Of a DNA stretch of 64,000 nt, positions 1 through 64,000 are shown in pieces. The stretch lies in contig OZ004610.1 of the NCBI GenBank assembly GCA_963924565.1, forward strand, positions 33,418,001-33,482,000. The letters are read 5' to 3'. This stretch comes from Ascidiella aspersa. Its lineage: Eukaryota. The notes beneath the pieces are model-generated. The model was not told the DNA's origin, ran no database searches, and saw only the letters and a list, made by a program, of their open reading frames with translations. Numbering within the stretch: position 1 is the first letter of the stretch; each line of letters begins with the position of its first letter. Both the position numbers and the translations under genes were made by a program.

Positions 1-640
1 TCTGGTGATGGTTACACTTGTTCAGATATTAATGAGTGTACTAATGCTTCAAATTTATGTCATTCAAATGCAACTTGCACCAACACAGATGGTAGTTACA
101 CTTGTGCCTGCGAGACCGGTTATTCTGGTGATGGTTACACTTGTTCAGATATTAATGAGTGTACTAATGCTTCAAATTCTTGTAATTCAAATGCAACTTG
201 CACCAACACAGATGGTAGTTACACTTGTGCCTGCAAGACCGGTTATTCTGGTGATGGTTACACTTGTTCAGATATTAATGAGTGTACTAATGCTTCAAAT
301 TCTTGTAATTCAAATGCAACTTGCACCAACACAGATGGTAGTTACACTTGTGCCTGCGAGACCGGTTATTCTGGTGATGGTTACACTTGTTCAGATATAA
401 ATGAGTGTACTAATGCTTCAAATTTATGCCATTCAAATGCAACTTGCACCAATACAGATGGTAGTTACACTTGTGCCTGCAAGACTGGTTATTCTGGTGA
501 TGGTTACACTTGTTCAGATATTAATGAGTGCACCAATACTTCAAATTCTTGTCATTCAAATGCAAATTGCACCAACACAGATGGTAGTTACACTTGTGCC
601 TGCAAGACTGGTTATACTGGCGATGGTTTCAATTGTTCAG
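1..640 (+). CDS. Exon: five-plus near-identical 41-aa calcium-binding EGF repeats ([41 protein letters not shown])
   Basis: Frame +1 is open. 123-bp units start at 25, 148, 271, 394 and 517 with the cbEGF consensus. Donor cag|gtattt at 640/641. Confidence 0.93.
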
Positions 641-3600
641 GTATTTTAAAATAAATATTTAATGTTTAGCTTGAATGCTGAGTGTTTATGACTAATGATT
701 ATCTATTGTTTTTCAGTAATTATTACACCGGTCTTGTTCATTGAAAGCATAAGTAATGTATCATTTATTGTGAGATTTTTGGCATTTGATGCAAGATTCA
801 TTCAAGAGGTATTGCTTGTGTTATTCTTTTTTAATATTGATATCTGATTTTAATTTGTTTTAGTTTTGTGTATTTAAAGGATTAAATAATTGTTTTGTTT
901 GAATTGCTTTTTTGTTATTTTTTTTTTGTAAAATTAACTTCCATTTCATTCCATTTAGTTTTGTGATAACCATTTCGTCAAAACTGTAAGATCTGGTTAA
1001 ACTTTTTAGATGTAATATTTTATTAAAGCTATATGTAGGAATTGAGGCTTATGTTACTTAATTGAGTCTAGAGTTCAATTGCTTGCACATTACCAAGTTC
1101 TGAAGTGCTAAGTATATTGTAGATATTTAAGGGGAAATGTCATGGCGTATTGTGGGTGATGATAGACATGACATCCTTGTCACTTTATTTGGTTTGATGG
1201 ATGGTTGATTAAAAAACAGTTGTATTGTTCAAAGTTCAACCGGAGTGTTGTCAAACCAACTGCTCAGCCATAAGTTTACAAAGCGGTCTTGTGTTGTAAA
1301 ATTAAAATTCTAAAATTTACAACTTTGTATTTAAAAAAAAATAAAGTGTAGTTTTACCTAATACACCGAAAGCCATTGCAGACTCACCGAATCTGTCGAT
1401 CAATGATGCAAGAAGGAAAGGCTAGAAAAACAACTAGCCTGCAGTGAGGTTGAACTCACGACCTCCGGTCATACCGGGACCGTCGTTCTACACACTGAGC
1501 TCGAGAAACAGCCATACGCCGTGCTTGCGTATGGCTTGCGTACAGGATGAGAAAGCATTGGCGTATGGTTGTTTTTCGACTACTCTCTGAACCTGCATAG
1601 CTCAGTTTGTAGAGCAACGGTCGCGGTATGACCGAGGTTGTTAGTTTGAACCTCACTGCAGGCTAGTTGTTTTTCTAGCCTGCCCTGCTTGCATCATTGA
1701 TCGACAAAATAAGTTAATATGCAATGGCTTTTGGTGTACTAATTATTCGTAAGCTGTAATCGTTGGTCAAAAAGCAGCTTCAGAAGGGCCAGATCTCAGT
1801 TGTTAACACACATATGTATGTGCATGTTTCATTGAATAGTTTCGCCTAATTTTGGTTTTTCAGATTGCCATTGCGAATCTTGCGACTGGTTCAATTGCTT
1901 TCTATAATTCAAATGGTGCGAGTGTTTTTGTGGTTAATTTAACACCTGCAACCAATTACTCTATCATTGCATCAGTGGTCGGCCATGCAATCACCAGTGA
2001 CATGAAGTTTCAAATTACGAGTAGGAATACAAACTCTTGTTAAAAAACGTTTAATATTATAGTTGCTGTAAATATGCTGTTTCTAACAGGCATAGTATGC
2101 GGCAAATGAGCTCTTCTGGCATATATTTGCTTGTCCAACGTTTCGGCCAACTATACGGAAAGCCTTCATCATGGAATGACATACATGGCCAACAAGACGC
2201 ATAAAGGCTTTTCGTATAGTTAGCAGAAACGTAGGACCAGTAAATATATGCCAAGAGAGCTTATTTTCAGTATAGTTGCTGTAAATTTTGTAAAGTCCGG
2301 TCTGTTCTACAGTTACCTTAACACTATCTTAAAAGAGCTTTCGAATAAGTAATTAGGTTTGTCAAAACATATAATATAAACCAAAAGATTCTGTTTAGAA
2401 GTTTTAATATATTTACTTGGTTAATGCTTACTTTGAAAAGAAACTGAAAGACAAAATGTTTAGATTTTTGTCTTTTCAAAATAAAATTTTGAATTTTTGA
2501 AAGTTGGTTTTGTAGACTTATTGTTTAACAATTTTTTTTTTTTTTATTATTTTATTCATGAAATAAAATCAGTTATTCTTTGCTAGTTTTGTGGTTAAAG
2601 AAGCGTAGTATTTTGTAAAGAGATCTTATGCCATAAAGTGAATATAATATATTAACATTTAAGACATAATCAGTTCAATAGTTGCGCCACTTGTAACTGT
2701 ATTTTACTAAAAAATGTAAAATTTATATAAACTACACAAATACAAAGAATTTATATTCAAAAGTCTGTATTATGCAAAACTTTGTTATAGATATAGTACG
2801 ATGATTAAACTAAGCGTCTGAGATTTCAACATGTTAAATTTTTTTTCAGCCCCAGGTAATGTGATTGGATTTGAAACCAGTTTTGTCGGCAGCAGCTATT
2901 GTGTGGTTAGCTGGAATGCTACAGAGGGGGCTGTAACTTACCAGTTGATTGTGATTATAAAGTCTGCACGTAGAAAGAGGGCGACTGAACTGGTAAATAT
3001 ACATTCCAGGATTCAGTTTAGGCTTTTAGAACCAATTAACCTTAACTGTGTTTGTCCTTACAGGTAAAATCCAGGCGGTACTGTTGACAAATTGTCTTGT
3101 AAATCTAATTTACTAGTTGTAGCACCTACTGATTACCACTTTAATCTGAAATCACTAGCTTGAGTAAAATTACCTTTTCGCAATCGATTAAAGATAATCG
3201 GGATTTTTATATGTCAATTTTGCAGCTCGAAAATTCTTCATGCAATATCCCCGGAAGTAAACAAGACATCGATCAGAAATTTTTACACATTACTCAAAGC
3301 AATCAAACTTTTATCCAAAAAAATTATTAAAATAATAATGTTAGAATTTTGTTGATGAAGATTGATTTTTGTAATTTTTTCCTGGTTTTGAAAATTTAAA
3401 CCTGCCAAATCAAAGTTTGTTTATTTTAAACAGCAGTTTCATGGAAATGATTCCTTGAAATATAATAATTGGTGTCCCAGTTTTATCGGTTAAACCTTTC
3501 CTTCTTCACAACAGAGACTTACAGTAGCAAACTCAACATCAAAGAACATAACCGGTCTACAGGAAGGATCCTCGTACGATATTTCAGTCTCTGCTGTAAA

Positions 3601-6600
3601 CAAGGGTGGTACAGGCCCTCAAACCACAATAGCCTTAACAACAAGTAAGATTAAATATTGTCAAACTTTGATTGGACGAGAGGACAATGCTAGTTTCTCA
3701 TTGGTCGATTTGAATTGTTAAACTGACGTCACGTTTGTCAATAAAAACGTACAAAACAAACTACCCAAGAAATTAAATACAAAATGTATATGTTAACGTG
3801 AAACCAGGTGCTGTTGTTGCAAACGGTTTAGTTGTTGATTGCTAACGTGACTAGAAAAGCTGTGGCCGCCAAAAAGAGTCTTTTTATTTTAGTATATAAG
3901 CTGGCTAACTCATTCTAGTTTTACTTATTAATCCTGATGAGATCAGCTGGTATCTGCTGCCGAAACGTCGTTTTGTGCTTCGTTTACACCAGAAGGGCGA
4001 TTTCTATATATTGATATTATTAAAAGTTTAAACTCATTAAAATTATAAAAAAATCATGGCCCGTTTAGAAAACACCGTCAAGCACCTTTTATGTCAAAGG
4101 TTTAGACCAGTGATGTCCAACATTTTATTATAGTGGGCCGCATTGACACTTGAAATAATTTAATGGGCCGCAGAACCTATTAAGTTTCAAAATTAAGTAT
4201 TGTTCTTTAGAGTTATAACGGGCCTTTATAGTTATATATATATATTTTATCAGTGCACCCCTAAAGGCTGACTGGTACATTTAAATTAGGCTAATATTGA
4301 ACGTTTAAAATACTACTTGGGAGTGAAAAGGACTAGCGGGCCGCACAAAAATTTCAGACGGGCCGCAGGTTGGACATCCTTGGTTTAGACATTTCCTTTG
4401 TCTTTACAGGGCCTGGAGCATTAGATGAGATAATCAACGACTTTTACAACTGTACTTCGTTGAAAGTTTCATGGCTCGGAATTACTGGGGCCCTGACCTA
4501 CTCCATTGAACTTACAACCATAGGCTACACCAGTACATACCTAACTAACGGTAATTACTGAAATTATTACTTCTTAGTATTTCAGTATAGTGCACCTAAC
4601 AATCAAGTGCCTTTCAAATTAAAATTATTAGGCTTCATAGCACTTTGTGTACTTGAAGATGATTGTAGATTTATCTGCCGTATTTATTGTAAATATCATC
4701 ATTTTCCTTTTCTACCCTTTAAAAAGATATGCGTATTGAATTTTCACTCTTCTCTTTAAAAAATAGATTATACCAAAGTTCTGGCTTTTAAATCAAGTTA
4801 TGCTAAATTAAACCTTAATTTTAAGTCAAGTGTAAAAAATACCAATTACAACTCCATATAAGTTTGCGTATAATTTTGATATACAATGTAAGTGTATTTC
4901 CTGATGATCAGATCTTAAATTATTTTAACATCAACTATGGTATTTTTAAAAGTAACAAGTAAGCAAATAACCTTGCACATTAAGTAGTAAGAAAATCAAA
5001 GCCCACACGGAAGTAAAAAAGCCCACGCGGATGTATTGAACGTTTCGAATAACTATTTTTTTGATTTTCAACATTCTTATTGGGCTTTTCTTCTTACTAT
5101 GTCTGACTACAACCTCCAACCATTATGCTCCAAACTTACACATTCACTTTTTACCAAAATTTCAGTTAATAGTAGTGCTGTTCCTAAAGTGTTGTTCCCT
5201 GTTAATTGTTTGTACACCGAATCGCTTTACTAAAATGTTATCCATAGATTTACTATAATGTTATCAATGATGCAAGCAGGGCAGGTAAGAAAAACAACTT
5301 GCCTGCAGTGAGATTCGATCTCACGACCTCCGGTCATACCGGGACCGTTGCTCAACCAACTGAACTTCTTAGAAGGGCTAGATTACAGCTGTTGAACAAA
5401 TGCGTGTGTCTGTCTTTAATTTTGATACGTAAGCCGCAATCGTTAGTCAAAATGCAACTTTAGAAGGGCTAGATGACAGTTATTGAACCTATGTGTGCAT
5501 CATTCATTGACTGTTAATTGTTTTGTTATTTTGTCTAGGAACTACCTGGGAATGGAATGACCTGAGTAACTGCTTGAACTACACAATATCAATATCTGCT
5601 TGTAATTCATTGTGTGGTTCTCTAACTAACCTTGTGTTGACTCCAAGTAAGTGATGGCTTTGTAGAAAGGACATGGCCATTTCATCTGATATCAATATTT
5701 ATGAAACTTTAAACGAACATAGTAAAAATATCAAGTAGGTAGTGTTTTTAACGTTTCGAGTCATTTTCAACATCGATGTTGAAATCTTATGTTGAAATGA
5801 ATAAAAAGATACTCGAAACGTTCAAATGCTACCTACGTCTATATGGTATTTGACATTGATAAAATCCTTGTCCGTGTTTTTTCAAAATAAAATATAATTA
5901 TGCGTCCTGACGGCAGACTCCAAGCAACAAAATTACTTTGAAAAGGTAAATCATCACAGAAAGGTCGATATAAAACGAATACAGACATAATAAAAATAAA
6001 TAATATGCAGCGAAGTTTATTAACATTGGTTCACTCGTTTAATTCCATTCACCCAGTTGGGTTGAGTTTAAAACTAAAACCTTTTTATTAATTTTTTATT
6101 AAGGTTTTAACGGTTTTTGTTAATTGCTACATGGACTCCAGCAGTCTAAGAACAGGTTAATTTTAAATGGCACAAAATCCACTTAAAATCACAAAGATAT
6201 TGAACCTCAGACCTGATATCAGCTTCCATTCAATATAGGGCACACACCAAGGAATTTCTTATGTTTTCTTATTTCAGATTGCTGCCATAAAGATGCGCTT
6301 TGTCTGAACTGTTCTATGGGTTTTCAATGCAGATGTAGAGACGGTCTTAAAGGAAACGGTACTTTCTGCGAGGATATTGACGAATGTAGCGATGTTAGTT
6401 ACACATCGCGCTACAACGCTACTTGTAGCTCGATAACAGAGAGCTCGGTCGTGCTTCTAAACTCGAACTCAACAGATTGCGACGAAAATGCAACTTGTAG
6501 CAACATTTATTCCACATTTGAGTGCGTTTGTGAAAGTGGATTTACTGGGGATGGTTACAGTTGCTATGATATAGTTGAGTGTGACAATTTGCCTTCAGAC

Positions 6601-9600
6601 AATGCTTCGAAATGCGAGAACACAGTAGGAAGTTACATATGTAGCTGCAACGAAGGTTTTACTGGTGACACCTGTAACTGTACAGATATTAATGAGTGCG
6701 AACTGTTACCTTCTGTTTGCCCGAGTAATTCGGAATGTACAAACACATTAGGCAGCTATGAATGCTCATGTTTAAGCGGTTTTAACGGTACTAACTGTAC
6801 AGATATAAACGAATGCCTAACTAACCCATGCCCACCATTTTCAAACTGTACTAACTTACCAGGCAATTATACTTGCAACTGCTGGAAAAATTTCAAACAA
6901 AACGGTTCGGTTTGTGACGACATAAACGAATGTAACAATGCCTCTAACTTATGTCACAATAACGCCGATTGTTTTAACACAAACGGCAGTTACTGGTGCC
7001 AATGTAGACCTGGCTATTCAGGCAACGGGACGAAATGCTGGCAAATCTGCGGCCCTGGTCTTTGCCACGAGTTTGCAAACTGTACAGACGAACCTGAGGG
7101 TTACAGGTGCGAGTGCATAGCTGGGTATGAAGGCAATGGAACAGATTGTAAAGCAATTGACTATTGTGCTAGTAACGACTGTCACTTAAATGCAACCTGT
7201 ACCAGTTTGAGCAGCAGTTTTAAATGCACCTGTGATGATAATTTCGTCGGAAATGGAACTTATTGTGCCGAAATTGACTGCAAAGTCAACTCTAGCTTGT
7301 GTCACGAAAACGCTTCTTGTGTTGAATCAAACTTTAAGAACGTTTGTCGCTGCAAAGATTTTTTCACGCCAAGTGGAAGTGATTGTGTTCATTTCTGCAC
7401 TAAAGGAATTCACAATTGCCATAAGAACGCTGAATGCATAAACCAGAAGACCACATTTACTTGCAGATGCTTGGAAGGTTTTTCTGGCGATGGCGTCCAG
7501 TGTAGAACACTTACAGGCTCCTCTGGTAAGAGTATGTAAAAATATCACAAAAAATAAGCTTTTAAAGAAATTTACCACCAAGACGTAGTAAGTATATCAA
7601 AAAACAAACAGAAGTGGTAGTATTTTGAAAGTTTCGTATAAATATTTGAATAAAAAGTTATTCGAAACGTTTAAAATGCTATCTACTTCTGTATGGGCTT
7701 TGATATTCTTACCACAACCTCCAACCATTATACCACCAAGAGTTTCTCAAAGGGTTAAAAATACGCAATACAACTTTATTTATAAACATAACAATGTAGT
7801 TACGCCAAACACTAAAAATAGTTGCAAAATGTAAAGAACATTGTTTAAGTAATGCAATATTAAAAACACCATAAACTTATGTACAGTACACTGTGCACGG
7901 TTTAAATGTAGCTTATTAATGAAAATCGAAGCCAAAAAGGTCGAGTGAACCGACATCATAACAAAAGACGTTTCGATCCGCACATCATTAGTTTATGTGA
8001 CCTAAATATACGCGTCCCACCTTTTATAAGTAAAATTTGGATTTTATTTAGTCACATTATAATAATGATACAAGTGCTAATCAAAACGTCTTTACTTGAC
8101 CTTCTTGGCCTTGATATTCATTTTTAAAACACGGTAAGACCAATAACAGACATTCTTGGTACAGGAGTAATGAGAATATCAAAGCCCATACAGAAGCAGG
8201 TAGCATCTTGAACGTTTCAAATAACCCTGATTTCATTTTCAATCCTATAAACAGTTATTCGAAACGTTCGTGATACCTACTTCTGTATGGGCTTTGATAT
8301 TTTTATTACGTCTTACTACAACCTCCAACCATTACGCTCCAAAGTTGGTACAGGCGTATACCTTTTAAGACATTTTAATACCTCAATTGTTGCCTACTTT
8401 GTTAAACAGTTTATTATTGAGTTACTTATAATATTCCAAAACCTGCATTGTAACATAAAAAAATCGTGTGTCATAGAACAGAGAATGCAACACAGCTAGG
8501 TAATGACTAGATATTTACAAACCTACTTTATAATAGTTTTTACTTGATCAACTGAATGTTGTTTTTTAGTTTGGTGGATCGTCCTAATTGTACTGGCAGT
8601 CGTCATTCTAATCGCTGTCTTGATCTGCTTTGCTTTTAAAAGAAGGGTAAGCGGTAGAAATATATGGTAATAGCGGATCGGGGCCAACACCCCATTTTAA
8701 GTAGTAGTATCGGTACTAGGGATGTTCAAAGTAGAATACCAAGGTATTCTAGAATAATAGGTTTCGAATCTAGAATAACGAATCCAGAATAGCGAATCCT
8801 AGTATATTTTTATTAAATTATTTTAATTATTTAACCTCGAATTTGTTTGGGGAAGAGATTAATCTTAATCTACCCCACAGGGCCCACAATCACAGCAATA
8901 AATCGCCCAAACAATTTTCTAACATGTGTACATTATAATAAAAAAAATCTCCCATATGTTTAACATTCTTAACAACTGTCATTTAAAGCAGTTCTGTAAA
9001 CTGTTATATGTCAGTTGCCAAAACTTATATTTTTGCCAATAGTTAGTACAATGAAACACTGCACACAGAAGTCTTAAGCAATTCGGTCCTGTTTTATCAA
9101 GCATTGTTGGGTCCTAGAGCTTATTTTTTTACTAACGTGATCTGTTATGCAGTCAAATAATGTACTGCAAAGAATACAAAGTTACTATTGACTTAACGAA
9201 TTCTTGCAATTACACTGCGCCTAAGTGCATACCTCGCTGAATATTGGCCTAAAGTTGACCTTAAGTAACCCTATAGCGCATTTTGTGGACGGCCAGCACG
9301 TTTTACAACGTAATGTTACATTTGCAACTTAACGCATTTAGGGAAATTGCGAACTCCACACCAGACATTACATGTTGATCGCTTGCCCAATAACGCTTGA
9401 TTGACACTTAATTATTAGACGAACGTTATCGCGAGACGCGCTAATTGGTCGCCCGAAAAATCGCTGACAATGCACTACCAGGTTACATTTAAAGCAATCA
9501 CTCTAAATTGGTCGCCGCAACGACAGGCCAACTTACCACACGCGTTTGTGCAATTAGGCGCAACAATCCGCGGTAAAACATTAAATTATATCGGTTCCAA

Positions 9601-10346
9601 TTACCCGAAATAAACGGCAGAATTGGATTCGAATCCAAGGATTCGATATTCTACTTTGAACATCCCTAATCGGTACTCGTCCGATACTAGGGCGGTATCG
9701 GTACTCGTCCGATACTAGGGCGGTATCGGTACTCGTCCGATACTAGGGCGGTATCGGTACTCGTCCGATACTACAGTATCGGTACTCGTCCGATACGAGG
9801 GTGGTATCGGTGCCGATCCGATATTAAATAAATGTACGAATTTTGTACATAATTTGCGACTTTATGTTTTGCATTTAAACAATTCCACCTTGAAATACAA
9901 ATTTCCTAAAAAATGTTAGGTTTACCAATTGAAGGTAACTAAACCTTTTTTTGCTAAAACAATTTCGGCTCCATCACCTGGTAGTGGTGACGTCATTTGG
10001 TATTGGATGGGATCGCTTTACCTATAGGCACTTACGATGCCAGTATATATATGATCCTGGTTTCTCGCGGGTTTTTAAACTTTGAGTTTTATCGCTAAAT
10101 AATAAGCTTATTCTCGTTAAACTACGCGGACTTATTTTTTTGCGATTTTTTTAGAACGAGGGGATCTATTCACCACCCGAAGCGCCAAAGAGCAGCTGGT
10201 TTCGAGCCAACCCGAAGTTTTTGAGCACTTTTGATGACGTACCTGATGAAAATTCATCCGGGGTCGTGGCTGATGACCTTGGCAGTCAATCGGATGACCT
10301 TGACACACGGCATGGCCACAATGTGCCTAACGTTGAAAGAAGATAA
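1..10346 (+). CDS. 5'-partial multi-exon gene: cbEGF-repeat / 3xFN3 / 10xEGF single-pass membrane protein; join(<1..640,717..808,1864..2020,2850..2992,3515..3644,4410..4550,5539..5646,6278..7525,8570..8646,10155..10346)
   Basis: Manual splicing gives one open frame with GT-AG introns and consistent phases (1,0,1,0,1,1,1,1,0), ending at TAA 10344-10346. Domains recognised from Cys spacing, FN3 W/Y/L-x-P motifs and a hydrophobic helix. Confidence 0.88.
717..808 (+). CDS. Exon: first half of FN3 domain 1 ([21 protein letters not shown]...)
   Basis: tttcag acceptor at 716, gag|gtattg donor; phase compatible with both neighbours. Confidence 0.75.
1363..1836. mobile_element. Inverted-dimer element with internal tRNA-like cassette (copy 1, most complete)
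   Basis: 1363-1527 is the reverse complement of about 1552-1738. tRNA-like cloverleaf at about 1592-1664 (+) and 1435-1501 (-). Flanked by tagttttacctaat (1349-1362) / tagtttcgcctaat (1837-1850). Confidence 0.8.
1592..1664 (+). ncRNA. tRNA-derived (pseudo-tRNA) cassette with A and B boxes
   Basis: CCTGCA-TAGCTCAGTTTGTAGAGC-AA-CGGTC-GCGGTAT-GACCG-AGGTT-GTTAGTTTGAACCTCAC-TGCAGG. Repeated at other loci, so repeat-derived rather than a real tRNA. Confidence 0.7.
1864..2020 (+). CDS. Exon: second half of FN3 domain 1 ([15 protein letters not shown])
   Basis: tttcag acceptor, FN3 L-x-P-x-T-x-Y motif, a|gtagga donor. Confidence 0.85.
2074..2270. mobile_element. Inverted-dimer element with minimal hammerhead motif (family E), Penelope-like non-autonomous derivative
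   Basis: Arms about 2104-2166 / 2204-2266. Perfect 16-bp flanking direct repeat tatagttgctgtaaat (2058-2073, 2271-2286). Minus strand 2175-2134 reads TCC-ATGATGA-A-GGCT..GGCC-GAAAC-GTT-GGA. Confidence 0.72.
2850..2992 (+). CDS. Exon: first half of FN3 domain 2 (PGNV...[30 protein letters not shown])
   Basis: ttttcag acceptor, FN3 VSW and Y motifs, ctg|gtaaat donor. Confidence 0.87.
3515..3644 (+). CDS. Exon: second half of FN3 domain 2 ([24 protein letters not shown])
   Basis: Classic FN3 C-terminal motif; acag acceptor, a|gtaaga donor. Confidence 0.9.
3665..4015 (+). mobile_element. Penelope-like pLTR remnant: promoter motifs plus hammerhead motif (family C)
   Basis: ATTGG at 3671 and 3700, TGACGTCA at 3724, TATATAAG at 3893, then CTGATGA-(CAGC/GCTG stem)-GAAACGTC at 3934-3969. 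Boundaries approximate. Confidence 0.55.
4108..4382. mobile_element. hAT-type MITE
   Basis: TIRs cagtgatgtccaac / gttggacatccttg; perfect 8-bp TSD gtttagac (4100-4107, 4383-4390); subterminal gggccgca repeats. Confidence 0.88.
4410..4550 (+). CDS. Exon: first half of FN3 domain 3 (PGAL...[20 protein letters not shown])
   Basis: tttacag acceptor, FN3 motif, g|gtaatt donor. Confidence 0.87.
4982..5134. mobile_element. Family A inverted element (hammerhead-like core)
   Basis: Matches the family A consensus; flanks cttgcacatt / cttacacatt. Confidence 0.75.
5262..5510. mobile_element. tRNA-cassette inverted element, copy 2
   Basis: Minus-strand tRNA/body segment (5262-5365), then plus-strand, partly duplicated 3' tail ending cattcattga. 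Confidence 0.75.
5539..5646 (+). CDS. Exon: second half of FN3 domain 3 ([18 protein letters not shown])
   Basis: tctag acceptor, FN3 L-x-x-x-x-x-Y-x-I-x-I-x-A-x-N motif, a|gtaagt donor. Confidence 0.85.
5719..5857. mobile_element. Family A inverted element (degenerate)
   Basis: aacgtttcga...gttgaaatgaataaaaagatactcgaaacgttcaaatgctacctac. Confidence 0.7.
6278..7525 (+). CDS. Large exon: ten divergent EGF/cbEGF domains
   Basis: Includes the 6316..7539 ORF; atttcag acceptor at 6277, g|gtaaga donor at 7525/7526. Confidence 0.93.
7584..7730. mobile_element. Family A inverted element
   Basis: Consensus arms; 11-bp direct repeat taccaccaaga at 7573-7583 and 7731-7741. Confidence 0.8.
7905..8125. 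mobile_element. Family B inverted element (hammerhead motif in both arms)
   Basis: Left arm aagccaaaaaggtcgag...gacgtttcgat...catcattagtttatgtg; right arm cacattataataatgatacaag...aaaacgtcttta...cttcttggcctt. Confidence 0.65.
8166..8344. mobile_element. Family A inverted element
   Basis: Truncated left arm and full right arm ending gctccaaag; 10-bp TSD ttggtacagg (8156-8165, 8345-8354). Confidence 0.85.
8570..8646 (+). CDS. Exon: transmembrane helix and stop-transfer ([26 protein letters not shown])
   Basis: ttttag acceptor, about 23 hydrophobic residues then KRR, agg|gtaagc donor. Confidence 0.9.
8717..9668. mobile_element. 952-bp non-autonomous hAT element nested in another MITE
   Basis: Perfect 22-bp TIR TAGGGATGTTCAAAGTAGAATA; perfect 8-bp TSD atcggtac (8709-8716, 9669-9676). 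Confidence 0.92.
9669..9825. repeat. 28-bp minisatellite of hairpins (gtatcgg-tactcgt-ccgatac-tagggcg), about 5 copies, within the host MITE (about 8669-10015)
   Basis: Direct inspection; a single copy of the unit occurs in related elements at about 13810 and 22874. Confidence 0.88.
10155..10346 (+). CDS. Terminal coding exon: cytoplasmic tail ([16 protein letters not shown]...NVERR*)
   Basis: ttttag acceptor at 10154, 63 open codons, TAA at 10344-10346. Confidence 0.75.
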   Translation, partial: NEGIYSPPEAPKSSWFRANPKFLSTFDDVPDENSSGVVADDLGSQSDDLDTRHGHNVPNVERR

Positions 10347-11062
10347 CAAATCACAAAGTAATGTCCTTGTTTTTGGCTTTAGAGTAAAGGTTGTAGAGTA
10401 ACAGCCTCTACGACAGACCAGCACTAACTCAAAATGGTACAAAGGCCATAAATAGCAGAAAGAAACTTTGAGGGCCGCATACTGAAGTTAAATTATTTCT
10501 ACTTATAACTCTTGTACGATCCAACTGCATTCAGTGATTTGTGGCCAAACATTCACACAAAAATATTTTATGAAATCTTACACCAAAATTCTGCTGTTGT
10601 ATATGGCAAAAAGGTCTTTTTTCATTAAAACTTTATTAGGATGTATTGCATGCAAAATGACGTCACGTCTCTTAAAATGTGCATTTAACGTTTTCAAATG
10701 AATTCGTGCGCAAACATACAGCTGAAATTAAGAGACTTACAAATTTTTCATGATAGCTGCTTTGTTATTATGCGTTATTCGCAAATTTTCTTTGTACTTC
10801 ATATTATTGCCACTTGCTAAAATCATTTAACGTTCTTATATCGCCTTAGCTTACTATATGCAGTATTCAAATTATGCTTAGTAGATATTTTTGCGCTATA
10901 TTGTAGCATTTATCACTACGTGCACAATCAATCTTCACATTATATTCATTAATGTATATGTTACGCCATTGTTATTTGACTATATTGTAAGCAAAACTGT
11001 GTCTGTGGGGTACTTTTAAATTATTCTCAATACAAGCAGTTGACTTTTTACAATCCCAAAAT

Positions 11063-11068
11063 AATAAA
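11063..11068 (+). terminator. Candidate polyadenylation signal of the EGF/FN3 gene
   Basis: AATAAA about 720 nt after the stop, followed by T-rich sequence. Confidence 0.35.
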
Positions 11069-11856
11069 GTTGTAGGCCATAGACAAACTGTTTTAAACTT
11101 TTTTGATAAATTTTCTGAAAAAAAAAATAAGGATTTTGTAAAATTTAAATTACCAAATCTTTACCCTGTGTTAAAATAATTTAGTGATTAAATTGCTTTA
11201 TCAACATGACCTTATGTTAGTTCCCTTGTTCGTGCACATTTTAGATCGTGTGTTCCACTTTGTGTTTTTATTTGTGTTGAGATATGCGATGACTGTCTGC
11301 CCGTCCTTTTATTTATTGACAAGATGCATTTTATTTCTTTTTACGTCCCGCCTTGACTTTTCCATATTTGTGCCGCGATTGACAACTTTGTTACTAACTT
11401 TTGTTTTTCTTTGCAAAAGTTTTATTCATTCTTCACTAAATCTGCTGTCTTTATTAACGCAATAACATTTCGCCATTTGTTTCGTTTATTTTTAGCAAGT
11501 GCGGTGTTTTAAAATATACCACCTTAATGTGTTTTAGTTCTTATTGATCTTGGTAAATGGCCGTGTTTGTCTAATTCTAAATAGGTTTATCAGGTGGCCT
11601 TGTATAGCGAAAGATTGTTTTTTAATCTTCACAAGCGTTCGCTCATCGGGTTAAAGGAGAATTTTATTTTCTTTTCATAGTGCCACCTAATTAACTTATT
11701 CAGTCCGCGTGTACCATTTAAAATGTTTTTTCGATTTTAAAACTGTACCTCCGACATCTGTTTCATTTGTCTACAGTCTGGAAACTATTTTAAAACGTAG
11801 AATTTGAGGTATATTACCGTAGAAACCTATTTGAATAATAATCCTATACTTTGCAC

Positions 11857-12217
11857 CAATGTTGTGGAGTCGGACTCGGGACTCGACGGAGTCGGTTTGT
11901 TTTGCTAGAGTCCGACTCAGGACCAGAGTAAGACCACGTAAAATTAACCGAGTCCGACGTTCGCATGCGCAGTCCCAAACTTCGAAACAGATAGGTTAAC
12001 CAACTGTGAATTGTAAAGGTAAAGCAAATGGCGTCATTTTTTCCCACCACTTACTTTCGGTGAATGATGTTTCTGACACCCTAATGAGTGGATTGCTGAA
12101 AACCACCTTATTTTTATTGTAGTTACGTTAATCAGTGAAATGTAGGCTATTGAGTCTGAGCCGGGCTCGGGTTTTGGCCGTAGTCGGAGTTAGTTTTAGC
12201 AAGACTACGCAGCCCTG
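11857..12217. mobile_element. hAT-type MITE with gagtcgga subterminal repeats
   Basis: Imperfect TIR caatgttgtggagtc / gactacgcagccctg; perfect TSD ctttgcac (11849-11856, 12218-12225). Confidence 0.85.
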
Positions 12218-13751
12218 CTTTGCACAAACCTAAACAAAATACTTTTGTTTTACATTTGACTATGAAAATCATATGACACTAGAACCAAATACAAGATAGT
12301 GCGTTCGTATTAAGTACCTACACTTTAGTCGTTCGTATTGATTTAACCATACTGTACCCGGTACGGCAACTAAACCTATTCCTAACGCTTGCGCACACTG
12401 CCACCTTGCGACTGAAATCATTTTGTTACTACGCCGCTGTGGGGCGCTCATGATTTGTTTGCCAAGTTGTTTATTTTTTGAAGCTTGAACGTTAAAGGAC
12501 TATTAGAATGGAATTATATTTACTCGAATATAGTTTAAGTGACTACCTTCTCTTAATTCCCTTACAATTTTTTTTAATTTTAATTTTTTTTTTTTGTAAA
12601 AAAAACTAGAGAAAGTAGAAATATTACTGAAGGCAATTATTATGACTATTTAGTGTCCATCATAATTAACTTTTGGAGGTGTGCAATACTTAACATTTTT
12701 CCCGATATTCGGTATTTCTAACAAGAGAACCGCGATCTGATACTACATGACGTCATTACTATGTTCAAACAAGTTTAAGAGATGACAATAAAACGTTATT
12801 GAGTTTGCTTCCAAGTTACTAACTTGCTCTGGCGTTAAGAAGTTAAGTTAAACTACCTTTTTTTAATAAATTTACTTTTTCAAGGTACATTCGCTGCATT
12901 GGAACGGAAATTATGACTGTAGTTGCCTTAATTATGTACAAACTATGCTATTCCAATTTTGCAAAAAGTGTGTAGCGATTTTTTTGATATACGAGCGAAT
13001 CGTAAACCAAAATAAGTTTGAGAACCCTGTAATGAATGCTGCTGTTTTCGAATATTTCTGCTGCCATCTTCAAAGTGGATTCTCTTTCTATTGTTGCGTC
13101 ACAAGTCAATATTCACTCTGTTAACCTTGAATGAGGCACAATTGTTCAATGGGCATTGTTACGCCACTATCCCGCCATTGTGCGCAGTTTGAAGATAAAC
13201 TACACGCCCTGGATGAAAGGTTGTGGGTAGACGGACATTGTTTGCATTGTGTTGATTAATAGGATCAGTTTAGCGCGCGTCTTTTAACCATGACATCCGG
13301 TGGTGTGTGAGAATGCGATAAAACTTTCCGCAGAAGTATTTTTTCTCTGCAACTTCAAAATGATTTATCAGGCGGCAAAAATGCGTTTGTTGAAGTTTTT
13401 AACCAAAGCTTACAAGCTAAAATAAAACGTCACGTTGCCAAAGATGAAAATTTAAATATATTAACGATTTTCAAAATAGCGTTATGCAAACTCACAAGAT
13501 TTCGAACACTCTTAAATAACCATTATGCAAATTTTTTGGTTTGTAAAAAAACATTGTTAAAGTGTTAATAAAATTTTCAAGGTATGTATGAAAACAAACT
13601 CTTCTATGGGTACGCCTTTCCTATGCGTTTCTACACCTTTATAAAAATAAAATAACTGCATTTTTCACACAATACCAAAGTTTTAATTTTTTCTTGTTCA
13701 TAAATTAACAATTCCTTTCATATTTTATGTGTAAAAAAACTAATGTATTCT

Positions 13752-14081
13752 GTAATGATGCCGATTTAGGAATAATATCGGTTTGGAGCCGATACCCGAT
13801 GCCAAGTGGTAGTGTCAGTACTCGACCGAGTGTAGGGTGGTTAAGGTGCCGATCTGATCCCAAATTAAACGCAATTCAACCATGATTTGCGTTTTAATGC
13901 AACGATTCTACCTTAAAAGATAATTAAAAAAGTAGTTAACAGCTGGAGGTAACTAAACTTCTTTTATATTGCCTTTAAACTTTTCTAATTTACTACTCAA
14001 GGACGTAATTTGTATTGGATCGCGATACTCACTCCAAAATGTTGGGTATTTGAATTAAATGTCACATATGAGACATTCCTA
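13752..14081. mobile_element. MITE of the 'ccgatac/gtatcgg' family (related to about 8669-10015, 22821-23185 and 27290-27533)
   Basis: Shared blocks ataatatcgg..ccgatac..gtactcg..ggtgccgatc..ggaggtaactaaac..gtattggatc. Confidence 0.65.
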
Positions 14082-16070
14082 TCGGCCATACAACTCGATA
14101 GTAATAATTTAAACAAGCTTTGGCACCATCACAATACCAAATCATTCTTAAACAAATACGATGAGTCATAAAAATATGGGTCACGCGTTTGTGCGTGATA
14201 AATGTTTAATTAGTGAAGCCAGCACTTCTACAAACAACTTAAGTTGGAAGAGCAAATAGGCGAATAAATATTTTTTCCAGTGTAATATCCTGCTGGACAA
14301 GGCATGGGTTTGTGGCGGTCTTGGCAAACATGTATATTTGCTTAGCGATTATGAGTCATACTTGACACTGCGCTGGAATTGGTCGATCTTAAGTGGTTCG
14401 GGATACATTAAAATGTATTTAACTTTGTCAAAAACATAGGTTTACAACTGGAGTCCTCACGCCAGGGTTTTTTTTTTGCCTTTTTCTTGAATTTATTAAA
14501 ACTTCAGTTTCACATTTGTCGAAATAGAAACGGCAGGTTTCATAAGTCAAACTTGTTTTATGTTGTCAGTTTAAGACGTCATCTAAAAAATTTTATGCTG
14601 GCCCTGGACTAAATTCCATGTAAAAATTATTTTTGAACAATTCAATTTTCAAGTTTTTTTTAAGATATTGTTTGGAATTCAAAAAATATAAACTTACAAA
14701 GAATGTTTGTTTTTGTTTTTAATCGTCATTCTAAAAACTCAAAAATATGCTAGATCATTTCGGTAATTCCCTTAGATAACAACTTTTCAAGCAATGTTTT
14801 GCTTGTTTTTTTATTTTTTGGAGGATAAATTTCCTTTTTTTGTGATAATAACGTCGCGTGACACCTAGCTTTACACAAATAGCAGTTATTTCATCTATTA
14901 TGCACAAATTGGTCCATCAAATACTTTTTACCAACAGTTCGAGCAATTTCACCAATTACTGCTTCCGTCACTACAAAAGTACAGTTTGTTGTTGGCTAAT
15001 AAAACCATCCACAAATTATCAGGGGGTTGCCAACACTTTCTGCTTTGATGTCAGTGTGGCGCTAAACCTTCGCTTTTGTGAATATAAATCCACCCACTTA
15101 TAGTTGCTTTACAGATTGCTTTACAAGCGAAAGCAGGCTTGCTAGTGATAACATAGCGGCACTTGCTGGGCGTTGGAGCGTAACGGTTTCGCCGGTAACC
15201 GGTCGGGAGAAAATAACTTTGTACCAAAGCTGTCACGTTTAACTCTTTCGCTACCAGAAACCTAAATATGGGATTGCTGAATTTCGTTAATGAAAAAACA
15301 GAACTATTTTACTTCTGAGTTAAGAAGTGCGTAATATTTTTGGGCTTGAGGATTTTACCTCATCTAATTGAGATATTGTTTTCTCTTCTTAGGCTAAGCT
15401 TATTCACAACTAAAATTAAAACACTTTTAAAACACAAAAGTTTCGAAAAGGAATATTAATAAATAGTTCTATCAGATGCTGTAATGTTGGTGTGTTTTAC
15501 AACTGTACTTTGCCCAGTAGAAGGCGACTTGAATAGATTGCCTGAGCGTTGGTTAACTTTTGGCAAATATTTTGTTATTAAATGTTAAACTTTGTCTGCA
15601 ATATACATTGTTAGCATTTTAATACAAAATTGTGTTTTTTAAAGAGAGACGGTAAAAAATTGCCATTTTCGTCCTAAGTTGTCAAACTATTTGTCCGAGA
15701 ATAAATAACAACAATATGTTTAACCTTTGTTGGGAATCGAACTCAGTTATCTTGTCATTCTATTTATAGAGACGTTGACTCTTTGGCGCGCAAAAGCTGA
15801 TAACGATAAAGCAAAAAAGCTCGTTTAAAGCAGGAGAAAATCTCAGCAGAAGCAACAAACCAGTAAAAGAGGTCTGGGATCGAAGGCAGTCTTAGCGGCG
15901 TCGCTATTATCGCTGGGTCAAGGAGCGCATATTTACCGGGGGAAGTCCACACGATTTCATTCTACAAAGTCGATCGCAAAAATGCCAGAGCAAACATGAA
16001 CAGGCGCCCGATTGTACCACGGAACCGGGCCCATTTATGAGGCCGTTTGTACCGCGCTATTATGCCTGTT

Positions 16071-16650
16071 GGCCGGCTCTTTATTTTGGCCTTTTTTCCG
16101 CACGTTTTTCATTTAGGCAGTCTTAAAAGTTTAAAATAAATGTCAAAACCAAATAGTTCGGGGTTTTGACAATTTATTTTCAAGCTTTATATCCCTCCGT
16201 GTATGGTTTACCTAAGTCCACTTATTAGGCCATTTAGAGAAAGAGCTGGCTCTCTATTTTGGCCTTTTTTCTAGACTTTTTTAAATGAAGCAGATTTGAA
16301 ATTTGAAATGAAATGGCAAAGCCTTGAAATATTTGGCGTTGCATTTATTTTCAAATTTTAAAGGTTTAATTACAGATCCCGCCCTGAATCCACTTCTGAC
16401 AAGTTTTTGAAAATGGTCGGCTCTTTATTTTGGCCTTTTTTAGCCATTTTTTTGTTAGGCAATTTTAAAATTTGAAAATTATTGTCAAAGCCAAAAAGGT
16501 CGAGTAAATCGAGTTTATCTTAATAAAGATGTTTCTATACACACTTCATTATTTCATTATAAGTTAATGTGTTTATCGAAACGTGTTGATAGTTGATGTC
16601 GATTCACTCAACCTACTTGTTTGACATTCATTTCTAAGCTACAGTACATT
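16071..16650. repeat. Three tandem ~172-bp foldback units related to family B; the third retains the hammerhead-bearing centre
   Basis: ggctct(t/c)tattttggccttttt at 16075, 16248 and 16419; internal tgtcaaa..tttgaca palindromes. Confidence 0.7.
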
Positions 16651-17461
16651 TTCCTGGATATAGTGTAATTAATATTTGTTCAATCAAACATTTAATCAAA
16701 CGTATGTGCTTAATAATAAAAGCCAAGTTTCAAAAATAAACAGCCCATCACATTTAAGTCATATACCACAGTAGCAAAAAAAGAAGGCCTAAAAACGTTC
16801 CGGCCACTGATTTGGGCTTTTCTCGTCGGCCAATTCCAGAGGTTTGATGACCTTATTGACGCGAAGCACCAGCGCTTTTAACACATGACTCAGTGCTTTA
16901 GCTTCGTGTGGCGATACGATGCGATTTACAGCGACAAGAGTGAAGATAAACAGGATTCCGGGAAGTACTTTCCGAGAACACACTGCTTGTTTAGTGGAGG
17001 CTGTTTACGCTAGAGAAATGGTTTTTAACTTTTTTCTTTGCACCCCTTTCAAATCACCAACCATTCTCGTACTCCTTTTTAGAATAGCGTAAATAAAAAA
17101 ACAATGTAATTTTATTGTCATACAATTTACAGAAAACACAGTAACACAAACAAAAATGTGAGTTCGTTTTATATTTAACTAAGCAAAGAAATAAATTACA
17201 GTAATACATTTTCTGTGTCTGATTAAGCATCCCCACACCCCCTTGGAACAGTTCTTGCACCCCTTGGGGTCCGAGCACCCCTGGTTAAGAATGCGCTAGG
17301 TTGTCCTGGTTTCAATTTTCCAAGGTCGTCGGAAAATGCTTGCACTTTGTATCTAAACTCTATTGCGGTGATCAGTGATTAAAACAGTATTATTACCTAG
17401 CATGTGCAATATAACTTATTGTTACAAAGAAACTGCAGCAACTGATTGCTTAGTTTTAGAA

Positions 17462-17783
17462 CCGGGGTTCTTATACTTTTTTACCGCGGACCCTTAAAAT
17501 CAGTTTTGCTTCGCGTGTACCACGGTAGTCAAGAAATTTTAAAAAAGACGACGTCATAAATTGACGTCACAATCAAATAGACTTTTAAAAATATGCTGGT
17601 GGTTCAAGTAAAATTGAATGTAAATACATTCAGTGCTAAAACGTTTTATTTTTATTTCAACGCTTTTCTTTAAAATTTGATTATTTTAAATATACACTAA
17701 TATTACAATTTGGCCTTCAAGGACCCCCTAAAATTAATATACGGATCCCAAGGGGTCAATGGACCCCAGTTAAAGAAACCCTG
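17462..17783. mobile_element. hAT-like MITE (cagggg/ttaagaaccctg family); fragments also at about 17010-17290, 22090-22125, 25270-25330, 26227-26260 and 29656-29720
   Basis: Ends ccggggttctt / agaaaccctg with ggacccc subterminal motifs; TSD not clean. Confidence 0.65.
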
Positions 17784-18484
17784 GTTTAGGGGCTGCTGAT
17801 TTATTTAAGTCGGAACCACAAAAACCATAAAACCGCCAGGGTTGTTTTGAGTCATGAAGTGTTTGGAGACTTACTTTGTGGTGATTGGTTCACCCCACGC
17901 CTTTTCACGGGTCACAGGTAAACATTTGGAGAATTGAATGTAACCCAATATATGTTCTACTTACTGGGAGAGTGAAATTCCTTTTAATTACTCATTTCTG
18001 CCAAAAGTTTTGGTAGAATTTCGCCGCGTATGAAATCCTTGATGATTTTAAATATTCTTTTGCATTAAAGTCATTTTTAGCATTAATTAAAACACAGTGA
18101 TCATTTACCGAAAATGCGGTTAATATATTTTCTTCTTGCCAAGAAAACTAAGCTATCGCCTTAAATCGGCTGCAAAAACCGTTAAAACGAGCAAAACAAA
18201 AAAACAAGTTTCAAGTTAACCGCAAAATATTTGAACAGGCGCCATCGAACTGGCGGGCCGATCATCTAGAAGAGGTTTTGGTAAAACTTTCCGCTTTCAT
18301 TTTTCGCACATATTCGATGAAAGGAGATTAATCATCGGCAGTCTGCGCCCGCCATTCATCAATTACATATGCAAAAGCAAGAAACTTCGAAGAAGGGGAG
18401 AAAGCTGCGACCCCCCAAAACACCCCCAAACCCACCTTACCCCCCTGTGTTATCCAAACGACCGTGACAAGACAAACGCATGCA

Positions 18485-18740
18485 TCCTGTGACGTCACAA
18501 TGCCAGCATCGCGGCGCGCTTTGTCTCTGCCCGTCGCCGTTTGTTTGTGTTTTGCTTAATTAACCTCCATGCCGCTTGCCCCGAATGGCCAGGGGCGTTC
18601 CCGGGGCGTTTGGGACCTTTCGGCGCCGGCCATGCGTCGCCCATCCATCAGGGCGGCGCCAGAGAGCTGGTAAACACGAGTCACGTGACTCGATTGTTGC
18701 GCAATATGTGATACGTCACTAGGGTTCATTGGGTCAAGTA
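18485..18740. promoter_or_regulatory. Candidate enhancer: CpG-rich block with CRE, palindromic E-box, C/EBP site and DR2
   Basis: TGACGTCA 18490; CGAGTCACGTGACTCG 18677-18692; TTGCGCAA 18697-18704; GGTTCA-tt-GGGTCA 18723-18736. Confidence 0.45.
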
Positions 18741-18863
18741 AAGTGTAGTTCGGGGGTATTGACCGCAAAATCTCGCAGAAAGACACCGATATGAAAAAAA
18801 CACTTTTTTTCATTAAATACTGGATTACGTTCCACCTTGTATAAGTCAGGTTTTTTTTTTCAG

Positions 18864-18970
18864 TGACATGAACTGATTATGATACAAGTTCGTATCGAAA
18901 CGTCTTTATCAAGATGATGTCTATCTACTCGACCTTTTTGGCTTTAACGGTCATTTCCAAGCTACATTAC
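18864..18970 (+). mobile_element. Family B single arm with best-formed hammerhead fold (18868-18909)
   Basis: ATGAA-CTGATTA-T-GATAC-aagttc-GTATC-GAAAC-GTC-TTTAT, followed by the family B tail ctcgacctttttggcttt. Confidence 0.7.
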
Positions 18971-21095
18971 AAAGCATGCGTATCTAAAATCCTAAATGCT
19001 GTTTTAACGAACTTTTCTTCACTAGTTCAACACTAGTATACCAACAGACTTGCTCATATTAAACAAATTAAAATTATTTACACTATCATTTATTATGTTC
19101 TGTTTACTTATAAAGTTAAGTGAGGAGAAGTGGATTAAGGCTTTTCGCTGTTATATTCACGCTATAGTTTTTGGGTTAGCAAAAATAAAGTTAAAAACAC
19201 TGCCATTGATGAATCAGGAGTGAGATTGACTCGGTCCAAATCGTTTTAATTAAAACTTGTTGCCGCAGCGTCCTGTCAAAATTACATAAGTTAGAATTTC
19301 CAAACTTTATTAAAGATCGCCCAACGCGATAAGACGAGGAGGTGCTTGGCAGGTTAGAGGAATCAGCTGCAAAGTTTGGAGTTTGGCAGAGAAATCGGCT
19401 GAGTGCGGAGATTTAAACCCATCAGCTGTTTTGTAGAAAGATGTGCTTCCTTTATCGGGGAAACTCTCCCAAAACAGGTGCATCTTCTATCGAATTGGAA
19501 GTGAAACGGAATAAATTGTTGATGAAAAAGTCTGACACTAATAAGCGCGCGTGTTTAAAAATAAAATATTCCGCGTTAAAAGCAAATATTATTCTATCGA
19601 AGTGATGAAGGAAAAATATTTTTTTACCAGAACGATGAACAGTTCTTAGAGATGACGTCACAAAGGAGTCATACTTCATAACGAGACGTCTAAAACTAAT
19701 AACCTTACGAAACTTATCGTTCGATGTCGTGCAAAAATATGCACCTCAAACTTAGTCTAAATACAGTCAAGAGGATTGTAAGCCTGGTGGAAAAATAATA
19801 TTTTTTTGAGAAAATACTTTTTTTAAGAATTAATTTGTCGAACGCAGTTCCGGGCCGTTCCAGCTTACTTTCACGTTGTTCTGCTGCAACTTCCCAGTTA
19901 AAACCAAAATCAGCCACTGCCAGGTTTCACTTAAATAGCTCGTATGCCACATAACTTGTTGTTTATTCTGTTTATGGTAATGCTTACTTCCATCCCGTGT
20001 TGTAAACAAGTCCTTTTGAGAAAAAATAAAGTCCCTGTCGAGTCTTTATTAGAGAAAGTATATTCCTCCTTGTATCACGCTTAAGCCTGTTGACTAGTAT
20101 TTCTTATTTGGGTTAAAATTAAACCGGAAGAAAGATATTTCCATACATGAATACTTATACATTGCATTAGCTGTGACAACTTATAAATTATTTTTGTAAA
20201 GCTATTTGTAACAGTATTTTATAAGAGCATTACGTTTGATCGATGTAGGCCTACTGCAATTTTTGTGCCATTATTTTAGCTGTCAACAATTTTTTTTCGC
20301 TCTTTGACTTGATCAAATACTAATTTTCATTGAAAATATCAGGAAACCCCAGGTATTGTGTTTTAAAATTAATTCATTCTCAAAATTCGAAAAAAACAAA
20401 AAGTTTCAAGATCCGGATTTATGCGTTTCCATAAAAAAAAACGCAGAATTCAATTTCCTTGCATTCGCCGTTTGTTGGCTGCAATCAATCTTGGTTCCCC
20501 GAAATAACCCGGTTTATTTACCAGCAAACAACTCGTAAATGAATCCAACATCGCAAGAGAAACCTTTCTTTGGTGGAGTTTTAGTGTCGAAATGTAATTA
20601 CGCTCGGCCCTCCATGAGACACATTATCGTTGTTAAACTGACAGTTTACGAGCAAGCAAACCGACCCGGCATACATAGGTCTGATTTAATGCATTTTACT
20701 CACTCACTTTCCCAAATTGTTTAATCCCTGTCACTGACTTCACTAATCACATCCACGACAGGGAATAAAACGTAGGAGGGATCTAGAAGTTTTAGGGTTT
20801 TTTGTGCATTTATTTTTGTAAGAGTCACTTGTGGAAAATACAGGATTGTTGGATGAATTTTATAAAGTAAAGACATAATAAAACAAACGCAAATGAAAAG
20901 ATTGAATTTTTTTTTTTTTAAGGGGGGGGGAATAAAAAAGTATACCCCTTTAACTTTAGATCAACAGAGCAACTAACGCGAAATTTGATTTTCCAGTGTG
21001 TCAGCATTTTCTACCAAGTTTTTTGCCTCAAATAAATGTATTTTAATTATTTGTTCCTGTTTAAAAACTTTTTACAGATGGCGTAACGCTTAAAA

Positions 21096-21245
21096 CAGGG
21101 TTTCTCAAACTTGGGGTTTTCGTTCGTTTGTCACTTTAAAGCTTATAAAAAAGTTCAGTGAAGAGAATTTGTTCGCCAAAGCTTTGCTGGTATAGACTTA
21201 CGGTTAGTATTTGGGTCGCATTGTAAAAAAGTTTAAGAAACACCG
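21096..21245. mobile_element. Short degenerate hAT-like MITE
   Basis: cagggtttctcaaac ... gggtcgc ... gtttaagaaacaccg; no clear TSD. Confidence 0.5.
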
Positions 21246-21702
21246 CCACAAGTGAACCATTTAACAATTAAACAACTATGGTTAAGCCAAACGCAGCAGA
21301 AGGGTTTACGTTACAGTTGTGAAGAGTTCTGCTTTTTATTACTTGGTTGTCGCGAAAAAGGTAAAGAAACGCTAACTTAAAAAAGAGAAAAATTCTCCAT
21401 CAGAATGAAATTCCGCCGCGCCCTTAGATCCAACCCATCCATGTTGTCAGCAATTGTGTTTTATCTCCCTTGTAATTAAGCGAGATTGGCTTCCAGAACT
21501 GCGACCGAGATAAAATGTCTTACCCATTGTCGCGAGAGCGGCCATGTTTGTTCTGAGCAAAGAGCGTCTCGACTCGGAAGTAAAAAACTTCCAAGGCAAA
21601 TAAATCTTATCAGGATCGGATCCTTGCAGGGGTAAAAAATGTAGAAAGCATTTTGGGTTCGTCAGTTTTCTTGCTTTCAATTTAAAGTAAGAGATTTTAT
21701 AG

Positions 21703-21853
21703 AGTAACAAAGCCCATACAGAAGTAGCAATCATATTGTAAACCTTTCGAATGACTCTTTATTGATTTTAAAAAAACGTTTAAAATGTTACCTACTTCTT
21801 GATGACATTTAATATTCTCACAGCGTCTTACTAAAATCCCAATTATTATGTTC
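21703..21853. mobile_element. Family A inverted element (degenerate)
   Basis: caaagcccatacagaagtag ... cctacttct ... gtcttacta. Confidence 0.7.
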
Positions 21854-22504
21854 AATAATTGTACCTTTATTGTAACCAATTGATTCATTTCAATAAAAAA
21901 TTAAAAGCATCTAACTTTCTTGTAAAATGAAGCCAAAATAGGCGATAAAAACGCAATATATTTTTCTCTACGCCAACTAATTGACATTATAAGAGAACGA
22001 CCAAAGGTTTTTTTCAATTAAATTATTTTCTTGAAAAATGCCATTTGATTTTTTAGATATAAACCAAGACTTCTTATTAGGACTTGATTGACCCCCCCCC
22101 CAATGGTCCCAGTTTAAGATCCCTGATTTAACCTAAATCGACTTAAAATTTCTCGAGCTCTGCGTTTTTTTCTGCTCTTGGAATCCAGTCGCTTATTTAC
22201 ACACTGATTCAGCGATTTCCATCCAGGCCGCAATCCAGGTTCCTTCTTTCCTTCAACTATTTTCAGTAATTCGCGACCGCCTTCTTATCAACTCCGGGGT
22301 CAAAGTTTCACGATTGCCTGGCGATCGCGCGCTTTCGCGTCACCGCGACAATCAACAATGGCTCGTGACAATTGCGCATTGTTAGGCACGTTCCCGAACG
22401 GAAGGGCTAATAGATTTTAAAAAATGCCAAATTGCCAAATTTATTTTCGTTGCATTTTAAGTTAGTCGGATGATACTTAATTGCAACTAAATCTATTTGT
22501 TCAC

Positions 22505-22697
22505 ATAATAAGAATACCAAAGCCCATACAGAAGTAGGTTGCATTTTGAACGTTTCGAATAACTCTTTTTTTATAACTCTTTTTTTATAAGATGTTCAAA
22601 ATGAATAAAGAGTTATTTCGAAACGTTCAAAAAATACTTCTGTATGGACTTATAGATATTGTTATTACGTCTTACTACAATCTACAACCATTATGCT
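22505..22697. mobile_element. Family A inverted element
   Basis: Both arms present; centre gatgttcaaaatgaataaagagttatttcgaaacgttc. Confidence 0.8.
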
Positions 22698-22820
22698 TTT
22701 TTACTCACGCGAATTAAACATACATTGAAATTCAAATCCCGATTAAAACCCAGGATAAATTGCTTGTTATGATCCTGGATTCTATTAAGATACACAAATT
22801 TTATGTGTGTACAACTGCAG

Positions 22821-23185
22821 TTAGAGATGTCCGATAATATCGGATCTGTGACGATAACCGATACCAAGTGCAAGTATCGGTACTCGTCCGATACTACGGT
22901 GGTATCGGTGCCGATCCTATGTCAATTAATTTCGAAATTATATGGGCCGAAAATTTATTTTAGGGACATGTCTTGTTTTGGTTATGATTTGCGATTCAAC
23001 ACAGCAATTTCTACCTTTCAAGGTAAATTTACCAAAAAATAAGGTTAACAACAGGAGGTATTTTATACTCTTAACGCTAAATATTTTTTGACGATTAACC
23101 TGGAATCTAAACACCTTTGATTTTTTACTTTCATCTAATTTTTTTGTTTGACTATAGTAAAGGCGTCATTTGGTATAGAACCGGG
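22821..23185. mobile_element. MITE of the 'ccgatac/gtatcgg' family
   Basis: Starts tagagatgtccgataatatcgg and contains one gtatcggtactcgtccgatac unit. Confidence 0.65.
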
Positions 23186-24316
23186 TGGCGAAACTTAGCA
23201 ATTGTGATGATGCGCTTGCGAATTTCTTACTGCGTGTAATTAATTCAGGCTCTCTTTTTTTTGACTGCCAAATCCCTGACGCATTATTCAAAGTACTACG
23301 ACCATAACTCGTAAAGAGCATATTTTCAATTGCCTGAAAAGTTGGACTGTCTCGTTCAAGGAGTTTATCCGGCGCAATTTTTATTTACTGTAAAAATCTA
23401 CCTCAGGCTCAGGTAGTCTTACCCAAGCTTCCCTTTCTCACGTTGTACGTAAAAAATCTTCAAAAAATCGAGAAAAAAACAGTGGAATTATGCCGATTTA
23501 TGTACAAAACTACAGAAACAAGCAATAAAACCTGGTGTGTTCATAAAGATATTAAAGGTGCCGTTGTCAGTTTTGGAATCCTATGTTTTCCTAAGGAGTT
23601 CGACAAAAAAGAGAAATCGTAATTATGCCAATTTCAGTATTTTTAAATATCCTACGCAATATCTTTAAAATTCATTAACTTTATCTTCTTGGGCAAATCT
23701 CTAAAACGAATTGATAGTAACAAATCCCTTAACAGCGTGTCTGCATTCAGTGGAGTAGAGAGCAACTATTGTACTTTTTCAGTTTTTGAGCCTAAAAATA
23801 AGATGAGGTCCGCCATTATTTAAAGAAAGAGATTGGTTTCGCCAGTTGAAAAAAATTATGATACACTAATCCAGCCAAATACCATCACGCCATTGCGATA
23901 TTTTTTTGCTTATTTAGTCACACAGTAAAATGTGGAGTGAGACTTTTTGACATCTACTAATTGCAGTCAGACAGTTGACGAGCCTTTTAAACACACAGGT
24001 CAGCTCTTGGGCAGCAAATGTCCGTTGTTTTGTGTGTTTTTCAGTAGAAGTGGTGATAAGCAATGAAGGCGAAGACAGAAGTGGTGACAGGGCTTCAAGA
24101 AAATCATCAAACCTCTGTTTAAAGCTTTTTTAATGCTGGTTTTTCGCCGGCGACCGTCGGGTGTATGCTTTGCTATCTCGCAGCCGAAAAGCACACAATG
24201 AACCACTTAATAAGGCGATATCTTGCCGCTATTATCGTCGCTTCAGACACGCCAGACGACATTTGCGCTTCCTTATCGCTTTCCAACCCGAACTTTGCAA
24301 CCTGTTGTCTCCGTCA

Positions 24317-24701
24317 CTAGGGTAGTACACATGTGGGGGGCCACAAGGCCATACCCCCCCTGAGAAAAACTGTGTTTTTTGCCTTTTTACTACTTGAGTG
24401 TACAGCATGATGTTTCTAATATGTCTCAAACAATTTTGATTAAAAAAATTTACCAAAAGGTGTCATATCGTACCCTTGGAAATAAAAGGGACGATATAGA
24501 GGTGTTCTTTGCTTTGAGCATCTTTGCAAAATCGTTTTTTTCGTATATTCAAAGTAACACCTCTATAGCCTAAAACTTTAACAAAATAAACCAAGTATTT
24601 GGTTTGAGTGGTTCTTTGGGTCACGTTTAGATGTGTCTTTGTTGCGTCATCCTCGAAAAAAATACATGCCCCCCTAAACAATAATCCTGGATGGACGCAT
24701 G
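24317..24701. mobile_element. hAT-like MITE with gggggc/gccccc subterminal motifs (related to 34074-34391)
   Basis: Terminal structure similar, in opposite orientation, to the 34 kb copy. Confidence 0.45.
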
Positions 24702-24932
24702 TATTTTACCGCCACAATGCTCTGCTATATTTAACCTACTTCTACGTGTCCCAGCAAACTACTTACATTGTGTGGCATGTTTGCTGTAGTAACAGTAGTA
24801 ATGCTATATCGGCGCAAGTGTAAATAACAGCCGGCGTGCTCAGCGGTGTGGGTAGCTACACTCCGTTCGCCGTTCGCCGGGCCATTATACGTCACAATGA
24901 GCCGTTCGACGTCATGTTTTAACAGCGGCAAA

Positions 24933-24992
24933 GTTACGCAACAATGGTCCCGGTTTGTGACGAACAATGGCCTAATCAACCTTTGTTTAAAG
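24933..24992 (+). repeat. Dispersed repeat end, second copy at about 26712-26771
   Basis: Shared gtttgtgacgaacaatg..ctaatcaacctttgtttaaag. Confidence 0.7.
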
Positions 24993-27900
24993 TGTTATTT
25001 TTTCCATGGTCTTTAAACTAGAAATTAATCACCTAATAATAGATTCTATTAAATAAATATTATCTGTAACTCCGCTGAATGTTTGCCAAACCTTAATGGT
25101 ATTTTCCCTAGACACTGCGTAAGGTCATGAACAGTTCAAATAACTAATCTTTTTAACTTTAGCATTTTAACCCAACGCTATCAGTATGTTTAAAACTCGC
25201 TACAGGAACACAAAATTAATTACAGTAGTCTACAAGGTTATACACTAAGACTTCAATTTGTTCTTTATGAACCCCCTAAATATAGTCCACGAATCCCCAA
25301 GGGGCCATGGACTCAAGTTTAAAAAAACCTTTGATTTTTATACCACCTTGCTCAGGTGTTGTTTAAAAATCAGCCAAGAAGTATTAAAAAAATATTTATG
25401 TCCTAAACGAAAAACACCATCCAAACAGTCGGATGAGCGGTATGACAAAAACGTCTTAGCATTGTTTGAAGCAAAAATCACAGTTTAAATGTGGATTTCC
25501 GCTCGTGGAATGAACCATCACTCACGTAAATAAATCGCGAAAAAACGTTAATGTATTCTCCCTTAGTCACGTTTTTCCGTCAGCCCGCTTATATAATATC
25601 TCGGAATTTTGTCGCAAAAAGATATCAAAAATACAAATATATTTTAAGAGTTGGCTGGGGCATTTGCAGTTTGTACGCGAACTGGAAATATCCAATAAAC
25701 CTTCAAAATCGGATGCATTTGGGCCTTTTTAAAATGGCAGTAAAACCTAAAAGAACCTGAATTTTTCTACAAAAAATGCAACTTCAAAAGGGAAACTGCG
25801 ATCAAAGACGGAATTTACGGCGCACTCAATGACGGAAAAAGGTCGTTAAACGGAAAAGGACCAACGCGTAGGAAGGATGGCACACTTGAGGGAATGGAGC
25901 GGCAGTCTCGGCAAATATTGTCAGAAATGTGTCGGTGGTTACCTGCGCCATTTGGGAGAAAATCGGCGATTTATGGGCTTTTTTTTCGAGTTTTTTTTTT
26001 CTTTAGTGCGTTGTTAAGAGATAAAAATTAACCAGGTCTCCCTGTCTACTCTTTTTAGTTGTTTTGCAATTTAAACAATCGCAGGAAAAAAGCTAAGTTT
26101 GACTTGTTCTTTTACGATTTGTTTTTTCTATTTAAACAAAAACTAAAAGCCATACTGTTAATGCAATTTGCCAGAGGTCGGGAGTTCGATCCTCACCACA
26201 GAAGGTTTTTCCAAATAAAAAAAATAGGGGTCCGCGGTAATAAACGTTAAGAACCCTGGTTTAGACCCACATGAAAAATGACTTTAATATTAACTAGTCT
26301 ACAACCTGTTTCCCTAATGCATTGCATTGTCGATTTAAAGAAAAAGTAGTGTATTTATCATCAATATTTTGTTTGGCAATTAATTGCGATGAGCGCTTTA
26401 TATTTTATGAACCTTTATTGAAAACGGCAGCATTAAGTACGATGCTAAATCACGTCTCGGAGTGTGCGTAGCTTAGGTATTTTCTTGATTGATTTAACGC
26501 TGAGTAAGAGACTTGAATAAACATCGTAGAACTGCATTCTACTCGTCTTGACACCATACCACGGGGGCCTTATTTACATATAAGCTTTGAGGGGGTCTTA
26601 AATCGTCTTTAACGTTATTTTTTTCGGGGGGGTCTTAAATCGTCTTTAACATTTTGTCTGACACTTGAAACCACAAACAAACTTTGTCAAGTTTTAACAG
26701 CGAAGACGGAAAGTTGCGCTACATTGGCCCTGTTTGTGACGAACAATGAGCTAATCAACCTTTGTTTAAAGCTTAAAAGTGGTACTTTGTTTTTAAACAA
26801 GGAAATGTCCACTGAATAATAATTTTCTAAACTTGGGTCGCTTTTTTGACAAATGCGATATAAAGGAGAACAAACTATAATTTGAAAACATATATGATCA
26901 TTAATAATTTCAGTGATTTGATTTTGGCCGAGAAAATTATGTGCAAAATTATAAAAAATTAATTTTTTTGCCTGTAATTCAAGCCTTGTAGAGAGCATAA
27001 CACCTCTTACAAGGTTACCAAAAGTTCGCGGCGATTCCTAAGAATTCAACCTTTAAAAATCCGATGATAGGAGGGTAATGATCGGCATTAAAAGGTGATT
27101 TAGGTGGATATTTGCACAGAGCCACTAAACACGTCGCCACTGGTCGTAAAAAAGCTGGGAACAAACATTGCAAAGTTGGTCGTTCGTTGGCTAATGAATG
27201 AACAGCCTTTGTGCAGGAATATACCTGGTGGTCGGATGGCGACAGTGGATTTACAAGGTTCCACGATATTTTCTTTCCGAAAGTCTGGATGCCTATTGGA
27301 AATATCGATACTTGGCCGATACTGTGGGTTTGGATCAAATCGATATTCCGATACCTATAACCGATATGTTGGACAAAAACTTTCGCGATTCGATTCGATT
27401 CCAAATGCCGTTTCTATATGCTTCGGTAAAATGGAAACGATTAAGTATATTTTTTAGTTTTTGAGGCCAAACTTTACTTTAGCGATTCCACTCAAATATC
27501 GGTCGAGCACACTTGACATGGGGTATCATCCCTACTTAGTATTGTTTTCAATCCAATACCTAGTTATCTAACATTTGGGTTGAATCTATGTTGAACGCAA
27601 TTATTACCCCTTCACAAGTGCTTTTTCTCGTTCAGCAGCATTCGCTCAGCCAAGGCTGTAAGCTTGCAATTGTGAATTGATAAATAATTTCAATGAATGT
27701 TATTTAATAAAATCAAAGACATATGCTTGGCCATCATCAGACCTTATAAACTTTCTAAACAGTGTATAGGTTACAAAAAATCTTAATGTTAAAACCCCAC
27801 GATATTTTGCCGCCAGGCAATCAAAAACATTTTCAGGCCTAAAAAATATCAGGAATTCTAAATATTTTGTAAATCTTGGTGACAGTGAAGCATCGGTAGG

Positions 27901-27997
27901 ATTTTTGTCGGGAATTGTGAAAAATCGGCTAAACATGGTATCACAAAAAAACGCAGGGATGTCTTTTCGCCATTACAAAAACAGAAATTAACAAATA

Positions 27998-28257
27998 AGC
28001 ATAACGGTTGGAGGTTGTAGTAGGACGTAAAGTGAATACCAAAGACAATACAGAAGTAGATTGTATTTGTAAACGTTTATAATGAATCTTTTTATTTTAT
28101 TCGACCTCTGAAGGGTTATTCGAAACGTTCAAAATGCTAGCTACTTCTGTGTGGGCTTTGATATTCATTCTACATCTAACTCCAACCATTATCTTAAGAT
28201 TTACCGAAACGTTCAAAAGGATACCTACTTCTATATGGGCTTATATATTCTTACAAC
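27998..28257. mobile_element. Family A inverted element with tandemly repeated right arm
   Basis: Full left arm gcataacggttggaggttgtag; two head-to-tail right-arm units. Confidence 0.8.
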
Positions 28258-28523
28258 AAATGTTGAGTTACGTGAGTATTCTTTAGTAATTTCCACCTTC
28301 TGTTTATGTTTACCCGCTTTCCGTTCGATAACCTTAGGTTCGCCTCGCTTGTAACACGCCAGGGGAAAGTACGTGACGATCAATAACCACTGCATCAAGC
28401 GAAGGTGAGGGCGCATGTAGGAAATTTGCGGAAGGCCGCGGTGACCTTTGTGTACCTGGATTAAACTCAACAACACTAGAGGAGAAAACTGCACGGGGTG
28501 GAAGCAACACTAGCTGGGTTATG

Positions 28524-28887
28524 AAGAACGAATATCAAAACCTACGCAAAAAAAGTTGCATTTTGTGAACGTTTCAATTAATCTTAAGATAATGGCTGGA
28601 AGTTGTATTTATACGTAGAAATGATATCAGAGCCCGTACAGAAGTAGGTAGCATTTAGTGTACGTTTCCAACGTCTTGTCATATCTTAATTCTAAGCTAA
28701 ACTACAACCTCCAATCATCACTTTTAAGATTTATTCAAAATGCTACCTATACTTCTGTGGGAGCTTTTATATTCATTCCGCGTCTAACTGCAACCTATAG
28801 CCATAATCTTAAGATTTACGTTCACAAAATGCAACCTACATTAGCATGGGCGTTGTTTAATTCAGCGTCTAACTATACAACCCCAGC
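28524..28887. mobile_element. Family A complex: tandem ~95-bp subunits in both orientations
   Basis: Subunits joined by atcttaagat. Confidence 0.7.
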
Positions 28888-30462
28888 TTTAAAGGGGTTC
28901 GTTCGGGTCACGTTTAAGGGCCGATTTTAGGGGATATGGCGTCCCATGGGGGTCAGGACCTCTCAACGACATAACAAAAACGTGAAGCCTTTAATCGCTT
29001 AAGTTTCCGATCTTTTTTACCACCCATGAGTGTTAGGGGAGGTTTTATCCCCCTTACCCCTCCGGTTAAGTCCCTGGCAACTTCAGCGGTAGTTGTAGTT
29101 CGTCGAATTGTGCGATAAGCAAAAACGTCGAAATGACGGAATCGCCATCAATCAGGGTGCGATTTGAAGAGCAGCCAGGTGCTGGGTTCACATTGAGCGC
29201 AGGGCTGATCTGAGGCACGTTTGACCTTGCCGACTCAAGGTCAAATATCTCGCCGGTTGGGGTACAAAGTAAAGAAGCCTTAGAATTAGCACCCTTACTT
29301 CTGTTAAGGCCGCGGTTCCTTTAGAGGCAATTAATCAGTTAAATTCCTGTCATCTTTGAAGCTACAGGCTTTTATGGATCTGGAGTGAGCGGCTATTAAC
29401 CACAAGACGCTCTTTTTCCACCGAAATGCAAACATTAAAACGTGATCTTGAAGCCTCGGGTTCGCACTTCTAGTTTTGAACCTTATCATTTTTGAAGTCG
29501 TCCTCATAGTTCATAAACTGATAAATCGTCGGTACACAGCTGTGTAAGAGACACGCCAAAGTACATTCCTTGGGGCTTATATGATCTCTACGTGTCGTTA
29601 ATTGCGTGTTTCGTTATAACACACATGAATTACAAACGCAAATCGTTGATAGGCTCAAGGGGTTCTAAACTTGGGACCCCTTGGGGTACGTGGATTAATT
29701 TTGGGGTCCACGAAGGCCTTATTCTAATATTGGTGTATTATTTAATAAATCAAATAAACCTTTCAAACAAAAAGTTCAAAAAGAGATTGAAAACAATAAC
29801 CAACACTGAAGTAAAAGCTTGGCTTGATCTCGTATAGTAATAATAAGTCTATAGATTTATACTTAACTTTACTTTTATAATAAAGTATAATGTAAAACCC
29901 TTCAAAGCCTTGAACTCGCGAAACATCTTAGTTTCTCTTTCGTAATATGGGCCAGAAATCCATAGCCTACCAAGGCTGATCTAAGGTGAAATCATTCCTT
30001 GGCCAAATGGGAAGAGAATATAGAATTGCAGCGATTTTTAGCAGATTTTTAGCTTTGATTAAAACTGAGGTGAAATCAGAGAAAGAGAATCAAGAATTTC
30101 AGCGGCAACCCAACTGCAGCTTTAGTTTTGATTAGAACCGACGAATTCTGGCACTTCTATTTTTAAACCCGTCGCACTGAGCAACTCAAAGTCCACTAAC
30201 GTCAGCAAATTCCCTTAAATCTTCGTAGTTCTTGATTCTCGAGTGAGGCCCTTGAGTGGATTCGCGGGCACTTGTGAGACAAGACACATTTGTATCGCTT
30301 CGAGCGCCCTCAAGTGTTGACCCCGGCCTTGATCATAGTGTAAGTTAATTACTTCCACAAAACCAAGTCCCCGCTGTTTTCTGGGCGCCCATTTAAACCT
30401 TTAAGCACCATCGGCCGCTATTGTCACTTTGAGTGCCGGAAAATAAAGTTTAGAGCAAACTA

Positions 30463-30566
30463 ATTAGACGTAGAGTGAATGTATCAAAGCCCATACAGAA
30501 GTAGGCAGCATTTCGAATGTTTCCAATATATCTTTTCTAGGTTGAAAATAACGAGATGTTGGAAAC
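30463..30566. mobile_element. Family A fragment
   Basis: tatcaaagcccatacagaagtagg. Confidence 0.7.
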
Positions 30567-30671
30567 AGCCTTAGAATTGATGAACATCTCAAAAATCACA
30601 CAATTTACTCAACTTCTTTGACATAGGTTTGAATATGGGTCACCTTAGGTTTTATATTGAATGCTTTACAA

Positions 30672-30955
30672 CAGTGCCTCCCAACCAGTAATGGGTCGCG
30701 AAGTTATTTCTATGTTACAGTTCTATTAGATCGGGAAATTATAGCATTATTATTAAGTATACATTTATGCAACAATGTAACATATACGTAACAATGAGAT
30801 GTTCTGTGTCCCATTAACTATGTTAGTGCGTAGGCCAGTTGTAAACATGCAGATTTTATGTAAGTTCATTTGTTTGGTCTTATCTTATTGTAAGTCGCAC
30901 AATGATACTTGGTATTAAAAGTGGTTCGCGAACTGAAAAAGGTTGGGAAGCACTG
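30672..30955. mobile_element. hAT-type MITE
   Basis: TIR cagtgcctcccaacc / ggttgggaagcactg; perfect TSD ctttacaa (30664-30671, 30956-30963). Confidence 0.9.
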
Positions 30956-31580
30956 CTTTACAATATGGCACAGCAAATTTTTAACATACTGTTAAGCTAG
31001 GGTTATGAAACCCGTTTTGTGAGCTACTCCACATTTTTGCGTGCTTTATGATGACGTCATACGGTGAAATCTCTTTCGGCGACGGGACTTTCCCCCAAAT
31101 TCCTTGCCATGTTATCCACAAACTTCCGTCGCTGTCTGAAGTATATGTTTGCTCAAGTGGGCGTTAACATTAACACAATGTTTGTTTCAAATATACCGAA
31201 ACATTTAGTTTGCAGTAAAAAATATGAATAAAAAAATGAACTTACTATGACTATTTGTGCAATTGTTTTCTCAACAAACATATTAAAATCACAAGGAGCT
31301 CATATGTTAACTGAAATGGTTTGCTAAATTGTACTTTTTTCCTTTTTCTACTTCGTCCTGGTTGTGTGAAAGCAAGTCGAGATTTTAATGCAATTTGTCG
31401 TTACACAGTTCCACCTGATTTCAACTTTATACGTGTTTATCATTGTGGATAAAACTGTACCTCATGGGACTAAGTTATCTAACGTTTGTGCTGCTTCTGT
31501 CAATTGAATTAGGTGCAATTTAAGTGGGAAATATGCAGCCATTATTTTAAAACTGTACCCCACGGAATAAGGTTATTCAA

Positions 31581-31726
31581 TTTTTGGAGCATAATGGTTG
31601 GAGGTTGTAGTAAGACGTAATAAGAATATCAAAGCTCATACGGAAGTAGGTATCATTTTGAACGTTTCGAATAAATCTTTATTCATTTTCAACAGATCCT
31701 ACTTTTGTATGGGCTTTGATATTCTT
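31581..31726. mobile_element. Family A inverted element with intact U3-A8 hammerhead-like core on the minus strand (31659-31694)
   Basis: Full left arm and truncated right arm; flanks ataaggttattcaa (31567-31580) / ataaggtgattcaa (31727-31740). Confidence 0.85.
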
Positions 31727-32880
31727 ATAAGGTGATTCAACATTTGTAAATTAAATTAAGTGTCAGTGAAAAATATGCAGCTAATTGGTCGAAACATGTG
31801 ATTTTTTTAAATGCTTTGTTATGAAGTTTTTCTGGCAGAAGTTTGCAGAAACAAGAGGCACCCAAGTAGTGTTCGAGCATGAAATATCATATTTTCCTGC
31901 TTGTCTTGAATACGTGGGCGTTACTAGGTCGTTATTATGCCGCTCCACAAAGCGAAACGAGTTAATAGAGCGGAGAAAAAATGACATTCCGTTAAGCCGA
32001 GAGAAAAACATTTGGTAACACGAGCCTCCGCCCACACATTACGTTCTTGTGAACGTCGGAATGTCGATTAAACGTAACGTAGCCACGTCGCTTTTTTCTA
32101 CTTCTGTTTTTTGTTCAGGCGTCCATTCCTAAGTGCGCCCAAGCGTTAAAAGTCCTTTGAGGTCGGAAACAATGCGGTGTATTTCAATGGTATGACGTTA
32201 TCGAGCTTGTTAGGTTCTTTGACTGGCAATGGTTGCTGCCCAGGGTGGCAATTTCAAGAAAGCCTCAAAACATTTGAACTTCCAGATCCCTAAAAAGCCT
32301 TTCTTCACTAATCGGGGAGTCGAACTCTAAACCCCTGGAATTTGAATTGCGCCCAATTTGATTTTGAAGGGGAGAGCAACCTGAAGACAGCGGAATGTGT
32401 AAATTGTTTATCCGCCGCCCAAAGTCGCACGTTCTCACGGCATGACGTCACTGGGAGGCAATGTTAACGACTGCTAAAGTACACCCAGGAAGCTGAATTG
32501 GCACCGGCAGGGCTCTGAGTCTGATATTCCCGGTCTGTTTTAACAAGGCGTTTGCGCTTGCTAGTTTCAAGAAAAAGTCAATTCCTTACACCTTCGGATC
32601 GTAAACCCGGCTTTATTATTAAGAGCCTTCTGAAAATTGAAGTGAAAGCAAAGACTTGTAATTGTAACTCGTACAACTTAACTTTTTTATCTGTTTTGTT
32701 TTCCTAACTCCTCTGCCGCGGCTGAACAACTGAGGCTGGTTTTGTCCACATTAGATACAATTTATTTAGATATAATTACGCAACAACTTCTTTATTTAAC
32801 AAAAATATTTAGATTTGCATTCCAACATAAGTTTTATAAATTTAGTTGTCTATAAAATCTGCAGTGGAAGCATATCCGTA

Positions 32881-33572
32881 GTGTGTGTGTGNNNNNNNNN
32901 NNNNNNNNNNNNNNNNNNNNNNNNNNNNNNNNNNNNNNNNNNNNNNNNNNNNNNNNNNNNNNNNNNNNNNNNNNNNNNNNNNNNNNNNNNNNNNNNNNNN
33001 NNNNNNNNNNNNNNNNNNNNNNNNNNNNNNNNNNNNNNNNNNNNNNNNNNNNNNNNNNNNNNNNNNNNNNNNNNNNNNNNNNNNNNNNNNNNNNNNNNNN
33101 NNNNNNNNNNNNNNNNNNNNNNNNNNNNNNNNNNNNNNNNNNNNNNNNNNNNNNNNNNNNNNNNNNNNNNNNNNNNNNNNNNNNNNNNNNNNNNNNNNNN
33201 NNNNNNNNNNNNNNNNNNNNNNNNNNNNNNNNNNNNNNNNNNNNNNNNNNNNNNNNNNNGTTTATATATGTGTGTGCATGTGTACGTGTGTGTGCGTGTG
33301 TGTGCGTGTGTTTGTGTGCGTCTGCAGTGTGTCTTTGCGTTTATATATGTGTGTATTTGTGTGTGTGCGTGTTCGTGTGCGTGTGTAGTGTGNNNNNNNN
33401 NNNNNNNNNNNNNNNNNNNNNNNNNNNNNNNNNNNNNNNNNNNNNNNNNNNNNNNNNNNNNNNNNNNNNNNNNNNNNNNNNNNNNNNNNNNNNNNNNNNN
33501 NNNNNNNNNNNNNNNNNNNNNNNNNNNNNNNNNNNNNNNNNNNNNNNNNNNNNNNNNNNNNNNNNNNNNNNN
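32881..33572. repeat. Degenerate (GT)n microsatellite with N runs at 32892-33259 and 33393-33572
   Basis: Direct inspection. Confidence 0.95.
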
Positions 33573-34073
33573 GCGGGACAATTTCTTTTCCTTTGATAAT
33601 TAAAGAACCTTGTCCCAATTTTGGCAACAACTCTATATTTTCTCCAGCCAAGGTGCTTATTACAGCAAGTCCACATTTAAGTCGCTTCTTGGAAGCTTGA
33701 TACCCATGACTTCTCCTAAAGCATTCCAAACAATTCCACCGACCTCCAATCCACTGACGTTGACCTTTGAGCGTTCCGCATCGCTGGTTTTAACTCTTTG
33801 TCAAACAGGTTGAAATCCCCCAGACAGACCCGTTTTGTAAATACACCGCTTTTGTGAGTTTCGGAATGCTTAGAGCTGGATTTGCGGAAAAAGTGTTGAG
33901 AATATATCGCACCCGTGTGTTGTCTGTTGGCTTATAGTCTTTATACACCGCCGGGTTATGTTTGACTAGTATTACTACAACGCCAGTCGTATCCCTAACA
34001 GACACATTAATTTACGGGGACCGTGTTGAGCCTAAGCTATGGCTTTCAAGCCAAGGCCTATAGTGGTTACGAA

Positions 34074-34391
34074 CAGGCCTCCTGGATTTGGGGGGGGCAT
34101 AATTTTTCAAATATGACGTCACAAGTTACGTCATTAATTGATCTTTAGAAGCTTGCTATTCTCGAGCTGGTGTGCACACATGTTAGGCTGTTGACACATA
34201 AAAAGTGAAAAAGATTTCAGGCTGAAAAAGCTGAAAAAGGTGAAAACTTCAGGCTGAAAAGATTCACTTGAGATGGGAAAAAATAAAAAATTTGCGCAAA
34301 CCGAAAAAAACGTTCGCAATTAGGTTTTAAAGTTAGCAAAAAATATAGTTGGTGGGGCCATGGCCTCTTGTCTAGCCTGGATCCGTCCCTA
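34074..34391. mobile_element. hAT-like MITE
   Basis: cagg..ggatttggggggggc ... ggggccatggcc..cctggatccgtcccta; flanks gttacgaa / gtgacgag; internal ggctgaaaa repeats. Confidence 0.55.
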
Positions 34392-35085
34392 GTGACGAGA
34401 AAAAAATGTCGCTTTAGTTAAAATGTTCGACTTGAATGTCGAAAAAACTTTCATCTCAAATTTACATTCTCTGGTAGCATTGTGTATCCCTACTATATAG
34501 CTGTACAATCTTTAGACGAACCCAGTAGTTATACTAAGACCGTAACTTCAGCACATAAAGCCGTCTCTACGCACTGCTGGCCCTGGATTGAGCTTGCTTT
34601 TGTGCTGTGCGTATCACCCAGATTATAATTACCCTGGAATTTTTCCCATGTTCATATCCCCGTTGTAGCAGGCCAAACTATGTAAACCTTTCAACGTTGG
34701 TGTTCTAAACTTCAAAGCTACAGCTAACACCATAATAGCAACTGGAAAAACAAGCCGAGTCGGTAATTTAATTTGTCCCTTTATTGAAATTAATTGTCGC
34801 TGGTTGCCAGGGGTTTGACCTTTGACCTTGGTCGAATTTCGTAAGCTTTGTTGCCGATTTTTTTCTTACGATTGGGGTGTTTTAAACTTTAAATTGTCAG
34901 TGGACTTGGCAGCTGTGACTATAGTTTTAAATGATAGGATATGTTTGAGTTCGATGACAACATTGATAACAACAAACACTTGTTTATATTAATTTATGTG
35001 TATGTGAAATCTAAAACTCCAACAGAAATAAATAGTATCAACTAGCGATAAACAGCGTATAAACTAAATTGAAAACGATGTTTGT

Positions 35086-35192
35086 AACTACCCAACCTTC
35101 AGCCATTATTATTTTAAGATTTATTTGAAACGTTCTCAAAATGATACTTACTTCTGTATGGGCTTTGATATTCATTATACATGTAACTACCA
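35086..35192 (+). mobile_element. Family A tandem-arm fragment
   Basis: gaaacgttc..tacttctgtatgggctttgatattc. Confidence 0.7.
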
Positions 35193-35957
35193 TTTTCTTA
35201 CAGTTATTTTATCTTTAAAAACAGTACAAAGTTTGCCTTGGCATTCAGGTCTAAACTTTTTCACCCAGTGACCTCTTGTCAAATTGAATTTGAAGCAATT
35301 TGAAGTACAGACTCAAAATATATATTTTCCTTTCCTTGTCAACTAAGCGTTAAACATCCGAGGTAACTTGACACTTTCGCGTCCAGGTGCCTAAAATTAA
35401 TTAAAACTTTGCCCGAAATTTCACGGTGTGAATTTGTCAACAATTTTCGAGCTCGTCTGTTCTTTTTCTTGACCAGAAAATAACAACAACTAAAAATCGC
35501 GGAAAAGTCTCATTAAATTCAAATAAATTAAGTTTTTGTTACAGCGGTTGAATTAGCTCCAGGTTCTGCTACTTTGAATGGAATTCCACTTGAGTTGATT
35601 TGAAACAAATTTTCCATCCTGACACAAATATGAGGTTTCTTTTTGAAAATCGTTTGCAACCATTCAAAAGTGTTAGCTCGAAAAACCTTCATTCCTATCT
35701 AAAATACTCGATATAAAAGGTTGTGTCACTATAATAACTCTAATTATGTGTATCTCGAGTTGTTATGATTATGGTACGACATTATTTGGTGAAAAAAAAA
35801 ATGTATTGCTGAGGTTAGCGCAAGTCCATCGTATAAACCACATGCGATATTAAAAAAATAATATAAAACATAAAAATGTTTATTGGGAAACGAAAAGAAA
35901 ATGAATAAAAGGCAATAAATACACTAAAAACAGTGGTTTTAAACTTTATATGATTGG

Positions 35958-36091
35958 TACACCGAAAGCCATTGCAGACTCACCGAATCTGTCGATCAAT
36001 TCGGTGTAATCGTTGGTCAAAAAGCAGCTTCAGAAGGGCTAGATCTTAGTGGTCAACATGCACATATATATGTGTGTGTACATTTCATTGA
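35958..36091. mobile_element. tRNA-cassette element family, copy 3 (centre deleted)
   Basis: Minus body tacaccgaaagccattgcagactcaccgaatctgtcgatcaat joined to the plus tail; flanks ttatatgattgg (35946-35957) / ttaaatgattgg (36092-36103). Confidence 0.8.
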
Positions 36092-38887
36092 TTAAATGAT
36101 TGGCTGATCCTTCCATAGGCTCTCAACGATTTGTTTCCCTTCAACGTAACTAGGGAGGTCCATAAAGTTCTAATAAGGGCCACAGATTTCAGTTGGATAA
36201 AAATACTATAGGCATACGCGCCCAGTTTAAAAAAACAAAACCACTGCTTCAATCCATACATTTGAGTTTAACTGACGAATGGATAAAATACCATTGAGGT
36301 AAGGGTTGGGGATAAAGCTAGTTACATAAAGCTAGTAAACGCTGACGATAGTAGCCTAATTATTACGTCTGTTGCTGAAAATAAGGCATTCATGGCGGCC
36401 AATATTTATTCCAGACAACTGCCATTTAACCGAGTTCAGAAAGACTGCCGCAAAATTAATAGCCAATCTGCAGCAATAATAATTCGTGATTTTTGCCTTC
36501 AAGCGTCACCATTTTAACTACACAGGCCGCCAGTCACAAATTTCAGATTATGGCTTGTTCGATTTATTGCGTTTTACGGCTTTCTAAGCAAACAACTCTC
36601 GACATTATGCAGTTAAAATGTAAATACTTTATTACCTGAACCTGAATTCAACTTAACTAAAACAAATAGGTTACATGTTTAACTGTTTGTTGTAGGCTTA
36701 AGTACTTAACCCCTTAAAATGTCTTGTTGAATAAAATCAACAGTCAAATTTGTTGGAAACTTTAAGCAACCTTATCCTCCACAAAACAAATTACATGCTT
36801 AGGTTAATCCCCTGCAAATAAAAGAGCTCAGGAGGTTACAGTGTGGGAATTAATACATAGATCTGCGCCAGATAACGGGCAAGAATCAAGTTGTGGCAAA
36901 CAGTTTTTAAAGCCGGAAATAGAAACGACGCCAACCTTGCAGAATCGCGTGTTTGGAAAAATACTTTGCATTTGGCCGTAACCGGCCCCGGGCGTTTAAA
37001 CGGTCAGATAAAGCACATTTGACCTCTTTACCTTGCGTCCACTTTGACCTTTATAGCCCCAAGGTCAAAAAGCAGGGGCCTGTCTTTATCGGGTTGCATG
37101 GGCCGCATCTTGGGTAGCTGTTTAGGAAATTACAGTTGCTAGCACACGGGACAGGCGATGTGTGGGCCCAATGTGACCTTGAATGTCGCCTGATTAGACA
37201 ACTAAAGTCTGGGTCATTGTTTGGTAATAAAGTGACAAAGTGGGTCGCGCGCGCTTCACAAAAGAGGCTTAATTTACGAGGCTTTGTCCACTGGCGTCAG
37301 GAGTCTAGGTAACCGAAGATCCCAAGGTGTTATATCCGTTTGCAATTTAGGCGCCTTCGCAGCCTATGCTGGATATGGGACGAGTGCTTAATTAATCCAT
37401 TAACACTGTCACCTTTTGTGGCGACTTTTTTGCTTGCTTTAGCAGGACATCCAATGCTTTTTCTCACCTGGTGAAACTGGTAGAAACTGTATCAATTAAG
37501 TCCGCCACTTCCGACAAGTAATTGAGGTCATTCTTAACTTGCAAAATTACCTTTTCGCCCAAAAGTTACAAACTGCAGCAAATGCAGTTTTAATTAGAGT
37601 TAAATACCAAAAACTAAGTAATAAGACACAATTTAGACTAAATTTGACCACGGTATAACGTGCAATTTAATATCCTATTTCCTGTAGGCCTACAAATAAC
37701 TGAAATATAAGGCTATAAAATGTAAATTATTAAATGCTTTGCTTCATTAAAAAAACAGGTAGTAGAGCCTATTACATCCATATCACATCGATTTTTGTAA
37801 CATTTTAAATTAAATGAGATTTGTCACACAAAAACAGATTTTAAGCCATATGGACCACCTTGTACCAAACTTGACCTTCAGCCCCAAAGTCAAACCCGGC
37901 TGTCAATTTTGGTTTCCCATGCGCATTTTCACACCGACTCGGCAGCAGGTGTACATTTTGACGTCATTGTCATGCATGAAAAATAACCTGCGGGTTCTTG
38001 CAAGGCTACACTTTTGCCAGTGCGTGTCATGTTGCACTCGTGATGGTCCTGGGTGATATTAGCAAGCATAACAACTCATAAAACCTTAAACAAGATCACA
38101 AGAGGACAGTTAGTCACTTAAAGCCACTCCAAAACCTGTTGAAAGGTCAAGTTTCAATCCAAGTGACAATATTTCTTTACAATTTTGTTTTTTGATTTGT
38201 ACAAATGGAAAACAATCAACTTAAACGCTGTCTCGGTCGTAGTTCATGATTTATTAAATCTATAAATTTGTTTAACCCTTAATCACCAATATAATGCGGA
38301 TACTTTTAATTTCTATGTTTTCAGATGCGCAAGATTTAGTTTAAAAGGCATTGTTTAAAAATTGTGACGCAATAATATTTCACAATAGCGGAAGAATACG
38401 AACAATTGCGCCAAACTAGATTTCAGTGCGAGAAAGTTTGCAGAAGACATTTTAATAAGTTGTTTATTACTTTAAAATAAGTGTTACTCAACCAAAAGCT
38501 AGAGAAATTAGTTCATGTTGTTTTGTTGAACTGAAAGCGTTACAACAATTGTTTTTTCTGTCTAGAAAAGGGAAAACTTGTGTTGTCAGATAAAGTTGGG
38601 GTTATGCTTCGAAGAATTTATCAGTCAAATTTTGTTTAGCCTATAGCTGTAGTTTGTTAGGGAACATTGTTTTAAACCAGTAGATGTCAAATTGTGTACC
38701 TTAATTGATTCTTAAGGGTTTGCTAACTTTTGTAGTTTTAGAATATAACCTTTTAGGGCGCTAATCTCGAATGCTAGTACTTTTTTTTTACAGTAACGAA
38801 ACGAGTTCTTAAAATTTAAGTTGCAAAAAGATATAAATACGGAAGAATAAATAAAATATTCGAAAATATTTTGTGTTAGTGTGCAAT

Positions 38888-39135
38888 CATACTTGACCCA
38901 CCCAAACCCAACTTGCACCCTATAATAATGTTAGCAATATAAACCTTTGCACGAAGATGTGGTAGGATTCTAGAGCAGCGCCCATAAATCTTAGTTAGTT
39001 TCAAGCCTTAAAAATTTTGCGTAGTATTATTATATTCAATATTTAATAAAAATACTTGACCCACCCTAACCCAAACGCTAACCCGCACCTTAACCCAAAT
39101 AATGTGCGCCGGGTAGGATTCTACAGCAGCGCCAA
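38888..39135. repeat. Direct repeat pair with cctaac-like tract (possible Helentron-type non-autonomous element ends)
   Basis: atacttgacccacc...ggtaggattcta(g/c)agcagcgcc occurs twice, about 160 bp apart. Confidence 0.55.
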
Positions 39136-40040
39136 ATTTTGCGATATAAACCCCATAAATGCTATTTTTCATTGCAACTCAGCGATACTTCACGCCCTAA
39201 TGACGTCACTGGCGTGATTTGGGCAACATTGCACCACATAGATCTTTTTCAGTCGGTTAGGAAACAACTGAAGAATTATGAGTTTATCCGAAAACACTTA
39301 GTCACCATGCGCAGCAGTTTACGCTCAAATATGCCGAGTCACGGTTACTGCCAGCCTATTAGTTCTCAGCCCGTTGTGAATGGGAAAGACTAAAACATCC
39401 CTCTTTTTGGAAAACCGTGATGTTCAACTGTTTAATGGTGCCTTTCTGAATAAGAACCATTATAATGTTATGGGACTGGTTTGATTGACGTTCTTGTTTT
39501 TTTATTACCATGAAAATCAACCGCGGAATGATTTTATTTTCTTGTATGCAAATATAAATACGACTGATTGAATGATTGCTTAGTGTAAAGATTTTACGCT
39601 AAGATCTGCAAACATTTTCACATAGGCGTTTTATAGGTAGGTGATGTAGTTACCTTGTTGTTAGTGAATGTAATCGTTACAAGCCTACCTCATTTTAAAT
39701 TTTTGTGTTTCGATATGTTCAAATATAGCTGTTTAGTATGTTTTTCTTTGTATAGGGGAGTGCGAAAGTAGTTGAGATTTACAAAACATCATTGCCTATA
39801 AACTTTCGTTTGAAAACACCTGTTAAAAGCCAATATATAAAAAGGTTGTATGTTCTTTGTTACTGATCAATTTGATCACATGACAACAAATTGTAGCTGG
39901 CTTGAAACGTTTACTATCCTTAGTATCCTAGGATAGTTGGCAAGTTATATCGCTACTGCCTTATCGTGTAAATATAAATGATATGGTGATGTAATCTTGG
40001 GCTGCAAATTTGTTTTTATTTGCTTAGTGTGCCGCAGACT

Positions 40041-40398
40041 ACAAAAGTTTTAGAACCACTGCTAGAACGACAAAAAAATGTATAAATCGTCCCGCGAATT
40101 TGCTTTTGATTAGTCTGTACAACAAAAATTTGAAAACCCTGCTAGAACGACGAAAAAATGTATAAATTGTCCCGCGAATTTGCTTTTGATTAGTCTGTAC
40201 AACAAAAATTTGAAAACCCTGCTAGAACGACGAAAAAATGTATAAATCGTCCCGCGAATTTGCTTTTGATTAGTCTGTACAACAAAAATTTGAAAACCCT
40301 GCTAGAACGACGAAAAAATGTATAAATTGTCCCGCGAATTTGCTTTTGATTAGTCTGTACAACAAAAATTTGAAAACCCTGCTAGAACGACAAAAAAT
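40041..40398. repeat. 80-bp tandem repeat, 4 near-identical units plus partials
   Basis: gctagaacga at 40061, 40141, 40221, 40301 and 40381. Confidence 0.95.
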
Positions 40399-40699
40399 CC
40401 ACTCGATGTCACTACAGAGCGGCACATCGCGACCTCCCATTCAAGCAGCTCACACGGGATTTCCCTATTTTTCTCGCGTGTTTTCAGTCTCGCTGACGTT
40501 TTAGGCTACGCCTTAAAAATTGCGTAATCCATCTCGGCGGTTGCGAAACTGCGAACGGTGCTGCTACAGTGCAAAGCGTAACGGCTGGTGCCTCTCAAAC
40601 AAGCGCTTTGCAAGCTGTGGGTTACAAGCCGCTGTAGTGGATATTGTTAATGCATTTCAGGCTGTTTAGTTAAATCGGAAGCTTTGGCGTTACGTTATT

Positions 40700-40860
40700 C
40701 ATCGCGACTGGCTCCGGTGGAGTTTTGGCGGGAAAGTGCGTGATTACTCGTAGGGGAATGTGCGGGAGGGCTCGCTCGTCGCGCCAGCCAATTACAAAGA
40801 GAAAAAGAGAGGCGAGGAGTGGAGACTTGACCGTTGACTGAACATCTCGCGCCAAAGCCT
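40700..40860. promoter_or_regulatory. E2F/CCAAT cluster upstream of Myc
   Basis: TTTTGGCGGGAAA 40723-40735, CCAAT 40788, GCGCCAAA 40849-40856; CpG-rich. Confidence 0.5.
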
Positions 40861-41586
40861 CACAGCTGATTTTGTGTAGAACGTCGAACAGTCGTTTGAT
40901 GCGAACCGCTTGGCAGAAATTGTGGTGTTTTTGTAGCCAAATGCCTGTGTTAAAGCACGGAAAAGGCAGTTTTAGAGAAAAATGTTACGATGGTGCTATG
41001 TTTGAAGTGTTATTTGCGTTGTTGAATGTTGGCTTGTGACAGTACATTAGTGTAGCATTTATTTTGAGACAAAGTACGATCTAAATGTTATATTCTCTCA
41101 TATAAATGTGCGTAATATCAAATTAGAGCATGCGAAGCAAATTTAAAGACGACATTTTAATTTCTTGCGTAATATTTGTTTAAGACTCGTTAATTTAAGA
41201 GTAGTCCAAACAACGTAACATGTTAGCTTGCACAGTGTTTAATACCAATTGTACAACGATGTTTAATTGAGGTATTAAGTTGCAGCAAGTCGTTAGTCTG
41301 CAAAGTGACTTAAAAGCCCTGCGAATAATAAGTGGGCCAACCGAGCACCGTCGTTTCGCCTTCTTTCCCTTTTCAAGTCTCGCTTAAGCTTCCGCGGCAC
41401 CTTTTCCCTTCTATCGCGGCACACCACAGGAAAAAGGCGTTTTGATTGCGACAAGTGTATTAAGTTTCGCGAAAAAAACAAGTAAAAAACGCTGCTTGGT
41501 TAGTGGCGCTAGCTGTGCTTAACTTGCCGCTGCTCCACTGGCTTCTGTGGGGTGCTCGTACCTTTTTCGCCAGTTCCTGTTCGGCT

Positions 41587-41620
41587 TATATAGCGCCAGT
41601 CGCAGCCAACGCGTCACTTT
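41587..41620 (+). promoter_or_regulatory. myc: TATA box plus Inr core promoter of Myc
   Basis: TATATAG at 41587 and TCACTTT Inr (A at 41616) at canonical -29 spacing. Confidence 0.55.
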
Positions 41621-41902
41621 TAATGGAAGTGGTTGGCCTTTGGCTTGCTTCTTACAACACTCTGTAAAGTTGCTTCGGCCAAATGTACCACCTTAAAGCA
41701 GGGAGTAGTTTTTAAAGGCTTCTGTCTGGCCGATTTACGCAAGCTTTTCTCGCGGTGCAAGAGTCATTGCAGGCCCGTGCCAAGCAGCTATTTCCAGCGG
41801 TGCGCCAGGCATTCGCGTTTTAGCAGAGTTGCAATTTAAGCCTTGCTGTTTTCTCATTCTTAGTTGATCAGAACGCGGACATAGTTCCAAGCTGCAATTC
41901 AG
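41616..41902 (+). other. myc: Probable non-coding leader exon of Myc (or outron if SL trans-spliced)
   Basis: Donor cag|gtttag at 41902/41903; acceptor ttctttgtacag at 42262; matches the non-coding exon 1 organisation of Myc genes. Confidence 0.45.
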
Positions 41903-42303
41903 GTTTAGTTTTTCAGTTGCTTGTTGGAGTTGTATTGAGAAGATTGTAAAGATGCTGTTTGAGTTTAGTTTAGCAAAATAACTTTTTAAGTCAGCATAGT
42001 ATTTTCACAGTTTTAATTTACTGCTTTAAGCTAGAATGCGTTCAACAAACATTTTCGGTAACATGTATAAACGATTTTCAGCAATTTGTTAAAAAAATCA
42101 ATAAAAATTTTAGCAAAGCAACAAAATACTGCTACTTGATATTAACTTAAAGTTGAAAACTGAAACATACATACACAATTTGTGTTCTGTGATTTTAAAA
42201 AAAGTTTGCAATTTTATCCTCAAAATGTGCTTGATTTTAACCTTAAAGATTTCTTTGTACAGGTTAATTCGGCATTAGTTGCTGGTGCATAACAGTGAGC
42301 ATA

Positions 42304-42919
42304 ATGAAGCCCACTACTCCAGGCGACCACCACCAAATGATGCCGTCCACCAATCATTGCGACGACGGCCTTGGCCCATTCTTCTACACAGAGATGGACG
42401 ACCAGCAGCCCTGCATATCCAACCTTGGCTCGTACCCAAACGACGAAATCTGGAAGAAATTTGAACTTATAACCCCCCCGCTGTCCCCACAACACTCAAC
42501 CTCGTCAGAATCGGACAGTGACAGCGAAGTTGATCACATATTCAGCCGCCCGCCTGCCGACGACACCCTAAACCAAGTCAGCGACTTTTTGGACGAATAT
42601 CTGCATTCGCACGAAGATAGCGACTACATCGACAGCAACGAAGACTCCGCAAATAGCTTTGAAGACGCCATCTCCGGCAAAAAACTGATTAAAGATTGCA
42701 TGTGGAACGGCTACGGACATAAACCGCACTCCGAGGTGCCCAGGCGCTGTAGGAACGATTCGCCGGCTTCCAGCTGCCTAATTCCCGCCAACGGTTTCGT
42801 TGACCCGAAGGCTGTCTTTCCCGACCAGAAAAGCGACAATGAGAGGAAGACTGAATGCGCTAAGCCGATCGCCCTTAAACGACAACGTAGCGACGGTGGA
42901 GACAGCCATAGCGATTCAG
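42304..42919 (+). CDS. myc: Myc family transcription factor, N-terminal (transactivation) coding exon; 3'-partial
   Basis: MB0-like DDGLGPFFY, MBI PNDEIWKKFELITPPLSP, MBII LIKDCMWNG, MBIIIa-like FVDPKAVFP. Ends ...SDS-G|gttggt, a phase-1 intron at the conserved Myc position. The ORF-track extension past 42919 is intron read-through. Confidence 0.93.
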
Positions 42920-45825
42920 GTTGGTCAACTTTCATGATATTTTGCTTTTTGTGCTTGAAAAGAATGAAGGGTAAATTTGCGCAAAAAACTTGTGAAAAGT
43001 GTAAAAAATTAATAATTTTCAATCTGCATCTGGTGTCAATTGCAAAGCACAAAGTTCGAAATTATGGCATTTCAATAAAAAACGGCTTTTATGTAATATT
43101 TACCTTTGATATTTGCAAGGATTTCCTTGTAACTAAAATACTCCAAATGCCTGTAAAACAGTGTACACAGTGTATAACAGTATTTATAAGGTTGGAAATA
43201 ATGACTGAGGTTTTAGTTAACCATAGAAGAAATTCTTAAGCCCATATAGAACTAAGTATTAAAAGGCCAAATTGGAGTATATATTTTTGGAAAATTCATA
43301 AAACTTTTTTTGAAACCTATGTAAAGAGTTACATGTTGCTGCGTAGACTTTAAAATTCATTTACCTTTACAATTTTACCCGTTAAAACTTAACTACAGCG
43401 AACTTGGTAGCTAGTTGTGTGAATCGTGTCGCATCTTCGCTATATTTAACTCGTCGCGGCAAATTGATTGACATCTTGAGCGTACGAAGTAGCGACTGTA
43501 GCTGGCCTTTGAGCTGGCGTTAACGTTGTGGCCCCAGGTTGCGCCAAGGCTTGGAGATCCCAGCCGAGATAAATCATTCCCTGTGCGGGCTTCGGAAATG
43601 GTCGGCTCAGTGCTTGTTTTGTCTGGACGCAGCCCCGTTTAAATGCGTTAAATGCAGACGGCGCCCGAAGCCAATTGATGTTTACGCCTAGATTCACTTA
43701 ACAGATCATACGGCATTTAACTGTATTCTGTAATGTTACTAAATCCCGATTTTTAAATTGTATGGTGTTTTTAGTGGCCAACACGGCGATAAAAAAGTAA
43801 AATCTTAAAAAAGGTCAAGTTGGAAATGAACATTAAGTTTACATTTTACGGTGTGTTTGTCCTAATTATTTTATTGCAAAACCAATTTATTGACAATTTT
43901 TCATTAAAGGACTTGAAAAATTAGCTAAATTTTAAATTTACTTTATAAATAATTCAAGTTGTGTGCACTGGCCGTGGTCTTGCGGCGATAAGATTGGCGA
44001 AAAAACTATCAAAAACTTGTCACTCGTCGCTGTGTGCTCGCTTGAACAGAGCTCGCCAAGCGATGTGTCAACAGCCGGGTTAGTGGCTCCAAATTGTGGC
44101 GAAACAGGTCGTCCGTGACCCCCTACACCGATAACGATTTACTCGCCACAAGCTTGTCCATTAAAGTTAACTGAGCATGAAAAACCGTAACTTTCGCGTC
44201 TCTGTTCGCCCAGTGGGACGCCGAGTGATTTTTTAATTCATTTCCGACTTTCTTTCCTTTCTTGGCGCCCGCCGCCGATTGATTTCTTGCGCTTGGCGAT
44301 ACGAGACACGTTTTATGGGTGGCGGTAATTGCTGTTCGTGATAGATGAGTGCTTATGGTGAGAGTCAAAACTCAATTGCAAGTTGCAAACATGAAAGATC
44401 CTTCCGCTTAAACTTCTCACCAGACTGCTTTTACAATGCGATGATTTTGAGCTGTTAGGAGCAATTGCGCACATTAGCGGTAAACTAAACAGTCTTGGGC
44501 AAACAGGCGTGACACGAAGGGAAATCGTAATTTGAAGAGAAGAAGCGTAATTTGCCTTCATGCTAGCTTCCCGCTGGGAACGCGCACAGGTTAAAGGAAA
44601 AATGTCTGCAGCTGTTTTGTAGTTTCCAGTGATTCGCGTTTTAAGTCGTCCATTTGGGAATAGCAGGACGCCAGTTGCCAAGGCCGAGCGAAAATTTCCG
44701 CGTCTGTGTTGCATCACAATGCCCTTGACAGATTACGTCACCGTCGCCAAACCGCAAATAAAATTTCGCGAAAAAGTTAAAAAGAAAAAAACTCCAGTCC
44801 CCAAGGAGCAATGATCAGTAGTAGTGGCCTTGCAAAAACTCAATATGTTGTGTCGCTACTGTGTCAGCGAATAACGGGCATTGTTTGCGAACAAGCGATC
44901 GATGATGAGTCACCTTATCTCAACAGACGGGAAGTTAGTAGAGAGTGATTCGCTTAGCGCCGCTGGAAGCTTTATAAAACGCACACTAAGGCACCTTATG
45001 ATCGCTCCAGTTTCCGGCGAAAAAACGCATGGAAAGTCCCGACGTTAAATTGAGCGATTGCTCTTGTGTGTTCGCTGCGCGTATGTTGTTGCTGTTTCAA
45101 GTTTGCCGACACGAAGGTTGCCCCGAGGCGACAAACTGTTCTGCTTTGCATCCAGGCCTGTACAGTAAAAATACATCGACAAATTTTCACTGCTTCGCTT
45201 TATAACGTTTTGGGGTTCATTTTTACCTGTACTATGCTCACTTTAAATGAAATAGAGTATGTGTTATTCAAACTACGCACTTAATATTACATTTTAATTT
45301 TTACATGATGTCTGCTTTGTTCTAATATTATTTTGTAAGCGTTAGTGCTGTTTTTTTGTACACTCAGTTACAAATGCAGGACCTAAAATGCCTTGCGTCT
45401 TCAAAGGGAGCTTTGGTGCCCCCCTGCGGCGCGCCTCTCATTAGAAGGTCGCCCATCGTTCGGCCAAGGTCATTACCGCCCCGCTCGCCCCTCACCTGGC
45501 AACAAAGTGCCCTGGCAAATCCCCAAAGTAGAACGGCACCGCCTCAACTCGCAGCTTCGTTTCCCTTCAACTTCTGCCGCCCATTGATGTTATTCTTGCC
45601 GGTCGCACTCGGTCAAGCGGAAAGGCATTTAAGTCACGGCCACCCGCGTTCCCCAAGCTTTGTTAGCCCCTGTTTAGCCCGTCCTTAGCCCGAATGCGTC
45701 AAAGCTGGCGCTCCAGGATGATTAAGGCCGGTCTTATTGCCACTAGGAGAACCATATAACGCCTTAGATTTGTTAGACACTTTCAAGGTAAAAAATTGAT
45801 GCTGAAAATTTATAAAGAGGAAAAT

Positions 45826-45893
45826 CGAAACTTTTAAATGTTACCTACTTCTATTTGGGCTTTGATATTTTTTTGCGTCTGACTAAAACCATT
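45826..45893 (+). mobile_element. Family A single arm
   Basis: cctacttctatttgggctttgatatt..gtctgacta. Confidence 0.65.
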
Positions 45894-47627
45894 AAACATT
45901 CAGCTCAAAAGGTCAAATTTGGCCACATTAATTTAATTCCTGTTTTACCACCTTAAATTCGTGCCCAAAATGACCAAAAATTGCAAAAAATAGCAGGCCG
46001 TGTAAAAGCGGTGGCACTTAACAGACTCCGCCCAAAAAATCGTTCCGTTTTCTCTCTGGAATTCCAGGCAGCGGCCTTAGCTCGTTTCATCGCAAGACTT
46101 CCAACTGTTGCAACCTTGGAAAGCTTTCCGACAGCGCCACTCTTAGCTGTTAATCCCTGGCACAGAACCCCGGCCATTAGCGCGCGATCGCCACACTTCA
46201 CTGCGACCAGGAACTAGTTGGCGTTTTGCATCCGAAACTTAATCACTGCCCTCGTTTTAACATCCTATTGCAGCGTCCCGGTTAGAGTTTCATTTGTTTA
46301 TTTCCGACGGTTTAAATTACATTGTTAGGAAACGACTCGTTCTAATTATAGGTCGTGTTACGTTTCTGAGCAATTTTTTTGCATGTTTTCCTGATTAGAT
46401 TCAGGATTTGCAACTTGACAACTTTAAAAAAATAAAAAGCTAAAAATGGCACAGCGAAAACACCATATGGTCATGATAAATCTCTAAATAGAAGTTAAAC
46501 GCCTTCAAAAAGTGTTGTTCAGTCATGTGAGGTATGACGTAATTCGGGCGAGACGCCATGAAATATTAACCAGCGCGAAATAGTCGAGCTTTTGATCGCG
46601 TGTCCTTAGTTCAACCAGCTTAACATTTCGCCAATCAAACGCTTCAAAATATGATCCAGTTAGTCGCAAAATTGCGGCCTCTCCTTTGCTTTTGTGTGGC
46701 CTATTTCGGCCGGTAATGTTATGACGGCGTTTTGCTAGCTTCACGTCAGTTTTCCTGGCTGGCTCTAGGTTTGGGCTTTGCCGGCGTAAGCACTTATTTG
46801 CCTCTGCTCATGCATTTTTTATCGGCCCTGGTCGATATTAGCAAACAGCTGCGTGGCAGAATGGCTACGGCGAAAAAAACGACTAAACTGCGAGCGAACT
46901 TACGTTTTCACAAACGCCCAGCGCTAACAAGTCTCTATGATGCGGGGGTTTAAACACGCGGAACCCCTGGAGAATTGAGGCCGGCCGTAGGCGCTTTTGA
47001 CAGCCAAAACGCTAGGTTTGACCAAAATTTGCCACTCAGCTTTATCCACAGTCTTTTATGCCTACGTGAGTAAAACAAGCGCCGAAAAAACACTACTAAT
47101 TACAAATGTGTTTGTTTAAAATTAAGCCGGTGTAAACCCCATTCAGCCATAAGCTTGTCCACTTGCTAAAACCGCGTTTTAATTGCCATCTCTCAACACA
47201 AATCTGCAGTTTCAGCGAAACTTTAAAAGGTGGCAATTTACCACTTCAACATTAAACCGGTCATCGAGGAAAATGTAAGAAATCCCGAGCGCTGGAGCTT
47301 TCTCTCTGTGTTGCAGCATTAAGCGTGTGCCCTTTAAAAGCACTTGGAGGTTTGGGATTAAGCGGGAGTGACCGGGTTAAGGTGTAATTAGTCGCAGGTT
47401 GCAAATAGTAGCTCGCACAAGTGGATACACTCTCGCTTTGTGAGCAGCTAATAGTTTTAATTCTTCGCCCGTGTTTAAACTATGCCTGTTATCTCGCGGT
47501 TTATTTCGCCGCCTAATTATTTTATTAATAGCTCGCCTTATTAGGCTGGGAATGTTTTCTTTGCAAGTTGCAAGGCTTTTTTGCAATTGCAGCTTGACAA
47601 AAACTTTAAAAATAATTATATTACATC

Positions 47628-47703
47628 ATAGTAAGAATATCAAAGCCCATATAGGAGTAGGTATCATTTTGAACGTTTCGCATAACTCTTTATTCATTTT
47701 CCA
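47628..47703 (-). mobile_element. Family A single arm
   Basis: aagaatatcaaagcccata..gaacgtttcgcataactctttattcatttt. Confidence 0.75.
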
Positions 47704-48929
47704 TATATGATTTAACATTCAGTATGATGACTAATTAGTTCAAAGGTTCATTCGTTCGAATTTACGGGCGAATTAAATCGATAGTTTTTTTGGCCAATTT
47801 TATCCCCAAAACGTCTGGGATTTAAAATTGGAATAAAAGAATTCTTCTATTTGGTAAGCAAAGGCCACCCAGTTCTCCTGTTGAAGGTTAATTCCTTTTG
47901 TGCCGAGGCCAATATTAATCTTCACACTCCGCTTCGGCCTCCACAAAATGCCGAATACTTTTGCGCCGGCCCCTTTATTCGCTTCACTGGCAATAAATGA
48001 AAATAAAAGCGAGATAGAAATGAAAGCGAAACGTGATGGAGCGATGTCTGGCCTTCTCACCGACATAAATCTTCTGCAGCGCTTTGTAGAGCAACCTCTT
48101 GACGCGGCCCGTGTTTACAAAAGAAATAACTCGCCCGTGATTCGTTTTGTTGCTGCAGTAATGAGCCGACCGGCCTCTCCCGACAGTTGTGTGTTTTTAA
48201 TGGGCGACGATACAAGGCTAACTGGCCGTATCATCTCCGTTATCCTACTTCCGTATCCCGGGTGATAAGACCCCCACCCCCTGTGTGTTGTGTGCCCCTG
48301 TTTGCTCACCCATACCATGCCGTGCTGCGACCGTTTTGTTTGCTTTTGGGGCGGAACCCATGCATTCAGCCGCGCTTCATTTTCTCCCATCATCTTCGGC
48401 AGCGAAAAAAGCGCCTTCAAAGTTTCGCTTTGCGGACTTTCGCCGGAAAAAAACGCGCCGGGTCCTTCCGCTTTGCAGTTGTGCATTTCCTCTGGGGGGG
48501 GGCACGTCGCGCGCTCAACAATCACCACGCTTCGTGACATCACAATGGACCAGTGGGTTTGCCCGGGGGCGACAGTGAAAGTTTAACAAACCGTGTGGGG
48601 CGAGGTATTTGTCCCTTCTCTGTCATCACCGTTTGTGTCCCGGCTGTTTTGATAAGGTAAAGGCCAACTTCGTTTCGCTATATTTCCTATTTGCCCGGGA
48701 TTGTTTGGCCAACCGAAATTCACCGAGTCACTTAAATTGGCACGCGACTTCGTTTTTTTGAGGCAACAGAACCCTGCGCTTTCCATTCATTGCACGTTGT
48801 GCGTTGAGCGACGCGGTACCACCACGTCTACCGCCATGTTTATGTTTATTTTTCATCCAATTTCTCCCGTTTATTTTTCGCCAACCGGCCTTGACTATTC
48901 GCGCCACCGAAACTCAAAATTAAACTTTC

Positions 48930-49024
48930 TAGCATAACGGCTGGAGGTTGTAGAAAGACGGAATAGATGGATAACTAAGCCCATACAGAAGTATAGGTGG
49001 CACTTTGAACGTTTCGAATATCTT
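48930..49024 (-). mobile_element. Family A single arm
   Basis: gcataacggctggaggttgtag..aagcccatacagaag..gaacgtttcgaata. Confidence 0.75.
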
Positions 49025-52000
49025 CAAATTAAAATCGTTTTTTAAAATACCCGAAAACAGCACAGCGCTGCCATCTGCGATGCTTTCATTCATTTTTTTG
49101 GATTATAATTAAAACTCGCGCGTGCCACAGTTCTTAACGTGAATAGGCAACGCTTTAAACGCATAGCCGTGGTATCCGGCTATTTTGCGCGTGGCAGCGT
49201 TTTACAATTCGGCAAAAAAACAACATCAACAAAGTCCAGCCAATAGGAAATGCGACAAGCCTAGTTTGTCCTCGGCGAAAAACTCCGTTTTTTGTGAGAA
49301 ACGCGATTTTTTAATGGCATTCACCCTCATCCTGAAATCCACAATCGCAGCAACTTTGGATAATGGCCTTAATTTCCTTCCTAACTTGAATGGTGTTTTT
49401 TGTTTCGCTGCGGCTCGCCTCAGTCCAAAAGTTCGCCACAAAGTTCGTGAACTTACGACAACAAGAATGCTGCAAATAAGTCACATCCTGGCCAGGCAAT
49501 GACACGGCTAGCGTTTTAACCCCTACATTCTCCCCACAAGCGCCTATAGCCTAGCAAGGGACGAATTATGTAAGTGCGCTCAACATGTTAACAGCATTTC
49601 CGGATTACTTTCATACACTTACGCGAGTTTTAGGAAACCAGTTTTTACTTTTTTGGCGTCAAGCTTTAATTGACCTCGTTCTTCTATATTTTTTTTGTCT
49701 GTCGTTCGTGTTCTTTCATATTTCGCGACTTGCAAAACTTGACTTTAAGATCGGACTTTATTATGAAGGATTTTTGAGTGTTAGACAGCAGTAGATGTGT
49801 TGACACTGTAAAAATTACAGCAAAATGTGCCCTTACACAAGAATTGACTACAAGTTCGTATTTAGAATGAAACTAGATTCCATGACCTTTATTTGAGGAT
49901 TTGTAGGTCAGACTGTGTTGAACTTCATAAAAGCGAAAGTTGTTAAGTTGTAATTGTGTTGTTGCCCCCTGGAAAACGCGATTAAACACCACATAAAGCC
50001 CCCCGCTCTGGTTTAAAGGGGGCGGTCAATGTCGCTAATGACATCACCGTGTCATTTTGTTGACCTCGATTAGAAGCAACCAATCCCAGGATATCCGCGA
50101 CACGAAAAGGCAACTTGCTACACGCACAACTACTCCTGTGCCGATGTTAGATTCCCCGGTGTTGCTTTGCTAGGCTCTGCTCTGAAAGGAAGCAGCCCCT
50201 AGAGCCGGTAGCCGCTGGCCAAATAAACAAGTGGCCCGCTGACATACATTCCTCCAATCCGACACAAGTAAACCCATGGGCCACTCGAATTGGGCACCCC
50301 TCTCTTCACTTAAGCGGCACACAGCGCTAATCTGTTGATATAAAAGCTAATGGTGCACGCGCACCACCCCTGTACTGTTGTTGTTACGAAGCTTGTCGCC
50401 GTTCATTCATAATTTGGGCAAAATTACTGGGAAAATCTTGTTCTTAGTTATATAATCTTTGGGCGTGGTTAAAATGTTTTGTTTCATAATTGAAGCGTTC
50501 AAACTCCGTTTCGGCTGGAGGTTGTAATTATACGTAGAATGAGTGTATCAACGATGGTAAATGTTTAAAAACAGATATTGTATTAATAAAGGATTTCATA
50601 TTTATTCTAAATCGTTTAAATCTGGGTTTAAGTGCGTTTAGTCACTTTTACCGAATTACCACTTGTAGTGTGCATGCATTTACACATATTCCTCAGTTTA
50701 AGCGTGGTAGTAGCGGTGGTATACAGCCACACGAGCCCTAAAAGCATTCGCAAACCACCAAACCACGGCTCCGAGCCATACGCGCCCATACACCCGGATC
50801 TTGCTTTCCCATTCACAAAAACCCGAGCCCTATTTGGCGCGAAGCACAACGCAAGCGGGTTGCTGGCAAGCTAAGCATACCCAAACTCTACTTTGAATTG
50901 CCGTAAAAATGCTGTTTTTTTTCAACAATTTAATACCTTAAACTATGCGTTTTTTTCGCGTTTAAAAAAACGCCGATTTTTTTAATTTAAAAGATTGCGT
51001 ATGGGTCGTAATCCCCCCTTGGAGCTGATTTTGACCCCTCCCTTGAGTATGTGGAAGTGATCGGCGCTTGCATTGGCCTCATAGTGTTTGTAGCACCTCG
51101 TACAATCGGCGAGATTGCGAAATAGCGACCACAAGGCAAAAAACTCGGTCAGGTCGCGGTTAAAAGTGCCTCAACTTGTCGCGAGCTTTTTATATCCCAA
51201 GGCGCGTCATCGTGTTATAAGGAAGCGGCGCTATTTCGGACATCAAGGCCCTGCTTTGCCTTTGCAGAGCGCTAGGAATGGCGGCCCCTTGTCTGGCTGC
51301 TATCTCGACAAGGTCGCGCGTTCCGAATCACATTTCTCGACTTGCGCGGAAGTGTTTCTCCTGCATTGCCGTGCATTTAAATAAAATTTTTATGACACAT
51401 AAAATGATGATTCACAAACAACCTTAATACATATTAGCGTATGATTCTTTCTGTATGTTTGGTATTTCCTTGGCGAAATATTACTCAAAATTGGAAAAAA
51501 ATATTCTAATATTATATAAAATGTAAATGTTTTGTTTTAGAGCTTTATTTTAGGTAAAGCAGAAACGGTCGGAATCTAGGGTTAAATTTGTCGCTTTTTG
51601 CAACTTTTGAACAAGAAAATCAGAATACCCTTTTTCCAATAGCAAGTTTTGCTTAATTTGTGTATTCTGATTTTCTTATGCCCGAAAGTGTATTCCAAAA
51701 CAACAAGAGCCTGGGTTCGGATCCCGGGCACTTAGCCTAGTCTAGGCTCGAGCGCACAACATATGCTTGTCCCTGTATCTTCCTGTGCCTTTAAATTATT
51801 AAATAGCGGCGTCGAGCGAGCGAAGGGTTCCCTGCTGGCACAATCGCCCGTCAAAAGTGTCGCTGTAGGCGCTAGGCCGACGTTAGCTGCTTGCAGTAAT
51901 CGGAGCTACTTACCCCGACAATCCCCGACTTCCTCGGCCGCCCGCAATTTTCCAGCAACACGATGTTACTTGATACGAGAAGTTTCAGTAGGCCTTCCCA

Positions 52001-55000
52001 CCGTTTTTTCGCCAGACGCCCGAGTCCGCATGCTGTTGTTTGTTCCACGCGAAACTTGGCTTCGTAGAAACCGCTGGAAAAAACGACAAAAGGCGCTCAG
52101 TCGCCTAAAAGAAAAATGAGCAGTTTCCACCGAAAATTAACCACAAAAACTAGTGTAAGTCTTCAGCTTGGTTTGTGTACTCCAATGTCCTTTGCGCGAA
52201 ACAGCAATCGTACCCCACCATAATCGATCGAAAACCGCCCCTTGTAATCGCCTATAGTTTCGCAATCCGCGTTGAGTGTTGCGTAACTTGCACACACAGC
52301 GAACAGTCTGCGCTTCTCTGGCCAGAGTACACAGAGCCGTTCTGTTCTTTCCATATTCTCTTCGCACCAAAGGCTGCTTCCATATCTACTACCTCCTCCC
52401 AGTTTAAACATTGAAGTAACGTTGCGGCTCCGGCCACTTGAGATACGCATTGCGGCACGTTCGCACCAATCAACCAATAGCCATCTACTCCGGGTTTTAG
52501 CTACTACTACTCCAGCCCTGTAGTATTTAAGTGGTGGTTGGTATTTTAACGTGTACTATTTGGCCGTTAAGTGTGTTTAGACTCTATATTTCTCATTTTT
52601 AAATACAATCACATTTTAACAGCTTAAAATTCAGTTTTAATAAAAAAAATGCCCCTTATTCTGAAGTATCTCATAATCGCAGTGAATTTGCAACTTTAAA
52701 AATTAAAACTATTTTTTTTTTCACTTGTCTGCAAAACGTATGTTGGACAAACATCTTTTAGCCTTAACCTTTTTCTATGCCTTTTACGCCCGCGTGAAAA
52801 ATTTTTATTTACTGGGGCGAATTGCAAACAAGGAATGAATCACTGGAGTCAGCTAACAGACTTGTAAAGTTTTTATGTCGAGACATCCTGTCATGTTGTT
52901 GCCGCTGAAATGTTTGTTGTGCTACGGCTCGATTAATGTTGTCGGCTTCAGCTGCTATTGAGAAGGGACTTTTAAAGTAACGCTAGAAATGATGCCAATG
53001 GTGCACTTTTCAATTGAGGGTGGCTTGAATTGTTCCGTCCTCTCTCAAGAGTTTAAATAATCCTCAAAAGTTGCTATAAACCTACTTGCCAAGCACGCTC
53101 AAACCTCTCACGTCTGCAGCGTTGTAAGAGATCTAGGTCAGCGGATAAACGCCGCATGTAGCTACAGGTTGGTTATCAGGCACGTCGCTCTAATGTTGTA
53201 TTAGCGGTTTGTACAACACGCGACTCACCTGCCACTAGAACAATAATTCACCGGAAAATTAAATCAACTTTTGGTGCTCGAGGTGTTATCTGGCCACGCG
53301 TCTTATCAAAACCCCGCATATTTTCTAGCTTTGTAACTTGTTGCCTTAATGTAACTTCTCGCTAAGAAAGCAACAGGTGTTGTTCGTTCGGGCGTTAAAA
53401 AAACCCCGGACCATCCAAACACAGGCTTTGAAAGCACAACAATCCGCACCTATATAACGATGTCAGCACGAGTGGTAATATACACAAGTGTGGTTGATCT
53501 AACGCCCTAAACACGCAGCACCTATAGGCAGCGCTGAAGTCCCGAGCTTTTGTGAATCCGCTCAAAACGGAACCAGCTTGCCTTCGAGGGCAATACAAAT
53601 TACCTTGCAGCGCGAGAATGCGAAATATGTCGGTCTCGGGTGCTTTTCGACACTCTAGCACAAGATGTGGAGTGTCGGACGTAACACAAAGTCCTTCAAA
53701 CAAGCCACATGTGACGATAGGACGTTAATGGAATAGCGATGTAGTTTCCAGCGTATTTTCAGCACATTTCTAAAGCTCTTTCACTTATTTCGGCGCAGCG
53801 ATGAAGCACAATATCAATTGCTTTTAAAAAAATAACGTTTAAAGCTGTTTCGATGTCGCAACCGCAATACAACAGTTAATTGTGTGGCGCGATTTGCACG
53901 AAATAGTTTGCCTCAGTTGCGTGTTTCGTTTAAAAGCGGCAGGCCGTGGCTTTGGGAGCGATTTCCCTTTCATGCCAATCTCGAGAGCATACGGCGAATT
54001 TCCGCTGCGCATTCGCGTCTCTTTCAGAGGCTTTTTGTTTAAAGTTCGTGAGGCATTTTTGCCTAAGCCCTCGGGACCAGTCGTTACACAGTCACTCTAT
54101 ACGTGTTTTAAATTCTATAATTCCCAAACAGGTTCAATGGGGCTCAAATTAGTAAAGACTTTTTACCGAGGCTTAGTTGCTACAAACGCGCATACTCTCA
54201 ATTTCACGCGGCTTGCTATTTGCTGATTAAGCATTGGTAAGATTCACTTCATTTCCATATTACTTGCGATGATAAAGTAGTTACAAGCACATCGACAGTT
54301 GTGTTTATTTTACTGCTTTTTTACACTGTTTCGATACGCGGAAAAGTGGTTTCGCCTTATATTGACATAGAGACACGAGAATAATTTTTCCGGCCCGTTT
54401 AAGTTGGTAATTATCCGCATTGGGCCACGATCAGACCTCTTTGATTTCACGCGTTCACTTATGGAGGCTTAAACCTTGCCCCCGTGGGTATAGCATAACT
54501 TCCGCCCGCCGCCTACGGTCAGACCGAGCCATTCAGCGTCCAACCAAAGCAATTGTTTTGATTCGAAATGCTCGGCTCGAACTGACTTGAACCAGCTGGA
54601 GCTTTGTGACGTCACAGCGGGCACTTGTGTCGTGTGAGTCAGTGCTTTTTAAATCATCACAAGCGGCGGCCATCTTGCTTTTACGGGGTGCTGGCGGTTC
54701 CGTAAACCGCTCCCTGGGCGCCGTTTGGCCCAAATGACTCACCAGGCCACCCGGCGCCTCGTTGAGCGAATGCACAAGGAATTAGATCACAAAAATGAGG
54801 TTTTGCTGCGTTTTCCGGTTGTCTGTGTTTTTTGTCGCATTTTGAAAGCTGAAGTCGAACTTATAGCTGATACAGATCTCCAGCTGACAATTTCGAATTT
54901 TTGTTAGTTATAATTTGTGTAATAAGCTTTTAACAGTCAATGTTTTGCAACTGAAAGTGGTGATTGACTTTTGTAATTGTTTACTGCATAAGTTCCCACA

Positions 55001-56196
55001 CTCTGCCTTATCAAAACTAACCTTTGAGTGTCGCTCTTTGAGGCTCAACAGGCGTCGCATTGTTGTTGTATATTGCAGGCCTTTAATCGCGGGTATTTCT
55101 ACTTTGTGGGTAAGTGTGTCCCCATTCGCCCCTTTAACCCACTTACACGGACCCCAGTTTCAAGTAGCCCCCTTTCACGGCCAAGGTGCTGCGACTTAAC
55201 ACCTCGCATTGTGACTTGACACAGAGCATTGTGACGCAAGAGTGCGGTGCGCCCTTCAAATACCAGAGGCGACGTAACGTTTAGCAAGGAAAGGTAGAGA
55301 AAACAATTTGACGCTGGTTGTTTCTTGAGCGTGTGAAAACCTTAGCGTTTCACTTAAACGAGCTTTTTTGTTTGTGTTGAATTTTTTTGTGTTGTTTTTG
55401 TTAAATCACCTTTGAGTGTTTTGCGATTTTTATGCATTTAGATGGATAAGCCCTTTTTAAACCGTTTTTTTGGTTTGCGTAGGGTTAAGTTTTCGCAAAA
55501 CTTATTTGGTTGAAGTTAAAGAAATACTTTTTACCCTGTGTACTGCATCTAAGAAAGAAAATCTTGTTACCTTGAGTTTTCGCGATAAACCTTAAAACCA
55601 AATAGAACAAAAACTACGCATTCATGGCGACATATCCAACGCACACTTTAAACTGACGCGTTCCTTTCCGACTTTTCTGATTCCATCTGTTCTGATAAAG
55701 TTATCGAAGCCCGCACGATCTCTACAGTAGTAAACAGAAGAAAATTACAAAGTTGCGTATTTTTTAGCTTGTCATTCATTCAGTAGCGGTTTTGGCGGCA
55801 TAGCTCCACCGCAAGCGTGCGTGTTGTTAGTTGAGCCCGAACGGCGTCGCATGGCGCCTACTTCCATCCTGTATTCCCGTAGTGATTAATAAAAATCTTT
55901 CCATGCGCCCTTGCTTCGCTCCATTCATCTCACCGCCCTGGCGTTGTTGAACGCGCTGCAATTGGAAACCAGAAAACAGCGACTGTCATGGCGTCGTGTT
56001 AGCGTTTTTGTGTCGTTAATCAACTCCGCTCGCCTGCTTTATGCTCTGTTTCGATGCAAACTTGTGGAAAGTGGGCAACTCGCAAACAGGAACACAGGAT
56101 CAGGTTCAAATTTCTAGCAATCCATGTTTACCGGATGGATGTGGCGTGATAATCACGCGCGAAATCAGCCATTCATAGCCAGAAAAACGAAAATCG

Positions 56197-56424
56197 CTAA
56201 GACGCAGTAAGAATATCAAAGCCCATACAGAAGTAGGTATTATTTTTAGCGTTTCGAATAACTCTTTATCCCTTTTCAACCTTATTTCATTTCTGTATGT
56301 GCTTTAATATTTCTACTACAACCTCCAGCCATTATTTTAAGATTTATTCGAAACGTTTAAAATGCTTCATACTTCTGTATGAGCTTTGATATTCATTCTA
56401 CGTCTAACTAAAACCTCCAGCCAT
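56197..56424. mobile_element. Family A inverted element with tandem right arm
   Basis: Left arm plus two right-arm units. Confidence 0.8.
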
Positions 56425-58935
56425 ATCGGAGAATCATTAACTAGCTTTTTGACAACTCGTTTGTTACTTTTAAGCGTCAACGAAAAAAACAAAAGAATCG
56501 TTCACTTTGCTGATTTCTCGTAAATTTCGGCGAGAAACCGTTGAAGCCAAAGGCCATTTCCCGGCGCCGAAGCAGCAATGTTAGCACTAGATCTCTGAGA
56601 TTCGGGCAACCTCAAACAAACGGAACACGTTAGTCGCCGGAATACGCCCGAGAAGCACAAGAACGCAGAATATACGGCGGCCTCGTTAACATTGTTCAGT
56701 TGTGTGGTTTTAAGCAATTTTGAGCGAACATTAGCATGGCTAATTTACACTATAAAGCAGTGTTTCTAAAAATTAGATTCGTAAGGAAGTTTTAACGCGC
56801 CCTCTCTTTATTTTAAAGTTAATTTTCGGGTAAAAAAAATGTTTGTTTTAGCACATACTTCCCATTCAAATTATATCTTGCATCGTGGTTTTGTTTTGAA
56901 ACTTAAAAGGGATTTCAATTATTTCGAAGAACTAAGTAAAAGCATTTTGTAAACATCTGAATATAAAGTAACGTTACAAAAATGTTCTGTGACGCCACAA
57001 CGGCCTTCTCGCGTCCACACCTGCCCCCCCGGTGCTTAGTTGTAGTGACAGCGTACCACTGTTGACACGAATAGTGGAGAGCGGACATCTCCATGTTGTG
57101 GAGAGCAACATGCTGGTGCTCACATGTTTGGGCGAGTGCCTTGTAAAGAGCTTTAGTTCCAAGCCCAGCTACTTCTCATTCCCAACCCCTTAAAGTGAAC
57201 ACGGCCTGTCGTTATGCACTTCTTCGCTATTTGAAGGCCGGTCGAAGTTTTTGAATGATGCGTTACTCGTTTGATAGTGTCTTCGCTAGGGATGCTTTTC
57301 TAAAAAAAAAACAGTATTTCGAGATTAGAAGGTAAAATGTTGTTTTTGGCGGAATATAATCGTGTTTGCTGTAACTATCCTTGTTGGGTTTCCGTAATAC
57401 TGAAAACCGCCTTAAACCTATTTACCAAAAAACAGCGATATTTCCCGCAACTTAGACAAATTTGTCATTTTTGGATCCCTGACAATATTCACAAGTTATA
57501 AGCTAGCGCCAATCTATCTGTAACTCTTGTACAAGACCAGGTTACCTTTATACATACTTAAGCCTTCCCCCTGTCCAATGTCCACTTCAGCGCTGTAGTC
57601 CATTCTACAAAGTCGGTCAAGCAAACGAGCGGGTGGTCCGCGAACCCGACTGACCCCCCCCTGTATTTAAATGGCCCAGATTACCCCCCTACATTGTTTG
57701 CCCCGTCGGCGCTCAAGCATGACGAAGCTGGCGTCTCGCGAGAATTTTTTTCGAGCTCAAGTCGGTTGTATTTTAACCCGCTTGGTTTTGCGGAAATGTG
57801 AACACAATTGGCCGGGCATTTTTTAATTAAACCTAACCCGTTTTACATTTACTGATTTTTTTGTGGTTAAACAGAAATTAAATGGTATTTTGATTGAATA
57901 ATCAGACTTTTTTTATTTTTCATAGTTGTAAAATCGAAATTTTAAAAGCAATTAAAAAAATTAGAAAAAATACCACATATACATACAAGTAATTTGAATA
58001 TAGGAGCCAAAGGAAAAAATGACCGATTTAATTCTTGAAGTGATAACACCCCCGAACCAAAGTAGTGTGGTGCTGCGTTTTCCGAGCACGACAAGGTTCG
58101 TTAGAAATGCTGCTTAAATTCCTCCCAACGCTAGTTGCTAGCATTCTTTCGCACAGATCCCCTTACCATAGTGTTGACTGACGGAATGGCTTGACGGAAA
58201 TGGACAGCGGCAAAACATTCGTTTCTCTCTATTGTTTCTTTTCGGGGCTTGCTCCCATTAAGGCTTCTAAAGCGTGAGCAGCTATTTCGCTTAAGCCGAA
58301 GTTATCAGGGCGTGTTTTTGGCCAGGTCGCGTGAAAACAGGGGAGTTTGCCCCCCTGAAAAATAGGCCGGACGCTTTGTGTGAAGCTGATCTCTCTACTG
58401 TAACCGGAGTAGTTTAATGCCTTCCACATAGACGCCTTCTGGGCTTGAATATGTTCTGACGCAACGCCGGCCAATATGGCACACTTTTGGGAGCTTAAAG
58501 CGTTTGAAATCGTGTGTAGTTTGTTCTCGTAAATTGCCTTTAAAAATTGCCGGCGCTTGTCTATGGATTACGGGCGAAGGGTAACTAGGGCAATGCGTGG
58601 TTAGTTATTAACAAATCGCCTTTTTAAAGAGCATAAACCACAATTGCCGCGTTAACTGCTGCGGAGACGATTTGCGCAAACTACATGTAATTTGTTTATT
58701 TTCAATGCGGCGTGTTTATTATTGGGAGACCCAAACCAACTCCTAATCTTAAACACTTAATAAGCGGCGTTAAACAGAAAAATCAGCGGCTGGCTAGAAT
58801 AATTGGTTGAACGGCTCGTAAATCAGTCTAGCAACATTTTAAGTTGGTTGATGGTCGTATTTTGTGTTAAAAAATCTCTTAAAACACCTTATAAAAATAG
58901 TTCTTTTTCTTGGATCCAACGTTTTGCTGGTATTA

Positions 58936-59061
58936 TAAACCTTAAAAAAGGCGTTCTGTATAGGTCCTATAGGACGTCGAAACGTCGATTGATTATTATA
59001 TAAAACTGCTGGATGAGTAACATTGGGTTGTATATTAAGCCTGGCAGCAATAGCTTATTTA
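58936..59061 (+). mobile_element. Candidate hammerhead-bearing Penelope-like fragment (family D)
   Basis: 11-bp hairpin GGCGTTCTGTA/TATAGGACGTC immediately followed by GAAACGTC; ataaacctt direct repeat at 58935 and 59062. Confidence 0.4.
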
Positions 59062-62000
59062 ATAAACCTTTAAATTTAAACATTTGATGGTTTATTGTCC
59101 CTAAAACGTTAGATCCACGCAAAAATTAAAATACGACCAAGACCTCCACGAAACGAACTTTAAAAGCACACCAGAGCCCGTATTTGCCGCACTTCTGGTG
59201 AGGTATGCGTAGGTTTTACACGACTTGCTGTCACACGCCAATTTGCCTGACCAGCGCTAGTGTGAGACGAGCTAGCAGGGCGGTAAAAGATCATGACCGA
59301 TGACCTCAGGATTAACGGTAAAGCTCCAGCGCTCTGCAACCATCCCTTTGAGATAACTGCTGGACGCTTTGCGCTGGCCATTTAATTAGATGTGCGTTGT
59401 CTCTATGTAGCTAAAAATACATTTTAAACCACGAATTTTTTCGATAAATTATCCCTTTGCATTGCCCGCTTATAACGTTTCAATTTTTTGTGCCAAAAAT
59501 GTGCGGAAATATAATACTAAATTAGTGCACGTATTTTAATAAAAGAGATGAAAAAACGATTGTCTCAAAAGCCATGTAAACTTACGAACTGTCCAAACAG
59601 ACTCGCAAACGCAAGAAAACGTGAATCAGCGCATTTTTCAACCCGCCTCTTATTTTAACGCGTCCTCATGTAGAAGCAGCATTCATGTCAGCGGCCTCGC
59701 AAGCCAGAATTCCCGCAGAGCTTCAACGTTACGCTCGATGGAAGTCTTGGCTCGGCGCCAGAACGCTTGATTTGCTTATTGTAAGTTAAGACCCTCGTTT
59801 ATATTCCCACGCTCTCTGGGTCGCCTCCGCTTCCGTCAAGGCAAGGCCTCGTTTGCCGAGAAGTTTAGCAGACTCTTGGGCGAATTTGACACCGGCCGAC
59901 CAACTGCTGCTGCTTGTGCAAGCGAGATAGTGTCTGGGGAAAATCGCGCCCCGCAACCCTAAAAGGAAGTGCCTTTGTTTCAACTTGCAACATGAGCAAC
60001 ATATTCGTTTTTTTACGCCAAGTCTGCCACTTATTTGCGCGAATTTTTTGCAAAGTTTTTATCCAGGTTTTGCAATCGTTTTTTTTTTTATCAGACAGTA
60101 CTTATTTTCCAAGTTTTTTGTTGTCATAATTAAGAAATTTTTATTGCAATTACGAGCCGCTATTAATAAATAAAGCGGCGAAATTTTTGCAGTTTAAATT
60201 GTTTTTGGTCAAACGTTTCCATTTTTTAGCTATTTTAGTGCAAATTGCCGTTTTTTTACAGTTATCAATCTCATTTTAATTCCAGTAAATTTCAGCCTGG
60301 CTCTAAAATAAGAGCTTGTCTAGCCGGGACGTCAGCTGACTAATACTAGTCTGGGGATTTATTTAGCGAGAATTGTCGCCGATTTATGCAGCGAAGGCCG
60401 CTTCGATCAAAGTTCTATCCAGTTTGAAGTAAGGCACCCACAGTGAGCCTACTTCGCCGTTGGCCTGCGGCTAATAACCGTGACATAGAGCCTTTCTTCG
60501 CGCTGTCATTTGAAGTAGGCGGGCCGCGATATATTTTATGTTAATAATTTCATTAGATGCGCCGAGGGCCATATGTTGCGCAAGTCCTTTCACTCGCCCG
60601 GAATTATTTTGCTGTCCGACTCTGGGTCCGGCTGTTGTTGCCGTTTTTAGCGATTGTCTCGTATACGCGCGTTACACAGAAAGAACCCCACACCCTGACC
60701 AAGAGTTAAATCGCAAAACGTCATCTTTTCAAGCTATTTGATTTTATTCGATAACAACTGCGCATAATTCTGTTTCGCTCGCAATATCCAGATGCTTTGC
60801 TTAATGGCAAATAAACCCGGTACAAAATGACAACATTTAATCGTCGCGCGCCTTATTTTGCAAATAATAACCCGCTTGTATTTGCCAGAACGCGTTTGGT
60901 CGCGTATTTGCGTCGCAACGGGCAATTTCGAGTAATTTAAAGCCACAGGCTTCACCTGGAAGCCGTGTGCACATAGGGTGGCCGCCAGTTTCTAAATTGA
61001 TGTTGCGGTTTGGCTTCAAAAACCTTCCAGTGTAAATCCCCTGCATGCCGCCTCTACCTGCCAGATGTCCCCGCTGTGCATTTTCAACACATCGTCGTCG
61101 AAATCTTATCGCTGGCGACATTCGGCCATCATAGAGCCCTGTTTCTGTGCCTCAGACTGGCAGTGTTTACCCTGTTCCGTCTGCCATCTGCCACACGGGC
61201 TTTCTTTGAAGCGTAATTTCCACTCGTAAACTTCGCTCTTGCTTTTTGGGCTGCAAGTAATGATGCTACCTTGCGTTTCTAGTTATGTTGTGTTTTGTGG
61301 CCTTTACAAATACGTCGTGATTGATAAATTAGGTCCTTTAATGCTTCAATTTTAAATTGTCCATTGATGCCTTAAGGTAACGCCATAGTTCTATACCTGT
61401 GCATTTAACTCTTACATACAACTGATTAGGCAGTTGTATTAGCTAAGCGATTTTATGCTGTTATAATAATAAAGTTAAACATTGATCAAGTTAAAATGTA
61501 TGGAAAAATATGTTTTGAAAATAACGCAATCGAGTTAAATACATGAGTTGAAAAAGCAGACTATTTTCTGTTGAGTTAAATTGCATCTATTGATGTTGCG
61601 TTAAAACGTGAAAAGTGCTGGTAATTTTGCGACAGGTGCAGTAGCGAAAGGTCAATGTTAAAACCCCTTTGGCCAGTCGATTACCAATCGCTGGTGTCGT
61701 TTGTCAGCATTAGAAGTCTGCCAGACACATGTATCACTAACAAAATCGGTTGTAAGGCATTGTTTTACGTTTTTCGTGTCGTCACAACAGATTGTGAAGC
61801 TGTCTGTTATTTTTTTTCACATATCATTTTTAATAAGAAAATACTGTGGCAATATTTTCAATAATTTTGCAATTTTTACCTAGGTCACCTTACTTAGAGA
61901 AGTATAAAGTAAACCTACTTATGTAAGAACTTTGATATTTGTTCTCATTCTTACTACAACAATCACCGATTATGACGTAGAAAAGCATATTGTAGTATTG

Positions 62001-64000
62001 GAACGTGCGCACAATGCTACCTGGTTAAGTGGTTTTGGTATTTATTGGCCTCACTACAGCTTTATTTGGCCTCACTACAGCGAGAATCCACGCCCCTTTC
62101 GGCTCTGCACATGCGCTGTAGGCATGCCGCCATTGTGACGTGTACAATCAAAATACCAACGTCGCGCGCGCAATCAGAGAAAACGCTCGCGTAAGCATCC
62201 ACGGGGAATTGAGCGCAGCTTACAAATTGCGCTAATTGCCTTAACTCATGTGCAAGCCTGGAATTTCACTCAAGCTTTTGAACCACTGTAGGTTAAATAC
62301 GTCATGCCCCAAGCATTTTATTATCGAGTTTATTTCCTTCTGTAGTACACTGTAAAACCATAGAACACACCAAATCACCTTTTCAAACTTATTTCTCCGG
62401 CATTTTTACAATCTAGAGTCGGAATTTCTATGATCTAATAAAAGACAAAATAAGTCGCGTAAAACGCTTTAAGTGTTGCTGCATCGGCTTCAGTAAATCC
62501 ACACCATCCCCATGTAAACCAATCATAAAGGGCTTTTAGTGTTTGTACAAAGACGACATGAAGCTGCCACAATGCCGTGCGCTATTGGTCAAATGGGCGT
62601 CAGTGCAATATTAAGTTCATTGTGTGTTGGGGCGGCCACAGCGAGATATAGGCAGTCAATAGCTTTGAGGTGGCGTGAAGCACGTTTGCGAACATTTGTC
62701 AGAAGTGTTTGGTCGTTATGCAAGAGCACCAGACACGAACATTGTACAAAGCACTCGTCAAGCCTAAAGCTCGCTCTCCGCCATTCAAATCAAATCTTGT
62801 TAAACAATTCGTGGCGCCGTATCTCCTCTTTATGAAACGGACTTGGCGTTTTAAATTAATAAACGTTGCACTTGATGGAAGATCCATTTGCGCGAGATTA
62901 AACTTCAACCTTCTAAACTTAGACCCCAAGTCAAAATCCTAATCCCTCTCACATTCGTCCAGCATTTATAGAGTTATGCAACATGGAGCGAAATTGCGAA
63001 ACCGCTTGGTTGAAGTGGTGTGATCCCGCATTAGGCGCGTGCGTAGAATCGACAAGCAGTGTAGAGAGTTTGTGTTGAACGCGTTCCAGCTGTGAAGTTG
63101 TCCCAAGGGCCACAAAGCCACGCTCTACAGCCGAGCTCTGTCTCTTGCTTGCAGCTGAAGGTCTCATGATCCTGTCTGATCTGGGACTTGCGATGTGCTT
63201 TAGGGATTGTACAAACAGGTGGAGGCTTGTACTGGATTCCTAGCATGAAACTTGGCCGAATTTTCGATCGCGTTTCTTGTGTAATGTTACGCCTGCCAAG
63301 CTTCGCAAATCCAACAGCGTCCTGTCATTAGAACGTAATTGCGCGTTCCAACCTTCAGGCTATAATCCCCTGTAGGTCTAGTAGCGGAAACTGGGGCCTT
63401 TTTGCACCCCAACGCCCCTTTTTCGGTTATCTGGGGTCGTTAGAGAGTTACCCCAGATAAACTATCGCCGAAATGCCTCGAACGCTGGTATTTGACGCCT
63501 ACAACCTGTGTTTTTAAGGCTTACTTGTCTGATCCGCGGAACAAATACACACTTGCGATCATGAAAGCATTGAACCTGGTTAAGAACCTCGCTTTGCGAA
63601 CTTTCGCTTGATTTGATTCGAAAAAACGCTCTCCTGTAACTACAGACTGCTCTTTAGAAGTCGCCGATTTATGACAACTTACACAATTATTTTTTAATAG
63701 GATTTAAACAGAAGTTAGCTTAAAGATCTTTGTTTGACAACTCGGAAAACATTACGTTTGAAAATGTTAATTTGACAATATTCGTTTAATATTACCAAAG
63801 TGCGTCAATTTAAGTGGGGTCGCTTCTATTTGGGTAGAAGAAAGGTGCTTGACTTGATATTTTGCTTGGCACTGATGAAGTTAGCGATTTAAAACCCGGC
63901 TTTTACCGGCATCTTACACGACCTTCAGATTTACATTACACACTCCGCGGTTTGGTAAAACACGCCGGTTCGTTTCCGTGATTAGCTGTAACATTGGAAG

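Follow-up and report, generated by a model that had tools for sequence, protein, structure and literature searches.

A hammerhead-free tandem repeat with an internal tRNA-like cassette in Ascidiella aspersa, probably copied by a Penelope-like element

The stretch of 64,000 nucleotides that we analysed (the window) contains three homologous insertions, each enclosed by a single target-site duplication (TSD). In each, an arm on the minus strand precedes a tail on the plus strand, and the tail ends in TTCATTGA at all three loci (1828-1835, 5503-5510, and 36084-36091). An earlier sequence-only reading had described this arrangement correctly. It had also reported that two of the loci are bracketed by duplications; the bracketing is real, but it holds for all three (12-14 bp, with 0-2 mismatches). 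The same reading had started locus 2 at 5262, which we correct to 5212 because a perfect 13 bp TSD lies at 5199-5211 and 5511-5523. The three loci belong to a repeat family with a monomer of 345-354 bp, which occurs in 1-7 head-to-tail units and has two fixed 3' ends, A and B. (We number the monomer from the base after end A.) The features are:

1349-1362: left TSD of locus 1, 14 bp with two mismatches to the right copy
1363-1528, minus strand: B-arm of locus 1, from fixed end B (monomer ~255) back to ~61
1542-1836, plus strand: A-arm of locus 1, from monomer ~52 to fixed end A (~354)
1591-1663, plus strand: tRNA-like cassette of locus 1, a decayed copy with A and B boxes
1667-1683, plus strand: predicted hairpin that would compete with the acceptor stem and holds the T5 run of locus 1 (1670-1674) in its loop
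1733-1739, plus strand: end B (GGTGTAC), one of the family's two fixed 3' ends
1740-1836, plus strand: B-to-A tail of locus 1, ~98 nt
1783-1814, plus strand: part of the tail of locus 1 that resembles the tail and ORF start of resident Penelope-like element (PLE) family 2
1837-1850: right TSD of locus 1
5199-5211: left TSD of locus 2, 13 bp, perfect
5212-5366, minus strand: B-arm of locus 2, with end B at 5212
5367-5510, plus strand: A-arm of locus 2, two tandem tail pieces ending at end A
5511-5523: right TSD of locus 2
35946-35957: left TSD of locus 3, 12 bp with one mismatch
35958-36000, minus strand: B-arm of locus 3, 43 nt, without a tRNA
36005-36091, plus strand: A-arm of locus 3, tail only, with no overlap with the B-arm
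36092-36103: right TSD of locus 3

The B-arm of locus 1 passes through the tRNA-like cassette, whose 5' part is deleted there. The B-arm of locus 2 runs from end B through ~40 nt of unmatched sequence and then from monomer 216 to 113, which includes most of the cassette. Locus 3 holds no tRNA, which corrects the sequence-only reading. Neither ARAGORN nor Rfam (at the gathering threshold) calls a tRNA in the window, because the window copies are too decayed. A twin of locus 1 that is 99% identical and shares its flanks lies 57 kb away and is a local duplication.

In the genome as a whole, 40 of 3,795 candidates were scored and gave at least 102 matches to the family, and an exact-pattern search found 377 matches to the tail and 2,050 to the T-arm, with none for the reversed controls. 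In the youngest copies, head-to-tail units repeat perfectly every 354 bp, and some copies are identical and therefore recent. The monomer has its tRNA-like cassette at 105-179 and the T5 run at 185-189, followed by end B (~255) and end A (~354). One TSD can enclose an array of up to ~7 units, while many copies are shorter than a monomer. The element is non-coding, which agrees with its earlier description as non-autonomous. Its monomer is predicted to fold into a branched rod, whether linear (z = −5.3) or circular (z = −4.8; 60 shuffles). The sequence-only reading had missed three features of the family: the monomer is tandem and circularly permuted, each of the two arms has a fixed 3' end of its own, and the tail is PLE-like.

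We classified 152 records, of which 129 insertions were left once 23 overlapping or duplicated ones were removed. (The records comprise the 30 best matches, the first 30 tail matches, 76 loci among the first 100 matches to the T-arm on contig C1, two loci of the window, and 14 others that were picked in addition, so the sample is not random.) In this sample, 66 of the 129 insertions are head-to-head under one TSD, 60 are single-armed, and 3 are complex. At least one end is eroded in 17 of the 66 head-to-head insertions. Of the other 49, which keep both ends, 48 have A and B, one was labeled A and A, and none has B and B. In other words, there is one end per arm, with A ~98 nt downstream of B. 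Single-arm copies use the same sites (28 end at A, 25 at B, and 7 elsewhere, or 53/60 at A or B). The insertions are thus not inverted dimers of whole elements, as had been proposed, but pairs of 5'-truncated arms with different 3' ends. We found no poly(A) or simple-repeat tail; the two fixed sites are non-repetitive. Candidate microhomology beyond A and B was also noted.

We found a confident TSD for 73 of the 129 insertions, and 60 of these TSDs are 12-15 bp long. The TSDs are not due to chance: in the first 73 insertions, 42 had a TSD score of at least 9, as compared to 5 of 213 shifted boundaries. Either kind of arm can be multimeric (B-arms reach 2,527 nt and A-arms 1,541 nt), and 22 of 48 A-arms end within ~25 nt of B, which is expected if two primers share one template. 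The inner 5' ends are spread around the monomer: just 7 of 156 lie at the start of the tRNA (5.7 expected) and 1 of 156 lies just behind it. Similarly, 2 of 36 single-arm copies of the tRNA-anchored type start near the tRNA, which is at most the chance level.

These observations bear on two simple explanations. First, the element could be an ordinary tRNA-derived SINE that is moved by an L2/CR1-type LINE, with the inverted loci arising by chance twin priming or as adjacent insertions. It is short and non-coding, has TSDs, and is present in more than 2,000 tRNA-like copies; its tRNA-like region exceeds the 60 nt and the 100 copies that are asked of a SINE. But a family of this kind should consist mostly of monomers that start at the tRNA, and it does not. 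The cassette is internal (~104 nt of family sequence separate it from the tail of the preceding unit, so the sequence-only reading was right on this point) and the units are tandem, so that its label of "SINE-like" is not supported. Also, each arm has its own fixed 3' end (48:1:0), 28 of 67 tRNA-anchored insertions are inverted, simple-repeat and poly(A) tails are missing, and the TSDs have the size of those of the resident PLEs. We consider this explanation to be very improbable. Second, a DNA-level element (Helitron/Helentron-like, or a MITE or foldback element) or a satellite that spreads by recombination might account for the tandem arrays and the palindromic copies. This is likewise very improbable. 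Whole arrays are enclosed by TSDs of 12-15 bp, each arm is truncated at random at its 5' side, and the ends are asymmetric, all of which point to retroposition; nor do the arms have the set length of terminal inverted repeats.

The genome does contain many young elements that encode a reverse transcriptase (RT) together with a GIY-YIG domain at the C terminus, with matches to GIY-YIG and to RVT_1 (the latter below the curated cut-off). Copies of PLE family 2 are 98-100% alike. At least seven resident PLE families share the same order at their end, namely hammerhead, B, tail, and A; B and A are ~37 nt apart in family 1 and ~80-90 nt apart in the family-2 clade. Inverted copies of the resident PLEs have one end per arm, and boundary words of 12-15 bp are shared in 19 of 22 rows (which count one locus twice). 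The proposal that the element inserts in the manner of the genome's PLEs is supported, as both the two-end pattern and the TSD size agree.

The element's B-to-A tail aligns with the tail of family 2, which is the start of the family-2 ORF, with B and A in register. (The sequence-only reading had suggested comparing the tail to PLEs and to L2/CR1 LINEs; of this, the PLE part was run, and it gave a likeness to family 2 of the seven PLE families.) The alignment scores 49 for the window copy (0/500 shuffles) and is also better than most shuffles for the young monomer (3/500), while the alignment to family 1 is not significant. In four of five subfamily queries, the match was to family 2 (z = 10.1, 5.2, 4.7, and 4.1) and to no decoy out of six families; the tail of the L177 subfamily is not significantly similar to family 2 (15/300 shuffles). 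The similarity is short, with a core of 27/32 nt and an nhmmer E-value of ~0.4 in 284 kb. No closer PLE partner was found by nhmmer in 284 kb plus 138 kb (120 loci from three protein or family searches), and BLAST in the 284 kb returned copies of the element only. Three copies of the element lie beside PLEs in the 284 kb, which is not above background. (A candidate sister family with a different, PLE-matched tail was set aside: its 5 pattern matches are old, diverged relatives without a PLE match.)

For the element and for family 2 alike, the RNA is also predicted to pair into a long stem that spans end A and has A near its tip. The element's stem is kept in 10 aligned copies and 3 of its 44 pairs are changed on both sides, but its covariation term is unfavorable (+1.64), and the family-2 fold is overall no better than shuffles (z = +0.7). 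We view the similarity of the tails as moderate evidence for a partner. Furthermore, PLEs have been described with an inverted 5'-truncated copy, a tail at one end, and a pLTR that suffices for mobilization in trans (PMC8557442, PMC3846280; available in part). These features match the element, and we count them in favor of mobilization by a PLE. Taken together, the tail and the architecture make it very probable that the element is mobilized in trans by a PLE of the family-2 clade.

We also searched the element for a hammerhead. None of the 129 insertions has a hammerhead core with stem II, whereas all 7 PLE control loci do. Rfam E-value scans of a young array and six other loci detected no ribozyme family, just the tRNA and weak chance matches. 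The sequence-only reading had pointed to a possible hammerhead ending at GAAAGC; none ends there, and GAAAGC is a variant private to the window copy, as 42 aligned copies mostly read GAGCAAGC at that site. CTGATGA occurs in one subfamily only (monomer ~16-22), where it lies within a paired stem and without GAAA; it varies in the other subfamilies. Two other candidates were rejected. GAAAC-ATAT-GTA, on the minus strand near end A, resembles a minimal stem III, but it lacks a core upstream of it and differs from copy to copy. The hairpin before B was compared by eye to an HDV-like fold, for which Rfam gave no match.

The tRNA-like cassette and its T5 run sit in the place where PLEs keep their hammerhead. 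Specifically, ~76 nt separate the end of the cassette from B, and the cut site of the family-2 hammerhead, as read from its sequence, lies ~68 nt before its B. In young copies, the cassette scores 55 bits against RF00005. ARAGORN makes 31 calls in 16 loci, with six different anticodons (24 Ala(GGC), 2 Thr(GGT), and 5 others), so the cassette is not a decoding tRNA. The A and B boxes that had been described are conserved, as is the T5 run; the GGT anticodon is not a fixed feature, being found in 2 of the 31 calls. The anticodon arm is two bases longer than in the RF00005 model and there is no fixed canonical anticodon arm. The acceptor, D, anticodon, and T stems are each paired in 88-100% of 88-93 copies, per pair. 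(Changes in the acceptor stem that keep pairing could be due to CpG decay.) A run of at least five Ts is present for 76 of 93 distinct cassettes.

The cassette may act as a Pol III promoter. A T5 run seven bases behind it should stop most Pol III, so the terminator would have to be leaky. We lean slightly towards this explanation. Two folds are predicted for the RNA. If it stops at the T5 run (105-189), the RNA is predicted to form the cloverleaf, with a pair probability of ~1 for the acceptor stem. With eleven more bases, the prediction switches to a 9-bp hairpin (173-198) that takes the 3' strand of the acceptor, whose probability falls to 0. The same hairpin is predicted in the linear and the circular monomer, and it keeps its pairing at variable sites; at one of them both sides have changed in 18 copies, probably in a single event.

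An alternative is that a PLE moves the element but that the cassette is an inert or nearly inert passenger, such as an old SINE head or a tRNA that was captured in a pLTR-derived repeat. Pol II that reads through host introns or arrays would then supply the RNA, which may be antisense. This would explain why 5' ends do not pile up at the cassette, why tail-only insertions such as locus 3 exist, and how long RNAs escape the T5 run, which would shorten Pol III products. For PLEs, it has been suggested that the template is antisense (PMC3846280, available in part), and the element possibly has such a template as well. On the other hand, 93 distinct copies show 95-100% conservation in the core of the B box and variation in the anticodon loop and the trailer, although this conservation is inflated because the copies were partly sampled on the T-arm. 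Also, an older subfamily duplicated the cassette instead of losing it: each unit has two cassettes, with the T-run joined back to monomer ~44 (16 exact matches). (Two-cassette units are also present in contigs of run X1.) We think that a passenger cassette is a serious but less likely explanation.

Another possibility is that the cassette replaced the hammerhead as a processing signal: in an element that is still moved by a PLE, host tRNA enzymes would cut the RNA into units, a tRNA ligase would close the monomers into circles, and rolling-circle reverse transcription would follow. The matching positions of the cassette and of the family-2 cut site and the preserved pairing of the four stems are consistent with this. 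So are the absence of a fixed 5' end, the rod-like circular fold (z = −4.8), and arrays in which every unit has the same private change. Also, RtcB closes the circles of retrozymes (PMC7229834, available in part). However, the competing hairpin is predicted to displace the acceptor stem completely in unit-length RNA, 5' ends are not in excess at either end of the tRNA (7 and 1 of 156), and there is no intron-like insert in the anticodon. Furthermore, the ends left by RNase P and RNase Z do not suit RtcB. We consider processing of this kind to be improbable. Equally doubtful is its strongest form, a "ribozyme-free retrozyme" in which the tRNA-like module took over from the PLE hammerhead both as a promoter and as a cut site timed by the fold switch, and in which the Penelope RT copies circles from two priming sites.

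The arrays themselves are informative about the template. In two of them (L217 and L218), every unit that covers the site has the same private change (7/7 and 4/4), and neither change is present in the other 18 young loci that we compared. This uniformity fits the repeated copying of one monomer, by a circle or by re-jumping, or else an unsampled source array that was uniform. Other arrays have units that are unlike each other (0, 8, and 8 differences in L039, and 5 in L016), so a single circle does not explain them. On the basis of DNA, circles cannot be told apart from linear multimers or from strand transfer by way of the repeated cassette. Circular templates have been proposed for PLEs (PMC4209133, available in part). 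As 33 of 48 B-arms extend beyond the 5' end of the cassette (more than 152 nt from B) and 5' ends do not pile up at the start of the tRNA, the usual template cannot be a Pol III transcript of a single unit.

Starting from the observed unit, its ends, the truncation, the TSDs, the absence of a hammerhead, and the look-alike PLEs, we propose that this is a non-coding retroelement of tandem monomers that is copied in trans by the RT and GIY-YIG protein of a resident PLE, with an internal tRNA-like cassette serving as a Pol III promoter in the hammerhead's place. We consider this proposal as a whole to be likely. Transcripts that read through the T5 run behind the cassette would give RNAs longer than a unit, or circular ones. 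The long RNA would fold into the predicted rod, with hairpin 173-198 hiding the acceptor stem; masking of the cloverleaf would protect it. The long stem with A near its tip would mimic the tail of a PLE. The enzyme would nick the two target strands 12-15 bp apart and use one nick to prime at A and the second to prime at B, and the two cDNAs would meet head to head. Repeated passes over one monomer would yield arrays.

How does the element compare to known systems? SM-alpha, from schistosomes, is ~330 bp long and has a tRNA-related region. A review (PMC6765202, available in part) describes it as a short, tandem, non-coding repeat that joins a Pol III promoter to an active hammerhead, so the earlier statement that such a combination is undescribed was too strong. 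Like SM-alpha and Sj-alpha, our element is short, non-coding, and often tandem, with a putative internal promoter of the Pol III type that would transcribe the next unit. In SM-alpha a hammerhead follows the promoter, whereas we found none, and the available part of the review does not mention a two-end inverted architecture or a PLE partner.

What defines animal non-LTR retrozymes is the type I hammerhead that every unit carries (PMC7229834; bioRxiv 10.64898/2026.07.22.740005), and they are treated as derivatives of PLEs (bioRxiv 10.64898/2026.07.22.740005; both sources available in part). The element resembles them in having tandem monomers within the range of 150-450 bp (here 354 bp), a highly self-paired and stable fold, long TSDs (12-15 bp), co-occurrence with PLEs, and a proposed origin from a pLTR. 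It differs in that it has a tRNA-like cassette and T5 run and lacks the hammerhead. Non-autonomous Chlamys (MRC1) and the Naiad/Chlamys PLEs are also similar, as the available part of their description (PMC8557442) includes non-autonomous, head-to-tail multicopy forms with a tail at one end, an inverted 5'-truncated copy, and 3' similarity to autonomous families. Our element likewise has partial tandems, an inverted 5'-truncated copy, a one-ended tail, and young autonomous RT and GIY-YIG elements in the genome as its likely partner. The Naiad/Chlamys PLEs lack canonical hammerheads, whereas the likely partner here is a hammerhead-bearing PLE with a C-terminal GIY-YIG. Also, the Chlamys tail is 30-40 nt long instead of 80-98 nt, and that part of the description does not mention a tRNA cassette.

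Among LTR elements, Helenus and Cassandra (TRIMp3) are non-autonomous and have a Pol III cassette, derived from a small RNA, inside the terminal repeat, with a transcript that runs from cassette to cassette (PMC10886601, available in part). They have both PBS and PPT, are moved by Copia or Gypsy elements, and make short TSDs (same source). In contrast, our element has TSDs of 12-15 bp instead of 4-5 bp, 5'-truncated arms, and no fixed pair of LTRs. By analogy, Helenus would be the LTR analog and this element its PLE counterpart. Finally, SINEBase defines a SINE by a 5'-terminal head derived from a Pol III RNA and by interspersed, non-tandem copies (PMC3531059, available in part). With its cassette at 105-179 and its tandem units, the element is not a SINE. 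It works like a retrozyme or a non-autonomous PLE, but it has neither the hammerhead of a retrozyme nor the head of a SINE. Literature searches turned up no description of a tRNA-containing, hammerhead-free passenger of PLEs or of this family; a repeat database such as Repbase or Dfam may have an entry.

Both LINEs and LTR elements are known to have passengers that carry Pol III cassettes (the SINEs in the first case, Cassandra and Helenus in the second), and the described passengers of PLEs are mostly hammerhead retrozymes. The element appears to fill an empty cell in this scheme: a PLE-type passenger with a tRNA cassette, no hammerhead, and thousands of copies. Screens for retrozymes that rely on the hammerhead would miss this family, and tRNA finders call its copies Ala(GGC) or Thr(GGT). 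Our results suggest that the hammerhead is dispensable for mobilization in trans, even by a clade of PLEs that bears it, and they would narrow the signal that is needed in cis to ~150 nt around ends B and A. The origin of the tails and inverted ends of PLEs has been called undefined (PMC8557442, available in part). For this question, an element of 354 nt that follows the 48:1:0 rule would be a minimal substrate.

Two copies of the hammerhead-less tRNA-cassette repeat (loci 1 and 2, at 1363-1836 and 5212-5510) appear to lie in introns of a gene that, when its sequence is read by eye, seems to have 123-bp EGF-like repeats in tandem and fibronectin-like exons. The region around locus 1 has a second copy (99%) at G000:C4:33362026 (L002).

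Putative gene exons in the window, read by eye
1-645, exon sequence
6280-7000, exon sequence

The window also contains an AT-rich second repeat family (core CTACTTCTGTATGGGCTTTGATATTC), which is far commoner than the tRNA-cassette element and whose pieces are arranged head-to-head and in tandem. We found no match to the hammerhead core in its window copies. At the genomic locus L167, one copy directly adjoins the 3' end of a Penelope-like element (PLE).

Copies of the AT-rich second family in the window
5081-5137
5776-5857
7580-7731
8163-8347
21697-21871
22501-22702
27998-28835
30461-30549
31583-31735
35093-35208
45800-45911
47599-47718
48923-49035
56198-56424

Two further repeats, one an 80-bp tandem and the other of short period (40038-40397 and 9669-9831), are unrelated to the tRNA-cassette element.

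The hammerhead core was matched at two places in the window, 2096-2274 and 3934-3969, one of them lying within a head-to-head palindrome that is itself flanked by direct repeats. These matches are probably stubs of other PLE families. The genome holds at least seven young PLE families with a hammerhead (L091-L170, L231-L270). Full-length copies of family 2, the PLE whose tail resembles that of the tRNA-cassette element, stand in tandem at G000:C2:30.63 Mb. Tails in the family-2 clade are 80-90 nt long, about double the 30-40 bp of published tails.

Two small contigs, L092 (G000:C11:2088-5303, with UvrC-like and Rho-like frames) and L091 (C35), carry bacterial-looking genes, which suggests a symbiont or contaminant within the assembly.

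In old diverged relatives of the tRNA-cassette element (L287-L291, L283, L284, L011, L033), the stretch that links the cassette to a B-like end differs in sequence. Also, an older subfamily has two tRNA-like cassettes per unit (L271-L286, L031, L067, L070, L071, L081). The competing hairpin (monomer 173-198) is missing from the first cassette of these units, and at their junction the T-run is joined back to monomer ~44. This is the site of the upstream of two GTACTAA words in the monomer; the other is at end B, one of the element's two fixed 3' ends. The word at ~44 is possibly a second B-like site.

GTACTAA copies
Monomer 44-50 (L020:1128-1134), upstream word
Monomer 252-258 (L020:1336-1342), word at end B
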